A stretch of DNA of 58,412 nucleotides, the filler included, from an uncultured bacterium (GTDB lineage: Bacteria; DAOPZR01), in assembly GCA_964637655.1 (NCBI GenBank). It is 3 parts of 3 records of this genome, joined end to end, with 100 filler letters (N's around TTAATTAATTAA, not from the genome) between each part and the next. Parts side by side here need not be neighbours in the genome. Positions count along the whole stretch, not along the records: positions 1 to 20,054 come from CAZWUZ010000031.1; 2 more parts are not named here. The stretch is one strand, 5' to 3'. This document shows, in pieces, positions 1-58,412 of this stretch. Every line of letters begins with the position of its first letter. Position 1 is the first letter of the stretch. The notes beneath the pieces are model-generated. The model was not told where the DNA came from, did no database searches, and saw only the letters and a program-made list of their open reading frames with translations. Position numbers and translations under genes: made by a program.

Positions 1-1
1 A

Positions 2-583
2 CGTGATGGCACCGGGGCCAACCTGATCGCCCGCCGCCCGGGCACCGGCGACAAACCGGTACTCCTCTCGGCGCATTATGACACGAAACCGGACACGCCC
101 GGGGCACTGGACAATGCCGCCGGCGTCGCCGCGCTGCTGCTGGCGGCACGTGACCTTACGGCCCGGCCCGGGCCGGCGCTGGAACTGGTCTTCTTCGGCG
201 GTGAGGACAGCTGGTGGCCGGGCGATGAGGGATATATTCTGGCGTACCCGCCCGCGCGGGTCTGCCAGGCGATCAATCTTGACGGGGTCGGCTATCGCGG
301 CCGGCCGACCGCGCTGGCGCTGTTCAACTACGACGACCCGTCAAGCGCCGCCCTGCTCGCCCTGGTCAATGCGGCCGTCCCCTGCGTGACAGAGCCGTTT
401 TACGCCAGCGATCACGGCTTCTTCTGGCCGCACGGCGTGCCGACCATCGCGCTGACCAGCAGCGGTCTGCTGACCGCCGTCGGCACCGAGGTGCATACGG
501 CGGCGGATGTGCCGGCGCTCGTCGATACCTGCGTGGTGGCGCGCATCGCCCGCCTGCTGCCGCACCTTATGACCGGCGGCTGA
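2..583 (+). CDS. M28 family Zn peptidase, 5' partial
   Basis: Frame +2 is open from the window start: ...NLIARRPGTGDKPVLLSAHYDTKPDTPGALDNAAGVA...LVFFGGED...INLDGVG...SDH...HTAAD, the M28 zinc-ligand pattern. The track ORF 386..583 is only its C-terminus. Confidence 0.85.
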   Translation, partial: RDGTGANLIARRPGTGDKPVLLSAHYDTKPDTPGALDNAAGVAALLLAARDLTARPGPALELVFFGGEDSWWPGDEGYILAYPPARVCQAINLDGVGYRGRPTALALFNYDDPSSAALLALVNAAVPCVTEPFYASDHGFFWPHGVPTIALTSSGLLTAVGTEVHTAADVPALVDTCVVARIARLLPHLMTGG

Positions 584-1334
584 CCGCCGCCAGACGCACC
601 AGCTGGCGCCGCAGGCGCGCCACGCGCCGCCGGTGTTCGCCCAGCGTGGTCAGCCAGTAATCCGTCACGTAAACGATGTCCGCATCGGGTGACGGGGTGT
701 TGATCGCGTGACGCAGGTTCTGCCGGTTGCCCGTGTCGTACTCACCGAGCATGCGCAGGATGGCGGCGATGCTGTAGCCGGCAGTGCGCAGGGCACGGAT
801 GATTTTCAGCCGGCTGATCATCACTCCGTCATAGCGACAGTAGCCATGCCGGTCGCGGGTAATGCGCGCCAGCCCGTTGCGTTCCCACGTGCGCAGCGCC
901 TCGACCGTGCAGCCGATGCGTTCCGCCGCGGCGCGCCGGTGCACGAACACTTCCCGCCCCGGGCGCGGCGGCTGCTGCGCCCAGCGTTCCAGCTCACGCA
1001 GTGCCGCGTGCGCGCGTCGTGATTCGCGCTGCACATTGCGCGCGTAGGTGTCCAGCTGCGCGCGCGTCTCACGCAGGTCGCCGCGTGCCGCCGCCTTGAC
1101 CATGGCATAGACCGGTGTTCCTCCGCCGGGAAACGGACCGGGGAGCGCGAGACGCGCGAACTTCATCTGTTCGAGATGGTGTGGCGTGTAGGTGCGGTAG
1201 CCGTTGGGCAGGCGCGCCACCGGCGGCAGCAGTTCCCACTGCTCGTACTTGAGGACCGTGCTGCGATGCGTGCCGGCAGCACGCGCCAGGTCGATGGCGG
1301 TGAGAGAGCCGCGCCGCCGGGTGCGTGCTACCAG
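567..1334 (-). CDS. MerR-family regulator with two HTH domains; probable CTG start
   Basis: The frame extends upstream of the track start (1220) through LTAIDLARAAGTHRSTVLKYEQWELLPPVARLPNGYRTY (MerR HTH 1). A second HTH follows: AAAERIGCTVEALRTWERNGL...RDRHGYCRY. There is no ATG/GTG/TTG before the in-frame TGA at 1343-1341. CTG at 1334 has GGTGA 6 nt upstream. Confidence 0.8.
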   Translation of the reverse strand: MVARTRRRGSLTAIDLARAAGTHRSTVLKYEQWELLPPVARLPNGYRTYTPHHLEQMKFARLALPGPFPGGGTPVYAMVKAAARGDLRETRAQLDTYARNVQRESRRAHAALRELERWAQQPPRPGREVFVHRRAAAERIGCTVEALRTWERNGLARITRDRHGYCRYDGVMISRLKIIRALRTAGYSIAAILRMLGEYDTGNRQNLRHAINTPSPDADIVYVTDYWLTTLGEHRRRVARLRRQLVRLAAVSRRS

Positions 1335-1579
1335 CGTCCGTCACCGCCGCAGTTGATGCAGACCCCCGTGCCGCTGCAGGTGCTGCAGGAGGTTTCGCCC
1401 GAGCCGAGGAAACGCCCGGTGCCGTTGCAGGTGCTGCAACGCCCCGACCCGCCGCACGGACTGCAGACCGAACTGCTCGACGACGAACTTCCCCCGTCGT
1501 TCCCGTCATAGGTGCCGTAATAGCCGCCGCACCCGGCACACAGCAGTGCGACAGTCAAACCAATGAGCATGAGACGCAT
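1328..1579 (-). CDS. Small lipoprotein with four CxxCxGxG (DnaJ-type zinc-finger) motifs
   Basis: ATG at 1579 with GGAGGTG SD. Signal peptide and lipobox MRLMLIGLTVALLCAGC, Ser linker, then CSPCGGSG, CSTCNGTG, CSTCSGTG, CINCGGDG. Confidence 0.75.
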   Translation of the reverse strand: MRLMLIGLTVALLCAGCGGYYGTYDGNDGGSSSSSSSVCSPCGGSGRCSTCNGTGRFLGSGETSCSTCSGTGVCINCGGDGRW

Positions 1580-1645
1580 GAAACACCTCCACCTGTTTCC
1601 ATCATAGCAGACGCCTGCATCACTGTCCAAGCTTATTCGTTCCAT

Positions 1646-1674
1646 TTGACAGAAACAGCACAACAGGATAACTT
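1646..1674 (+). promoter_or_regulatory. Putative sigma70 promoter for precursor 1
   Basis: TTGACA-17nt-TAACTT upstream of the AAAGGA SD and ATG 1709. Confidence 0.45.
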
Positions 1675-1708
1675 GCCGGTAGTTGCTCTGTTGCCGAAAG
1701 GAACCGAC

Positions 1709-1984
1709 ATGACCAAACAAAATCTGGCGGCGCTGCTGGCAGCGTTGCGTGACAACAGGGAACTGCGCGCAAAACTCGCCGCGGCGGGAAGTCCCGCAGA
1801 GTTCGAACGACTGGCGGCAGCAGCCGGCTTTACCGTGTCAGCACAGGATTTCCTTTCGGGTACAGCGGACGATCTGAGCGACGCCGAACTCGAGCAGGTG
1901 GCCGGCGGCTACACCTTCCCGCAAACAGACTGGATCTACTGCGATAACCCATGGACCAACGTCTACTGCACCCTGAAGTGCTGA
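1709..1984 (+). CDS. Nif11-like leader RiPP precursor 1 (core YTFPQTDWIYCDNPWTNVYCTLKC)
   Basis: AAAGGA SD and ATG 1709. The helical Nif11-type leader ends DLSDAELEQVAGG. The 24-aa core has 4 Thr and 3 Cys. The gene converges on LanM. Confidence 0.9.
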   Translation: MTKQNLAALLAALRDNRELRAKLAAAGSPAEFERLAAAAGFTVSAQDFLSGTADDLSDAELEQVAGGYTFPQTDWIYCDNPWTNVYCTLKC

Positions 1985-2005
1985 CCCCTCCTGCCTGAGT
2001 CGCAG

Positions 2006-5000
2006 TCAGGCGAACAGCAGCAGGCGCGCGGTTGCTGTCTTGCGGTCGAGCAGATGCATGCCGATGCCCGGCAGGCCGGTCATCAGACCGGCCATCCCCA
2101 CCGTCGTTCCCGTCCCCAGGTCATTGAACCGGAATGTTGCCGTCATCCGCCAGTGTGCGAGCAGCGCGCCAGTCAGTTGCCGTGCCGCGACAGCATACCG
2201 TTCCTCCCCCGTCCACAAGCCAAGCGCCCGCAGAATCGCTGCACGACCGGCATTGCCGCAGCAGAGATGATCCGCCGGCAGCGGCGGCGCGTTGACCATG
2301 AGTTCCCCGGCGCGATGCAGTTCTTCGCGCCAGTGCGCCGCGGCGGGATGCCCGGGGAACAGTTCCAGGGCGCGCCCGCGCGCCAGTCCGATACCCGCCG
2401 CGCCATGACACCACGCGTTCATGAACGTCGGAGTCGCGCTGCGCAGATCAGGCCAGTTGCCCGCATGCGCATCGAACAGCGCCTGTTCGTACGCGAATGC
2501 GCGCGCCCCGGCGTCGATATACCGTTCGTCAGTGAGTACCGCGCCGGCACGCAGCAGGGCCAGCCCGATGCCTGATGCTCCGTGCGCATAGCCGGTCAGT
2601 GCGCGCGGGGCTGACGCCGTGAGCCACCCGCCACTGTGCAGGTTCTGCCGCGCCAGCAGTTGCCCGGCCAGCAGGTGCAGCACTGCACGCGCCGCTGCAC
2701 CATAGCCATGGTCGCACAGGTCGGCCACCGGGCCGACAGCACCCGCCGCACCGCCAATCACATCAAGCCGCACATCGTTGCTGACCAAACCGTCCGACAG
2801 CGCCGTGAGCAGTCGCACGCGAATATGTTCCGCCTCCGCTGCCGTCGCCGGGATACCGGGAAGCGACAGCAACTGCAGGAAGCCGCCGACCCCTGTGAGT
2901 CCCGGGCCGCGGTCGCGCAGCAGCCGGTGCAATTCGTCATCCGGACACTGCGCCAGCCGTTCGCCGAGCGGCTGCCATACCCGCGCCGTCAGTGCAGCGG
3001 CGCGCGCAGTCACGCCGGCGCTCAGCCCGGCATGCGCCAGGGCACTGAGGAATGCCACCAGTCCGCTGCGCCCGGAATAGAACCCGTCATCCATGAGACC
3101 GAGTCCCGCCTGCATCCCGTCGCCCAGCAGGCCAAAACTCAGCCAGGTAAGCCGCCCGCGTCCGTCTGTCACCGCGTTCCGCTCGAGCACATCAAGCATG
3201 CCCGCAAACAGTTGTTCCTGTTCGCCGTCACGCCAGCGGTCGCTGCCGGCCGCCACCGGTGCTGACGGCACATCAGTCACGCCCTGCATCCGGTAGGTGC
3301 GCACGCCAACCGCAGCGCGGATGAGTTGTGCCTGCCAGGCACTCTGGTCCGCGCCCGTCTGCCGGACGCGGGCAAGCGCAACCGCCAGTCCGTCATCAGC
3401 AAGCACGTCGCGGATGCACCGCCCGCCGCCGTACAGGTCGCGGGAACCGGACACGTGATCGAAATACGGGATGTCCAGCGCTTCGAGGTCATGCAGTTCC
3501 GCGCCGTAGCAGTCCCAGAGCGGACCGACTGACGGTGCGAGCAGGTAGCCGCGGGCCATGCGTTCCAGTTCGATGCCGCGGGCGGCGGCGGAACGCAGAC
3601 AGTCGGGCGAAAGCAGCCGCTGCTCCAGTATGGCGTAGATGCGCGTCGCCCGCAGCACCGTGCGCCGGCGCAGGCCGCTGCAAGCGGCGATTCGCGTTGC
3701 CAGTTCCTGACGCCGCGGCGGGGTCAGCAATTCTTTGCTCGCCGTACAAAAACCGTCAACCAGCGCGTCAACATGGTGCGCCAGCGGATTCGGTTCACCG
3801 GCCGCCACCGGCAGTGACGGGCGCACCGCCGGCTGTGCCGGGCGCCATCCCCAGGCCATCGCGTCGGTATTGCAGTTGATCCAGCCAGCAGTTTCCTCCG
3901 CATCAGCACCGGAGACGATGCCGAGCGCGCTGATATCAGTCGCCCGTTTCCGTGACGCGCTGTACTGCCAGGCCGGAAGCAGGCCGACCCGCAGCACCGA
4001 CATGCCGGGGTCATCGTGCTCCGCGCCGGCGCCGGCATCGTCGCCGGCAGCGCTTTTCACCCGGCTGTCGAACAGCGTTTCCGGATCGATCAATACCAGC
4101 CGGTCCGCGCCGGCAATGAGATTCTCCGCATGGCAGTCGGTGGCACCCAGCAACTGCAGCAGGGCAAGCAGGCGCCCGGCATGGCGGTAGAATGCCGGCA
4201 GTTCCGCGGCATCAGCGACGGGGCGATGCGCGACGAAACCGGCATAGCCGTATGACTCGCCGACGGCAAGCACCGGCACCGGTGGCGCGCCGGCAAAATC
4301 CGTCGCCAGCCGGTGGTATGCCTGCTCGAGCCGCATATCCTTGGGCTTGTACACGACGCGCACCGGGTCGCCGGTGCCGGCCAGCGTGACAATGGTCACC
4401 ATGCGGCCGCCGCGATGCGCATCCCCGGCGCACGTCAGGCGCAGCACGCGCAGCGGCAATGCCGCACCGAACGCTGCCGCGATGGCACCGGCATCGGCCT
4501 GCAGCCGCGCCCCGAGTTCGCCGAACATCGCCGACCAGGCCTGCACCGTCGTCGCCAGCAGGCGGGGCAGGACCGGGAATGCGCTGCTCAGTGCGGTCAG
4601 TCCGCCGGCAGCCATGGCCCGGACGAACGCGGCGTAGCGCACGCGTTCCGCCGCCACCGGTTCCGTGCCGAGGGCGAGTTTGAGCGACAGCCCCGGGTCA
4701 CGACCGGCGGCAAAGAGTTCCATAAGCGCGCGCGCGGAGAGGTACGACAGGCGTCCGGCCAGCCAGCAGTGCGCGTCGCTGATGGCCTCCGCCGTAAAGA
4801 CAGCCGTGCCGCCGTCCGGAACAGGCCATGCCTGCGTCGCCAACCACCAGAGGTGGATGAACGGCACCGTCGCAGCGGCCGCGTCAGCGGGCAGTGCCGT
4901 GTCTGCGAGCCACGCCATGTCGTCCGCCGGGCCGGCCGCCGCGGCGCGCACCGCCTCACCCAGGTGCAGGTATGCCGGCCACCACGCGGGCGCGGTGGTC

Positions 5001-5257
5001 AGTGCCGGGTTATCCGTCAGGGCGATGGCAGCCGACCGCTCATCCAGTCCGCCCGCCGCGAGACGCCGGGCGAACAGGCCTGACGCATCAGCATCGACAG
5101 CGCGCCGCCAGTCAGCAAGCAGTCCGTCCACGTCAGCAACCGGGCACGCCGGTGCCGCGGCAGCACGCGCCAGCCGCTCATCCCAGCGTTCGCCTGCCCG
5201 CCACAGGCGCAGGTCAGCTGGTGACGGCAGCGTGCTGCCCGGCGTGACGCCGTCCAT
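2006..5257 (-). CDS. lanM: Class II lanthipeptide synthetase LanM (CCG zinc motif)
   Basis: Dehydratase motifs GDAHRGG, VYKPKD, TDCHAENLI, LIDPETLF, SVLRVGLLP. Cyclase motifs GYAHGASG, AWCHGAAG, HLCCGNAG. Start placed at ATG 5257, just after the stop of the TPM gene. Confidence 0.93.
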   Translation of the reverse strand: MDGVTPGSTLPSPADLRLWRAGERWDERLARAAAAPACPVADVDGLLADWRRAVDADASGLFARRLAAGGLDERSAAIALTDNPALTTAPAWWPAYLHLGEAVRAAAAGPADDMAWLADTALPADAAAATVPFIHLWWLATQAWPVPDGGTAVFTAEAISDAHCWLAGRLSYLSARALMELFAAGRDPGLSLKLALGTEPVAAERVRYAAFVRAMAAGGLTALSSAFPVLPRLLATTVQAWSAMFGELGARLQADAGAIAAAFGAALPLRVLRLTCAGDAHRGGRMVTIVTLAGTGDPVRVVYKPKDMRLEQAYHRLATDFAGAPPVPVLAVGESYGYAGFVAHRPVADAAELPAFYRHAGRLLALLQLLGATDCHAENLIAGADRLVLIDPETLFDSRVKSAAGDDAGAGAEHDDPGMSVLRVGLLPAWQYSASRKRATDISALGIVSGADAEETAGWINCNTDAMAWGWRPAQPAVRPSLPVAAGEPNPLAHHVDALVDGFCTASKELLTPPRRQELATRIAACSGLRRRTVLRATRIYAILEQRLLSPDCLRSAAARGIELERMARGYLLAPSVGPLWDCYGAELHDLEALDIPYFDHVSGSRDLYGGGRCIRDVLADDGLAVALARVRQTGADQSAWQAQLIRAAVGVRTYRMQGVTDVPSAPVAAGSDRWRDGEQEQLFAGMLDVLERNAVTDGRGRLTWLSFGLLGDGMQAGLGLMDDGFYSGRSGLVAFLSALAHAGLSAGVTARAAALTARVWQPLGERLAQCPDDELHRLLRDRGPGLTGVGGFLQLLSLPGIPATAAEAEHIRVRLLTALSDGLVSNDVRLDVIGGAAGAVGPVADLCDHGYGAAARAVLHLLAGQLLARQNLHSGGWLTASAPRALTGYAHGASGIGLALLRAGAVLTDERYIDAGARAFAYEQALFDAHAGNWPDLRSATPTFMNAWCHGAAGIGLARGRALELFPGHPAAAHWREELHRAGELMVNAPPLPADHLCCGNAGRAAILRALGLWTGEERYAVAARQLTGALLAHWRMTATFRFNDLGTGTTVGMAGLMTGLPGIGMHLLDRKTATARLLLFA

Positions 5258-5267
5258 CAGGCAGGGC

Positions 5268-5720
5268 TCAGGTATTCCCGGAGATATCGTCGGAGAGTTC
5301 GTTGCGATCGGCGGTGCCCGTCGACGGAAAATGCTCGCCCAGGCGGACCCCGATATCGCGGATGCCTGCCTCCAGGCCGCCGGCAAAATCATCCGCACGG
5401 AACCGTTCCTCCAGCAGGCGCGCGGTGGCATCCCAGAACCCGGCCGGGACACGCGCATCGATGCCGCTGTCGCCGATGACCGCGAATTTCCGGGCGCCGG
5501 GCGAAAGGTAGAGCAGCACGCCGTTGCGCTGCGCGGTGGCCGTCATGCCGAGTTTTTCGAACCAGTGAATGGCGCGTTGCGTCGCGTCGCCGGGACAGCG
5601 CCGCTCGAGATGCACGCGGATCTCGCCCGAGGTCTGCTGCTCCGCCGCGCGAATCGCCGCGATCACCCGCTGCCGCTCGGGTTCGCTGAGAAACCAGCGC
5701 GGATTCGCCGATCGTGTCAT
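5268..5720 (-). CDS. TPM-domain protein (short type)
   Basis: MTRSANPRWFLSEPERQRVIAAIRAAEQQTSGEIRVHLE...RNGVLLYL...FAVIGDSGID...NELSD; third gene of the lemA-TPM-TPM operon. Confidence 0.85.
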   Translation of the reverse strand: MTRSANPRWFLSEPERQRVIAAIRAAEQQTSGEIRVHLERRCPGDATQRAIHWFEKLGMTATAQRNGVLLYLSPGARKFAVIGDSGIDARVPAGFWDATARLLEERFRADDFAGGLEAGIRDIGVRLGEHFPSTGTADRNELSDDISGNT

Positions 5721-5731
5721 TTCCGCCCCCC

Positions 5732-6481
5732 CTACCATCCGCCTGAGGAACCGCCGCCGCCGAACCGGCCGCCGCCGCCACCACCGAAGCCGCCGAAACC
5801 ACCGCCGCGCGAGCCCGAGCCGCCACCCCAGCCCGAAGAGCGCCAGCCGCGCGAACTGTACGTATGGGAAGAGCGCAGGCGTCCCGTCAGAAACAGGTAG
5901 AGAAAGATGAGCCCGATGATAATCTTCACCCATTTGCCGATGGTGGCGGAATCAGGCAGTGAATTGTCAATGGTGCGCGGTTGCACCATCGCTGTCGCCG
6001 CGCCGGTATCACCGAGCGCCGCGAGGATGGCCGTCACGCCGGCCCGGAACCCGCCGTCGTAGTCACCCGCCTTGAACCGCGGCGTGATGTCGTTGCGGAT
6101 GATGCTGCTGCTGCACGCGTCGGTCAGGGTCGCTTCCAGCCCGTAGCCGACCTCGATACGCAGCTTGCGATCGTCGCGAAATGCCAGCAGGATGACCCCG
6201 TTATCCCTGCCGCGCTGCCCGATTTTCCACTGCTCCGCCAGTTTGATGGAAAACCGTTCCAAACTGTCGCCCGCCAGCGACGGGAAGGTGGCGATCACCA
6301 CCTGGTTGCCCGTCGTCCGCTCGTAGCGTTCGAGTTGCCGTTCAAGTTCCTCCGCGACTGCCGCTGAAATCATCCCGCCGCTGTCGTTGACCCGCGCGGC
6401 GGGCCGTTCGGGCACAGCCAACCCCGCACAGCAGACAAAGAGCGCGGTGGCGACCGCGACGGCAGTCAGGCGGCGACGCAT
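5732..6481 (-). CDS. TPM-domain (YgcG-like) membrane protein with Gly-rich tail
   Basis: Signal peptide, RVND...WKIGQRGRDNGVILL...RIEVGYGLE, TM helix, C-terminal GGFGGFGGGGGGRFGGGGSSGGW. Confidence 0.9.
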   Translation of the reverse strand: MRRRLTAVAVATALFVCCAGLAVPERPAARVNDSGGMISAAVAEELERQLERYERTTGNQVVIATFPSLAGDSLERFSIKLAEQWKIGQRGRDNGVILLAFRDDRKLRIEVGYGLEATLTDACSSSIIRNDITPRFKAGDYDGGFRAGVTAILAALGDTGAATAMVQPRTIDNSLPDSATIGKWVKIIIGLIFLYLFLTGRLRSSHTYSSRGWRSSGWGGGSGSRGGGFGGFGGGGGGRFGGGGSSGGW

Positions 6482-6484
6482 CGG

Positions 6485-7120
6485 TCAGCGCGCAACCGGA
6501 GTGGTGAAATCAACCTGCGGTGCGATGTCCGCGCCTTCCTGCATCTGGAAATATTCCTTGGCCTGGAAGTCGAAGAAGCCCGCGATGATGTTCATCGGGA
6601 ACTTGCGGCGGTAGGTGTTGTAGTCCTGCGCTGTCTCGTTGTAGCGCATCCGCTCGACGGTGATGCGGTTTTCCGTACCCTCCAGCTGGCTCTGCAGGTT
6701 GAGAAACCCCTCGTTGGCGCGCAGCTGCGGGTAGTTTTCCACCACCACCATCAGCCGCGACAGCGCCGAGCTGAGTTCACCCTGCGCCTGCTGGAAGGCG
6801 GCGAATTTCTCCGGGTTGTCAACCGTGCCGGGCGCAGCCCCCATTCCCGCCACGCGCGCCCGCGCCTCGGTCACCCGCGTCAGCACGTCCGCCTCGTGCG
6901 CGGCATACCCTTTTACCGTCGCCACCAGGTTGGGGACGAGGTCAGCGCGCCGCTGGTAGACATTCTCCACCTGCGACCAGGCCGTCGTCACCGCCTCCTG
7001 CTTCTCCACCAGCGTGTTATACGCGGTGAATGGCGAACCGACCAGCGCCAGCAGCGCCACACCGGCAATGAGCACCAGCCCGATAACAGATCCCGCAGCA
7101 ATCAGACAGCCCTTTTTCAT
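6485..7120 (-). CDS. lemA: LemA family protein
   Basis: YNTLV...AWSQVENVYQRRADLVPNLVATVKGYAAHE...ENYPQLRANEGFLNLQSQLEGTENRITVER. Confidence 0.95.
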   Translation of the reverse strand: MKKGCLIAAGSVIGLVLIAGVALLALVGSPFTAYNTLVEKQEAVTTAWSQVENVYQRRADLVPNLVATVKGYAAHEADVLTRVTEARARVAGMGAAPGTVDNPEKFAAFQQAQGELSSALSRLMVVVENYPQLRANEGFLNLQSQLEGTENRITVERMRYNETAQDYNTYRRKFPMNIIAGFFDFQAKEYFQMQEGADIAPQVDFTTPVAR

Positions 7121-7191
7121 GGCAGTTCCTCCACGCGTAATGGTTTATTTTATCATCCCCCGTTTACCCCGTCTACCGGGACAACGGCATG

Positions 7192-7220
7192 TTGCTTACC
7201 GCGCCGCTGTCATGTAACAT
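7192..7220 (+). promoter_or_regulatory. Putative sigma70 promoter for precursors 2 and 3
   Basis: TTGCTT-17nt-TAACAT upstream of the CAGGAG SD and ATG 7249. Confidence 0.45.
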
Positions 7221-7248
7221 ACTCCGGGACGGACAACAGGAGCGGGGC

Positions 7249-7503
7249 ATGAGCAGCGAATCGGCAAAAGTGTTTATCGAGCGGTTGCGCACCGATGAGG
7301 AATTCGTGGCGCGGATCAAGGCCTGCCCCGACGCCGACGCGCGACTGGCACTGGCCAGAACCGAAGGGTTCGATTTCACCCCGGCAGAAATCACCGCGCA
7401 GGCGGGCGAACTGTCAGATGACGAACTGGATGGCGTCGCGGGCGGCGTCTTTGACGGGCTACCCTGTTTCACTGACAGCATCATCAATACCTGCGGGAAA
7501 TGA
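7249..7503 (+). CDS. Nif11-like leader RiPP precursor 2 (core VFDGLPCFTDSIINTCGK)
   Basis: MSSESAKVFIERLRTDEEF...EGFDFTPAEI...ELSDDELDGVAGG leader; AGGAG SD. Confidence 0.92.
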   Translation: MSSESAKVFIERLRTDEEFVARIKACPDADARLALARTEGFDFTPAEITAQAGELSDDELDGVAGGVFDGLPCFTDSIINTCGK

Positions 7504-7516
7504 ACAGGCGGGCGGC

Positions 7517-7762
7517 ATGAGCAGCGAATCGGCGAAAGCGTTTCTCGAGCGGTTGCGCACTGACGAGGATTTCGTGGCGCGGATCAAGGCCTGCCCCAGC
7601 TCCACCGCGCGCCTGGCACTGGCGAAAGCCGAGGGCTTCGACTTTTCTCCAGCTGAGATCAGGGCGCAGGCGAGCGAACTGTCGGACGCGGAACTGGAGC
7701 AGGTGGCCGGCGGCGGCAAGGGTTACTGCTGCACCGGCGACACCGCCGACCCGAAGGGCTGA
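7517..7762 (+). CDS. Nif11-like leader RiPP precursor 3 (core GKGYCCTGDTADPKG)
   Basis: Leader near-identical to precursor 2, ending ELSDAELEQVAGG. Confidence 0.92.
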   Translation: MSSESAKAFLERLRTDEDFVARIKACPSSTARLALAKAEGFDFSPAEIRAQASELSDAELEQVAGGGKGYCCTGDTADPKG

Positions 7763-7769
7763 ACTGCGG

Positions 7770-8735
7770 TCACCACGGCGGCACTGACTGTGCGGCCGGG
7801 GCAGCGGGTAGCACCAGTACTTTTTCCACCTGCACACTGTGCCGGGTAACTGACACCGCGTGACTGAACCGGCGGCGGAACATCGCCGCCATCGCCTGAT
7901 TATCATGACGGATCATGCACGAAGCGAGCGGAATCCCCGCCCGTTCCTGCCGCCGCAGCGCTTCCCCCATCAGGGCACAGGCAAGCGGGCTGCCGCGCCA
8001 CGGCTGGCGGACAAAAAGCCCGTTGTAGGCGATGCGGTCGGGTGCGGTCCGCGTGGCAATCACCCAGCCGGCCGGTTCTTCGCCGCAACGCACACCGACG
8101 CTGATTGACGGTTCGAGCGTCGACAGATGCCGGTACGGATCGATAAAGATCGCCGGCGGTTGTTCCTCCGGCCGTAGCAAGTCCATAAACCGTTCCCGCG
8201 CGACTGTCGCCAATTCTCTCAGCGGAAAGAATGTGCAGCCGGCCGGCAGCAGGTCACGCCGGAAAACCGCCGTTTCCGCCAGCAGTTTTTCCAGTGGCAC
8301 GGTATGCAGGGCAAACCGGGGCTGTGGCGACGACCACCCGGCAGCGGCAAGCGTTCCCGTCAGATATCCGTGGGTTTCCTCTGTGTAGACGAACCGCAGC
8401 GCGCGACAACCGCGCCGGTGCATGGCTGACTCGAAATGCCCCAGCAGTTCGCGCTCAATCACCGCGCCGCGACAGGAGAGCGCCACTGACAGGGAAAGCA
8501 GGTCACCACTTCCGGTTTTCTCGCCCGTCCCCACCCGGCCAAGCGCCAGTCCCGCCGCGCACACCCCGTAGCGAAACGCGCCGATGGCCACCATGCCATC
8601 CGGTGCCGCTATCGCCTGTTCCGCGTAGCGGGCATAGGTAAACTCGCGGAACAGCGTGAGGTCGGCCGGGTCGAGTTGCTCATACGTGGAAAATGCCGTT
8701 GCTCCGGCAGCCGTCACCTCGTCCCGCAATGACAT
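7770..8735 (-). CDS. Tandem GNAT acyltransferase (RiPP-tailoring type)
   Basis: Two GNAT-like halves: LLSLSVALSCRG...RRGCRALRFVY...AGWSSPQPR and LEPSISVGVRCGEEPAGWVIATRTAPDRIAYNGLFVRQPWRG...DNQAMAAMFRRR. ATG is 2 nt after the rSAM stop. Confidence 0.75.
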   Translation of the reverse strand: MSLRDEVTAAGATAFSTYEQLDPADLTLFREFTYARYAEQAIAAPDGMVAIGAFRYGVCAAGLALGRVGTGEKTGSGDLLSLSVALSCRGAVIERELLGHFESAMHRRGCRALRFVYTEETHGYLTGTLAAAGWSSPQPRFALHTVPLEKLLAETAVFRRDLLPAGCTFFPLRELATVARERFMDLLRPEEQPPAIFIDPYRHLSTLEPSISVGVRCGEEPAGWVIATRTAPDRIAYNGLFVRQPWRGSPLACALMGEALRRQERAGIPLASCMIRHDNQAMAAMFRRRFSHAVSVTRHSVQVEKVLVLPAAPAAQSVPPW

Positions 8736-8737
8736 AT

Positions 8738-10159
8738 TCAGAAGTCGAGCAGGCAGGGTTTGGGCGGCACGAGGTCGTGGTCCGCCAGGAAAGCGCGCGC
8801 GTCCGCGTCGAGGTCGCCGGCAATCACTGCCGCCAGTTCGAGTTCGCGGCGCCGCAGGCGGCAGAAGTCCGCCGCCGGGATGAAGACCGAGCCGCTGGCA
8901 CCCGCATTATCGTGCTTGCAGCCGCCGGCACAATAATGGCGCGCCGGGCAGGCGGCGCAGGCGGCGACCAGCGTCAGCGGACTCTCCTGGTACCGCTCGC
9001 GGTCGAGGGCGTCGCCAAAGACGCTGCCCAGTTTGTACTCTTCCCGCCCGACAAACCGGTGGCAGAGATAGACATCCCCGTTGCAGGCAATCGCCACTGC
9101 CTGCCGCCCCGCCCCGCAGGCGTGGAACTGCCGGCGCTGGTGCAGCAGGGCCAGCAGCGCCCGCTGCAGTTCGCTGACCACCTTCAGTTCCTGCAGGCCC
9201 CTGACATCACGCTCGCCGATCAGACGCCACCACGTTTCCGCTTCCTGTTCGAGGTGCATCAGCAGCCGCTCCGTATCCCGCTGCCGCGCGGCAGCATCGT
9301 TCCGCCCGTCGAGCAGCGAGGCCGAAGCGGGCGTCACCGTGGCCCGGCTGAAGCCGAGCGCCCGCATGGCGTCTTTGACCGCCTGCGGTTCAGCCCCGCC
9401 TGCCAGCACGGCATGTCCTGCCGTCTGCGGCAGTACCACCAACAGTTTTTTCAGGCCGGCTGCCACCGTGTCGTATGAGCCACGCCCGTCGGCAAACGGA
9501 CGCTGCGCATCCTGCACCGCGCGCAATCCGTCGCAACTGACAATGACGTCAAACGCATGCTTGCTGAGGAACGCTACGGTTGCGTCATCCAGCAGGGTGC
9601 CGTTGGTCGTCACGGAAAAGGCCGCCTGCCGGTCCAGCGCCGCCGCACGCGCCGTGGCATAGGCCACCACCGTCTGCAGCAGGGTGAAATTCAGCAACGG
9701 TTCACCGCCGAGAAAACCAATGTGGATTTTCTTCATCCGCCCGGCCTGGCGGAACAGCCAGTCGACCGCCTGCCGCGCAGTGCGCTCTTCCATGACTCCG
9801 CCGGTACCGTAACTGCCGCCGGTCCCATAGCAGTAGATGCAGTTGAGATTGCATGACTGGGTCAGAAAGAATTCGCCGGTGACCACCGGTACCGGTGCGC
9901 CGCGGGCATGCCGCACCGGGCGCGCCTCCGGCGCTGCCAGCAGGCCAAGCCGTGCCAGCCGCTCCCGCGTCGGAGCATCGGGCGACAATGCCGGCGCGGC
10001 AGCGAAGCGGTTGAGCAAGCGGGCATCGTCATCCGTCACCGCAACAGCGCGCATCGCCCCGATGTCGATAACATAGTAATGCCCGCGGTGCGCAAACAGG
10101 TGATACGGCCGTATGCTGCCAGCCGCCGGATTGTCCGTGCTGATACCCGGATTCGTCAT
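8738..10159 (-). CDS. Radical SAM/SPASM peptide maturase with N-terminal RRE-like domain
   Basis: CNLNCIYC, FLGGEPLLNF, TTNGTLL, SCDG. SPASM: CGAG...DVYLCHRF...CAACPARHYCAGGC...FC. N-terminal HLFAHRGHYYVIDIG beta-beta-helix segment. Confidence 0.92.
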   Translation of the reverse strand: MTNPGISTDNPAAGSIRPYHLFAHRGHYYVIDIGAMRAVAVTDDDARLLNRFAAAPALSPDAPTRERLARLGLLAAPEARPVRHARGAPVPVVTGEFFLTQSCNLNCIYCYGTGGSYGTGGVMEERTARQAVDWLFRQAGRMKKIHIGFLGGEPLLNFTLLQTVVAYATARAAALDRQAAFSVTTNGTLLDDATVAFLSKHAFDVIVSCDGLRAVQDAQRPFADGRGSYDTVAAGLKKLLVVLPQTAGHAVLAGGAEPQAVKDAMRALGFSRATVTPASASLLDGRNDAAARQRDTERLLMHLEQEAETWWRLIGERDVRGLQELKVVSELQRALLALLHQRRQFHACGAGRQAVAIACNGDVYLCHRFVGREEYKLGSVFGDALDRERYQESPLTLVAACAACPARHYCAGGCKHDNAGASGSVFIPAADFCRLRRRELELAAVIAGDLDADARAFLADHDLVPPKPCLLDF

Positions 10160-10165
10160 GCCCGC

Positions 10166-10194
10166 ATCATACTAACGCGCCGGAGCATCGTCAA
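10166..10194 (-). promoter_or_regulatory. sigma70 promoter directly before the rSAM ATG (leaderless candidate)
   Basis: Minus strand TTGACG (10194-10189), 17 nt, TATGAT (10171-10166), then only 6 nt to the ATG. No SD. Confidence 0.6.
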
Positions 10195-10238
10195 TGCCCG
10201 TCTGCAACGCGCCAGCCGTTCCCCCGGTATATACCGGT

Positions 10239-10916
10239 ATGAGCCACCACCGCTATCTTGCCCTGCTCGAACAGTTCTGTTTCCCTGATAACGGGTTGCG
10301 TCGTGAAGCGCTGCGCCGCCTGCTGCCGCCGCACGAGCTGCAGCAGGATGGCGTCAGCACCAACCTGGTGGTCCCGGCACGCGCTGCTCAATTCATCACA
10401 CTGGCCGCGCATTACGATACCTTCCCGGGGAGCATGGGCTATTACGACAATGGTACGGGGGTGGCCGTGCTGCTCGACCTCCTGCCGCAGCTGCCGCCGT
10501 GGGTCGAAGTCGTCTTCACCGACAACGAGGAGCATGTCGGACTGGGCGCGCAGCTCTACTGCACACTCCGCCGCCCGCTGGCCACCATCAATGTTGACGT
10601 GGTCGGGCACGGAAAGACGCTGCAGATCGAACGGTTCAATGGCTTTCCCTACGCGATTCCTGACGGGCAGGTCAATGAACTGCGCGACGTGCCGTTTTCC
10701 GACAGCACCATCTTTGCCGGGGCGGGCATTCCCGGCCTGCTCATCATCGCCGGCAACGGCGGCTACGACGAGGTTATCGGTGACATCTTCCTGCGCGAAC
10801 ACAACAATAAACTGGATAACCGGCTCGACAGCATCGACCCGCGCACCATGGAACTGGCGTACCGTTTCCTGCACGACCTGGTCGCAGCCGCCGGCAGACA
10901 CCACGGGTGTGAGTAA
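10239..10916 (+). CDS. Small M28 family peptidase
   Basis: ITLAAHYDTFPGSMGYYDNGTGVAVLL...VVFTDNEE...INVDVVG...FSD...H. No signal peptide seen. Confidence 0.85.
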   Translation: MSHHRYLALLEQFCFPDNGLRREALRRLLPPHELQQDGVSTNLVVPARAAQFITLAAHYDTFPGSMGYYDNGTGVAVLLDLLPQLPPWVEVVFTDNEEHVGLGAQLYCTLRRPLATINVDVVGHGKTLQIERFNGFPYAIPDGQVNELRDVPFSDSTIFAGAGIPGLLIIAGNGGYDEVIGDIFLREHNNKLDNRLDSIDPRTMELAYRFLHDLVAAAGRHHGCE

Positions 10917-10979
10917 CCTGCCATGGCGTGCGATGGCGTTGCCGGCAGTGCCGCCGGGCAGCGCAGCGACATATGCGCC

Positions 10980-13900
10980 TCAGAAAATCAGTTTCTGCAG
11001 TCGCACGCTCTTGGCGATCACCGCCTTGAGGAACTGGCAGCCGACGTCGGGATCATCCCGCATCAGCGACAGCAGCACCGTCCGGTCGAGCGTGTAGACC
11101 CGCGCGTCGCCGAGGATGACCTCGGCAGTAACCGGCGACATGCCGTTCTCCAGCAGACAGTCCTCGCCCAGGAAACCGGATGCGCTCACCACCCCGATGG
11201 TCCCCAGCCAGCCGTAGCAGGAATGCTGCTGCAGCTCGATGGTCCCCTCCGCGACGAGAAAGAGCCGGTCGTTGGCCTGCTGTTCGAAGACCAGGTCCTG
11301 TCCCTCGGCACAATGTTCCAGGCGCGCGGCGGCGGCGATGTTCGTCACGGTCGCCCCCGATAGCGCGTTGAAGAGCGGCACCGTCCGCAGAAATGCCGCG
11401 CGCTCCGCCAGTGCCGCACCGATCAGTTCACGCATCCTCACGGGCTCGAGTTCGGGCCAGGCAAAGCCGCAGGCGCCCAGCGCTGTCAGGGTCATGGTAT
11501 TGGTCAGCAGGTTCCGCGTCTGCAGCGCCCCGTCCTCCTGCGCCAGCCAGTCCTGGTGCAGAAGCAGGTTGTCGATATGCTCCTTGAAGCCGGGGCGGCC
11601 GTAATGCCCGCTGAGCAGGCCGACGAATTCCGGGAAAGCCAGCCGCCGGATATTCAGGCCGAATTCCGGGCTCCCCAGCACATCCGACAGTTTTATCCAG
11701 TGCGGGTTGAACAGGTGAAAGGTCTCGTTGGTGAGTGCCGTGCGGTCGAACAGGGTGACGATGGCCAGCGCCAGCTGGTCCACGAACGACAGGTCGGCCT
11801 CGTCGAACCGGTCCGGTACCGCGCCCAGGTTCACGTAGGCCCGCACCGTCTGGAAAAAGGCGTTGTCAGCGACGTTTTTCTGCACCCGGCCGCGCAGCGT
11901 GTCGAACGTGATATTGCCGACCCGGTAAATGCTGGCGTTCAGGCCGCGTTCACGCAGCTGGCGGATGACCTTTTCCGCCGCGAACTTGGTTTTGACATAG
12001 ACGTGGTCCAGCTGCTGGCCGATATCGTCGTCGAACTCCGTGTACAGCGCGAATTCACGGCCGGCGACCGTACCCACCGCGACCGACAGGGTGGAGACAT
12101 GATGCAGGTCCTTCTTCCTCCCCGCCAGGGCGAATTCGCCGAGGTTGCTGACCGTCTCGACATTCGCCCGGTGAAAGTCCTCGTACTTGCCGTAATGCCT
12201 GACGTTGGCGGCGGGATTGATGATGCAGTCGACGGTCTCCTGCAGTTCGCGGCAGGTCGCCTCGTCGAGGCCGAGGTTTGGCTCCGTCAGGTCACCCCGC
12301 ACCACGCGGATGCGGGCCGCATCCCCATCAAGGAACCCGTCCCCGAAATAGTACGCCATGCTCTCCTGCACCCGCTGCCGGGCAAGGTCGTCCGTGGCAG
12401 CGCGGACCGGCAGCACCAGCTGCGCCGTCGTGGTGCGCAGCAGCTGGTACAGTAGGTAGGACCCGAGGTACCCGGTCGCCCCGGTCAGCATCATGGTGCG
12501 GTAATCCCGGCGCGCAGCATAGTCACGCTGCGCGTACGCCGTCGCGCGCTCATGATATGCCTGCAGCTGCGCGTCGATTTCCGCCGTGTGCAGGTGGTAG
12601 GTGGCAAGGTCCGTTTCAGCGAACAGCAGGCCGGGGATCAGCGGCATCTCCCTGAGCCGCGCCAGCCGCGTCTGGATGTTGTTTTCGCGCAGCTTTACGC
12701 GGGGCGCCAGTTTGGCGATGGTCGGGTAATTGAAGATGTCGTTGACACTGACCTCGAATTCCTTCTGCAGTTCCGCCACCAGCGCCACCGCCTTCAGCGA
12801 ATGGCCGCCCAGGTCGAAGAAATTGTCGAGCATCCCGACCTGCGCAACCCCGAGCACCCGCTGCCAGGTGGCGGCGAGTTTCTGCTCGATGGCCGTCGCT
12901 GACGCCACGTATTCGCCGCCGGTGTCGACCTGCCGGCTCAGTGCCGGCAGTTTCTTGCGGTCGACTTTGCCGTTCGCGGTGAGCGGCAGTTCGTCGAGTT
13001 TCATGAAATACGACGGGATCATGTAATCGGGCAGGTCGGCCGCGAGGAAACGGCGGAACTCGGCCACCGCCACGGTGCGCGTGCCGCTGTAGTAGGCGAC
13101 CAGCTCCGCCGCCCCCTGCTCGTCCGGGCGGGCCAGCACCACGACGTTGGTGAGGTCAGGATGATGCAGCAGGCGGCTCTCGATCTCGCCCAGTTCGATG
13201 CGGAACCCGCGGATCTTGACCTGGAAATCGATGCGCCCGAGATACTCCAGTTCACCGTTGGCCAGGCGCCGCGCCAGGTCGCCGGAGCGGTAGATGCGTT
13301 CGCCGGCGATATACGGGTTCTCCACGAATTTCTCGCCGGTGACGTCAGGCAGGCCGAGATAGCCGCGCGCCAGTCCGTCACCCGCCACGCAGATTTCGCC
13401 GGGCACTCCGGGCGGCAGCAGCCGCAGCCGGCCATCCATGATGTAGGTGCGCAGCGTCGGGATGGGCACGCCGATATTGCTGATGTTGCCGGTGATCTCC
13501 GCCGCGGTGATCTCCTTGAACGTCACGTGCACGGTGGTCTCGGTGATGCCGTACATGTTGATGAGCCGGGTGGCGGGATACCGTTCATGCCATGCCCCGA
13601 GCAGCGCCGGCTTGAGCGCCTCGCCGCCGAACGTCACGTAGCGCAGTGCCAGGTCGCGGTCTGCGGTGCGCAGATCCTCCTCGATGAACTTGTAGAAGGC
13701 GCCCGGCGTCTGGCTCAGGACCGTCACCTTTTCGCGCTTGCACAGCTGCACGAACGCGGCAGGCTCGATGATGACCTCCTTCGGCGCCATCACCACCCGC
13801 CCGCCATACAGCAGCGCGCCGTACATTTCCCAGACGCTGAAATCGAAACAGAACGAATGGAACATGCTCCAGACGTCATGCTCGTCGACCTGGTACTGGA

Positions 13901-16900
13901 AACGGTCGTTGACGAACAGCCGCAGGATGTTCCCGTGCTCGAGCATCACGCCCTTGGGCCGGCCGGTCGAGCCGGACGTGTAGATGATGTACAGCAGGTG
14001 CTGTGCCGTCGCGGCGGGTGACAGGTTTGCGTCCTCGGGAGCGTACTGTGCCTCATCCATGAAGTCGATGATGTTGCCCCGGTAGCTGCCGGCCAGTTCA
14101 AAAAACTCGCGGGTGGTGAGCAGCAGCCGGGCCCCGCTGTTCTCGAGCATGAACTCGATCCGGTCGCGGGGAAATTCCGGTTTCATCGGCAGGTAGCAGC
14201 CGCCCGCCTTGATGATGGCCAGGATGGCCACGATCATTTCCGGCCGGATATCGGTGATCAGCGCGACGATGCTGTCAGGGACGACGCCGCGCGCGCGCAG
14301 GGTGCGCGCCAGCCGGTTGGCGCGCGCGTTCAGTTCACGGTAGGTCAGCGCGCGCTCCTTGTACGTCACCGCGACCCGTTCGGGGAACCGCGCCGCCATC
14401 TCCTCGAACCGGGCGTGGACAGTCATCTCCCGCGGGTAGTCCGCGTCGGTCTGGTTGTGGGCGTAGAGCAGTTCGTCGATCTCGCTCGCGGTCAGCAGGT
14501 CGATATCCGCGATGGCCTGCTCAGGATCCCGCACCAGCGCGCGCAGGATGGTGCGGAAATGACCGGCCAGGCGCCCGATGGTGGCGCGCTGGAACAGGCT
14601 GGTCCGGTATTCCCAGTTCACCGTCATGGTGGTGTCGTGCTCGCAGACCTCGAGCAGCAGGTCGAGGTGCGCGATGTGATGCGTGTACGGGGCGTGGCTG
14701 AACCGCAGGCCGCCGCTGACCTGCTCCTGCGCACCGCTCCCCTGGTACACCATGCCCACGTCGAACAGCGGGTTGCGCCCCGGGTCGCGCGCGAGCTGCA
14801 GCTGCTGCACGAGCTGCTCGAACGGGTAATCCTGGTTTTCCAGGGCATCGAGAAAATCGTGCCTGACCTCGTCGAGGAACGCGGTAAACAGCTTCCCGCT
14901 TTCCGGCCGCGCCCGGAAGGGAAGCGTATTGACAAACATGCCGACCAGGTGCTGCACGTCGACGTGGCTGCGTCCCGCACTGCCGATGCCGATGATCACA
15001 TCCTCAGCCGCGGCGTACTTGTGGAGCAGCACCGCGTAGGCTGCGAGCAGCAGGATGTTGGGCGTGACCCCGCGCCGCTGCGCCAGTTCGCGCAGGGCGC
15101 CGGTCAGCGTCTCGTCCAGGGTGCTGGCGAACGTGTCGCCGGCATAGTCCAGCAGCGCCGGCCGGGTGAAGTCGGCGGGCAGGTCGAGGACGGGCAGGTC
15201 GCCGGCAAAACGCTCGCGCCAGAACCGTTCCTGTTCCGTGATGGCGCCGGAGGCCAGCAACCGGGTATGCCATACCGCGTAGTCGCGGTACTGCACCCGC
15301 AGTTCCGGCAGGTCGCGCTCCGCGTACAGGGCCACCAGGTCGCGCAGCAGAATCGGGATGGAAGTGCCGTCGAAAATGGCGTGATGCAGGTCGAACACCA
15401 GGTAATACTGCCGCGCGGTCACCTTGAGCAGCAGCAGCCGGAACAGGGGCGGGGCCTGCAGGTCGAACGGTTTGACAAACGCGGCCACCGACGCCGCCAG
15501 TTCGTCGTCGGCGATTTCGCGGAAGGTTTTCTTGTACCTGACCTCGCGATGGATGCGCTGCACCGGCTCACCCTGCACCAGCGCGAACGAGGTGCGCAGC
15601 GCTTCGTGGCGGGCGATCAGCCGGTCGAGGGCGCGGCTCAGCCGCCCCTCGTCCAGTTCGCCCGTCAGCGCGAACACGCAGGGAATATTGTAGGTGGTGC
15701 CGATCCCCTGCAGCTGCCCGATGATGAACAGCCGCTTCTGCGCGGAGGTTACCGGGTAGTGCTCCTGCTCCGGCTGCCGGTCGATCGTCGCCAGCCGGAC
15801 CTGGTGCGCGCCCTGGATCACCGGCGCGAATGCCCTGATGGTCGGATAGCGGAAGACGCTGGCCAGCGGAACCTCGACGCCAAAGCACGTGCTGATCCGC
15901 GCGGCGAGCATGGTCGCCGACAGCGAATGGCCGCCCAGGTCGAAGAAGTTGCTTTCCGTGCTGATACGGTCGAGCCCCAGCACTTCCTGCCAGAGCGCCA
16001 GCAGCTGCTCCTCGATGCTGTTCGCGGGCCGGACCAGTTCGCCGGCGAGGACCGGCTCCGGCAGCGCCTTGCGGTCGATTTTGCCGTTCGGGTTGAGCGG
16101 CATGCGCGGCAGCGGCACGAGGAAGGCGGGAATCATGTACTCGGGGAGCGCCGCGCCCAGCATCTCCTTCAGTGCATCCGCCGCAAGGTCGCCGGCCGCC
16201 ACGTAATAGCCGCACAGGTACTTGTCGCCACCCGCGCGTTCGCGCGCCACGACAATCGCCTCGCTGACAGCCGGATGCTGCAGCAGGCAGGACTCGATCT
16301 CGCCGATCTCGATGCGGAACCCGCGGATCTTGACCTGGAAATCGATGCGGCCGAGAAACTCGATGTTCCCGTCGTCACGCCAGCGCGCCAGGTCGCCGGT
16401 CCGGTACATCTTCGTGCCCGGCACGAAGGGGTTGTCAACGAACGCCGCCGCCGTCTTCTCCGGGTTGTTGAGATAGCCGCGCCCGACCCCCGCACCGGCA
16501 ATGCACAGTTCGCCGGGCACACCGACCGGCAGCAGGTGATTGCGCCGGTCCACGATATAGATCCGGTAATTGGCGCACGGGCGCCCGATGGGAATATTGT
16601 CGTACTGCCGGTCCACAGTGAAGAACGTGGCATAGACCGTGCACTCTGTCGGGCCGTAGCCGTTCACCAGCCGGTACGGGCGCGGCGTGAAGGTCTTCAG
16701 CTTATCCCCGCCCGTCAGCAGCACGCGCAGCGCGGTGTCGCCTGTGAGCGCCATGAACTGCTCGGCGAACTGCGTCGGCAGGAAGGCGGAGGTGATGCCG
16801 TGCGTGACGAAGAACTGGCGCACCTGTTCCGGGTCCATGCGGATGTCCGCCGGCACGATATGCAGCGCCGCCCCGGCCAGCAGGGTCGGGAACAGTTCGT

Positions 16901-18875
16901 CGATGCTGACATCGAAGGCGAAACCCGCGAATTTCGTCGTGCGATCGTTCTCGGTCAGGGCGAATTCCCGGAGACAGTCCATGACGTTGTTCAGCAGGTT
17001 GCGGTGTTCGAGCATCGCCCCCTTGGGTTTGCCGGTCGAGCCCGAGGTGTAGATCACGTAGGCCAGATCGGCGGGCGCGGTGGTCACCGGCAGGTCAGTG
17101 TCGTCACCCGTGAACGTGCCCGGATCGGTGAGGTCGATGACGGGCCCGGCGAAACCGGCCTTGCCGCACAGTGCGCCGGTCGAGAGCAGTGCGATGGCGT
17201 TGCTCTCGCGCAGGATCTGCTGTATGCGCGCGGCCGGGTAGGCGGGGTCGATGGGCAGGTAGGCCGCGCCGCTCTTCAGGATGCCGAGGATGCCGGGGAC
17301 CATGGCCGCGCGCTGGTCCAGCATGATCGCCACGATGGCGTCGCGTCCGGCCCCGAGCGGCACCAGGCGCCGCGCCACCTGGTTGGCCCGCGCGTTCAGC
17401 TCGCGATAGGTCATGCTGCCGTCGCTGCCGGCCACCGCCGGCCGCTCCGCATGCCGCCGCGCGGCCGCGTTGAACAGGGCCACCACCGTCGTGTCGCGCG
17501 GAAAATCAGCGTCCGTCCGGTTGTACGTCTCCATGATTTCCGCGCGCTCGGCATCAGTAATGATATCGAGGTCCGCGATTTTCACCGCGCGGTCGGCGAG
17601 CACAGCGCCGGCGAGGCGGACGATATGGCCATGCATCCGGGCGATATCGGCATCCGTATACATCCCCGCAGGAAACGTGAAGTGCAATTCGAAATCTTCG
17701 TACCGCTCCGCCGGGTAGATGAGCAGATGATAGGGCGGCTGCTCGTAGCCGGTGGTCAGGTACTCGGCCTTGACGCCGGCATAGGTGAAGTTCTGGCCGG
17801 CAACGATGATGTTCAGCAGGTTCGGCACACTGCCATGCTTTTCCCGCAGGTCCTTGGCCAGCAGGTCGTACGGGTAGCGGGCGTGGTGCCGCTGGACCGC
17901 GGTCAGTTCCTTCGTGTTCCGCTGCGCGTAGTCGCTGAACGTCAGCTCCGGGTCAACCGCGTAGCGCAACGGCAGGGTATTGACGAACATGCCGACCATC
18001 TGCTTTTCCCGCCGCGTGTTCCGGTTGCGCGTCAGCACGCCCAGCGTCACGTCATCATGCCCGGTGATTTTCGCGAGATACACCGTGATGGCCGACAGGA
18101 ACAACACCGTCGGTGACACGCCCGTGTCGCGGTAATAGGCGCTCAGCGCGGCGGTCATGGCGCGCGGCAGGACGTACCGCCGTTCCTCCGCTTTGATGCC
18201 GCTCTCCTTCGCCCGGTTATACGGCAGAATAATCTCCGGCGGCAGCGTCGCATACTTGTTCAGCCAGAACGCGCGGTCCGCCGCGGCCGCCGCCGATTGC
18301 AGGTACTCGTTTTCCGCAGCGAGGTATTCCGTGTAGCAGGGCGCCGGGCTGCCGTCCGGTTCCTCCCCCGCCGCCAGCCGCCGGTAAGTATCGACGATGC
18401 CGTCGATGATCAGCTTGGCCGTCCAGCCGTCAGCGATAATGTGATGGATGCGGTAGTAGAATCCGGTCGCGCCGTCCGGGTATTTCAGCAGGGCGAAATA
18501 GAACAGGTCGGCATCCAGCAGCGTGAACGGGGTCTGGTTCTGCCGCGTCAGCCACGTGGCGTAGCGGTCGCGCCCGAAGTCGCTCGAAAAATCGAAATAA
18601 TCGATTTTCCGCGCGCTGTCGTCCACCGGGTACTGCCGGTAGTCGTACCCCTCCTGCCGCAACCGCAAACGGATGCCGGCGTGCCGGCTGATGAACAGGT
18701 TGATCGCCTGCTCGAGCATGCCGAAATCGATGGCCGTGGTGAACCTGACCGCAAAGACGATGTTGGCGAATGGCGTGCCGGGGTAGGTCACTTCGGTGAT
18801 CAGTTCGCGCTGCTGCGCATGGCTGAGCGGGTAGCTGTCACCCGTGGTCTGCTGCGCTGCTTGTGGCGCTGCCAT
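10980..18875 (-). CDS. Bimodular NRPS C-A-T-C-A-T-R with C-terminal cNMP-binding-like domain
   Basis: C1 HHIIADG; A1 YTSGSTGKPKG and YGPTE; T1 FFDLGGHSL; C2 HHAIFDG; A2 YTSGSTGRPKG, FDFSVWE and NMYGITETTVHVT; T2 FFDLGGHSL; reductase TGATGYLG and YVKTK. The last ~137 aa read FLRTVPLFNAL...LFLVAEGTIEL...GFLGE. GGAGGTG SD. Confidence 0.95.
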   Translation of the reverse strand: MAAPQAAQQTTGDSYPLSHAQQRELITEVTYPGTPFANIVFAVRFTTAIDFGMLEQAINLFISRHAGIRLRLRQEGYDYRQYPVDDSARKIDYFDFSSDFGRDRYATWLTRQNQTPFTLLDADLFYFALLKYPDGATGFYYRIHHIIADGWTAKLIIDGIVDTYRRLAAGEEPDGSPAPCYTEYLAAENEYLQSAAAAADRAFWLNKYATLPPEIILPYNRAKESGIKAEERRYVLPRAMTAALSAYYRDTGVSPTVLFLSAITVYLAKITGHDDVTLGVLTRNRNTRREKQMVGMFVNTLPLRYAVDPELTFSDYAQRNTKELTAVQRHHARYPYDLLAKDLREKHGSVPNLLNIIVAGQNFTYAGVKAEYLTTGYEQPPYHLLIYPAERYEDFELHFTFPAGMYTDADIARMHGHIVRLAGAVLADRAVKIADLDIITDAERAEIMETYNRTDADFPRDTTVVALFNAAARRHAERPAVAGSDGSMTYRELNARANQVARRLVPLGAGRDAIVAIMLDQRAAMVPGILGILKSGAAYLPIDPAYPAARIQQILRESNAIALLSTGALCGKAGFAGPVIDLTDPGTFTGDDTDLPVTTAPADLAYVIYTSGSTGKPKGAMLEHRNLLNNVMDCLREFALTENDRTTKFAGFAFDVSIDELFPTLLAGAALHIVPADIRMDPEQVRQFFVTHGITSAFLPTQFAEQFMALTGDTALRVLLTGGDKLKTFTPRPYRLVNGYGPTECTVYATFFTVDRQYDNIPIGRPCANYRIYIVDRRNHLLPVGVPGELCIAGAGVGRGYLNNPEKTAAAFVDNPFVPGTKMYRTGDLARWRDDGNIEFLGRIDFQVKIRGFRIEIGEIESCLLQHPAVSEAIVVARERAGGDKYLCGYYVAAGDLAADALKEMLGAALPEYMIPAFLVPLPRMPLNPNGKIDRKALPEPVLAGELVRPANSIEEQLLALWQEVLGLDRISTESNFFDLGGHSLSATMLAARISTCFGVEVPLASVFRYPTIRAFAPVIQGAHQVRLATIDRQPEQEHYPVTSAQKRLFIIGQLQGIGTTYNIPCVFALTGELDEGRLSRALDRLIARHEALRTSFALVQGEPVQRIHREVRYKKTFREIADDELAASVAAFVKPFDLQAPPLFRLLLLKVTARQYYLVFDLHHAIFDGTSIPILLRDLVALYAERDLPELRVQYRDYAVWHTRLLASGAITEQERFWRERFAGDLPVLDLPADFTRPALLDYAGDTFASTLDETLTGALRELAQRRGVTPNILLLAAYAVLLHKYAAAEDVIIGIGSAGRSHVDVQHLVGMFVNTLPFRARPESGKLFTAFLDEVRHDFLDALENQDYPFEQLVQQLQLARDPGRNPLFDVGMVYQGSGAQEQVSGGLRFSHAPYTHHIAHLDLLLEVCEHDTTMTVNWEYRTSLFQRATIGRLAGHFRTILRALVRDPEQAIADIDLLTASEIDELLYAHNQTDADYPREMTVHARFEEMAARFPERVAVTYKERALTYRELNARANRLARTLRARGVVPDSIVALITDIRPEMIVAILAIIKAGGCYLPMKPEFPRDRIEFMLENSGARLLLTTREFFELAGSYRGNIIDFMDEAQYAPEDANLSPAATAQHLLYIIYTSGSTGRPKGVMLEHGNILRLFVNDRFQYQVDEHDVWSMFHSFCFDFSVWEMYGALLYGGRVVMAPKEVIIEPAAFVQLCKREKVTVLSQTPGAFYKFIEEDLRTADRDLALRYVTFGGEALKPALLGAWHERYPATRLINMYGITETTVHVTFKEITAAEITGNISNIGVPIPTLRTYIMDGRLRLLPPGVPGEICVAGDGLARGYLGLPDVTGEKFVENPYIAGERIYRSGDLARRLANGELEYLGRIDFQVKIRGFRIELGEIESRLLHHPDLTNVVVLARPDEQGAAELVAYYSGTRTVAVAEFRRFLAADLPDYMIPSYFMKLDELPLTANGKVDRKKLPALSRQVDTGGEYVASATAIEQKLAATWQRVLGVAQVGMLDNFFDLGGHSLKAVALVAELQKEFEVSVNDIFNYPTIAKLAPRVKLRENNIQTRLARLREMPLIPGLLFAETDLATYHLHTAEIDAQLQAYHERATAYAQRDYAARRDYRTMMLTGATGYLGSYLLYQLLRTTTAQLVLPVRAATDDLARQRVQESMAYYFGDGFLDGDAARIRVVRGDLTEPNLGLDEATCRELQETVDCIINPAANVRHYGKYEDFHRANVETVSNLGEFALAGRKKDLHHVSTLSVAVGTVAGREFALYTEFDDDIGQQLDHVYVKTKFAAEKVIRQLRERGLNASIYRVGNITFDTLRGRVQKNVADNAFFQTVRAYVNLGAVPDRFDEADLSFVDQLALAIVTLFDRTALTNETFHLFNPHWIKLSDVLGSPEFGLNIRRLAFPEFVGLLSGHYGRPGFKEHIDNLLLHQDWLAQEDGALQTRNLLTNTMTLTALGACGFAWPELEPVRMRELIGAALAERAAFLRTVPLFNALSGATVTNIAAAARLEHCAEGQDLVFEQQANDRLFLVAEGTIELQQHSCYGWLGTIGVVSASGFLGEDCLLENGMSPVTAEVILGDARVYTLDRTVLLSLMRDDPDVGCQFLKAVIAKSVRLQKLIF

Positions 18876-18933
18876 GATTACACCTCCGCGACCCTCGCTG
18901 GTGTGCTGCCGTTCAGCAGCGTTTCATCCCGCC

Positions 18934-18962
18934 ATGGTAGCATCTGCCGCCGGCACCGTAAA
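18934..18962 (-). promoter_or_regulatory. Putative sigma70 promoter of the NRPS
   Basis: Minus strand TTTACG-17nt-TACCAT with a TGn extension. Confidence 0.5.
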
Positions 18963-19002
18963 TGTGGTGTCCGCCGGCGCAGCGCGCGGGCAATCCGGCG
19001 CC

Positions 19003-19524
19003 TTACCCTGTTCCGCTGTCAGAATGGGGCGCTGCATTACCGGAATTGCCTTTCCCGTCCGATCTGCGTATGCCGTAGCGTACGATCCGGATAATCACCT
19101 CGGGGAGAGCGCAGACGAGGGCGCAGATAATCGCGAGGCCGGTGACCAGATACGGGATGAACAGAAGCGTAAGCGCGGCCTGCGCATCAACTGCGAGGTC
19201 GTTCGTCCCGTGGAAGAACAGGAGTGCGCCGGAAGTCACGACCAGGGTCGCGCCGAACGTCACGCAGAGGAACCGCCGCAACCAGAAAAGGATGACCAGG
19301 GGAATGGCCGGCGCGGACGCGAAGAACGCGAAAAAGAGCAGCCCCTCCACTGCATCATCGCCGTCAGGAATATACTGCCCGAGCCATTGCCAACCGCCCG
19401 GGATTCTCGCGCAAAAGGGGAGCGCGTTGACGAAGACGAGGAGCGCAACCGCGCCGAGCAGGTCGATGACGATGCTCATCAGCATCCGTTTCCCGTCAGT
19501 CAAACCCATCCGTTGCCAGGCCAT
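19003..19524 (-). CDS. Hypothetical membrane protein (about 4 TM helices)
   Basis: Four hydrophobic segments; GAGGT SD; extended -10 TGATACAAT upstream. Confidence 0.65.
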   Translation of the reverse strand: MAWQRMGLTDGKRMLMSIVIDLLGAVALLVFVNALPFCARIPGGWQWLGQYIPDGDDAVEGLLFFAFFASAPAIPLVILFWLRRFLCVTFGATLVVTSGALLFFHGTNDLAVDAQAALTLLFIPYLVTGLAIICALVCALPEVIIRIVRYGIRRSDGKGNSGNAAPHSDSGTG

Positions 19525-19819
19525 TGCGTGCCGACCTCGATAGACTCCGTGAGATGGTTTCCATTGCCGCCATTATTGTATCACAAGGCGCCGGAAAGGG
19601 AGTCCCGGCGAACTCCGTTCACCCGGATGCCCGGATGCACCTGTCGCGGCCAGTACCGTCGTGCATCGCGGGACTCACCTCGCAAACAGTGTCAGACAAG
19701 CGCCGCCCGCTCCTGCGAGCAGGCGCCACACCGGTTAGTGGCTCCCCGGACCTCACCATAGACAGAACCTTCAGCATAATTCTTGCGGCCGATTTTACCG
19801 GACAGGGCACCGACTGATA

Positions 19820-20053
19820 TCAGGAAAGCAGAAACTCATCGACAAAATCGCGCGGCGACATAATCCGCACATACGGCAATCCATGACGGCGCAATTGCTG
19901 AGAGGTGAGGTCAAGAAGGTGCCGGTCGCCGCTCACAATGATCCTGGCCTTGGCGTCAGAGGCAACAGCAAGACAGGCAGTATCGGCAGCATGCGTACGG
20001 ACCGTAACAGTTCGCGTTGCCCGCACCGTGGTCGCCTGATGGATGATCGTCCT
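19820..20053 (-). CDS. PIN-domain (VapC-like) protein, C-terminal part cut by contig end
   Basis: ADTACLAVASDAKARIIVSGDRHLLDL...IMSPRDF resembles the PIN C-terminal pattern D..L..A...A..IVSGD.HLL...I..P.F. Confidence 0.7.
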   Translation of the reverse strand, partial: RTIIHQATTVRATRTVTVRTHAADTACLAVASDAKARIIVSGDRHLLDLTSQQLRRHGLPYVRIMSPRDFVDEFLLS

Positions 20054-20054
20054 G

Positions 20055-20154
20055 NNNNNNNNNNNNNNNNNNNNNNNNNNNNNNNNNNNNNNNNNNNNTT
20101 AATTAATTAANNNNNNNNNNNNNNNNNNNNNNNNNNNNNNNNNNNNNNNNNNNN
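20055..20154. other. Artificial contig linker
   Basis: N-run + TTAATTAATTAA (stops in all six frames) + N-run, 100 nt in total. Genes are truncated on both sides. Confidence 0.97.
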
Positions 20155-20856
20155 CGGGCGCTCGAGGCCCTCCGGCGGCTCGACGCCGCGGGGCTGCGGG
20201 TCGGGGTGCCGCGCGAGTACTTCAGCGACGGCATGCAGCCCGAAGTGGCGGCCAGTGTGCGCGCGGGGATCGCCGCGCTGCAGGCGGCGGGTGCGACCAC
20301 CGTCGATATTTCGCTGCCGCACACGGAGTACGCGGTGGCGGTCTACTACCTGCTGGCGACGGCGGAAGCGAGCGCCAACCTGGCGCGATTTGACGGTGTG
20401 CAGTACGGGCACCGCGCGGTGCAGTACGACGGGCTGATCGACATGTACTGCCGCACGCGCGCGGCGTTCGGGCAGGAGGTCAAGCGGCGCATCATGCTCG
20501 GCACCTACGCCCTCTCCGCGGGCTACTACGACGCCTACTACCGCAAGGCGGGCCAGGTGCGGCGCCTGATCAAAGACGATTTCGACCGCGCCTTCGCGCA
20601 GTGCGACGTCATCGTCACGCCGACGGCGCCGACCACGGCGTTCACCCTCGGCGAGAAACTCGACGACCCGCTGCAGATGTACCTCTCGGACATCTTCACC
20701 ATCTCGGTCAACCTCGCGGGGCTCCCCGGCATCTCAGTGCCGTGCGGGCGCGACGCGTCGGGGCTTCCCGTCGGCGCGCAGGTCATCGCCCCGGCGTTTG
20801 CCGAGGAGACGCTCTTCGCCGCGGCGGCGGCGCTGGAAGCGGGGGCGCCGCGATGA
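20155..20856 (+). CDS. gatA: Asp/Glu-tRNA amidotransferase subunit A, 5' partial
   Basis: [63 protein letters not shown]. Confidence 0.97.
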
Positions 20857-22292
20857 GCTGGCACGCGGTCATCGGCCTCGAGGTGCACGTGCGCCTGGCG
20901 ACGCAGAGCAAATTATTCTGCGGCTGCAGCACGGCGTTCGGCGCCTCCCCCAACGCGCAGACCTGCCCGGTCTGCCTCGGGCTGCCGGGCTCGCTGCCGG
21001 TGCTCAACCGCCGCGCGGTGGAACTGGCAGTGCGCACCGGGCTGGCGCTCAACTGCGACATTCCCCCGGTCAGCACGTTCGCGCGCAAGAACTACTTCTA
21101 TCCCGATCTGCCCAAAGCATGGCAGACCTCGCAGTTCGACCAGCCCGTCTGCGGGTGCGGCTGGCTGGAAACGGACGTGGACGGCGCGGTCAAGCGGTTC
21201 GGCATCACGCGCGCCCATCTCGAGGAGGACGCGGGGAAACTGACGCACGCGGGGAGCGACCTGGCGAGCGCGCAGTACTCGCTGGTCGACTACAATCGCG
21301 TCGGCTCGCCGCTCATCGAGATCGTCAGCGAGCCCGACCTGCGCAGCGCTGACGATGCCCATGCCTACCTTACCGCGCTGCGCTCGCTCATCCGTTACGT
21401 CGGGGCGAGCGACTGCAGCATGGAGGAGGGGTCGCTGCGCTGCGATGCCAACATCTCGGTGCGCCCCGCGGCGGACGCTCCGTTCGGCACCAAGGTCGAA
21501 CTGAAGAACATGAACTCGTTCAAGGCGGTGCGCGACGCGATCCGCTACGAGATCATGCGGCAGATCGACGTGCGCGAGGCAGGGCAGGCGGTGGTGCAGG
21601 AGACGCGCCTGTGGCATCCCGAGAAGCAGCAGACCATCACCATGCGCAGCAAGGAAGAGGCGCATGATTACCGCTACTTCCCCGAGCCTGACCTGATCCC
21701 GATCGCCGTGCCGCGCGAACGCATCGCGCAGTGGCGGCAGGAACTGCCGGAACTGCCGCGGGCGCGCGCCGCGCGGCTGCAGCGTGACCATGCGCTGTCG
21801 GCATACGACGCGGGGGTGCTGACCGCGGAGAAGACGGTCGCGGACTACTTCGAGCAGGCGGTGCGCGCGGGGGCGGAAGCCAAGGCGGCGGCCAACCTCG
21901 TCATGGGCGACATCGCCGCGCACCTCAACAAATCGGGCGCGGCCATCACTGAGCTGCCGCTGACCGCGGCGCGTCTCGCGGAACTGCTGGCGCTGCAAAG
22001 CGCGGGGAAGATCAGCGGCAAGCAGGTCAAGGAACTGCTCCCGGAACTGCTGACGCGCGATGTGGCGCCCGCGGCGCTGGTGCAGGAGAAGGGGATGGAG
22101 CAGATCTCCGACACCGGGGCGCTGGAGGCGGCGGCGCAGGCGGTGATCGCCGCGCATCCCGGACCGGCGGCGGACGTGCGCGCGGGGAAACAGCAGGCGG
22201 TCGGTTTCCTCGTCGGGCAGCTGATGAAACAGACGCGCGGGCAGGCCAATCCGCAGCTCGCGCAGCAGATCTTCCGGAAACTGCTGGCATGA
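20853..22292 (+). CDS. gatB: Asp/Glu-tRNA amidotransferase subunit B
   Basis: [59 protein letters not shown] overlap with gatA. Confidence 0.98.
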
Positions 22293-23719
22293 CGGTCAAC
22301 CGGCGGCTGTGGGACGCGGTCGGCTCGGCCCCGGCGCAGGAGAGCGCCGCGTCGGCCCCTGCCTCGCTGATGGCGGCATCAGCCCCCGCACTGGCGGCGG
22401 AGACCGCCCCGGCGGCACCCGCCTTCACCGCGGGTTCCGCCCCGGCGGCCGCGGTCGCCTACCAGCCCCCGTCAACCGAGGGGCTGCGCCTCTACGGGCG
22501 GGCGCTCACCTGGCTGCTGCTGGCGAGCGTGCTGGTGGCGCTGGCGGGGGCGGGGGGCTTCGCCTTCATCACCCAGCCGGCGACGTCGGCGGAATGGGCG
22601 GTGCATTTCGCGCTGTTTGTCGCCATCGGGCTGCTCACCGGGCTGGTCAATTTCGGCGTGCTCAACAGCGTGGTGCGACACCTGCTCATCGATTTCGCCC
22701 GCGAGATGGAACAGACCTGCGGGCTGACGGCCAACGTCGAACACGAGCACCATACCGACCAGGCTATCCGCAACTTCGCCATGGTGCTGCACCGCGTGCT
22801 CGGCGCCTTCCGCGACAAGAGTGCCATCGTGCGCCGCGTCGCGGCGGTGTCGCAGGCGACGCTTGAGGAGAGCGCGGCGGAGATCGTGCGCCTGCGCCTG
22901 CTGCTCGGCGACCTGCGCAAGCTGCACGAGCGGCTGCTCGGACACCGTCAGCACTGGGCGGCGAGCCGCCAGCGCATCACCGACCTGGTGCTGCCGTCGG
23001 AACAGCTGCTCGCCCTGAGCATTGACCCGCAGGGGGTGAAGAGCGTCGAGGCGGCGGCGGGGCGCGCGCTGGCGCTGGCGGAGCGCCTGCGCGGCGTGAC
23101 GGAGAATTTTGCCGGCGCGGCCGCGTCGCTGCGCGCCGAGTCGCGTCCCTGGCAGCGGGTCCCGGAACTGCTCGAGGAGAGCAACGGGCGGATGAACGCG
23201 GCGGCGGTGTCGCTGGCGGCGTCGGCGGCGGCGTCACCCGAGGTGCGCGGGCTGGCGGAAAACCTGCGCGCGCTGGCCGACCAGCTGCTGACCCACGCGG
23301 CGGAGGTGCGGCAGGGGGGCGGGCGCTACGCCGAGGCGCTGCAGCAGATGGACAAGCTGGTGGGTGAGGCGCGCACGCTGCTCTACGAGAACGTGCACGA
23401 ACTCGACGAGGTGGCGCACGCGATGGCGGAGACGGTCAGGTGCATCGACGCGCAGCGCGCGCACCTGCAGGAACTGCACGGGCGGCTGCAGGCGCCCACG
23501 CTGCAGATGGCGGTGAGCGATCTGCTGACGCAGACTATCACCGCGCTGGAAGGGAGCGAGACCGCTGCCGGCCAGCTGCTCGCCTCGCTCGACCAGGAGG
23601 CGGACAACCTCGAGCGGCTGCGCGAAATCGCTGAGGAGATCAATCCCGTCATCCAGGAACTCAACCACATCATGTTCGATTTCGGCAGTGTGCCGGCGGG
23701 GGATGACCGGCCGGCATAG
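22289..23719 (+). CDS. Two-TM coiled-coil protein, degenerate methyl-accepting chemotaxis-like
   Basis: Two TM helices, then a long heptad-like region containing NAAAV...EVRGLAE; ATGA overlap with gatB. Confidence 0.55.
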   Translation: MTVNRRLWDAVGSAPAQESAASAPASLMAASAPALAAETAPAAPAFTAGSAPAAAVAYQPPSTEGLRLYGRALTWLLLASVLVALAGAGGFAFITQPATSAEWAVHFALFVAIGLLTGLVNFGVLNSVVRHLLIDFAREMEQTCGLTANVEHEHHTDQAIRNFAMVLHRVLGAFRDKSAIVRRVAAVSQATLEESAAEIVRLRLLLGDLRKLHERLLGHRQHWAASRQRITDLVLPSEQLLALSIDPQGVKSVEAAAGRALALAERLRGVTENFAGAAASLRAESRPWQRVPELLEESNGRMNAAAVSLAASAAASPEVRGLAENLRALADQLLTHAAEVRQGGGRYAEALQQMDKLVGEARTLLYENVHELDEVAHAMAETVRCIDAQRAHLQELHGRLQAPTLQMAVSDLLTQTITALEGSETAAGQLLASLDQEADNLERLREIAEEINPVIQELNHIMFDFGSVPAGDDRPA

Positions 23720-24053
23720 GTGTGCTGCCTGCCAGCATGCCATCGATGCTGACGAGGAGCCGCAGGTCTGCCCGCGCTGCGGCAGCACCTACCACCACAA
23801 CTGCTGGGACATGTACGGGGGGTGCGTGCAGCAGACCTGCATCCCGAAATGGTGGTACCTGAGCGACCAGTGGCACCGGCTACGCGTGGCGCTGCGGCGC
23901 TGGTACGCGGTGCGTACCGGACAACTCCACCTGACGGTGCCGCTGCACATCTGGCTGCTGCTCATCGCCATCTTTCTCGGCATCATCTACCTGATCTTCG
24001 GGTTTCCCGCGCAGTTCTATCCTGACGAACTCCCCGTTTACTCTCCGCGCTGA
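23703..24053 (+). CDS. Prokaryotic RING-finger-like protein with C-terminal TM helix
   Basis: CAACQHAI...VCPRCGSTYHHNCWDMYGGCVQQTC, then LHIWLLLIAIFLGIIYLIFG. Confidence 0.7.
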   Translation: MTGRHRCAACQHAIDADEEPQVCPRCGSTYHHNCWDMYGGCVQQTCIPKWWYLSDQWHRLRVALRRWYAVRTGQLHLTVPLHIWLLLIAIFLGIIYLIFGFPAQFYPDELPVYSPR

Positions 24054-25033
24054 TGTCGTCCCCGCGTGCTGTCGCCCTCGTCTCGGGCGGCCTCGACAGC
24101 ATCCTCGCCGCGCTGCTTGTCGCGCGTCAGGGCGTGCCGGTGCAGGCGCTCTGCTTTGTCTCGTATTTTTTCGGAGCCGACCGGGCGCGCGCGGCTACGG
24201 CGGCGGCCGGCCTGCCGCTCGACGTCGTCGATTTCAGCGACGAGCACTGGGCGATGGTGCAGCACCCGGTGCGCGGCTACGGCAAGCAGATGAACCCGTG
24301 CATCGACTGCCACCTGCTCATGCTGCGCCACGCGCGGCGCTACCTTGCCGACGGGCGCGCTGACTTCGTGGTTACCGGCGAGGTGGTGGGGCAGCGCCCG
24401 ATGTCGCAGAATCCCCCGACCCTGCGCTACCTCGAACTGCAGGCGGAGCTCGACGGGCTGCTGCTGCGCCCGCTCTCCGCGCGCTGCCTGCCGGAGACGG
24501 AGGCCGAACGGCGCGGCTGGGTCGACCGCGTGCGGCTGCTGGACATCAGCGGGCGCGGGCGTCTCCGGCAGGCGGCACTGGCGCGGGAACTGGGCGTCAC
24601 CGATTACCCGCAGCCGGCCGGGGGGTGTCTGCTGACGCAGGGGGAATTCGCGGTGCGCCTGCGCGACCTCATCGCGCACGGGGAGACCGATGCCGCGTCA
24701 GTGCGCCTGCTGCGCAGCGGACGTCATTTCCGCCTGCCGACGGGCGGCAAAGTGGTGGTCAGCCGCGACGACGCGGGCAATGCCGAACTGCTGGCGCTGG
24801 CGCCGCCCGGGGCGTGGCTGCTCGACACGCACCCGCGGCCGGGCCCGCTGGCACTCTGCCGGCGGGAGGCGGACGTGCCGCTGACGGCGGCGCTGGTGGC
24901 GCGTTATGCCAACCGCGCGCGGCGCGAGCAGGGCGACGGCGCGCTGCCGGTGCGCGTGCGGCATGACGGCACGGAGTCGGCCGTGGCGGCGCTGCCGCCG
25001 GCGGAAGCTGAGGTCGGCGCGTGGCGGCTGTGA
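24053..25033 (+). CDS. PP-loop tRNA thiolation-type ATPase (ThiI/MnmA-related)
   Basis: SGGLDS PP-loop, NPCIDCH, TGEVVGQRPMSQ, PAGGCLLT, GRHFRL. Confidence 0.85.
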   Translation: MSSPRAVALVSGGLDSILAALLVARQGVPVQALCFVSYFFGADRARAATAAAGLPLDVVDFSDEHWAMVQHPVRGYGKQMNPCIDCHLLMLRHARRYLADGRADFVVTGEVVGQRPMSQNPPTLRYLELQAELDGLLLRPLSARCLPETEAERRGWVDRVRLLDISGRGRLRQAALARELGVTDYPQPAGGCLLTQGEFAVRLRDLIAHGETDAASVRLLRSGRHFRLPTGGKVVVSRDDAGNAELLALAPPGAWLLDTHPRPGPLALCRREADVPLTAALVARYANRARREQGDGALPVRVRHDGTESAVAALPPAEAEVGAWRL

Positions 25034-25470
25034 ATGAAACGGTGTCCGGCACGGTCATCGCGCCGCCTGCGGACGGGCTGGTGCGTGAGCGGCTCGAGGC
25101 GGGGCATGCCTGCGCGGGCTGCGGGGCCTGCGCCGGCGGGCGGCAGGCGCAGGAGGTGCTGGCGGAGACGGAGCGCGCGCTGGCGGCGGGCGACCGCGTG
25201 CGGCTTGACGAGCAGGTCTCGCCGCTGCGTGCGGCGCTGCTGCTCTTTGCCCTGCCGCTCGGGCTCGCCCTGCTGGCGGCGGCGCTGACCGCGCTCCCGG
25301 CGCGGCTGCTCGGGGCGGGGACGCCCGGCACGCTGCTCGCCGCGCTGGCGGGCGGGCTCGTGCTCGCCGCGTCCTGGGCGGGCGTGGCGGCGTGGATGCG
25401 GCGGCACGGGCCGCGCGCCGCATGGCGCGTGCGCGCTATCGTCCCCCCGGCGGAGCGCGCTGATGGCTGA
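25030..25470 (+). CDS. RseC/MucC family membrane protein
   Basis: CAGCGAC, then AGDRV and LLFALPL TM pair; GTGA overlap. Confidence 0.7.
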   Translation: MNETVSGTVIAPPADGLVRERLEAGHACAGCGACAGGRQAQEVLAETERALAAGDRVRLDEQVSPLRAALLLFALPLGLALLAAALTALPARLLGAGTPGTLLAALAGGLVLAASWAGVAAWMRRHGPRAAWRVRAIVPPAERADG

Positions 25471-27667
25471 CCTGCTGGCGGGACTCAATCCCGAGCAGCA
25501 GCAGGCGGTGCGCCACCTGCACGGCCCGCTGCTTGTCTATGCCGGGGCGGGGAGCGGCAAGACGCGGGTCATCACCCACCGCATCGCCAACCTGATCGCC
25601 CACGGGACACCCGCGTACCATATCCTCGGGCTGACCTTCACCAACCATGCCGCGCGCGAAATGCGCGCGCGCATCGCGCGGCTGGCGGGGACGGAACCCG
25701 ACGGGCTGACGCTGGCGACGTTCCATTCCTTCTGCGCCCGCCTGCTGCGCCGCGAAAAGGTGCGCGAGGGGTTCACCATCTACGACGAGCAGGACCAGCT
25801 GGCGCTGCTCAAGCGCATCCACGCCGACCTCGGGCTCGAGGGGAAGCAGTTCGCGCCGCAGCTCTCGCGGCATGTTATCGACCGGAGCAAGGACGAACTG
25901 CTCGGGCCTGACGACGTGGCGCGTACGGGCACGGAGGCGTGGCTGGTGCAGGTCTACCGCGCCTACGAACAGGCGCTGGCGGCGCAGAATGCCTTCGATT
26001 ACGGTGACCTGCTCGGGCACGCGGTGCGCCACCTGCGGGAGCACCCGGAGCGGCGTGACGCCTGCCGCGCGCGCTGGACGCACCTGCTGGTCGACGAGTA
26101 CCAGGATACCAACGCGGTGCAGTACGAACTGCTGCGCGAACTGACGGGGACGGAAGGGAACCTCTGCGTGGTGGGCGACGAGCGGCAGTCGATCTACGGG
26201 TGGCGCGGTGCGTGCAGCGACAACGTGAAAAAGTTCCGCCGCGATTTTCCCGCGTTGCTGACCGTCGACCTGACGCGCAACTACCGCTCGGCGCAGGCCA
26301 TTCTCGACCTTGCCAACCGCCTGCTGCGCACGGGGGCGCACGCGCAGGCGCCGCCGCTGCGCGCGGCGGCGGGGCGCGGCGAGACGCCGCGCGTGCAGGT
26401 GCTCGACAAGGACATCTACGAGGCGTTCGCGGTCAGCGACGGGATCAGCGCGCTGCGCGCGCGCGGGGTGCCGCTGCGCGAGATGGCGGTGATGTACCGC
26501 GCGCACTGGCAGTCGCGCGCCATCGAGGACGTGCTGCGGCGCAACAGCATCCCCTACCAGATCGTCAGCGGTACGGGGTTTTACGAGCGGCGCGAGGTCA
26601 AGGACCTGCTCGCCTACCTCAAGTTCATCGTCAACCCGCGCGACCTGACCGCGTTCGAACGCATCGCCAACGTGCCGCCGCGCGGCATCGGGGAGAAGGC
26701 GTGGGAGATCATCCTTGCGGCGCTGCGCGGGGACCCGGAACGCCTGGCGGAGCTCAAGGGGGCGGCGCGGCGCGGGTTCGAGGCGCTCATCGGCAGCGTC
26801 ACGCGCTGGCGCAACGACCCGCACCTGCTCGCCTCGCCCGGCGACCTGCTCGAGGCGATCCTCGCGGAGACGAAGTACCTGCAGGTGTTCGACCGCGAGG
26901 AAAGCGTGCAGCGCGAGGTGCGCGAGGAGAACGTCGGGGAACTGATCACCCTCGCGCGGCAGTTCAGCGCGGAGGAGGAGGGGGGCGGCACGGCGGCCTT
27001 CCTCGAGGAGATGTGCCTGGTCTCCGACGCGGACGAGCGTGATGACGATGCCGAGCGCGTGTCGCTGATGACCCTGCACGCGGCCAAGGGCCTGGAATTC
27101 GACGCGGTCTTTCTCGTCGGGGTCGAGGAAGGACTGCTCCCCCACGAGAGCCATATGCACGACCGCGCGGAGATCGAGGAGGAGCGGCGGCTGCTCTACG
27201 TCGGCATCACCCGCGCGCGGCAGCACCTGCACCTTTCCGCGGCGCGCGAGCGGCGTGTGTTCGGCACCATCCGCTACCCGCAGCCGTCGCGCTTCCTGCG
27301 CGAGTGCGGGGTGGTGCGCAGCGACGGCGATGCGGCGCAGACGCCGCCGCCGGAACGTGTCGTACCGGCAGCGCGTCCGGCGGCGGGAACGCCGACCGGC
27401 TGGGTTCTGCCGGCCAACGCCGCCCCGGCGCCGTTCCGCCCGGCGGCCCGTCCCGCACCCGCGGCCCGCCCCGCGGCGCCGCGTGGGCCGCTGCAACCCG
27501 CGCCCGCGGCGGCAGTTATCGTCGAGCATGCGCGGTTCGGGCGCGGCAGGGTGCTGCGCCGCTGGGGGAGCGGCGAGCAGGAATCGGTGGAAGTGCAGTT
27601 CGACAGCGTCGGGACGAAGACCCTGCGGGTGGCCTACGCCAACCTGCGCGGCCTCCCCCCCGCCTGA
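25463..27667 (+). CDS. pcrA: UvrD/PcrA superfamily 1 DNA helicase
   Basis: LNPEQ, AGAGSGKT, VDEYQDTN, VGDERQSIYGWRGA, NYRS, MTLHAAKGLEF, EERRLLYVGITRA; C-terminal HARFGRG Tudor-like domain. Confidence 0.93.
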   Translation: MADLLAGLNPEQQQAVRHLHGPLLVYAGAGSGKTRVITHRIANLIAHGTPAYHILGLTFTNHAAREMRARIARLAGTEPDGLTLATFHSFCARLLRREKVREGFTIYDEQDQLALLKRIHADLGLEGKQFAPQLSRHVIDRSKDELLGPDDVARTGTEAWLVQVYRAYEQALAAQNAFDYGDLLGHAVRHLREHPERRDACRARWTHLLVDEYQDTNAVQYELLRELTGTEGNLCVVGDERQSIYGWRGACSDNVKKFRRDFPALLTVDLTRNYRSAQAILDLANRLLRTGAHAQAPPLRAAAGRGETPRVQVLDKDIYEAFAVSDGISALRARGVPLREMAVMYRAHWQSRAIEDVLRRNSIPYQIVSGTGFYERREVKDLLAYLKFIVNPRDLTAFERIANVPPRGIGEKAWEIILAALRGDPERLAELKGAARRGFEALIGSVTRWRNDPHLLASPGDLLEAILAETKYLQVFDREESVQREVREENVGELITLARQFSAEEEGGGTAAFLEEMCLVSDADERDDDAERVSLMTLHAAKGLEFDAVFLVGVEEGLLPHESHMHDRAEIEEERRLLYVGITRARQHLHLSAARERRVFGTIRYPQPSRFLRECGVVRSDGDAAQTPPPERVVPAARPAAGTPTGWVLPANAAPAPFRPAARPAPAARPAAPRGPLQPAPAAAVIVEHARFGRGRVLRRWGSGEQESVEVQFDSVGTKTLRVAYANLRGLPPA

Positions 27668-27683
27668 CAGCATATGCGTTTCA

Positions 27684-28384
27684 ACCACGGAGCCCGCGAA
27701 ACGTCGGGGAACCACGCGGAGAACGGCAGCAAAGCGTTCACCGCAGAGCACACAGAGCACGCAGAGANNNNNNNNNNNNNNNNNNNNNNNNNNNNNNNNN
27801 NNNNNNNNNNNNNNNNNNNNNNNNNNNNNNNNNNNNNNNNNNNNNNNNNNNNNNNNNNNNNNNNNNNAGCAGAAAGCTCATCGGGCAGGCCCTCCGGGCG
27901 ACTCCCGACAGAAGACACAACAACCACGGAGCCCGCGAAACTTCGGAGAACCACGTCGCCCATGAAACTTCGGGAAACACGCGGAGAACGGCAGCAAAGC
28001 GTTCACCGCAGAGCACACAGAGCACGCAGAGAAAAGCAGAAAGCTCATCGGGCAGGCCCTCCGGGCGACTCCCGACAGAAGACACAACAGCACAGCCAAC
28101 GGCAAACCACCAACGCTCTGTGTCCTCTGCGTGCTCTGCGGTGAAAGCCGTTCCGGTGCTGTATGCTGCCCGCAGGGCCGCTTCTGCCGGTGCTGCTCAC
28201 CCACGGGACCAGCGACCGAAAAACCGTGCGCGCTCCGTGTGCTCTGTGTGCTCTGCGGTGAATGCCGTTGTGGTGTCGTATGTCCCCTGAAACCGTTTTT
28301 GCAGTGGCTGCTCGCAAAGCGCATCAACCATGGAATAGTCGCGCGCGCTCCGTGTGCTCCGTGTGCCCCGTGGTGAACGCCGTT
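27684..28384. repeat. Cluster of ~30-bp 9-nt-periodic repeats in both orientations, plus a ~165-bp tandem unit
   Basis: TTCACCGCAGAGCACACAGAGCACGCAGAG at 27737-27766 and 28002-28031. Reverse-complement variants at 28116-28145, 28233-28262 and 28348-28377. Assembly gap at 27768-27867. Confidence 0.9.
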
Positions 28385-28918
28385 ATGGTGCTGCTGGTGT
28401 TGAGTGTGGCCGGGTGTTCGTGCGGGGGCGGGCCGGTGGCGGAGGTCGGCGGCGCGGACGATCCGCTGGCTGATACCCCGGTGTTCAGTCCGGGTGACGG
28501 CGCGTCGCCCGGGGCGGCGCTCAACGATCCGGCGCGTGTCGATGCGGCGCGCGCGACGGCCCGTGCGCACGGTGCGGCGGCGGTGCCCGAACTCATCCGC
28601 CGGCTGCAGGGGGGGGCGGGCAATTACTCGGGGACGGGGTATCCCGCGCTGATCGAACTGCTGGGCGAACTGGGCGACACGACGGCGGTGCCTGTCCTCT
28701 GCGCGGTGCTTGATGACTGCGGCGCGCAGCGTTATGACGCGGTGCGCCCGTGGGCGATTGCCGCGCTGCGCCGCCTGGGCGACCCTGCCGCACTCCCCGC
28801 GCTGGCGCGCGTGGCGGACGACCCGTCGCTGCCGGCAGCCGAGCGGGTGCTGGCGGCCCGCGCGCGGCAGGCGCTGGGCGCAGCCCCGGCGGCGGCGGTG
28901 CTCCCCCCGCCTGACTGA
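28385..28918 (+). CDS. HEAT/PBS-lyase repeat lipoprotein (start uncertain)
   Basis: VLLVLSVAGC lipobox; repeats AAVPELIRRL, LGELGDTTAVPVLCAVL, AIAALRRLGDPAALPALARV. Confidence 0.7.
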   Translation: MVLLVLSVAGCSCGGGPVAEVGGADDPLADTPVFSPGDGASPGAALNDPARVDAARATARAHGAAAVPELIRRLQGGAGNYSGTGYPALIELLGELGDTTAVPVLCAVLDDCGAQRYDAVRPWAIAALRRLGDPAALPALARVADDPSLPAAERVLAARARQALGAAPAAAVLPPPD

Positions 28919-28941
28919 CGGGGTGACGGGCGAAAAAGAGT

Positions 28942-28970
28942 TTGACAGTCGGGGGCGGGCAAGCTACACT
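28942..28970 (+). promoter_or_regulatory. sigma70 promoter of the pdaD-speB operon
   Basis: TTGACA-17nt-TACACT. Confidence 0.65.
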
Positions 28971-28997
28971 CGCCCCACTTCATGACGGAGGGTGGCA

Positions 28998-29570
28998 ATG
29001 AGTCAGGAATTGTGTCCCGCGGTCAACCCGTTCGTACCGCAGTACGTGTTCCTTACCAAGGGTGTGGGCCGGCACAGGGAGCAGCTGCAGAGTTTCGAGA
29101 TGGCGCTGCGCGATGCGGGTATCGCCGAGTACAACCTTGTCTCGGTCTCCAGTATCTTCCCGCCGCACTGTAAGCTGATCACGCGGCAGAAGGGACTGGC
29201 GATGATGCGGCCGGGGCAGATCACCTTCACCGTGCTCAGCCGCAACGCCACCAACGAGCCGCACCGCCTCATCGCCTCGTCCGTCGGGCTGGCCGTGCCG
29301 CGCGACGCCAACCAGTACGGGTATCTCTCCGAACACCACAGTTTCGGCGAGAAGGAGGAGCAGGCGGGTGATTACGCGGAGGACCTTGCCGCCTCGATGC
29401 TCGCCACCATTCTCGGGGTTGATTTCGACCCGGACAAGAACTACAACGAGAAGAAGGAAATCTGGAAGATCAGCGGCAAGTTCATCCGCACGCAGAACGT
29501 GACGCAGACCGCACTGGGCGACAAGAACCGCCTGTGGACGACGGTGGTGACGGCGGCGGTCTTCATCTGA
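28998..29570 (+). CDS. pdaD: Pyruvoyl-dependent arginine decarboxylase
   Basis: [25 protein letters not shown] (Ser-Ser self-cleavage site), [22 protein letters not shown]. Confidence 0.9.
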
Positions 29571-30451
29571 TGGCGTACGTGTTCGGCGGCGACGAGGCGG
29601 GGGGCGGCCTGACGGCCGCGCAGCAGGATCCCGCCGCCGCCTTCGCGGTGGTGGCGTCCGCCCCGTACGAGGGGACGGTCTCCTACGGCGGCGGGACGGC
29701 GCGCGGACCGCAGGCGATCATCGACGCTTCGGCATCGCTCGAACTGTATGATGAGGAACTTGATTGTGTAACCGCTGACTGCGGCATCCACACCGCGCCG
29801 CCGCTCATGCTCGACGGGCTCGCCCCGGCGGCGATGGCGGACGCGGTCGCTGCGGAAATGCGGCGCTGGCTGGCGCGCGACAAGTTTGTCGTGCTGCTCG
29901 GCGGCGAACACAGCGTGACCGGTGGCGCCATCCGCCCGGTGGCGGAGAAGTTCCCGGGCGTGGGGGTGCTGCACCTCGACGCGCACGGCGACACGCGGCA
30001 GGAATTCCACGGCACCCCGCACAGTCACGCCTGTGCCATGGCGCGCGTGCATGATTGTGTGCGGCGGACGGTGTCCATCGGCATCCGCGCGCTGGGGGAA
30101 GAGGAACGCGCGTCGCTGCACCATCCCGAACGGAAAATTTTCCTCGCGCACGAGTGGCCCGACCTGGCGGCGCTGACGGAACCGGTGCTGGCGGCGCTCC
30201 CCGACGAGATTTACCTGACCATCGACCTTGATTTCTTCGCCCCGCACGTCATTCCCGCGACGGGGACGCCCGAACCGGGCGGCTACGAGTGGTACCCGAC
30301 CATGGCGCTGCTGCGCGAGGTGTTCAGGCGCAAACGCGTGGTCAGTTGCGATGTAGTGGAGCTCGCGCCCCTCGCGCAGTTATCCTATCCTGATTTCACC
30401 GCGGCCAGGCTGGTCTACAAGCTCATCGGCTGGGCCGCCGCCCGGAGGTAA
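29570..30451 (+). CDS. speB: Agmatinase
   Basis: PYEGTVSYGGGTARGP, LGGEHS, HLDAHGD, TIDLD, TGTPEPGG, DVVEL; directly follows pdaD. Confidence 0.9.
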   Translation: MAYVFGGDEAGGGLTAAQQDPAAAFAVVASAPYEGTVSYGGGTARGPQAIIDASASLELYDEELDCVTADCGIHTAPPLMLDGLAPAAMADAVAAEMRRWLARDKFVVLLGGEHSVTGGAIRPVAEKFPGVGVLHLDAHGDTRQEFHGTPHSHACAMARVHDCVRRTVSIGIRALGEEERASLHHPERKIFLAHEWPDLAALTEPVLAALPDEIYLTIDLDFFAPHVIPATGTPEPGGYEWYPTMALLREVFRRKRVVSCDVVELAPLAQLSYPDFTAARLVYKLIGWAAARR

Positions 30452-30455
30452 CAGT

Positions 30456-30662
30456 ATGCTGCAGAAAGAACTGCTCGATATCCTCGCCTGCCCGGTCTGC
30501 AAGTCGGGTCTGCAGTACGAGCCGGAGAAGAACACGCTCACCTGCCTCGACGAGAACCGCGCTGCGCGCGAGTTCAAGAAGGGGGAGCGCTGCGGGCTCA
30601 TCTACCGCATCGAGGATGACATCCCCATCATGCTCGAGGAAGAAGCGCAGAAACCCGCCTGA
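30456..30662 (+). CDS. Trm112 family protein
   Basis: LLDILACPVCK...YRIEDDIPIML; GGAGG SD. Confidence 0.85.
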   Translation: MLQKELLDILACPVCKSGLQYEPEKNTLTCLDENRAAREFKKGERCGLIYRIEDDIPIMLEEEAQKPA

Positions 30663-30674
30663 CGGGACGGCAGC

Positions 30675-31448
30675 GTGGTATACGCGAATCTTCCCGCCCC
30701 GCTCTTCGACCGGCATGCGGCGCGCTTTGCGGCGCTCGGGCTGGGCGTGGAACTGGCGGTCACCGGGCCGTGGCTCGACAGCGCCTCGCCTGACGAACTT
30801 GAGCAGATCGCCCGCACGGGCGGCGAGCTGAACCTCGATTTCATTCTGCATGGCCCGTTTCTCGGGCTCGATCCGGGCGCGACCGACAGCATGATTCTCG
30901 ACGCCAGCCGCCGGCGGCTGCGGCAGGCGGTCGATGTCGCCGCGCGGCTCAACGCGACTTCGATCGTCTTCCACACCGGCTATACCCCGTTTACCCGCGA
31001 GGTGATCGACCCTGAGTGGGTGGCCATCCAGCGCGCCACGTGGCAGGGACTGCTGCAGTACGCGCCTGCGTACCTTGAGGTGCATCTGGAGAATGTGCGC
31101 GAACCGTCATGGCGGCCGCTGCTCGCCATTCTCGAGGCGGTCGCTTCACCGCGTTTGAAACTCTGCTGGGACATCGGGCATTTCAACCTCTTTGGTGGTG
31201 GCGATTATCGCACATGGGCGGCGCAGGCTGTCCCGCATCTTGGCGAGATGCACCTGCACAACAATCATGGTGAAGACGATGACCATTTCGCGCTCGATGA
31301 CGGGACAGCGCCGGCCGGCGCCATGCTTGATGCGTTGATCAGCCATAACTGCAAACCCAAACTGACGATAGAACATTATGACGAGGATCGACTGGCGCGG
31401 TCCCTGCGCTTTCTGCAGCCGTACCTCGCCCCGCTGGGGGCGGCATAA
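30675..31448 (+). CDS. Sugar-phosphate isomerase/epimerase (AP endonuclease 2 TIM barrel)
   Basis: LHGPF, VFHTG, LENV, CWDIGH, MHLHNNHGEDDDH, TIE. Confidence 0.85.
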   Translation: MVYANLPAPLFDRHAARFAALGLGVELAVTGPWLDSASPDELEQIARTGGELNLDFILHGPFLGLDPGATDSMILDASRRRLRQAVDVAARLNATSIVFHTGYTPFTREVIDPEWVAIQRATWQGLLQYAPAYLEVHLENVREPSWRPLLAILEAVASPRLKLCWDIGHFNLFGGGDYRTWAAQAVPHLGEMHLHNNHGEDDDHFALDDGTAPAGAMLDALISHNCKPKLTIEHYDEDRLARSLRFLQPYLAPLGAA

Positions 31449-32084
31449 GTGGCTGAAACCCCCGCGCCCCCCCCGCTGTCAAAGAAGACGGAGGACCCGC
31501 AGGTGGTCGCCTGGCTGGCGGCCGCGCGCGGGGGCGACCGCGCCGCGTTCAACGCGCTGGTGCGGCGCTATCAGCAGGAGGTGTATGGAATCGCGTTGCA
31601 GTTCTTTCGCGACCGGGAGGAGGCGCTGGACGCGGCGCAGGACGTGTTCGTGCAGGTCTACCGCAAGCTGGAACAGTTCCGCGGTGACGCGCTCTTCTCG
31701 ACGTGGCTGTACCGCGTGACGGTCAACACCTGTCGCAACCGCTACGCGTCGGCGCAGTCGCGGCGGAAGCATGAGGCGACCGTGACCAACGCCGCCGGGG
31801 AGGACGAAACCGAGGACCTGCTGACGCGGCTGCCGTCACCCGACGCGTCGCCCGAGCAGCAGGCGCTCGACAACGACCTCGGGCGCGAACTGCAGCAGGC
31901 GCTGGCGCAACTGCCGGAGCAGCAGCGGCTGATGATTGTGCTCTGCGACTACCGCGGGTTCGCGTACGAGGAAATCGCGGCGACGGTCGGCTGCTCGGTG
32001 AGCGCGGTCAAGACGGGGATTCATCGCGGGCGGCTGAAGCTGCGCGCGATACTGCAGCCGCTGCTCGACAGCGGCCGGTTATGA
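31449..32084 (+). CDS. ECF sigma factor
   Basis: GDRAAFNALVRRY, DAAQDVF, FSTWLYRVTVN, YEEIAATVGCSVSAVKTGIHRGR. Confidence 0.93.
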   Translation: MAETPAPPPLSKKTEDPQVVAWLAAARGGDRAAFNALVRRYQQEVYGIALQFFRDREEALDAAQDVFVQVYRKLEQFRGDALFSTWLYRVTVNTCRNRYASAQSRRKHEATVTNAAGEDETEDLLTRLPSPDASPEQQALDNDLGRELQQALAQLPEQQRLMIVLCDYRGFAYEEIAATVGCSVSAVKTGIHRGRLKLRAILQPLLDSGRL

Positions 32085-32118
32085 CACTAACCGCGGGAAA
32101 CGCGGGGCAGGAAAGAGG

Positions 32119-33096
32119 GTGACAGGCGTGAATGCATGCGAAGCGGTGCGTGAACTGATCAGTGCAGAACTTGACGGCGAACTGACCGCGGCCGAGCGGC
32201 AGGTGCTGCAACTGCACCTCGCGGGGTGTGCCGCCTGTCGCGCCGAACAGGATGCCCTGCGCCGCGTCAAGCAGGCGCTGGCCGCCCTCCCCGCCCCCGC
32301 TCTGCCGCGCGACCTGGTGGTCGATATCAACCGCGCCATCGACGGAGATGAGCTGGCCGCGCGCCGCGCACCGCGCCGCCCGTGGCGGCTGGCCGGGCAG
32401 CTGGCGGCCGCTGCGACGGTGCTGCTGGTGCTCGGTTCGCTCGCTCCCGTCTTTCTCTCACGCGGCCTGTCGCCGGCCCCGGACCGTGACGCGACGCCGG
32501 CGGTGCCGGACGCCGTGCCGCTGGCCGGACAGTCACTCGACCGGACGGTGGCGGACGACGGGACGACGCTGACGACGGAGGATGCGCTGGCGGCAGTTGA
32601 TGAAACCGCGCGCCCGGCGCAGCCGGCGGATGCGCCGGCAGCCCCGGCACCGGTTCCGGCAGCGGAGCGTCCGGCCCCGGCCCCGCGCCAGGCGTCCGCT
32701 CCTGCGCCGGCTTCGCGCCCGGCACCTGCCCCCGCACCGTTTCCTGCGCGGATGCTGGCGGCGGACGCTGCGGTGCCTGCGCCGGCACCGGTCGCACCGG
32801 CACCGGCCTATCAAACCGCGCAAACCGCGCGCGCGGCGGCCCCGGCTAACGCGACGGCGTCAGGTGTTGTGCGGCTGGGGGCCCCGGTCACGGAGGCGCC
32901 GGGCGGTGGCACCAGTGATGTGATCGGTGTGCTGCGCGCGCATCAGGCGCGCGGGGTCAATCTCAGCACGTCGTCGGTTTCCGCGGTCATGCCGCTGAGC
33001 GGGCTCAAAGGCCTGCGCCTCGCGGTGTCGCCGCTGCCCGTACGCACCACGGCTACCGACAGCGAAACCGCGCACATCATCATTCCGCTCGAATAA
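32119..33096 (+). CDS. Zinc-binding anti-sigma factor (ZAS) with TM helix
   Basis: CEAVRELISAELDGEL...HLAGCAAC (HxxxCxxC), TM helix, Pro/Ala-rich extracytoplasmic region; follows the ECF sigma gene. Confidence 0.85.
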   Translation: MTGVNACEAVRELISAELDGELTAAERQVLQLHLAGCAACRAEQDALRRVKQALAALPAPALPRDLVVDINRAIDGDELAARRAPRRPWRLAGQLAAAATVLLVLGSLAPVFLSRGLSPAPDRDATPAVPDAVPLAGQSLDRTVADDGTTLTTEDALAAVDETARPAQPADAPAAPAPVPAAERPAPAPRQASAPAPASRPAPAPAPFPARMLAADAAVPAPAPVAPAPAYQTAQTARAAAPANATASGVVRLGAPVTEAPGGGTSDVIGVLRAHQARGVNLSTSSVSAVMPLSGLKGLRLAVSPLPVRTTATDSETAHIIIPLE

Positions 33097-33104
33097 CTTA
33101 CGTA

Positions 33105-33133
33105 TTGACCTTCCCTGTCGTTTGTGGTACAAT
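33105..33133 (+). promoter_or_regulatory. sigma70 promoter
   Basis: TTGACC-17nt-TACAAT with a TGn extension. Confidence 0.6.
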
Positions 33134-33207
33134 GTACTTGTATTGATGGGAGAGGTGTCGGCGCGACAGACGCCGGCAACAACCGCGGCACAAAGGCAGA
33201 CCGGACG

Positions 33208-35133
33208 ATGACTAAAAAACTGTGGATTGCGATTATCGGCATTATCATTCTCCTGGCGGCAGGTGGTGCCGGGGCGTGGTATTTCCTTGCCGGACCGGGT
33301 ACCGGTGGCGGCACGGCACCGACCGATACGGCGGCGGTCGTCCCGGACGACGGGGAAGACGGCGGTGACGAGGGGGAGGTTGTCGGGCAGGTTACCGGCG
33401 CCGAGACCGACGATCCGGAATTCTTCGCCGGCAACGCGGCGGTCAATGCCGCGGTGCTCGCGTCGCTCAAGCCGGGCGGCAGCGGGGCGCGGCGCGAAGT
33501 GCTGCGCAACAAGCCGCTCGCCCTGCGCGGTACCATCGTCACGCCGCACAAAGTCATCGACGATGGCCTGCTGGTCATCACCTACGAGGAACGCAACGGC
33601 AAACCGGTCGGCATCATCAAGTCAGTGGGCGCGTACAGTGCCGGGGCCGTGCCGCAGGGTGACGCGTCGTTTGTCGACCTGACCGGCTACAACATCTATC
33701 CCGGGTTCATTGACATGCACAACCACGTGCATTACAACGTTTCCGACCTGTGGAAACCAACCTACGACATCTACCCGAACCGCGACGTCTGGCCGAAGGA
33801 CCCGCGCTACAGCGACTGGAAAAAGGTGCGCTTCTACTTCGGGCGCGACTACAAGAACCTGACTGTCGAGACGACCAAGTGGGGGGAAATCCGCGGCCTG
33901 CTCTGCGGGTCGACGATGATGCAGGGCTTTGACGGTGATGCCAACGGGTACAACACCCTCTGCCGCAACGTCGAAAACCGGGGCAACAATTTCGGGGTCG
34001 ACCGCATCAATCAGAGCGTGATGAGCGTGTCGATGTGGTACAAGGGGCGGCGCGCGGAAGATGCGCGCGAGCGCGTGCTCTCCGCGTTCAGCAGCGGGCG
34101 CGCCAGCCGCTACATCATTCACTTCTGCGAGGGGATCGACGACAAGATCCGCGATGAGTTCGTGCAGTTGAAGAATATCAACATGCTGCGCGAGGAAATG
34201 GTCGGCATTCACTCGACGGGCGTGCGCGGCAGCGACTGGGATGATATCGCTGCCGCCGGGATGAAGGTCGTCTGGTCGCCGCTCTCCAATCTCATCCTCT
34301 ACAACCAGACGACGGACATCAAGCGCGCGCTGAGCAGCGGCGTGCCGCTTGAACACATCTCGTTCGGACCCGACTGGGCGCCGTCGGGCACCCCGGGCAT
34401 GCTCTACGAGGCGAAGGTCGTGGCGGAGTACAATGAGCGCGAGATGGGCGGCCTGCTGACGCCGCAGCAGATGGTGCAGATGATGACCAGCAGCCCCGCC
34501 ATCATCAGCAGCTACGACGATTTCGTCGGCACGCTGGAACAGGGGAAGATTGCCGACATCACCGTGCTCAAACAGCGCGAGGATGATGCCTACGAGAACG
34601 TGCTCAAGGCGAAGATCGAGGACGTGTCGCTGGTCATGGTCGGCGGGCAGCCGCTGTACGGCAATCTCGAGATTTTCCGCCAGCTGGGCAAGGGGAATGA
34701 CTACGAGATCTTCACCATGAACGGCGTCGAGAAGGGCATCGACATCACCGAGGAGGGCATCGACAAGGGGGACCAGACGCTGCGCGAGCTGCTCACCTTC
34801 CTCAATGGCTGCTTCGAGGATATCCGGAAGAACATGCCGTTCGAGTTCAGCGAGGATATCCCCGACTACTGCCACCTCTCGCCGATGTACTGGCCGCAGT
34901 ACACCAGCTATTCGACGCTGATGTACCTCTCGGTGATGGGCAAGGAGTCGGACTACAACGCGGATAACCGCGGGGCGCGGAGTTTCCGCTCCTCGGACAT
35001 GTACCGCAACCGCAATGAGCAGGCCAAGGAACAGTATAACGCGCTGCGTGACCGCATCAAAGAGGAACGCGCGGCGGCGCGCGCGGCATCATCACGCAGC
35101 CGTGGCGGCAATGACGAAGGCGGGGAGGACTGA
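33208..35133 (+). CDS. Membrane-anchored amidohydrolase family protein
   Basis: N-terminal TM (MTKKLWIAIIGIIILLAAGG), PGFIDMHNH, HFCEG, IHS, GPDWAPSG, GTLEQGKIAD. Confidence 0.85.
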   Translation: MTKKLWIAIIGIIILLAAGGAGAWYFLAGPGTGGGTAPTDTAAVVPDDGEDGGDEGEVVGQVTGAETDDPEFFAGNAAVNAAVLASLKPGGSGARREVLRNKPLALRGTIVTPHKVIDDGLLVITYEERNGKPVGIIKSVGAYSAGAVPQGDASFVDLTGYNIYPGFIDMHNHVHYNVSDLWKPTYDIYPNRDVWPKDPRYSDWKKVRFYFGRDYKNLTVETTKWGEIRGLLCGSTMMQGFDGDANGYNTLCRNVENRGNNFGVDRINQSVMSVSMWYKGRRAEDARERVLSAFSSGRASRYIIHFCEGIDDKIRDEFVQLKNINMLREEMVGIHSTGVRGSDWDDIAAAGMKVVWSPLSNLILYNQTTDIKRALSSGVPLEHISFGPDWAPSGTPGMLYEAKVVAEYNEREMGGLLTPQQMVQMMTSSPAIISSYDDFVGTLEQGKIADITVLKQREDDAYENVLKAKIEDVSLVMVGGQPLYGNLEIFRQLGKGNDYEIFTMNGVEKGIDITEEGIDKGDQTLRELLTFLNGCFEDIRKNMPFEFSEDIPDYCHLSPMYWPQYTSYSTLMYLSVMGKESDYNADNRGARSFRSSDMYRNRNEQAKEQYNALRDRIKEERAAARAASSRSRGGNDEGGED

Positions 35134-35134
35134 A

Positions 35135-35899
35135 ATGACACGCGCATTTACGGTCGGGCAGGGCTATACCGTCGAGGGCGAGACCGCCTTCTACCTCGGG
35201 GCGGCGGACGGGGTCAACCTCTTTCTGCAGCGGGTCGAAAAGCAGCTGCACCTGTTCGCTTTCGTGCCGGCGGGCACGCCGACGGCGGACGCGTTGCAGG
35301 AAAAGGTGCTCGATATCTGCACGGAGGATGAACTGGCGGAGCATATCCCTCCGGTGGCCGGTGCGACCATGGCGGTCGACGGCGACGCGGTTGCCCGGTT
35401 CCTGCTGACGCAGCAACCGGCGCTGCCGAACACCGCCTTCTGCCCGGCGGGGCGGCTGGCGGAACTCGCGGAATCGCGCGGGGACGTGCACGACGCCACG
35501 GCCGACCTGACGCTGGGCAAACGCTACCGCGCGGTCGCCCCCGACTACTGCATCGTGCAGGGTGATACGCTCTGGCGGCAGACGGGACTGCGTGAGCAGT
35601 ATCCCGATCTGGTGCTGCAGCTCGTTCCGTTTCCGCGCGCCGCGTTCCTTGCGCGGGGCGAATTTGCTGACGGGAAACCGGTGTACGTGCGGGCGAAATC
35701 CGTCGAGAAGTACGGCGGGAAGCATGCACAGTTTGCCGAGTGGGCGGCGCTGGCGCAGCAGGACTTTGCCGCGCAGTTTGCCGGGGCGCAGCTCGCCACC
35801 TGGCAGCGCCGCTATGCGCTGACCGATGCCGGGCGCGCGCTGGCCGCGCGGCTCACGATCGCCGAAACGGATATCCATCTGCTGCAGCCGTCCATCTGA
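35135..35899 (+). CDS. Hypothetical protein
   Basis: GGAGG SD; ATG 1 nt after the amidohydrolase stop; typical codon usage. Confidence 0.65.
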   Translation: MTRAFTVGQGYTVEGETAFYLGAADGVNLFLQRVEKQLHLFAFVPAGTPTADALQEKVLDICTEDELAEHIPPVAGATMAVDGDAVARFLLTQQPALPNTAFCPAGRLAELAESRGDVHDATADLTLGKRYRAVAPDYCIVQGDTLWRQTGLREQYPDLVLQLVPFPRAAFLARGEFADGKPVYVRAKSVEKYGGKHAQFAEWAALAQQDFAAQFAGAQLATWQRRYALTDAGRALAARLTIAETDIHLLQPSI

Positions 35900-35916
35900 C
35901 CTGACGCGCGGGCGGC

Positions 35917-36648
35917 ATGAACTGGCTGTCACGGCGCTCCCGCGCCGCACTGGCGCAGCGCCTGATCAATGAATCAGGCGGTATCTGGTATCACTGGCGC
36001 GCGTGGCGCTACCGTACCACGCTCTGGCGCCCGTTTATCACCCGCCTTGAATCACTGCTGCTGCCGGCGCTGGCGGGCCGCAGCGGACGCCTCGTGCTCG
36101 TCGGGCCGAGTGCCGGCTGGACCCTGACTGACCGCCTGCTCTCCCCGTTTTCCGCACTCACGGTTATCGAACCTGACCCGCTGGCCGTTCGCCTGCTCCG
36201 TCGCCGTCTGGCGCGCGTCGCTCCTGCGGCTGCGGTCAGGTGTGACCCGCACGACTATTTTGCCGACGGTGACGGGCCGCAGCGCCTGTGTGCTGCGCAT
36301 GCCGGTGCTACCGTGCTTTTCTGCAACCTGCTCGGGCAGCTGCATCTGCTGCTGGCGGAACCGCACCTGTCAGCGGTGCGACGGGGGCTGCGTACTGTTC
36401 TGCGCGCGCCCGGGTTTCAGTGGCTGAGTTATCATGACCGCTGCAGCGCGGATGCGCCGCTGGTGCTGCCGCCGTCACCGGTGGCGCGGCTGAATGACGC
36501 GGAGTGTCGCGCCTGTTTTCCGGGGGCGGCGCCGGAAGCATGCATCGACCACGGGACCGGGGAACTCTTCCCCGACGGGCAGGCCGCCTACGCCGACTGG
36601 GAAATTATTCCCGGAACACACCACCTCATCGAATTCCTGCACCACTGA
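35917..36648 (+). CDS. Hypothetical protein, possible Rossmann-like fold
   Basis: LVLVGPSAGW...VIEPDP; continues the operon. Confidence 0.6.
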   Translation: MNWLSRRSRAALAQRLINESGGIWYHWRAWRYRTTLWRPFITRLESLLLPALAGRSGRLVLVGPSAGWTLTDRLLSPFSALTVIEPDPLAVRLLRRRLARVAPAAAVRCDPHDYFADGDGPQRLCAAHAGATVLFCNLLGQLHLLLAEPHLSAVRRGLRTVLRAPGFQWLSYHDRCSADAPLVLPPSPVARLNDAECRACFPGAAPEACIDHGTGELFPDGQAAYADWEIIPGTHHLIEFLHH

Positions 36649-36659
36649 TCGGACGGTGC

Positions 36660-37709
36660 TTAGTGCTGCGGCGGGGGTGTGCGGGTCGCGCTGCTGAGGG
36701 AAATGCCGAACTTCATCAGGTAGACAGGGCCGAGCAGCAGGATGGGGACGAACCCCGTGGCCCAGGCGACGAAGCCGTAGGCGACGGCGGCGACTTTCGC
36801 CACGCCCATGACGTCGGCGATGGCGACGGTGCAGGCGAGCTGGTAGCTGCCGAGGAAGCCGGGTGACGGGATGATGGTGATGAACGCCGCAACGAAGACG
36901 ACCACCATCAGGCCGGCGGTCATGATGTCCGTGGTGGCCGGGACGGCATGGCAGGCGTAGAAGAAGGGGATATAGGTGAGGACGCCGAGCAGCCAGATGG
37001 CGGCCGACTGCACGATGACCAGCGCGAGGTCGCGCCCGTTGCCGAGCACCCCCAGTCCCTGCACGAACATGCGGATGATGCCGTCGACGCGGCTGGCGAC
37101 ACCGGCGGGGAAGGGGCGCAGGCAGAACGCGGTGAACTGCAGCGTCGCCGCCTGCCGGAAATGCAGGAAGAGCGCGAAGACGAGCAGGCCGAGCGACAGC
37201 GCGAAACTGATGTAGCCGAACTGCAGCAGCACGGTGGCAAGGTTGAACTCCTGGCCGCCGAAGTCGAAAGTCAGCGCCGAGGCAAACACGTCGCTGCGCG
37301 TGACGAACAGGATGGCGAGCAGCAGCAGCACGAAAAACATGTCGATGAGGCGTTCGAGCACGATGGTGGCCAGCGAGGCGGAGTAGGGAATCTGCTCGCG
37401 TTCGCTGACGATGTAGGCGCGGATGAACTCGCCCGCGCGCGCGGGGAGAAAGTTGCCGAAGAAGCCCGCGAGGTAGTACTGGAACATGCGTCCCGTGGTG
37501 ACCGGGCGCAGCGGGCGCATCAGCAGGGCCCAGCGCCAGGCGCGCAGCCAGAAGACGAGCAGCACGATGAGCAGTGCGACGAGCACCCAGGCCCAGCGCA
37601 CCGCGGCGAACGCGGCGGCCAGTTCGCCGAGCGGGACGCCGTGCAGCACGATGGCGAGCACCCCGACGATGACCGCGATACTGATGATGATCTTGAGCGC
37701 GTTTTTCAC
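36660..37709 (-). CDS. Lysylphosphatidylglycerol synthase TM-like (flippase-like) membrane protein
   Basis: LRAWRW, NFLPARAGEFIRA, LERLID, PSPGFLGSY; multiple TM helices. Confidence 0.88.
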   Translation of the reverse strand: MKNALKIIISIAVIVGVLAIVLHGVPLGELAAAFAAVRWAWVLVALLIVLLVFWLRAWRWALLMRPLRPVTTGRMFQYYLAGFFGNFLPARAGEFIRAYIVSEREQIPYSASLATIVLERLIDMFFVLLLLAILFVTRSDVFASALTFDFGGQEFNLATVLLQFGYISFALSLGLLVFALFLHFRQAATLQFTAFCLRPFPAGVASRVDGIIRMFVQGLGVLGNGRDLALVIVQSAAIWLLGVLTYIPFFYACHAVPATTDIMTAGLMVVVFVAAFITIIPSPGFLGSYQLACTVAIADVMGVAKVAAVAYGFVAWATGFVPILLLGPVYLMKFGISLSSATRTPPPQH

Positions 37710-37719
37710 CGGCGGGAAA

Positions 37720-38064
37720 TCAGGCGGCGGGCGTGTCGCGCAGGCGGGTCAGCGCCTCGGCGAGCGTCGGCACCGCGGCCACGACGTGTTCGCCGCCGAC
37801 CAGCGCGTAGAGTTTCTGCACCGGGGGCTGCAGGGCGCAGAGCAGGAATTTTCCGTCAGCGTTTTTCAGCGCCTGCGCCATCTTGATGATCACGCGGAAG
37901 CCCGCGCTGGAGATGATGGTCGTTTCGCTGCAGTCGAAGACGACGCGCCGCGCCCCCTGTTCCACCAGCGCCAGCAGTTCCGCCTCCTCGCGCCGCGGTG
38001 AAAACGCGTCAAACTTCGGGGTCAGGGTGACGATGGTGATGCCGTCCTGTTCGCGGATCTTCAC
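37720..38064 (-). CDS. STAS-domain anti-sigma factor antagonist
   Basis: GTG at 38064 with GGAGG SD; VVFDCSETTIISSAGFRV. Confidence 0.85.
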   Translation of the reverse strand: MKIREQDGITIVTLTPKFDAFSPRREEAELLALVEQGARRVVFDCSETTIISSAGFRVIIKMAQALKNADGKFLLCALQPPVQKLYALVGGEHVVAAVPTLAEALTRLRDTPAA

Positions 38065-38144
38065 GCAGGTCCTCCGTCGCGGCCGGTTGCCGCTCCTAAA
38101 TAGTAGCAGATTATGATACATAGAGCAAGTGGAGGGACGAAAAG

Positions 38145-38182
38145 AAAGGGGCCATACTGACACATTGACACATTCACCACAA
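38145..38182 (+). repeat. Direct repeat copy 1 (copy 2 at 39263-39302)
   Basis: AAAGGGGCCATACTGACACATTGACACATTCACCACAA vs AAAGGGGCCATACTAGCACATTGACACATGTTATCCACAA. Confidence 0.85.
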
Positions 38183-38230
38183 CAATGAAAACGACGGGTC
38201 CTGCCCATAAGGGGCCCTGTCATGGGGCCG

Positions 38231-38258
38231 TTTACAGCAGCGGTGGATGTGGTATAAT
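38231..38258 (+). promoter_or_regulatory. sigma70 promoter with extended -10
   Basis: TTTACA-16nt-TATAAT (TGGTATAAT). Confidence 0.6.
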
Positions 38259-38280
38259 GGGTCCGGACAAGGAGAATAAC

Positions 38281-39264
38281 ATGCGGAACGGAATGGTGTG
38301 GCTGGGAGTACTCCTGCTGGCGGCAATTGCCGGGTGTCGGGCGCCGGAAACAGCGCGAACCGGAAATCCGGCGCCGCTACGCATCGTGATGATCGCCAAG
38401 GCGCAGAACAATCCGGTCTTCCTCGCCGCGCATAATGGGGCGCGGGCGGCGGCGCGGGAACTCGGGGAACAGTATGGGCGCGACATCGTGATCGACTGGC
38501 AGACGCCGGCGCAGGAAAATGCCGCACAGCAGGCGGCGGCGGTCACGGCAGCGGCAGCCACGGGCGCCGATGCCATCCTGCTGTCGTGTTCCGAAACGCC
38601 GGCGCTGGTGCCCGCGCTGGAACAGGCGGCACGTGCGGACATCCCGGTGATGACGTTCGACAGCGATGCGCCGGAACACCTGCGGTTCGCTTTTTGCGGC
38701 AGTGATGACGCCCGGGCGGGGGAACTGCTTCTCGAGGAAATGGCGACGCTGCTCGGCGGGCGCGGCCGGATCGCGGTGCTGGCGGGCAATGCCGCGGCAC
38801 CCAACCTGCAGCGGCGCGTGGCGGGAGTGAAACGGGCGCTGGCGCGGCATCGCGACCTGCGGCTGACGCGCGTCTATCATCATCCCGAGACGGCGGCGGC
38901 GGCATGCGAGACAATGCGCGCGGCGCAACGCCGACAGCCGGGGATCAGGGGGTGGGTGCTGATCGGCGGCTGGCCGCTGTATGACAGCGAACTCGGCAAC
39001 GTCCGTGAACTGGCCACTATCCCCATCGTCTCGATGGATGCACTGCCGATGCAGTTGCCGTACGTGGAAAACGGGCAGGTGCAGGTGCTGCTGGCGCAGG
39101 ATGCTTTCGCGTGGGGTGAGACCGGCGTGCGCACCATCGTCGCGCGGCTGCTGGACGGCACGATACCACCGTCGTTCATTTCCCTGCCGCTGACGCGCGT
39201 GACCCGCGCTACGCTGCCGCAGTGGCGCGAACAGCTGGAACGCTGGGAAATAATGGGTCCATAA
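38281..39264 (+). CDS. RbsB-like sugar-binding lipoprotein
   Basis: AAGGAG SD; lipobox IAGC; NNPVF, IPVMTFDSD, GSDD, NLQRR, LLAQD. Confidence 0.88.
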   Translation: MRNGMVWLGVLLLAAIAGCRAPETARTGNPAPLRIVMIAKAQNNPVFLAAHNGARAAARELGEQYGRDIVIDWQTPAQENAAQQAAAVTAAAATGADAILLSCSETPALVPALEQAARADIPVMTFDSDAPEHLRFAFCGSDDARAGELLLEEMATLLGGRGRIAVLAGNAAAPNLQRRVAGVKRALARHRDLRLTRVYHHPETAAAACETMRAAQRRQPGIRGWVLIGGWPLYDSELGNVRELATIPIVSMDALPMQLPYVENGQVQVLLAQDAFAWGETGVRTIVARLLDGTIPPSFISLPLTRVTRATLPQWREQLERWEIMGP

Positions 39265-39433
39265 AGGGGCCATACTAGCACATTGACACATGTTATCCAC
39301 AATTTCATCAACAATCACGGAATTGCACAATATCTTGTCGGCGAATATGATATATACCAGATGGGCGTATTGGATGATTTGAAATGAGGAAAAAAGTGTA
39401 AGAAAATGAAAAATGTGGATAACTTTGTGGATA
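39263..39433. promoter_or_regulatory. DnaA-box cluster with AT-rich tract (candidate oriC), cut by contig end
   Basis: TTATCCACA at 39293-39301, TGTGGATAA at 39414-39422, TGTGGATA at 39426-39433 (truncated); AT-rich DNA between them. Confidence 0.7.
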
Positions 39434-39533
39434 NNNNNNNNNNNNNNNNNNNNNNNNNNNNNNNNNNNNNNNNNNNNTTAATTAATTAANNNNNNNNNNN
39501 NNNNNNNNNNNNNNNNNNNNNNNNNNNNNNNNN
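39434..39533. other. Artificial contig linker
   Basis: Same N/TTAATTAATTAA/N 100-nt structure as 20055-20154. Confidence 0.97.
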
Positions 39534-39534
39534 G

Positions 39535-40590
39535 AAAACCGGCCAGCTCTCCATCGGGGCGGCCTACAGCCGGCTCGACAGCCTGATGGGCCTGCTCGAA
39601 GTCAAAAAGCGCAATTTCTCCGCCACGGATTTCTGGAGTTTCACCGGGCGCGGCCAGGATTTCAGCATGCGCGCCGAGTATGGCAGCAAACGTCAGAACT
39701 TCAATGTCTCCTGGGCTGACCCGTGGATCAACGACGACCTTGACGACACGCACACGCCCAGCCCGCTGGTACCCATCTACCTCGGCCTGAACGGGTTCAA
39801 CCTGACCCATGAGTGGGACGGCTACGACGAGGGGCATCTGGGCGGCGGCATCAAACTCGGTCGCCCCATCTACGACAACTTCACCTACGGCTACCTCGGC
39901 TACCAGTGGGACCGCATCGACATCGACAACCTCGACTACTGGTCGGCCCCGTCGAGCATCTGGGAATCAGGTGAACGGCACGACCGTGCCAGTTCGCTCA
40001 GTGTCGACATCGTGCGCGAGACGCTCGACAACCGCTGGGAGCCGCATACCGGCTACCGCGTGGCGCTGGGTAATACCATGACTGGCGGCGCGCTGGGCGG
40101 GACCATCGACTACAACCGCCCGTCGTTCGATTATACCCAGATGATCCCGACGTCGGAGCGTACCGCGTTCGCTTTCCACCTCGCGTGGACGATGATCGAC
40201 AACCCGTTCAGCAGCCAGGAGGTGCCGTCGTACGAACTGCTCTACCTGGGCGGCGCGGACAGCGTGCGCGGGTATCCCGAGCGTTCGCTGGCGGTTTACC
40301 CGGGCGAGAACGGCGGCCACACGGCGACCTACTTCAACCTCGAGTGGCGCTACCCGCTGGTGGACAACCTGCTCAGCGGCCTGCTCTTTTTCGACGGCGG
40401 CAACGTGTTCGGCGCGCCCGGCAAGGTCGTGTTCAGCGACTTCAAGTACGGGGTCGGGCTCGGCTTCCGCCTGAAAATCATGGGCATGCCGATGCGCCTC
40501 GACTACGGCTACCGCCTGGCGGCGAGTTCGCCCTACGCGGATGACGGGCATGAAGGGGAGATCCACTTCAGTTTCGGCTCGATGTTCTGA
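39535..40590 (+). CDS. bamA: Outer membrane protein assembly factor BamA, beta-barrel part (5' partial)
   Basis: KTGQLSIGAAYS, LGGADSVRGY, FFDGGNV, MRLDYG, terminal Phe; precedes skp-lpxD. Confidence 0.92.
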   Translation, partial: KTGQLSIGAAYSRLDSLMGLLEVKKRNFSATDFWSFTGRGQDFSMRAEYGSKRQNFNVSWADPWINDDLDDTHTPSPLVPIYLGLNGFNLTHEWDGYDEGHLGGGIKLGRPIYDNFTYGYLGYQWDRIDIDNLDYWSAPSSIWESGERHDRASSLSVDIVRETLDNRWEPHTGYRVALGNTMTGGALGGTIDYNRPSFDYTQMIPTSERTAFAFHLAWTMIDNPFSSQEVPSYELLYLGGADSVRGYPERSLAVYPGENGGHTATYFNLEWRYPLVDNLLSGLLFFDGGNVFGAPGKVVFSDFKYGVGLGFRLKIMGMPMRLDYGYRLAASSPYADDGHEGEIHFSFGSMF

Positions 40591-40657
40591 TGCAACTTTC
40601 CGGACGCGACCGGCGTCTAACAGCGTAAATGCGCACCCCGAGCGGTGCAGGAGGACG

Positions 40658-41173
40658 ATGATGAACGTGTGGCGGATGATGGTGATGGCGGCAGTACTGA
40701 CAGTGCTGGCGGCGGTGCCGGCGCTGGCCTCGAGCAACCTGGTGGTCGGCTACATGGGCACGCAGGAAGTGCTCGCGTCCTATACCGCCTATCAGGCGGC
40801 CTATCGCGAACTGGAACAGGTGCGCGGGCCGCTGGAGCAGCAGCTCAAGGAGAAGCAGGAGGAAATCCGTCAGTTGCAGCGCGAACTGGAAACCAACCTG
40901 CTGCTGTCGGAATCACGCAAGCAGCAGCTGCAGGAGCAGATCCGCGCCAAGATGGTGGCGCTGCAGCAGCAGATGGAGGACAATCAGCAGGCGCTCAACA
41001 CGCAGGAAAAGGCGAAAGTCGAGCCGCTGATGAAGGCGCTGCAGGAGGCGGTCAAGAAGGTTGCCGTCGCGCGCGGCTACAACGTGGTGCAGGAACGCGG
41101 CAATCCGGGCCTGCTGTGGATCGACCCGGCACTCGATATCACCGCGGATATCATCGCTGAAGTCAACCGGTGA
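40658..41173 (+). CDS. skp: Skp/OmpH periplasmic chaperone
   Basis: Signal peptide, VGYM, Gln-rich coiled coil, DITADII; located between bamA and lpxD. Confidence 0.88.
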   Translation: MMNVWRMMVMAAVLTVLAAVPALASSNLVVGYMGTQEVLASYTAYQAAYRELEQVRGPLEQQLKEKQEEIRQLQRELETNLLLSESRKQQLQEQIRAKMVALQQQMEDNQQALNTQEKAKVEPLMKALQEAVKKVAVARGYNVVQERGNPGLLWIDPALDITADIIAEVNR

Positions 41174-42219
41174 TTGACGGCAGCAGTGCCAGCGCCCCGC
41201 TGACCGCGGCGGCGCTGGCGGAGCGCCTCGGCGCCCGCGTGGTGGCGGGCGACGGCGGGCGGCTGGTGTGCGGGGTGTGCGGCAACACCGCGCTGCAGGC
41301 GGGGGCGCTCACCTACCTGACCGCGGCGCCGGCGGACGCGGCGGCGCTGGCGGTACTCGGCGCGGTGCTGGTGCCGCCCGGGCTGACGCTGGCAGCGGAC
41401 GTGCCGCACCTCGAGTGCGCCACTCCGCGCCTCGCTTTCGCGCAGGCGCTGGCGTACTATCATCCCGAGGAGGTGCCCCCGGCGGGTGTGCATCCGACCG
41501 CGGTGGTTGCTCCCGACGCGCAGCTCGGCGCGGACGTCAGCATCGGGCCGCACGCGAGCATCGGCAGCGGCGCGGTACTGGGTGACGGCGTCATTGTCGG
41601 TGACGGAGCCGTGGTCGGCAACGGCGTGGTTATCGGCGCGGGGACGCGCCTCTTTCCGCGTGTGGTCATCTACCCGCGCTGCACGCTGGGGGCGCGCGTG
41701 CGGGTGCATGCGGGCACGGTGATCGGGTCCGACGGGTTCGGCTATGAGTGGGACGGGACGCGGCATGCAAAAATCCCGCAGGTGGGTGGCGTCAGCATCG
41801 AAGACGACGTTGAACTGGGGGCGAATGTCACGGTGGACAACGGCGTGGTCGGGGCAACGGTCATCCGGCGCGGCACGAAGATCGACAACCTCGTGCACAT
41901 CGCCCACAACGTCGACATCGGCGAACACTGCCTGCTGATTTCGCAGGTCGGGGTGGCCGGCAGCGCGCGCGTCGGCGCGGGCTGCGTGCTCGGCGGGCAG
42001 GTCGGGGTCGCGGGCCATCTTACCATCGGGCCGCGCGCGACGATTGCCGCCAAGTCGGGCGTCAGCAAGAGCGTGCCGGGCAATGCCGTCTACAGCGGCT
42101 TTCCGCTGCGGCGGCACGAAGAGGAAAAAAAGATCAAGGCGGCGCTCGGGCGCCTGCCGCAGCTGCTGCGCCGGGTGGCGCGGCTGGAACAACGGCACGA
42201 CGGCGGCAACGAGGACTGA
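41170..42219 (+). CDS. lpxD: UDP-3-O-acyl-glucosamine N-acyltransferase
   Basis: [43 protein letters not shown]. Confidence 0.95.
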
Positions 42220-42221
42220 TC

Positions 42222-43520
42222 ATGCAGGGAACGATACGTAAAACGGTGACGGTGACGGGCGTGGGGCTGCATACCGGGCGCCAGGTGACGCTGCGCCTGC
42301 TCCCCGGCGACCCGGGCAGCGGCCTGACCTTCAAACGGGTGGATCTCGACGGGCAGCCGTGCCTCGCCGTGGCGGCGGAACATGTCGTCGGGGCGCAGCG
42401 CGAGACGGTGCTCGGCACGGAAACCTTCACCATCCACACCACCGAGCATCTCATGGCGGCGCTGCGGGTGCGGGAAATCGACAACCTGGTGATCGAACTC
42501 GACGGCCCGGAAGTGCCGGTGCTTGACGGCAGCGCCCGCCGGTGGCTGGAACTGCTCGACGAGGCGGACCGGCAGGAGCAGGGGCTGCCGGCACCGGTGT
42601 TCCGCCCGCGCGAGGTCATGTCGGTGACGGCCAACGGCGACATCCTGCTGCTGCTGCCGGCCCCCGACCTGAAGATCACCTACCTGCTGCACTACGACTG
42701 CCCGAGCATCGGCTCGCAGTACTACTCGCTGACGGTGACGCCGGAGAGTTTTGCGCAGGAGATTGCCCCGGCGCGGACCTTCGGACTGAAGGAGGAGGTC
42801 GACGCGCTGTACGCGCGCAAACTGGCCAAGGGCGGCTCGCTGGAGAATGCCGTGGTCTTCGCCCCGGACGGGCCGCTCAACCCCGAGGGGCTGCGCTTTC
42901 CCAACGAGCCGGTGCGGCACAAAATCCTCGACCTGATCGGTGACATGGCGCTGACCGGGGTGCGCGTGCAGGGGCACTTCATCGGCATCCGCTCGGGGCA
43001 TTATCTGAACGTGCAGCTGATGCACAAGATCCGCTCGGCGATGCCGCTGACCGCGCCCGGACTGCAGGAAAGTTTCGGCAAGTGTGACATCACCTTTGAC
43101 GTGACGGCGATCCAGCGCATCCTGCCGCACCGCTACCCGTTCCTGCTCGTCGACAAGATCATCGGCATGGACGGCGACCGGCGCGTGGTCGGCATCAAGA
43201 ACGTCACCATCAACGAGCCGTTCTTCCAGGGGCATTTTCCCGGCCACCCGGTGATGCCGGGGGTGCTGATCATCGAGGCGATGGCGCAGGTCGGCGGCGT
43301 GATGCTGCTGGCGCGCACGGAGAACAGCGGCAAACTGGTCTACTTCATGGGGCTGGACGGGGTGCGCTGGCGCAAGCCGGTGGTGCCCGGCGACCAGCTG
43401 GTATTCGTGGTCGAGGTGCTGAAAATGAAATCGCGTATCGGCGCGCTCAGGGGCGCGGCCTATGTCGAGGGAAATCTGGTGGCCGAGGCGGAGATGAAAT
43501 TCTCCCTCGTCGACCAGTAG
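42222..43520 (+). CDS. lpxC: Bifunctional LpxC/FabZ fusion
   Basis: [35 protein letters not shown] (LpxC) in frame with [11 protein letters not shown] and [22 protein letters not shown] (FabZ). Confidence 0.95.
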
Positions 43521-43529
43521 GGGACCATC

Positions 43530-44309
43530 ATGGCGAAGATCCATCCGACGGCGGTGGTTGATCCCGCCAGCGAACTGGCGGCGGATGTCGAAGTCGGCCC
43601 GGGGGCGGTGGTCGGCGGCCCCGGCTGCGTCATCGGTGCCGGGTGTGTCATCGGCGCGCATGCGCTGGTCGGCCCGCACACCGTGCTGGGAAAAAACAAC
43701 ATCCTCCACCACGGCGCGGTGGTCGGCAGCGACCCGCAGGACCTCAAGTTCCGCGGCGAGGTGACGACGCTCACGGTCGGGGACAACAATATCTTCCGCG
43801 AGTACTGCACGGTCAACCGCGGCACGGGCAACGGCGGCGGCGCGACGACCATCGGCAGCGACTGCCTGTTCATGGTCTACAGCCACGTGGCGCATGACTG
43901 TCACGTCGGCAGCCGGGTAATCATGGCCAACTCGGCCACCCTGGCCGGGCATATCAGCGTCGACGATCATGTGACGATCGGCGGACTGACCCCGGTGCAT
44001 CAGTTCGTGCGCATCGGCACCTTCGCCTTTATCGGCGGCGGCGGCTGGATCTCGATGGACGTGCCGCCGTTCATGATGGTCGGCGGGCCGGACAGCCAGG
44101 TGATGGGGATCAACACCGTCGGGCTGGAGCGGGCGGGGGTGAGCGCGGAGACGCGCGGGCACCTCAAGGCGGCGTTCAAGCTGCTCTACCGCGCCAATCT
44201 CAACCTGAGCGAGGCGATTATCCGCATCGCCCAGGAGGTGCCCGAGGCGCCCGAGGTGGTGAAACTGCTGACGTTTCTGCGCGCCAGCCAGCGGGGGATC
44301 ATCCGCTGA
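43530..44309 (+). CDS. lpxA: UDP-N-acetylglucosamine O-acyltransferase
   Basis: IHPTAVV, PQDLKF, HVAHDC, LAGH, VHQFVRIG, RGIIR. Confidence 0.96.
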   Translation: MAKIHPTAVVDPASELAADVEVGPGAVVGGPGCVIGAGCVIGAHALVGPHTVLGKNNILHHGAVVGSDPQDLKFRGEVTTLTVGDNNIFREYCTVNRGTGNGGGATTIGSDCLFMVYSHVAHDCHVGSRVIMANSATLAGHISVDDHVTIGGLTPVHQFVRIGTFAFIGGGGWISMDVPPFMMVGGPDSQVMGINTVGLERAGVSAETRGHLKAAFKLLYRANLNLSEAIIRIAQEVPEAPEVVKLLTFLRASQRGIIR

Positions 44310-45163
44310 GCGACGCGCTCGACCTGAGCGTCGCGCTGATTGTGCGCGACGCGGCGGCGCTGCTGCCGGATCTGCTCGCCTCGCTTCCGGGGCGCGGCGA
44401 AGAAGTGGGTGCGGTCGACACCGGGTCGACCGACGCGACGGTGGCGCTGCTGCAGGCGCATGGCGCCCGGGTGGAGCACGGGACGCTGGACGACGATTTC
44501 AGCGCGGCGCGCAACGCCTCGCTGGCGCTGTGCACGCGGGCGTGGACGCTGGTCATCGACGCGGACGAGCGCCTGCCGCGGGATGCGGGCGAGGTGCTCG
44601 CTGCGTGGATGCGCAGCCGCCGCTATGACGGCTACTGGCTGGCGCGCGACAACGAGGCGCCCGACGGCACGCTGCTCTACCGCGACTGGGTGCTGCGGCT
44701 GTTCCGCACTGACCCGGCCATCAGGTTCCGCGGGCGCGTGCACGAAGGTGTCGAGCGCGCCCTGACGGAGCAGGGGGGGAAGACGGCGCAGCTGCCGCTG
44801 GTGCTGCGTCACGCCGGGGTCGGGTTCGACCCGGCCAAGAGCGACCGCTACCTGCGCCTGCTGGCGCGGGAACAGGCGGAACACCCGGATGACTGGTCCC
44901 TGTGGGACCATCAGGGGTGCGAGTATTTCCGCCGCGGCGAGTACCGCGCGGCGCTGCAGGCGTTCGCGCACATCTGTGCGCAGCAGGTGCAGTATCCCGC
45001 GGCATATGCCAATGCGGGGACGCTGCTGCTGCGGTTCCTCAAGGAACCGCGCGCAGCGCTGCCGTACCTCGAAGCAGCGGTGCGGCAGGAGAAGGACAAC
45101 GGCGACATCCGCGCGCTGCTGGTGCAGGCGCGGGCGGCGATAGCGCAGGAGGAACAACGATGA
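44306..45163 (+). CDS. GT2 glycosyltransferase with TPR; probable CTG start
   Basis: LSVALIVRD first strand lies upstream of the track start; VDTGSTD, DDFSAARN, IDADE, RVHE. CTGA overlaps the lpxA stop. Confidence 0.85.
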   Translation: MSDALDLSVALIVRDAAALLPDLLASLPGRGEEVGAVDTGSTDATVALLQAHGARVEHGTLDDDFSAARNASLALCTRAWTLVIDADERLPRDAGEVLAAWMRSRRYDGYWLARDNEAPDGTLLYRDWVLRLFRTDPAIRFRGRVHEGVERALTEQGGKTAQLPLVLRHAGVGFDPAKSDRYLRLLAREQAEHPDDWSLWDHQGCEYFRRGEYRAALQAFAHICAQQVQYPAAYANAGTLLLRFLKEPRAALPYLEAAVRQEKDNGDIRALLVQARAAIAQEEQR

Positions 45164-46278
45164 AACGGCTGGAACGATACCTCGTGATGCTGGGCGGCCT
45201 GTTGCTGCTGCTGGTGTCCGCCGCGGCGGCTGAAGAAGCGGTCGTCAAGGTGCCGGTGGAGAACATGCGCACGGCGGTGGGGGGCGAGCGCCTCGGGACG
45301 CTGCTCAACGCGGTGAAGTTCACCGTGCTCGACCGGCAGCCGAACTGGTACCAGGGCGAGGTGACGTTCTACATCTGGAAACCGTCGGTCAGCGTGTCGG
45401 GAACCGCGGGCACGGTGACGGCCACCGGCGGTGAGAACATCCGCAGCGGCCCGCCCGAGCGCGTGCGTCTGGGCACCCTCGACCGCGGCACGCCGTTTAC
45501 CGTGCTCAGTCAGGACGGCAACTGGGTCAAGGGAAAGGTTGTGTTCTGGATCTGGGGCCCGTCGGTGGCGGAACTGCTCGAGACCAGCAAGCTCGAATCG
45601 ATCCGCAAGTACTGGCAGGCCTACGAGTATTACCAGCGCGCGGTGCGCGGCGGCATGCAGACACTCGGGCTGGCGCAGCGGGCGGTGCAGCAGGCGGTGG
45701 CGCTGCAGCCCGTCTACCCGCAGGCCTATTTCCTGCTCGGGCTGATCGAGCGGGCGCGCGAGGATACGGAGGCGGCGCTGGCTGCCTACCGCACGACGCT
45801 GGCGCAGAATCCCGACTACGCGGAAGCGCATGTCAACATGGCGAATGTCTACCTGGTCGACGGGCGGTATGACTCGGCCATCGTGCATTACCGGCAGGCG
45901 CTGGGCCGCAATCACGAACTGCGCGAGGCCTACTACAACCTCGCGGAGGTGCTGCATGCGCTCGACCGCGACACGGAGGCGGCAGCGGTCTACCTCGAAT
46001 TTGCCCAGGCGCTGCCGCAGGACCCGACCCCCTACTACAATCTCGCCTGCATCTACGCGCTGCAGGGGCGGCGTGATGCGTCGCTGGCCTGGCTGCGCCG
46101 CGGTATCAACCGTCTCGACGTGGCGACCCTCGAAAACGCGCGCCGCGACGCGGACCTTGCGCTGCTGCACGAGGACGCCGAGTTCATCAAACTGGTGACC
46201 GACGGGCTGGCGGCGGCACGGCAGCGGGAACAGGGGGCGGCGGATGCCGCCCGCGCGGCAGGACGCGTGCCGCGCTAA
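45160..46278 (+). CDS. Exported protein with two SH3-like repeats and TPRs
   Basis: Signal peptide; repeats ENMR...LGTL...FTVL...NWYQG...IWKPSV and ENIR...LGTL...FTVL...NWVKG...IWGPSV; TPRs AYFLLG, AHVNMA, AYYNLA, YYNLAC. Confidence 0.8.
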   Translation: MKRLERYLVMLGGLLLLLVSAAAAEEAVVKVPVENMRTAVGGERLGTLLNAVKFTVLDRQPNWYQGEVTFYIWKPSVSVSGTAGTVTATGGENIRSGPPERVRLGTLDRGTPFTVLSQDGNWVKGKVVFWIWGPSVAELLETSKLESIRKYWQAYEYYQRAVRGGMQTLGLAQRAVQQAVALQPVYPQAYFLLGLIERAREDTEAALAAYRTTLAQNPDYAEAHVNMANVYLVDGRYDSAIVHYRQALGRNHELREAYYNLAEVLHALDRDTEAAAVYLEFAQALPQDPTPYYNLACIYALQGRRDASLAWLRRGINRLDVATLENARRDADLALLHEDAEFIKLVTDGLAAARQREQGAADAARAAGRVPR

Positions 46279-46286
46279 GCCCGCCG

Positions 46287-48149
46287 ATGGCGGCAGCACC
46301 CCTCATCCTCGACGCGGAGTCGGCAGCCGCTGCCCGGACCCGGGCGGCGGCGGAGTGGCAGTGTGCTCCGGACGAACTGACGGTGCAGGAAGTGCTGGCG
46401 CCGCGCGCGGGCCTGCTCGGTTTCGGCCGGCGGCCGGGGCGCTACCGGGTGCGCCGGCGCGACCCGCGGACTGACCGGCTCGACCGCCAGCTGCAGGCGG
46501 CGCTGACGGCGGGGGAACAGCTCGACGGCAGCTTTACCGTCGCCTGGCAGGACGGGCAGGCGGTGCTCACCGTGCAGGCGCCCGGCAGCGCGGGACGCGC
46601 GGTGACGGAAGCGGACATGCTGGCGCGCCTGCGCACCCTGCAGTTTCCCGTCGCCACGCTCGATTCCGCCCTGCTGCAGGCCGCGCTGGCACAGCCCGGC
46701 ACGCCGGTCACGCTCGGGGCCTGGCCGGCCGGCGAGCGCCACGATGCCTATGTCAAGCTCAACGTCAGCGGCGACCGCATGGAGGCGCATGTGCAGGTCT
46801 TCCCGCCGCGCCACGGCGGGGCCATGCTTACCGTCGACGACATCATCGCGGCGCTGGCGCAGCAGGGGATCGTCAGCGGCCTGCGCGCGGACAACCTCCG
46901 TTCCTATCTCTCGCTCGGCGCCTTCGATGCGCCCATCCTCGCCGCCGCCGGGCGGCCGCCGCGCCACGGGCGCGACGCGCGCCTGCGCTACCTGTTCAAG
47001 ACCACGCGCAGCATCGAACTGAAAGAGGACGACAAGGGGCGCGTCGATTACCACGAACTGGGTCTGATCCAGAGCGTGACGCAGGGGAGCGTGGTGGCGG
47101 AAAAGGTGCCGGCGGAACCCGGGGAGGATGGCGAGGACATTTACGGGAAGCGCCTGCCCGCGCGCGCCGGGCAGGACCTCGTTCTGCATGCGGGGCGCAA
47201 CACGCAGGCCAGTGCTGACGGGGAGCGCCTGCTCGCGGCCATTGACGGCGGGGTTACGCTGGTTGGCAGCAGCGTCTGCGTCGAACCGGTGCATCGCGTC
47301 GACGGCGATGTGTCATTCGCCACCGGCAACATCGATTTCGCCGGGACGGTCGAGATTCTCGGGCGGGTACCCGACGGGTTCACGGTGCGGGCCCGCGGCG
47401 ACGTCGTGGTGGCAAAAACCGTCGAGGCGGCGACCATCGAGGCGGCCGGCAACATCGTCGTGCGCGGCGGCGTGCTCGGGCGCGGGCAGGGCCTGCTGAC
47501 CGCGGGGGGTGACCTCATCGTCAAGTTCGCGGAAAACGCGCGTCTGCAGGCGGGGGGGCGCATCGTCGCGGAACAGGTGATGCATTCGCACTGCGTCTGC
47601 GAGAAGCACCTCGTGCTCGGCGGGCGGCGTGGCGCCCTCATCGGCGGCAGCAGCGTGGCGGGCGGGGCGATCGAGTGTCGGGAACTCGGCGTGGTCGGCG
47701 AGACCAGAACGCTGGTGCAGGCGGGCGTGCCCCCGCGCGTGCTGCAGGCCTACGCGCAGCTCAATGCGCGGCTGCGCGAGCTGCGCGAGCAGCTGGCAAA
47801 GATCGAGACGACGCTGCAGGCCCTGCTGCGCGCGAAGGAGGACGGGACCCTGACCGTGGCGCAGGCGGCGCAGGAGGCGCCCGTGCAGGCGCTGGCGGAG
47901 CGCACCCGCGGGCAGCTGGCCGCGCTGCAGCAGGAGGAGGAGCAGCTGCAGCGCTACACCGAGCATCACCCGGCGGCAGCAGTGCATGTGCGCGAGCGCG
48001 CCTTCAAGGGGGTGATGCTGGTCATCGGCGCGGCGCGCAAGACGCTGACCAACGACTACCGGTTTACCACCTTCCGCAACCGCAACGGCGACATGTCTTT
48101 CACCCCCTACGAGGGCATCCCCGCCGACGACGGCAAGTCCCTGCGATGA
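46287..48149 (+). CDS. FapA/DUF342 family protein with N-terminal Jag_N-like domain
   Basis: VSGDRMEA, GRVDYHELGLIQSV, VDGDVSFATGNIDFAGTV, Gly-rich beta-helix; N-terminal QEVLAPRAGLLGFGRRP. Confidence 0.85.
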   Translation: MAAAPLILDAESAAAARTRAAAEWQCAPDELTVQEVLAPRAGLLGFGRRPGRYRVRRRDPRTDRLDRQLQAALTAGEQLDGSFTVAWQDGQAVLTVQAPGSAGRAVTEADMLARLRTLQFPVATLDSALLQAALAQPGTPVTLGAWPAGERHDAYVKLNVSGDRMEAHVQVFPPRHGGAMLTVDDIIAALAQQGIVSGLRADNLRSYLSLGAFDAPILAAAGRPPRHGRDARLRYLFKTTRSIELKEDDKGRVDYHELGLIQSVTQGSVVAEKVPAEPGEDGEDIYGKRLPARAGQDLVLHAGRNTQASADGERLLAAIDGGVTLVGSSVCVEPVHRVDGDVSFATGNIDFAGTVEILGRVPDGFTVRARGDVVVAKTVEAATIEAAGNIVVRGGVLGRGQGLLTAGGDLIVKFAENARLQAGGRIVAEQVMHSHCVCEKHLVLGGRRGALIGGSSVAGGAIECRELGVVGETRTLVQAGVPPRVLQAYAQLNARLRELREQLAKIETTLQALLRAKEDGTLTVAQAAQEAPVQALAERTRGQLAALQQEEEQLQRYTEHHPAAAVHVRERAFKGVMLVIGAARKTLTNDYRFTTFRNRNGDMSFTPYEGIPADDGKSLR

Positions 48150-49285
48150 CCCTGCGCGTGGCAGTTGACGCGTCCGCGCTGGCCGGGGAGCGCAGCGGGG
48201 TCGGGCGCTACCTCGGGCACCTGCTCGCCCATGCCGGCGGGCAGGGGTGCAGCTTCGCGCTGATTGCCGGGCGCGGCATCTTTCCCGCGGCGCGCCGCCG
48301 GCGGCGCGCGGAAGTGTTGCAGGCCTGCGGGCGGTTCGGACATGCGGTGGTGCCGCTCCTCCCGCATCGTCCGCGCCTGCTGATGGACCCGCTTTACGAG
48401 CGGCAGGTGCTGCCGCGCCTGCTGCAGCGCCTGCAGGCGCGCGTCTTTTTTGCCCCCAACTACCTTCTGCCGCAGCATCTTCCCGCCGGCGTGCGCGGCA
48501 TTATCACCGTCCATGACCTTGCCTTCCTGCGCCACCCGGAACTGGTGCCGCCGGACCGGCGGCAGCTGCTCGTGCGGGAACTGAAACACAGCTGTGACCG
48601 CGCGGCGGGTATCGTCTGCGTGTCGCAGGAAACGTGTGCCGATCTGGTTGAACTGCTTGGCGTGCCGCCGGACAAGGTGCGGGTCATCTATGAGGGGACG
48701 ACGGTGCCGGCGGTGCAGGAGGCCGCGGCGGAACGCGCCGTGCTGCGCCGCCACGGCATCCTCGAACCGTATATCCTGTTTCTCGGCAATCTCGAACCGC
48801 GCAAGAACCTCGTGCGCCTCGTGCGCGCCTTCTACCAGTTTGCCGAACCCATCCAGCTGGTGCTGGCCGGGTCGCAGGCCCGGGCCTACCCGGAACTGCG
48901 GCGCGAACTGCAGGGGAAGAAGAACATCGTGCTGACCGGCTACCTTGATGACCGCAGCGCGGCGGCCCTGCTGCGCCGCGCCCTCTTCCTCGCCTATCCG
49001 AGCGTCTACGAGGGGTTCGGCCTCGTGCCGCTCGAAGCGATGGCCTGCGGCTGTCCCGTGCTCGCCGGGCGCGGCGGGGCGCTCCCCGAGGTGCTGGGCG
49101 AGGCCGCCGAGTGGATCGACCCGCTTGCTACCGACGACATTGTGCGCGGGCTCGAACGGCTCTGGTTCGAGGATGCCTGGCGTGACGAACTGGTGCGGCG
49201 CGGGGCGCAGCAGGCGGCGCGCTACACCTGGCGGGCGGCGGCGGAACAGACCCTCGCTTTTTTCCGCGACGTGGCGGCGGCCTGA
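48146..49285 (+). CDS. GT4 glycosyltransferase
   Basis: SGVGRY, TVHDL, GNLEPRKNL, YPSVYEGFGLVPLEAMACG. Confidence 0.92.
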   Translation: MTLRVAVDASALAGERSGVGRYLGHLLAHAGGQGCSFALIAGRGIFPAARRRRRAEVLQACGRFGHAVVPLLPHRPRLLMDPLYERQVLPRLLQRLQARVFFAPNYLLPQHLPAGVRGIITVHDLAFLRHPELVPPDRRQLLVRELKHSCDRAAGIVCVSQETCADLVELLGVPPDKVRVIYEGTTVPAVQEAAAERAVLRRHGILEPYILFLGNLEPRKNLVRLVRAFYQFAEPIQLVLAGSQARAYPELRRELQGKKNIVLTGYLDDRSAAALLRRALFLAYPSVYEGFGLVPLEAMACGCPVLAGRGGALPEVLGEAAEWIDPLATDDIVRGLERLWFEDAWRDELVRRGAQQAARYTWRAAAEQTLAFFRDVAAA

Positions 49286-49286
49286 C

Positions 49287-50465
49287 ATGCGTGTTGCCAT
49301 CCTGCATCCGCTGCTCGAACGCACCGGCGGCTCCGAGGCGGTTGCCTACTGGCTCTGCTTCGGGCTTGACCGCGCCGGACATCAGGTGACGCTCTACACC
49401 GACCGTGTCGGCGGCAAATGGGGTCGCGATATCGAACATGTGTCGCTGCGCCTCGGCGCGGCTGGCGACCAACCCGGCGCCTGGCGGCGTGCGGGTGCGT
49501 ACTTCGCCAATGAACTTGGCGGCTACGATGCGGTGCTCTGCCATAATTACCCGACGCACCTCTGGTATGCCGCCGCGCGGGAAATCAATCCGGCGCTCCC
49601 CCCCGCGCTGCTCTGGTTGCAGGAACCGCCCCGCCACCTCTACTACGAACAGCTGCATGAGCATGTCCCCGACGGGTTTTATACCCGCGCCCCGCTGTGG
49701 GTGCGCCTCGGTCTGCCCAACCCTGCCGACTTCTTCCAGAAGCGCGCGCCGCAGCGGCGGGAACAGCTGCGCGCGCTCGACCGCGCGGCGTATGACGCCC
49801 TGGCGGGGGTGCTGGTCAGCAGCGACTATATCGGCGGCTGGGTGCAGCGGCTCTACGGATGTACCGCGGAGAAGGTGCTGCTCGGTACCCGCTTCGCCGT
49901 CAGGGAGCATCTCGCGGCGGAGCGCAACCGCTACGTGCTCTGCGTCACGCGCCTCGAACTGCTCAAGAATGTCGAGACGCTGCTGCGCGCGCTGCCGCGC
50001 GTGCTGCAGGCGGTGCCGGCGGTATCGCTCGTCGTCGTTGGCGAGGGTGATGATGCCCGCCGCCTGCGCTGGCTGCGTGGGCAACTCGGGCTGCAGGGAA
50101 AGGTGCTGTTCCGCGGCCTGGTCAGTCCCGAGGAACTCATCTGGCTCTACCGCCGGGCCGCGGTCTTCGCGTTCCTGCCGCTGACGGAGCCGTACGGCCT
50201 GGTCAACCTCGAAGCGATGGCCTGCGGCTGCCCGGTGCTGACCAGTGACCAGGGGGGGCCGGCGGAGACGGTGGGGGACGCGGAGGGGATGCGGGTCGAA
50301 CCGCTCGACGTGGAGGCGGTGGCGACGGCGCTCATTACGCTGCTCAACAACGGCGACCGCCGCCAGCAACTTGGCGGAGGGGGGAGGGCGAAGGCTGAGG
50401 CGTGGCGCTTCGACCGTACCGTCGCGGATATCGCCGCGCGCCTCGCGCGCCTCGCCGGGCAGTGA
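49287..50465 (+). CDS. GT4 glycosyltransferase
   Basis: GGSE, RLELLKNV, EPYGLVNLEAMACGCPV. Confidence 0.9.
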   Translation: MRVAILHPLLERTGGSEAVAYWLCFGLDRAGHQVTLYTDRVGGKWGRDIEHVSLRLGAAGDQPGAWRRAGAYFANELGGYDAVLCHNYPTHLWYAAAREINPALPPALLWLQEPPRHLYYEQLHEHVPDGFYTRAPLWVRLGLPNPADFFQKRAPQRREQLRALDRAAYDALAGVLVSSDYIGGWVQRLYGCTAEKVLLGTRFAVREHLAAERNRYVLCVTRLELLKNVETLLRALPRVLQAVPAVSLVVVGEGDDARRLRWLRGQLGLQGKVLFRGLVSPEELIWLYRRAAVFAFLPLTEPYGLVNLEAMACGCPVLTSDQGGPAETVGDAEGMRVEPLDVEAVATALITLLNNGDRRQQLGGGGRAKAEAWRFDRTVADIAARLARLAGQ

Positions 50466-52159
50466 TGCGTCCGCACCTGCTGCCGCTCGGCGCCCTGCTG
50501 CTGCTGGCGCTGCTGCTCACTGCGCCGCTGGCGGCGAATCTCGATGCGCTGCTGCCGGGACCGCATGGCGACTCGTTCTTCCACCTCTGGAATTTCTGGT
50601 GGCTGCGCACCGCGCTGCAGGAGGGGCTTGACCCGCTCTTCTGCCCGTACGTGCTCCACCCGACGGGGTGCGAACTGGCGCTGCACTCGTTCACCTTCAC
50701 CAACAGCTGTCTCTCGCTGCTGCTCTCCGGCTGGCTGTCGCTTCCCGCGACGTACAACGTCATCATCATCCTGCAGTTCATTGCCGGCGGCGGGGCGATG
50801 TATGCGCTGGGCTGGTCGCTGACCGCGTCGCGGGCCGGCGCCTTCGTGGCTGCGTGCGCCTGGACCTTCGCGCCGTACCATTACCAGCATCTCTGCCGCC
50901 CCGATGTCGCCGGCTACGTGACGATGCCGCTGACGATTCTCTACCTGCTGCGCGTCTGGCGACGTCCGCGCCTCATCGACGGCCTTGCTTTCGGGGCGTT
51001 TTTTGCCGTCACGGCGTACAGCACGGTCTACTATCTGTTCAGCCAGACGTTCCTGATTGCGGTTATCGGGCTGTGCCTGCTGCTGGGGGGGCGCACCCGC
51101 GTCATCAATCCCGCCGCGCTGCGCGCTTTTCTTGCCGGGACGCTGCTCGCGACACTGCTGCTCCTCCCGTCGCTGCTGCCGATGCTCGCCCTGCGGCAGC
51201 GTGCGGCGTTCGGGGCCACCTCGCTGCATGTGCACGCGCTGATTTCCGCCGACCCGGCGGCGCTGTTCACCCCGCCGCCGCATCACCCGCTGTGGGGCGC
51301 GCTGTTCGCGGACGCGTACGCGCGGTTTACCGGGACGGAACCGGTGGTGTACCTCGGCTGGGTGCTGGTACCGCTGGCGCTCTTCGGGCTGGCGCAGATG
51401 CCGCGCCGCACGCGCTGGTTGTGGCTGTGCGTGGCGGTGGGATTTCTCATCCTTGCGCTGGGGCCGCTGCTGCACTGGCGCGGGACGTTCGTCTGGCCCG
51501 ACGCCGCGGTGAAGAACATCCCGCTCCCCTACCTGGCACTGTACGAATGGTTTCCGCCCATCCGCAGCGCGCGCGCCCCGTCGCGCTTGATCGTCGTCAC
51601 GCGGCTCGCGCTGTGCGTCGCGGNNNNNNNNNNAGCGTATGCGGTACGCCGTCTTGCCGCGGTGCGGCCGCGCCTGACGGTGCTGCTGGGCGGCCTGCTG
51701 CTGCTCGACTTTCTCGCCGTGCCGGTGCCGACCGTACCACTGCACGTGCCGGCGCTCTACGCGGAGATTGCCGCCGACCCGTCACCCGGCGCGGTGCTCG
51801 AAGTGCCGGTTACCGATTATCCGTCGGTGCTGCAGTACTACCAGACCGTGCATCACCGTCCGCTGGTTATCGGCGCGGTGACGCATATCCCGCCCTGGCG
51901 CTTTACCTTCCTCGGGGAGACCCCGGTGGTGCGCGAACTGTATAACCTGTCGCTGCTCACGGCGGAGCGCGAGCGCGAACTGGCGGGCACAGGGATGGCG
52001 TCGCTCGCGCAGGCGGGCATCGGCTGGGTGGTGGTGCATCCCGCACTGATCGACGACCCGGCGGTGACCTACCGCGTGGTTCATTTTCTCTCGGTCGCAT
52101 TGGGTCATGGACCGCAAGTGGCAATAGATAATGTGTTGTACTGGCGTCTGTATCGGTAA
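50465..52159 (+). CDS. Polytopic membrane protein (YfhO/GT-C-like); contains a 10-nt gap
   Basis: GDSFFHLWNFWW, FTFTN, FAPYH, YLG, RAPSR, YYQTVHHRP; many TM helices; Ns at 51624-51633. Confidence 0.7.
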   Translation: MRPHLLPLGALLLLALLLTAPLAANLDALLPGPHGDSFFHLWNFWWLRTALQEGLDPLFCPYVLHPTGCELALHSFTFTNSCLSLLLSGWLSLPATYNVIIILQFIAGGGAMYALGWSLTASRAGAFVAACAWTFAPYHYQHLCRPDVAGYVTMPLTILYLLRVWRRPRLIDGLAFGAFFAVTAYSTVYYLFSQTFLIAVIGLCLLLGGRTRVINPAALRAFLAGTLLATLLLLPSLLPMLALRQRAAFGATSLHVHALISADPAALFTPPPHHPLWGALFADAYARFTGTEPVVYLGWVLVPLALFGLAQMPRRTRWLWLCVAVGFLILALGPLLHWRGTFVWPDAAVKNIPLPYLALYEWFPPIRSARAPSRLIVVTRLALCVAXXXXAYAVRRLAAVRPRLTVLLGGLLLLDFLAVPVPTVPLHVPALYAEIAADPSPGAVLEVPVTDYPSVLQYYQTVHHRPLVIGAVTHIPPWRFTFLGETPVVRELYNLSLLTAERERELAGTGMASLAQAGIGWVVVHPALIDDPAVTYRVVHFLSVALGHGPQVAIDNVLYWRLYR

Positions 52160-52425
52160 TGTACGTTCAGTACAATGCGGGGGATGGATGACGGTACGCA
52201 GCGGCCCGTTCTTCCGTGCCACCAGACCGGGGGATGGGAAGACAGCGGGGATCTCTGGTGTCAGAGCCGGCCAATACCATTGACAAATCGCCGGATAGTT
52301 GCATGGCAAGCGACGGGACATGGGGTGTTGGAGTACGGTGCTGAACGTGGTATATTACCGGGAAACGGTGCGTGTGAACCGGTCCGTTCGTTGCTCCGGT
52401 CTGCACTGAACGCTGGACGGGGGCA

Positions 52426-52454
52426 TTGACATCCCATGGCGAAAAACGTAACAT
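52426..52454 (+). promoter_or_regulatory. sigma70 promoter of the methyltransferase-E1-E2-ACP cassette
   Basis: TTGACA-17nt-TAACAT. It overlaps the track ATG at 52436, so the real start is probably TTG 52478 after GGAGG. Confidence 0.6.
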
Positions 52455-52477
52455 GGTCGCCGGCGGAGGCGCGTGGG

Positions 52478-53389
52478 TTGAATACGGACAGAATCGCCGA
52501 ACTGTTGACGGCCATTGGCAATAGCAATCGGTTACAGCGTGAATTTGTCAGCACCGCCATTGCCGACCTTTCTCCTGCCGAGCGTGAGGAATTGGCGCAG
52601 TACCTACACTACGTTCAGGAAACAGAGCGCCAAAGCGTGTCCCGGATGGCGGAGCACTATCTTGCCTTGGTCCGTGATACCATGAAAGAACAGTTGCATT
52701 TCCGGCGCAACAGAACGTACCGGCACAGTAGTTTTGCTGAAGTTGCGCGTGCAGTCTACCAGGACCATGCGTACATGGAAAGCTATATGTACGGTTTGGC
52801 ATTGAGTTCGTTCCTTTGGCCGAATCATCTGCGGATCAAGCGTTGGTTTGTGGCGCAACTGCCGCGTGATTGTGCAGGCAGCTACCTTGAGATCGGACCG
52901 GGACACGGCTGGCATTTCCTCACGGCGATGCGCCTGACCAACTACGGTGAGTTTGTCGGCGTTGACTACAGCGCGACCAGTTGTGCCATGACGGAACGAT
53001 TGGTGAAGAGCGGTATCCTTGGCCTCAAGGAGCCGCGACTGCACACGTTTGTGACGGGCGATTTTCTGGAATTGCCTTTGGCTGGAACGTATGCTGCCGT
53101 GGTGATGGGCGAAGTTCTGGAACATGTCGAGCAGCCCCGGCTTTTTTTGGAGCGGATTCGCGCGCTGACCACACCGGCCTCGTTTATTTATGTCACGACG
53201 GTAATCAATGCGCCGATGATTGACCACATCTTTCTGTTCCGCACCTTTGACGAAATCGCGACCATGGTCGCGGCAGCGGGATTGCGGATACTGGACCATG
53301 TAGTAGTCCCGCCGTCGGGCGTTGCGCTGGAAGCAGCAGTGGCTCAACAACTGCCGCTGGCGGTGGCACTTACACTGGGGCATAACTGA
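52478..53389 (+). CDS. Class I SAM-dependent methyltransferase
   Basis: YLEIGPGHG, GVDYS, GDFL, VMGEVLEHVEQP. Confidence 0.88.
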   Translation: MNTDRIAELLTAIGNSNRLQREFVSTAIADLSPAEREELAQYLHYVQETERQSVSRMAEHYLALVRDTMKEQLHFRRNRTYRHSSFAEVARAVYQDHAYMESYMYGLALSSFLWPNHLRIKRWFVAQLPRDCAGSYLEIGPGHGWHFLTAMRLTNYGEFVGVDYSATSCAMTERLVKSGILGLKEPRLHTFVTGDFLELPLAGTYAAVVMGEVLEHVEQPRLFLERIRALTTPASFIYVTTVINAPMIDHIFLFRTFDEIATMVAAAGLRILDHVVVPPSGVALEAAVAQQLPLAVALTLGHN

Positions 53390-53390
53390 C

Positions 53391-55340
53391 ATGCAACTCA
53401 GCGCCGTGCTGCGGCGGGCACTCTTCATCCGCTGTTTCGAGGAAAATCTGCTGGAACTTTACCGGCAGGGCCGATTGCATGGCACCCTGCACGCCTGCAT
53501 CGGCCAGGAACTCTCGGCAGTTGCGTTCTGCGGCCAAACGCTGGCGGGTGATCTGGTGGTATCGAACCATCGGTGCCACGGTCATTATCTGGCGTTTACC
53601 GGCGATGCCGCGGGCTTGCTGGCTGAAATGCTGGGACGGCGAACCGGAGTGAGCGGCGGAGTTGGCGGGAGTCAACACCTGTGCAACGGACGGTTTTTCT
53701 CCAACGGGATCCAGGGCGGGATGCTTCCGGTGGCGGCAGGTTTGGCGGAAACGCTCAAACGTGAGCAACGTCTGAACGTGGTGCTGGCGTTCCTTGGTGA
53801 CGGGACGTTGGGACAAGGGGTGCTGTATGAGACCCTTAATCTGGTTGCCTTGCGTTGCCTGCCGGTGCTTTTTGTACTGGAACATAACGGCTATGCCCAA
53901 TCGACGCCGACGGCGGCGGCGGTGGCCGGTGTCATCGAGGCGCGGGCGGAAGCGTTTGGCATCGCGACCCGTACCGTCGATACGAATGATCCGGAGCGGT
54001 TGCTGGCCGCGGCCCATGACAGTTTGGCGTATGTTCGTGAACAACAGCGCCCGCTGTTTCATGTGGTGCGAACGCAGAGATTATGTGCGCATTCCAAGGG
54101 AGACGATTTCCGCTCTGTGGAGGAACTGACTGCCTGCCGCCAGAACGATGCGCTGGAACAGTTTGCCCGCTGCGAGCCGCACATCTATGCAGGATGGCGT
54201 GCGGAGATCGGTGCGGAACTGGCAACGCTGACGGCGGCGGTGCTGGAGGCGCCGGCACCGGTCGCTGCTGAGTACATCGCTCCGCTTCCCCGGATGTTGC
54301 CGGCACACTGGCAAGCATATGCACCACCGACGGGGGACGGGCGCATGATTGCCTATGTCAACCGGGCGTTGACCACGATCATGCAGGAACACCCGCGGGT
54401 GATATGCATAGGTGAAGATATTCTGAGTCCGTACGGTGGCGCTTTTAAGGCAACACAGGGTTTGTCGCAACGCTGGCCGGACCGGGTCGTCAGCACGCCG
54501 ATCAGCGAAGCAGCAATAACCGGATTTGGCAATGGCCTGGCCCTTGGCGGTTGGCGTCCGGTGGTGGAAATCATGTTTGGTGATTTTGTCACATTGACGC
54601 TGGACCAGTTGTTGAATCACGCGGCAAAATTTCGCGGCATGTATGGTGGACGAGTCCGCTGCCCGCTGGTGTTGCGCACGCCCATGGGGGGGCGTCGCGG
54701 GTATGGCCCAACGCACAGCCAGACGCTGGACCGCTTGCTGGTCGGTATCCCGGACTTGCTGGTGGTGGCGCTTAATTTCCTGGTCGAGCCGTTGGCAGTA
54801 TACCGGGCAGTCATGGATGAAGTCGACCGGCCAGTGGTCGTACTCGAAAACAAGGTTGATTACACTTGTCGTTTTGGCGAAATTGCATCGCCACTCGTGC
54901 GCGGATTTGCAATGGAAACAGACGGGCAGCCGTATCCGTTGCTGCGCCTGTCACCGCGCGGGGGGGCACCGCAACTGAGTTTGGTGACGTACGGGGGCAT
55001 GCTGCAGGAAACAGTGAGAACGGCAGAGCGGTTGTTTGAGGAAAGGGAACTCTTGGCCGAGATCGTCGTCATCACACAACTCAGTCCCTTCGCGGCGGGG
55101 CGACTCGATGCCGCGTTGCAAAGTGACCGGGTCGTATGGCTCGAAGAGGGCACGACGGCCTTCGGTGTGGGCAGTGAGGTTGTCGCCGGACTGGCTGCTG
55201 TTTCCCCGACCCGCAGGTACTTGCGCATCGGTGCTGCGCCGGTGCCAATCCCTGCCGAACACACTTTGGAACTGGCGGTGTTGCCGCAGGCCGAGCGTAT
55301 CGTACAACAGATCGGAGAGGCATGGTATGGCGATTATTGA
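53391..55340 (+). CDS. Fused E1alpha/E1beta TPP-dependent 2-oxoacid dehydrogenase/transketolase-like protein
   Basis: HACIGQE, SNHRCHGH, FLGDGTLGQG...HNGYA (TPP motif), AHSKGDD; IGEDI, TPISE, EIMFGDF, YGPTHSQ. Confidence 0.92.
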   Translation: MQLSAVLRRALFIRCFEENLLELYRQGRLHGTLHACIGQELSAVAFCGQTLAGDLVVSNHRCHGHYLAFTGDAAGLLAEMLGRRTGVSGGVGGSQHLCNGRFFSNGIQGGMLPVAAGLAETLKREQRLNVVLAFLGDGTLGQGVLYETLNLVALRCLPVLFVLEHNGYAQSTPTAAAVAGVIEARAEAFGIATRTVDTNDPERLLAAAHDSLAYVREQQRPLFHVVRTQRLCAHSKGDDFRSVEELTACRQNDALEQFARCEPHIYAGWRAEIGAELATLTAAVLEAPAPVAAEYIAPLPRMLPAHWQAYAPPTGDGRMIAYVNRALTTIMQEHPRVICIGEDILSPYGGAFKATQGLSQRWPDRVVSTPISEAAITGFGNGLALGGWRPVVEIMFGDFVTLTLDQLLNHAAKFRGMYGGRVRCPLVLRTPMGGRRGYGPTHSQTLDRLLVGIPDLLVVALNFLVEPLAVYRAVMDEVDRPVVVLENKVDYTCRFGEIASPLVRGFAMETDGQPYPLLRLSPRGGAPQLSLVTYGGMLQETVRTAERLFEERELLAEIVVITQLSPFAAGRLDAALQSDRVVWLEEGTTAFGVGSEVVAGLAAVSPTRRYLRIGAAPVPIPAEHTLELAVLPQAERIVQQIGEAWYGDY

Positions 55341-56427
55341 GCAACTTATTGTTCCGGCCGAGGGGCCGAATGATGAGACTGCGTGTGTGACACAGCAACT
55401 GGTTGGCAACGGAGAAAAAGTCGGGGCCGGTAAATTGCTGGGTGAATTCGAAACCGCGAAAGCGGTGTTGCAGATTACCTGCAGTAAGGAAGGGTATATT
55501 TTCTGGTGCTGTGCTGAAGGTGACGAAATCCCAGTCGGGAGTTGTCTGGCGGAAATCCATGATGTGCTGCCTGCGCAGCAGGGGCTTCCGGCAGCGACGG
55601 CTGCCCCGGTTGCCGGCCAGCCGGTATGCTCACGCAGTGCACGTGCGCTCATGGAGCAGCATGGTATCGAGTTGACGGCGTTTAACGGCCAGCCGATGGT
55701 TACGGAACGGGATGTGCGTGCGTTGCTTGCCGCTCGCGTGTCGGTGCCGGTAGACAAAACAGTACCGGCGGCGACGTCAACCGATGCGGTGCCGCTGGCG
55801 AGGGATAAACGGGCGGAAATCCGCCACCTGTCCTCGGGGCAAAACCAAATAACCAGCCTCTTTGCCGCGAAACTTCCACTACCGATGGCGCCGGTGAAAA
55901 CTGCGGCATTTGCCCATCTGAACAGCAGGGTGGTGCCGCTGCTGCTGGCAGGTACCTGTCGTTTGTTGCGGGAATATCGTGAATACAATGCCTGGTACGA
56001 CGAGGGCGTGATCCGGTATTATCCGGAGATTAACCTTGGCTACGCATTGGACCTTGAGCAGAACCTGCGGGTGGCGGCGCTGGGCGACTGCAGCGCCATG
56101 CCACTGCCTGACATCAGCCGGCGCATCGTGGCTGCGTCACTGGCCTATCGGCGGCAGGAACTGACCGCGGAACTGCTCGCCCCGACCACCTTTACGGTGT
56201 CGGATGTATCAACGCTCAACGTGGCTTTTTTTACGCCGCTGATCAACTGCCGGCAGAGCGCGATTCTGGGAATTGCCTCTCCTGACGCGCACGAAGGTTG
56301 TATGACCTTGGTGCTGGTCTTTGACCATCGGGTGAGCACGGGCCGTCGTGCGGCCCTGTTTTTGCGAGATCTTGTTGGCATGGTGTCGGCGCAATTGACC
56401 AATGCCGGGGGAGCGGATAAGGCATGA
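55327..56427 (+). CDS. E2-like lipoyl acyltransferase with divergent catalytic motif
   Basis: Lipoyl domain EFETAKA, short subunit-binding segment, catalytic domain TFTVSD...FTPLIN...VFDHRVSTG. Confidence 0.85.
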   Translation: MAIIEQLIVPAEGPNDETACVTQQLVGNGEKVGAGKLLGEFETAKAVLQITCSKEGYIFWCCAEGDEIPVGSCLAEIHDVLPAQQGLPAATAAPVAGQPVCSRSARALMEQHGIELTAFNGQPMVTERDVRALLAARVSVPVDKTVPAATSTDAVPLARDKRAEIRHLSSGQNQITSLFAAKLPLPMAPVKTAAFAHLNSRVVPLLLAGTCRLLREYREYNAWYDEGVIRYYPEINLGYALDLEQNLRVAALGDCSAMPLPDISRRIVAASLAYRRQELTAELLAPTTFTVSDVSTLNVAFFTPLINCRQSAILGIASPDAHEGCMTLVLVFDHRVSTGRRAALFLRDLVGMVSAQLTNAGGADKA

Positions 56428-56672
56428 TGGACGCTGGTATGCAGCCGCGGATTTTAGAAATTATCGCCGGTATCCTGCGGGTACCGGTGGTTATGCCGGC
56501 AGATACCCCGCAATCCTTGCCTGGCTGGGACTCCGCCAATCATTTGAATATCATCGTGGCGGTGGAACAGGAGTACGGGATTCGGTTTACGGATGAAGCG
56601 GTATTGGGAATCTCATCTGCCGGTGATATTGTGTCTATCGCTGCTGCTTTGCGCGCCGGCAGCGGGGGGTGA
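56424..56672 (+). CDS. Acyl carrier protein
   Basis: WDSANHLNIIVAVEQEYGIRF phosphopantetheine motif; ATGA overlap. Confidence 0.88.
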   Translation: MMDAGMQPRILEIIAGILRVPVVMPADTPQSLPGWDSANHLNIIVAVEQEYGIRFTDEAVLGISSAGDIVSIAAALRAGSGG

Positions 56673-57226
56673 CTTCCGGTTTGGTGGGGAAACCAACGGC
56701 GGGTCCGGTGACGACGTTAACCTGTCGTTGGCTGACCCGCGTATTCGAAGGATTGCGGTTTGTACCATTTGCATGGGCTGACCGTTGGCGAGGCTACTTG
56801 TTGGCACGTATTGCCGGCCGCGGCGGGCGCCATCTGCGCATCCACGCGAATGTGGCGATTTCGTGTTATGGTGATTTAGAATTGGGGGATGATGTTTGTA
56901 TCATGGAAAACACCTACATCTTTTCCGGGGGCGGTTTGCGCCTCGGCAACGGGTGCCGCATCGGCCCGGGAACTGTCATCCTGACGGCTGACCACGGTTT
57001 GGCTGTGAACGGGGAACCCTGCCTGACCCAGCCGCTTGTGCATGCGCCGGTGGTTATCGGCGATGGCGTTGAGCTGGGTGCCTGCACGGTAGTGACCAAG
57101 GGGGTCACCATTGGTGATCGGTGTATAGTGCGACCACATGCGCTGGTGACCATGACCTTGCCGGCGGATTGTGTGGCAGCGGGCAGCCCGGCCCGCCCGC
57201 AAACACGGGAGCAGCACGTCCGCTAA
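56669..57226 (+). CDS. Left-handed beta-helix (hexapeptide) acyltransferase
   Basis: LELGDDVCI, LGNGCRIGPGTVILTADH, PVVIGDGV, AGSPAR. Confidence 0.85.
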   Translation: MTSGLVGKPTAGPVTTLTCRWLTRVFEGLRFVPFAWADRWRGYLLARIAGRGGRHLRIHANVAISCYGDLELGDDVCIMENTYIFSGGGLRLGNGCRIGPGTVILTADHGLAVNGEPCLTQPLVHAPVVIGDGVELGACTVVTKGVTIGDRCIVRPHALVTMTLPADCVAAGSPARPQTREQHVR

Positions 57227-57235
57227 CGCGGCCGG

Positions 57236-57736
57236 TCAGGTACGCCGGCGGATGGCGCGGGCCGGGCTGCCCGCAACAATGGTGTACGGCGCCACGTTGG
57301 TGGTGACCAACGCTTGCGCTGAGACAACGCAACCGTCGCCAAGGGTGACCCCATGGGTGATAACCGCATGCGCACCGACCCAAACATCCGCGCCAATGCG
57401 TACCGGAGCAACCTCGTTGCCGGGACCGGTGCTGAGCACAACGGATCCTGGCCCAAGACCGCTATGGTGCCCCACGGCGACGCCTCCCCGCGCGTCAATG
57501 TAGCAGTTATTCTGCAGGCAGATGTTTTCACCGAGTTGCAGATTGGCACAATCGATAATGGTGACGTTGGGGTATACCGCAATGCCGCGACCGGCATACG
57601 CTGCCAGTCTGGCGAGCAGACGGCCACGCAGACCGATGCCGAAATGAAAAGGGAGAAAACGGCATAGGGCAAACAATACCGCGCATAATGCGTGGAGCAT
57701 GGCCACGACCTGACCAATCAGAACGTGATGGGCCAC
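57236..57736 (-). CDS. Hexapeptide-repeat acyltransferase (start GTG 57736 or ATG 57700)
   Basis: LQLGENICL, IDARGGVAVG, PVRIGADVWVG, VAGSPAR. Confidence 0.8.
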   Translation of the reverse strand: MAHHVLIGQVVAMLHALCAVLFALCRFLPFHFGIGLRGRLLARLAAYAGRGIAVYPNVTIIDCANLQLGENICLQNNCYIDARGGVAVGHHSGLGPGSVVLSTGPGNEVAPVRIGADVWVGAHAVITHGVTLGDGCVVSAQALVTTNVAPYTIVAGSPARAIRRRT

Positions 57737-57740
57737 GGTA

Positions 57741-58412
57741 TCATTGTTCAGTGTGGATGTCAATGGTATTGCCGGTGACGTACGTATGCTTGCTGGAACT
57801 GTCGCAAGGGAACGCAATGTACGCGGTCTCCGTGGCCAGGCCGCAGGCCTCCGCCAGCCGCCGCAGCCGTTCCCACCCGAACCCGAACCCGCTGGAACAG
57901 ATGCTGGGACGCACGGCCACGAGGTCGAGGCCGGCAGCGGCAAAGTCGCACCGCCAGCGGTCAGCGGCGAAGGCCGACCATTCCGCGCGCAGCGTCGGGG
58001 AAATGCCGTGCGGTTCGGGCAGCAGCAGGCGCGTACACAACCCGCGCGGCGCCCGCGTCACCTTCGGGTTGTTTACCGGGCCGGCCGCCGTTTCACCGCG
58101 CAGCTTGCCGCGCAGCGCCGCGATTCCGCCCGGCCCGGTGGCGGCCTCGATGATATTGGCCAGTTTGTTCGGCAGATGCAGCAGCGTATGCAGCACCAGC
58201 CAGGTGCGGTTGGGCACCAGGTGCACCATGACGCCGCCGTCCGTGAGCAGCGTTGCCGCGACGCGCAGCACGCGCTGCGCGTCGGGGAGATGCTCGAGCA
58301 GGTTGGAGGAGAAGATCAGGTCGAAACGCTCCTGCGGAAAGGCCGCCGGCAGTTGCTCCGCGTCGACCACGCGATCCGTCACGCCGGGGTGCGGCGGGCG
58401 GCGGAGAATATC
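57741..58412 (-). CDS. Class I SAM methyltransferase, 5' partial
   Basis: DAEQLP...FDLIFSSNLLEHLPD...GGVMVHLVP; the frame is open to the window end. Confidence 0.8.
   Translation of the reverse strand, partial: DILRRPPHPGVTDRVVDAEQLPAAFPQERFDLIFSSNLLEHLPDAQRVLRVAATLLTDGGVMVHLVPNRTWLVLHTLLHLPNKLANIIEAATGPGGIAALRGKLRGETAAGPVNNPKVTRAPRGLCTRLLLPEPHGISPTLRAEWSAFAADRWRCDFAAAGLDLVAVRPSICSSGFGFGWERLRRLAEACGLATETAYIAFPCDSSSKHTYVTGNTIDIHTEQ

Follow-up and report, generated by a model that had tools for sequence, protein, structure and literature searches.

Two Nif11-leader RiPP modules, probably of separate origin, side by side in the genome of an uncultured bacterium

Introduction

Nif11-type leader peptides occur here within 8.5 kb of a lanthipeptide synthetase (LanM), a radical SAM enzyme (rSAM) and a tandem GNAT, which raises the question of whether these genes form one biosynthetic pathway or several. 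The region (positions 1709 to 10159) belongs to a window of 58,412 nucleotides, filler included, the whole stretch of DNA analysed from assembly GCA_964637655.1. The original prediction was that the enzymes act combinatorially on a shared pool of three precursors. We find two modules better supported than one combinatorial pathway. In this regard, the region probably consists of two Nif11-leader RiPP modules of separate origins that are neighbours by happenstance. Module A contains the precursor gene pre1 (1709-1984) and a ProcM-like "CCG" LanM (2006-5257), while in module B pre2 and pre3 (7249-7762) point towards an operon (7770-10159) in which rSAM and GNAT are translationally coupled. Module A is a portable lanthipeptide pair and module B is the rarer gene set. 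In module B an uncharacterised radical SAM enzyme is paired with a double acyltransferase, so that a new peptide bearing both acylation and cross-links is its likely product.

Results and discussion

The three precursor genes lie on the plus strand: pre1 (1709..1984, 91 aa, core YTFPQTDWIYCDNPWTNVYCTLKC), pre2 (7249..7503, 84 aa, core VFDGLPCFTDSIINTCGK) and pre3 (7517..7762, 81 aa, core GKGYCCTGDTADPKG). All of them matched Pfam Nif11 with E-values from 3e-12 to 6e-15 (3.4e-12 for pre1), and their TIGR03798 scores of 52.3, 67.1 and 76.2 bits, respectively, exceed the cut-off of 32.3 bits. As originally described, the cores are mutually unrelated, and Cys, Thr, Asp and Lys are found in every one.

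The LanM gene (2006..5257, minus strand) encodes a class II lanthipeptide synthetase of 1083 aa with DUF4135 and LANC_like domains, scoring 549.4 bits against TIGR03897 (cut-off 304). Its identity and its convergence on pre1, across a gap of 21 nt, stood as predicted, but its start had to be moved from 5458 to 5257, which gives a product identical to the stored gene call P0274. The motifs WCHG and HLCCGNAG are invariant in our LanM alignment (A6), and among solved structures LicM2 (6st5, E 1.9e-36) is nearest in sequence. The CCG motif denotes the zinc-site type of ProcM-like LanMs, and CCG-type LanMs are reported as promiscuous in the available text of PMC8524650. The presumed substrate of LanM is pre1, which would be dehydrated and cyclised to a class II lanthipeptide with predicted rings Thr6-Cys11, Thr16-Cys20 and Thr21-Cys24.

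This pair recurs outside the window. Two metagenome contigs (L052 and L054) carry LanM orthologues of 57-61% identity, each convergent with a pre1 orthologue (phmmer 5e-43 and 1e-44). The orthologous cores, YTFPQTDWIYCDNPWTNQYCTLKC and YTFPPTDWIYCDNPWTNAWCTLRC, differ from the 24-residue core of pre1 at 1/24 and 4/24 positions in L052 and L054, and no relatives of the rSAM, GNAT, LemA, TPM, M28 or MerR genes were found at either locus. Module A is thus portable, a two-gene unit that recurs elsewhere, and its recurrence without rSAM or GNAT is one reason why we prefer two modules.

The rSAM gene (8738..10159, minus strand) encodes a radical SAM/SPASM maturase of 473 aa with Pfam Radical_SAM and SPASM matches. 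It scored 562.8 bits against TIGR04064 (nif11-like peptide radical SAM maturase, rSAM_nif11), above the cut-off of 518.7, and the motifs CNLNCIYC and C-x2-C-x5-C-x3-C can be read in its sequence; among solved structures it is nearest to 5wgg/5why (E 7e-42). The family was predicted in 2011 (Haft 2011, PMC3023750, as far as its accessible text goes), and our literature search found no paper that characterises TIGR04064 or determines its chemistry. Among the 37 rSAM_nif11 loci with a full rSAM ORF, 32 have a precursor nearby, which is downstream and convergent in 24, so that the arrangement of module B matches the norm of its family. None of the 47 rSAM_nif11 loci from GTDB genomes contains a LanM, which likewise argues for two modules.

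The leaders separate in the same way. We built an rSAM_nif11-type leader profile from 31 training leaders, which themselves score 82-118 bits; pre2 and pre3 reached 92.3 and 89.0 bits, whereas pre1 reached only 24.1 bits, and LanM-adjacent leaders fell between 11 and 62 bits. The presence of the rSAM-type leader on pre2 and pre3 and not on pre1 is a further reason for the preferred reading, and modification of pre1 by rSAM is unlikely. Cys occurs in 29/30 cores of the rSAM_nif11 family, and in 28 of these 29 the first Cys falls within core positions 1-5. The first Cys of pre2, at position 7, is outside this usual range, and that of pre1 is at position 11.

The alternative of one hybrid pathway, in which the three precursors would serve LanM, rSAM and GNAT alike and give peptides with lanthionines, radical cross-links and acylation, draws on other features of the same leaders. 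On a held-out LanM-type leader profile the precursors are practically equal (61.1, 61.6 and 64.4 bits for pre1, pre2 and pre3). Moreover, pre1 and pre3 do share the leader end LSDAELEQVAGG, as predicted, although the coding DNA differs at 5/36 bases, and these differences include a Ser codon from the other codon family. None of the 31 rSAM_nif11-adjacent leaders of other genomes matches this 12-mer at more than 10/12 residues, and its probability is ~4e-7 under their column frequencies. Judged from sequence, the identity exceeds chance and the leader end of pre3 is of the pre1-lineage type; the identical ends suggest that one protease or exporter may serve both precursors. LanM may therefore also act on pre2 or pre3, given the similar LanM-type scores, the shared leader end, the ProcM-like ("CCG") type of the enzyme and the divergence of its operon from pre2-pre3. 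Against the hybrid pathway, both Thr residues of pre3 follow its Cys pair, a poor layout for lanthionine, and the lone pre1-LanM pairs, the LanM-free rSAM_nif11 loci and the low rSAM-type score and late first Cys of pre1 all point the other way.

The gene order between the modules bears on both readings. LanM is separated from pre2 by three unrelated, non-RiPP genes on the minus strand, LemA (6485-7120, Pfam LemA 2.6e-60) and two TPM genes (5732-6481, Pfam TPM 1.2e-39; 5268-5720, 5.2e-21). These genes and LanM form a tightly packed head-to-tail unit with gaps of ~3-11 nt, in which LanM comes last, with too little space upstream for a separate promoter. The unit diverges from pre2-pre3 over a shared intergenic region of 128 bp (7121..7248), which speaks against strict independence of the modules and for the hybrid pathway. 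A consensus scan placed a promoter-like site of the LemA-to-LanM unit at 7175..7147 on the minus strand; no plus-strand promoter-like match was found in 7121..7248 by this simple scan. Another site, TTGACG-17-TATGAT (10166..10194, minus strand, 10/12 matches), lies just upstream of the rSAM start. The scan returned six sites in 11 kb against 1.3 expected, all of them consensus matches only. The assembly was checked with short contigs from a single study (four runs, X1-X4). Those among the 32 of 83 pieces listed span every gene junction between pre1 and the M28-like gene described below except TPM1/TPM2 (5720-5732), which makes an assembly chimera unlikely.

Three further LanM loci (L056, L057 and L058) also hold rSAMs together with LanM-type and pre2-type leaders, again in favour of a hybrid pathway and against strict independence. 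The enzyme combination, described at first as unfamiliar, is accordingly not unique, since LanM plus rSAM loci and tandem-GNAT plus rSAM loci both occur elsewhere. Weighing these points together with the GNAT phylogeny below, we regard a single hybrid pathway as improbable. The combinatorial action first proposed was mostly not borne out, and two independent adjacent clusters, between which cross-talk would be absent, are better supported by the L052/L054 pairs, the 0/47 loci and the leader classes.

In the two-module reading, the family-specific Nif11 leader of pre2 and pre3 would be bound by the TIGR04064 radical SAM/SPASM enzyme. Because this enzyme is related to the thioether-forming CteB, PapB and QhpD, we infer that it forms a Cys-based cross-link near the core start. 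A more specific version, in which the cross-links that rSAM installs in pre2 (C-F-T-D) and pre3 (C-C-T-G-D) are Cys-Asp beta-thioethers of the PapB type and the products are true freyrasin-type ranthipeptides, is conceivable but doubtful. PapB is the second-best NCBIfam match of rSAM, but its 236.8 bits remain under the cut-off of 340 (QhpD, 200 bits; SCIFF maturase, 199.5 bits). Both cores carry an Asp 2-4 residues past a Cys, and C-x(0-3)-[DE] is mildly enriched across the family, occurring in 21/30 cores against 16.7 (sd 2.0) in shuffled ones, a value that 35/2000 shuffles reached. The motif is nevertheless missing from 9/30 family cores, and 6/30, SSWCLWNG and GCLLMFG among them, lack acidic residues altogether, so Asp is not the general acceptor. 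The radical Cys-Asp chemistry named in the original prediction was thus a guess.

The GNAT gene (7770..8735, minus strand) encodes one protein of 321 aa, a putative leader-dependent peptide N-acyltransferase. Residues 200-288 match PF00583 (E 2e-7), and the N and C halves align with each other in hhalign (93.6% probability, E 2e-7), so the predicted tandem GNAT proved to be two GNAT-like halves within a single protein. As claimed before, the rSAM-GNAT pair converges on pre2 and pre3, with a gap of 7 nt to pre3. The two genes look like one operon, because they are only 2 nt apart and lie behind the promoter-like site. The co-translated tandem GNAT would then N-acylate the rSAM-treated peptide, most likely at a Lys side chain at the core terminus (Lys2 or Lys14 of pre3, Lys18 of pre2), as for selidamide GNATs.

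A search with the GNAT sequence returned 718 cluster representatives at E<=1e-3, of which 4 were at <=1e-30. The protein forms a clade with P0002, P0124, P0125 and P0133 (SH-aLRT 96-99), and it is excluded from the LanM-associated clade (SH-aLRT 99). This exclusion counts against the hybrid pathway, although the LanM-adjacent clade, with six loci and Nif11 precursors present, had been a point in its favour. The only close relative, P0002, has 56% identity; by size match, it appears to share a contig of 25,170 bp with the rSAM orthologue P0007 (55%). The genomic context of this clade is observed in the window only, and for P0002/P0007 we infer it. Since the size-matched contig fits none of the 96 LanM matches, it is a further argument for two modules. 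In the wider family, another clade adjoins NHLP, rSAM and C39-ABC genes in 10/162 genomes of one class, and a member in L030 occurs with KS-ACP-KR-DH genes next to rSAM_nif11.

Both P-loops of the GNAT are degenerate. In the N-domain the sequence is R-G-A-V-I-E, against R-x-x-G-x-G/A in the family: the position of V92 is Gly in 68/72 relatives and Val only in the window's protein, and that of E94 is Gly or Ala in 69/72 and Glu in 2. The C-domain carries Pro where 45/72 relatives carry Gly. To go by these residues, CoA binding by the GNAT could be poor, its donor could be a different one, or the protein could lack activity. Module B might accordingly work without the GNAT being a peptide maturase: this tandem GNAT may be decayed or regulatory, may serve in self-protection, or may acetylate some other substrate and just ride along in the operon. 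Such a role would fit the 36/37 full rSAM_nif11 loci that do without this GNAT, and the many family members fused to DUF4915, glycosyltransferase or methyltransferase domains in non-RiPP contexts. We consider it unlikely, however, given that the reading frame of 321 codons is uninterrupted and lies 2 nt from the stop codon of rSAM, that the P0002 orthologue seems to travel with its rSAM, that three other family clades lie directly beside NHLP/Nif11 precursors, and that in L003 and L005 the corresponding place between rSAM and the convergent precursor is occupied by a different gene of tailoring size. A maturase role in module B therefore remains our preferred reading of the GNAT.

Divergent from rSAM, an M28-family peptidase-like protein of 240 aa (10194..10916, plus strand) gave a partial match to Pfam Peptidase_M28 (E 1.4e-11). 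Its relatives were sought around the 47 rSAM loci and 80 LanM loci, with none found, and it is an unproven candidate for leader trimming. Separately, it is 33% identical over 109 aa to an M28 fragment at 2-583. The predicted lack of a C39 peptidase/ABC exporter in the window was upheld, both by Pfam on 49 ORFs and by six-frame phmmer of all 58 kb with the C39-ABC protein of L030 (no match at E<=1e-5). Leader removal and export would both proceed via genes outside the window.

Comparison with known systems

The selidamides and nostolysamides (with the GNATs KspN, PhaN and NpuN), as described in the parts of the reports available, resemble module B in combining an NHLP/Nif11-leader precursor, a tandem-GNAT N-acyltransferase and Lys at the core ends. 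Selidamide cores have Lys or Arg at their termini in the accessible text of PMC8784127. The available text of 10.64898/2026.01.31.703028 presents NpuN as a tandem GNAT using acyl-CoA to acylate Lys1, whose relatives sit with NHLP/Nif11 precursors and "not always" with a lanthionine synthetase. A profile around the window's GNAT also recovers the six LanM-adjacent GNATs, whose loci contain Nif11 precursors. In contrast, the GNAT here shares its operon with a radical SAM enzyme rather than a LanM and belongs to a separate clade, KspN, PhaN and NpuN being compared by their published descriptions; the canonical N-domain P-loop reported for NpuN in that text is missing. The goadvionin GNAT, for which the same portion of PMC8784127 gives acyl-ACP-dependent N-terminal acylation, likewise joins a lipid to a RiPP, and the KS-ACP-KR-DH operon around the L030 relative is reminiscent of it. 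However, no ACP or KS gene adjoins the window's GNAT, and the L030 GNAT is distant, at 48.5 bits to the window's protein.

Among radical SAM systems, module B resembles other TIGR04064 systems in passing the equivalog cut-off and in its convergent Nif11 precursors with the family leader type and a Cys early in the core. It differs in the added GNAT, the rSAM being described as sole maturase in the accessible text of PMC3023750, and in having no PCAT exporter nearby, whereas a C39 ORF lies within the fetched flanks of 20/47 family loci. The closest characterised relatives of rSAM by sequence, the ranthipeptide maturases CteB (5wgg/5why), PapB (freyrasin) and QhpD, have the SPASM architecture in common with it and likewise act on substrates that contain Cys; the enzyme here falls below their family cut-offs, and they have another leader type and other core rules, with no repeated CX3D motif in our cores.

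Module A is comparable to prochlorosins and ProcM-like LanMs, which in the available parts of PMC8524650 and PMC10783134 have a Nif11 leader, a CCG zinc-site LanM and no dedicated exporter alongside. Unlike their hypervariable precursor library, as those parts describe it, LanM has one conserved cognate core within the window, with near-identical orthologues in L052 and L054, and the host, by gene content, is not a cyanobacterium.

Gene organization of the locus

The window was mapped from an ORF listing and family scans, and the gene content of the original prediction, namely three Nif11-leader precursors (pre1, pre2 and pre3), a LanM, a radical SAM/SPASM enzyme (rSAM) and a tandem-GNAT protein (GNAT), was confirmed by the listing together with curated family models. 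At the left end lie a fragment of the Peptidase M28 family (2-583, plus strand) and a MerR regulator (567-1220, minus), followed by pre1 (1709-1984, plus), LanM (2006-5257, minus), two TPM genes (5268-5720 and 5732-6481, both minus) and LemA (6485-7120, minus). Beyond an intergenic region of 128 bp (7121-7248) come pre2 (7249-7503, plus), pre3 (7517-7762, plus), GNAT (7770-8735, minus), rSAM (8738-10159, minus) and an M28-like gene (10194-10916, plus). We refer to pre1 and LanM as module A, and to pre2, pre3 and the rSAM-GNAT pair as module B.

The LanM start was placed at 5257, about 10 nt past the TPM stop, which yields a 1083-aa product identical to that of gene call P0274; the longer LanM ORF of the initial listing runs into the upstream TPM gene. 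With this start, LemA, the two TPM genes and LanM therefore stand head to tail on the minus strand. Promoter-like sites, which are consensus matches only, were seen ahead of LemA and ahead of rSAM, and 2 nt separate the rSAM stop from the GNAT start. The gene junctions, apart from TPM1/TPM2 among the pieces listed, are spanned by short contigs of four sequencing runs from one study, and the juxtaposition of the genes is therefore unlikely to be an assembly artefact. In two of these runs (X2 and X3), single contigs connect position 4945 with 9441, the match on one side being just 20 letters long; we set this joint aside as a probable chance or repeat match. No RNA run was listed as covering 1709-10159, which is uninformative on expression.

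Between MerR and pre1, a small ORF (1328-1720, minus) encodes a hydrophobic N-terminus resembling that of a lipoprotein, together with four repeats of the CxxCxGxG type; it gave no significant match in the Pfam scan, and a promoter-like site lies at 1629..1601. The M28-family peptidase-like genes stand on both sides of the RiPP stretch and share 33% identity over 109 aa. Neither type is kept beside the rSAM family (47 loci) or the LanM family (80 loci) elsewhere, and a role for them as leader proteases is speculation. Two genes from rSAM, a 2631-aa NRPS (10980-18875, minus) carries the domains C-A-T-C-A-T, a terminal reductase and, at its C-terminus, a domain of the cyclic-nucleotide-binding type; no link between it and the RiPP genes was found.

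The original prediction had also noted that no C39 peptidase/ABC exporter is encoded here, and this held in Pfam scans of 49 window ORFs. A six-frame phmmer search of the whole 58 kb with the C39-ABC protein of L030, a Desulfobacter vibrioformis locus, likewise gave no match, so that no PCAT (C39-peptidase ABC exporter) neighbourhood was found. In other genomes, 20 of the 47 rSAM-family loci carry a C39 ORF within the flanks that were fetched.

A conserved pre1-LanM pair

LanM scored 549.4 bits on TIGR03897 (cut-off 304) and contains both the DUF4135 dehydratase and the LanC-like cyclase Pfam domains. Its WCHG and HLCCGNAG motifs are invariant in our alignment of LanMs (A6), the latter including the 'CCG' zinc-site motif, which is described in PMC8524650 as the mark of promiscuous ProcM-like enzymes with a three-cysteine zinc site.

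When metagenomes were scanned with an alignment built from the nearest LanMs, 80 loci came out, and among these pre1 is the only one of the three precursors conserved with this LanM lineage. In the two best full-context loci, L052 and L054, LanM is 57-61% identical to that of the window and is directly followed by a convergent pre1 orthologue (L052 11350-11625 and L054 11765-12100; phmmer 5e-43 and 1e-44). The 24-residue cores of these orthologues differ from that of pre1 at 1 and 4 positions, respectively. The other neighbours, a TPR protein, a sugar dehydratase and a glycosyltransferase, are unrelated to the window genes, and no relative of the window rSAM, GNAT, LemA, TPM, M28 or MerR was found in either locus. 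Therefore, pre1 and LanM form a pair that stands on its own and whose product is strongly conserved. Near-identical cores at 57-61% LanM identity indicate strong selection on that product, and a core kept nearly the same in three unrelated contexts points to a specific lanthipeptide, probably a bioactive one, that lends itself to direct production. A search for LanM in 401 genomes of the phylum of comparison genome G003 gave no match at E<=1e-40.

The radical SAM maturase and its family

rSAM scored 562.8 bits on the equivalog TIGR04064, 'nif11-like peptide radical SAM maturase' (cut-off 518.7), over its full length (16-473). The translation has CNLNCIYC, a CX3CX2C motif, and the SPASM-type C-x2-C-x5-C-x3-C, with a SPASM Pfam score of 23.6 bits versus 21.5. 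On the PapB model NF047865 it reached 236.8 bits, under the cut-off of 340; the QhpD and SCIFF maturase models gave about 200 bits each. The solved structure closest by sequence is 5wgg/5why, and the closest characterised relatives of rSAM are thioether-forming enzymes. TIGR04064 is presented once, as a prediction, in PMC3023750 (2011), and our literature search found no paper determining its chemistry.

The family is widespread, with 962 cluster representatives at E<=1e-30, and a scan of GTDB genomes yielded 47 loci, 37 with a full-length rSAM. A Nif11 precursor lies near rSAM in 32 of these 37, and in 24 of the 32 it lies downstream of rSAM in convergent orientation, the arrangement also seen in the window. 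LanM was found in none of the 47 loci. A strong GNAT relative occurs only in one (L030), 5 kb away. Apart from one added gene, GNAT, module B is a typical system of the TIGR04064 family.

The 30 distinct family cores are hypervariable and 7-35 residues long. Cys is present in 29 of them, with the first Cys at core position 1-5 in 28 of the 29, compared with position 7 in pre2 and 5 in pre3. The pattern C-x(0-3)-[DE] occurs in 21/30 cores versus 16.7 (sd 2.0) in shuffles, 35 of 2000 shuffles reaching 21. The original prediction had proposed a radical Cys-Asp link for this chemistry; since six of the 30 cores contain no acidic residue, such a link cannot be the general rule for the family. For an enzyme family predicted since 2011, the locus offers two short substrates.

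Two leader types and the number of pathways

All three precursors exceed the TIGR03798 cut-off of 32.3 bits (pre1 52.3, pre2 67.1 and pre3 76.2), and each has a Gly-Gly cleavage motif (...VAGG) followed by a core of 15-24 residues; the three cores are unrelated to each other. We compared the leaders with two profiles: an rSAM-type profile from 31 leaders adjoining TIGR04064 genes elsewhere, which themselves score 82-118 bits, and a LanM-type profile from 12 leaders that adjoin LanM genes, built without the orthologues of pre1. On the rSAM-type profile the leaders of pre2 and pre3 reached 92.3 and 89.0 bits, which makes them adjacent precursors of TIGR04064's own leader type, and that of pre1 24.1 bits, within the 11-62 bits of 15 LanM-adjacent leaders. 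These scores argue against rSAM acting on pre1. On the held-out LanM-type profile, pre1, pre2 and pre3 scored 61.1, 61.6 and 64.4 bits; this profile does not separate the three leaders and gives no evidence either way on cross-talk.

A leader end of 12 residues is common to pre1 and pre3. It is matched at 11 of 12 residues within the pre1 lineage, and at no more than 10 of 12 by any rSAM-type leader elsewhere. Their coding DNA differs at 5 of 36 bases and shows a switch of Ser codon family, so there is no sign of recent gene conversion. Co-adaptation to a single leader protease or exporter whose gene lies elsewhere would be the simplest reading.

The original prediction had LanM, rSAM and GNAT acting combinatorially on one shared precursor pool. 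The leader profile scores do not argue against an action of LanM on pre2 or pre3, as a single combinatorial pathway over all precursors would have it, and the rSAM-type score of the pre1 leader, the absence of LanM from the rSAM-family loci and the pairing of pre1 with LanM alone in L052 and L054 make that reading less likely; we consider it improbable. Two adjoining modules with a possibly shared leader-processing step are the better reading, which we hold with moderate confidence. The comparison of leader classes also yields a simple rule, open to test, for matching each enzyme to the Nif11 leaders it reads in adjoining systems.

A divergent tandem GNAT beside rSAM

The two halves of GNAT are homologous GNAT cores (hhalign of the N versus the C half, 93.6% probability, E 2e-7), and its relatives match over the full length. 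Close relatives are few: a word search returned only P0002 (56% identity), and an exhaustive search gave 4 representatives at E<=1e-30 and 718 at E<=1e-3. P0002 and an rSAM orthologue, P0007 (55% identity), come from contigs of the same size, 25,170 bp, and probably from one contig; the matching sizes suggest a second rSAM-GNAT pair. GNAT-based locus scans, with the closer alignment A4 for the metagenome contigs, found nothing in genome contigs or metagenome contigs.

The P-loop of the N-domain reads R-G-A-V-I-E, as opposed to the canonical Q/R-x-x-G-x-G/A, whereas 68/72 relatives have Gly at position 4 and 69/72 have either Gly or Ala at position 6. The loop of the C-domain carries Pro in the window GNAT, compared with Gly in 45 of the 72 relatives. 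These non-canonical P-loops speak against a simple transfer of selidamide-GNAT function.

In a tree of 55 family members with SH-aLRT supports, a LanM-adjacent clade (99) and a main NHLP/rSAM-adjacent clade (100) were recovered, and the window GNAT fell in a third clade with P0002, P0124, P0125 and P0133 (96-99). Six family members adjoin LanM genes with Nif11 precursors, and it is through such LanM-adjacent relatives only that the window GNAT may be kin to NpuN, KspN and PhaN. We also observed same-family tandem GNATs behind a fused DUF4915 (P0123, with four GNAT stretches, P0137, P0144, P0155, P0170, P0220, P0221 and P0270); among 401 genomes of one phylum there were two such fused genes.

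A further reading would make module B the source of an undescribed RiPP subclass, in which a TIGR04064 cross-link is followed by side-chain acylation by the divergent tandem GNAT, its changed CoA-binding loops hinting at an uncommon acyl donor. With LanM perhaps adding lanthionine to pre2, and one leader protease perhaps serving all three peptides, this would be a natural hybrid lanthi/radical/acyl pathway; we regard it as very unlikely. What is new here is the pairing of a TIGR04064 maturase with a divergent tandem GNAT, the uncharacterised chemistry of the rSAM family and the conserved pre1 lanthipeptide.

Related loci in other genomes

In L030 (2164-16339), an NHLP-like peptide, KS, ACP, KR, DH and a tandem GNAT lie on one strand, with the GNAT as the last gene of the KS-ACP-KR-DH operon; an outer-membrane efflux protein, a TIGR04064 rSAM, a Nif11 precursor, an HlyD-like protein, a PCAT and an ABC protein come next. 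In its layout the locus resembles a cluster for a lipidated radical-SAM RiPP that brings along its own fatty-acid machinery. Tandem GNATs together with NHLP precursors were found in 10 of 162 genomes of one Bacillota-like class (L134, L135 and L145-L153), most of these loci also having Clo7bot-like rSAM/SPASM and C39-ABC genes. The GNAT and the NHLP precursor are directly paired in two of the genomes, and near the pair of L134 no further maturase was seen. Many cores of these loci have Lys beside Cys (e.g. SCKDFCVHDIF and YANCLGKCY). The pre2 core resembles the GNAT-adjacent NHLP cores of L134 and L135 (P-C-F..D...C..K), a likeness among three short peptides only.

Three metagenome loci, L056, L057 and L058, combine a LanM of 42-45% identity to that of the window with Nif11 precursors of both leader types. 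SynChlorMet-type rSAMs (ScmE and ScmF) are also present in L056 and L057, and L056 further has a distant TIGR04064 relative and a LanM frame in pieces. In two rSAM-family loci (L003 9454-10518 and L005 9516-10583), a 354-355-aa protein that matches nothing in Pfam or NCBIfam sits between rSAM and the convergent precursor, the slot of GNAT in the window. Both cores of these two loci contain Trp. Judged by such neighbourhoods, the TIGR04064 scaffold seems to accept varied tailoring partners.

Comparison with known acylating systems

According to 10.64898/2026.01.31.703028, NpuN is a tandem GNAT with acyl-CoA as its donor and Lys1 of a Nif11 lanthipeptide as the residue it acylates; a passage of the same source places its relatives beside NHLP/Nif11 precursors, 'not always' accompanied by a lanthionine synthetase. 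RiPP-lipidating tandem GNATs are of interest for producing defined lipopeptides, and coupling to a radical SAM enzyme would extend this chemistry beyond lanthipeptides. In the window, the GNAT gene lies 7 nt from pre3, a Nif11 precursor with Lys near both core ends (Lys2 and Lys14 of 15 residues), and the pre2 core ends in Lys18 of 18. These residues resemble the terminal Lys or Arg described for selidamide cores in PMC8784127, and the recurrence of the GNAT family beside RiPP precursors agrees with the published picture of NpuN and the selidamides.
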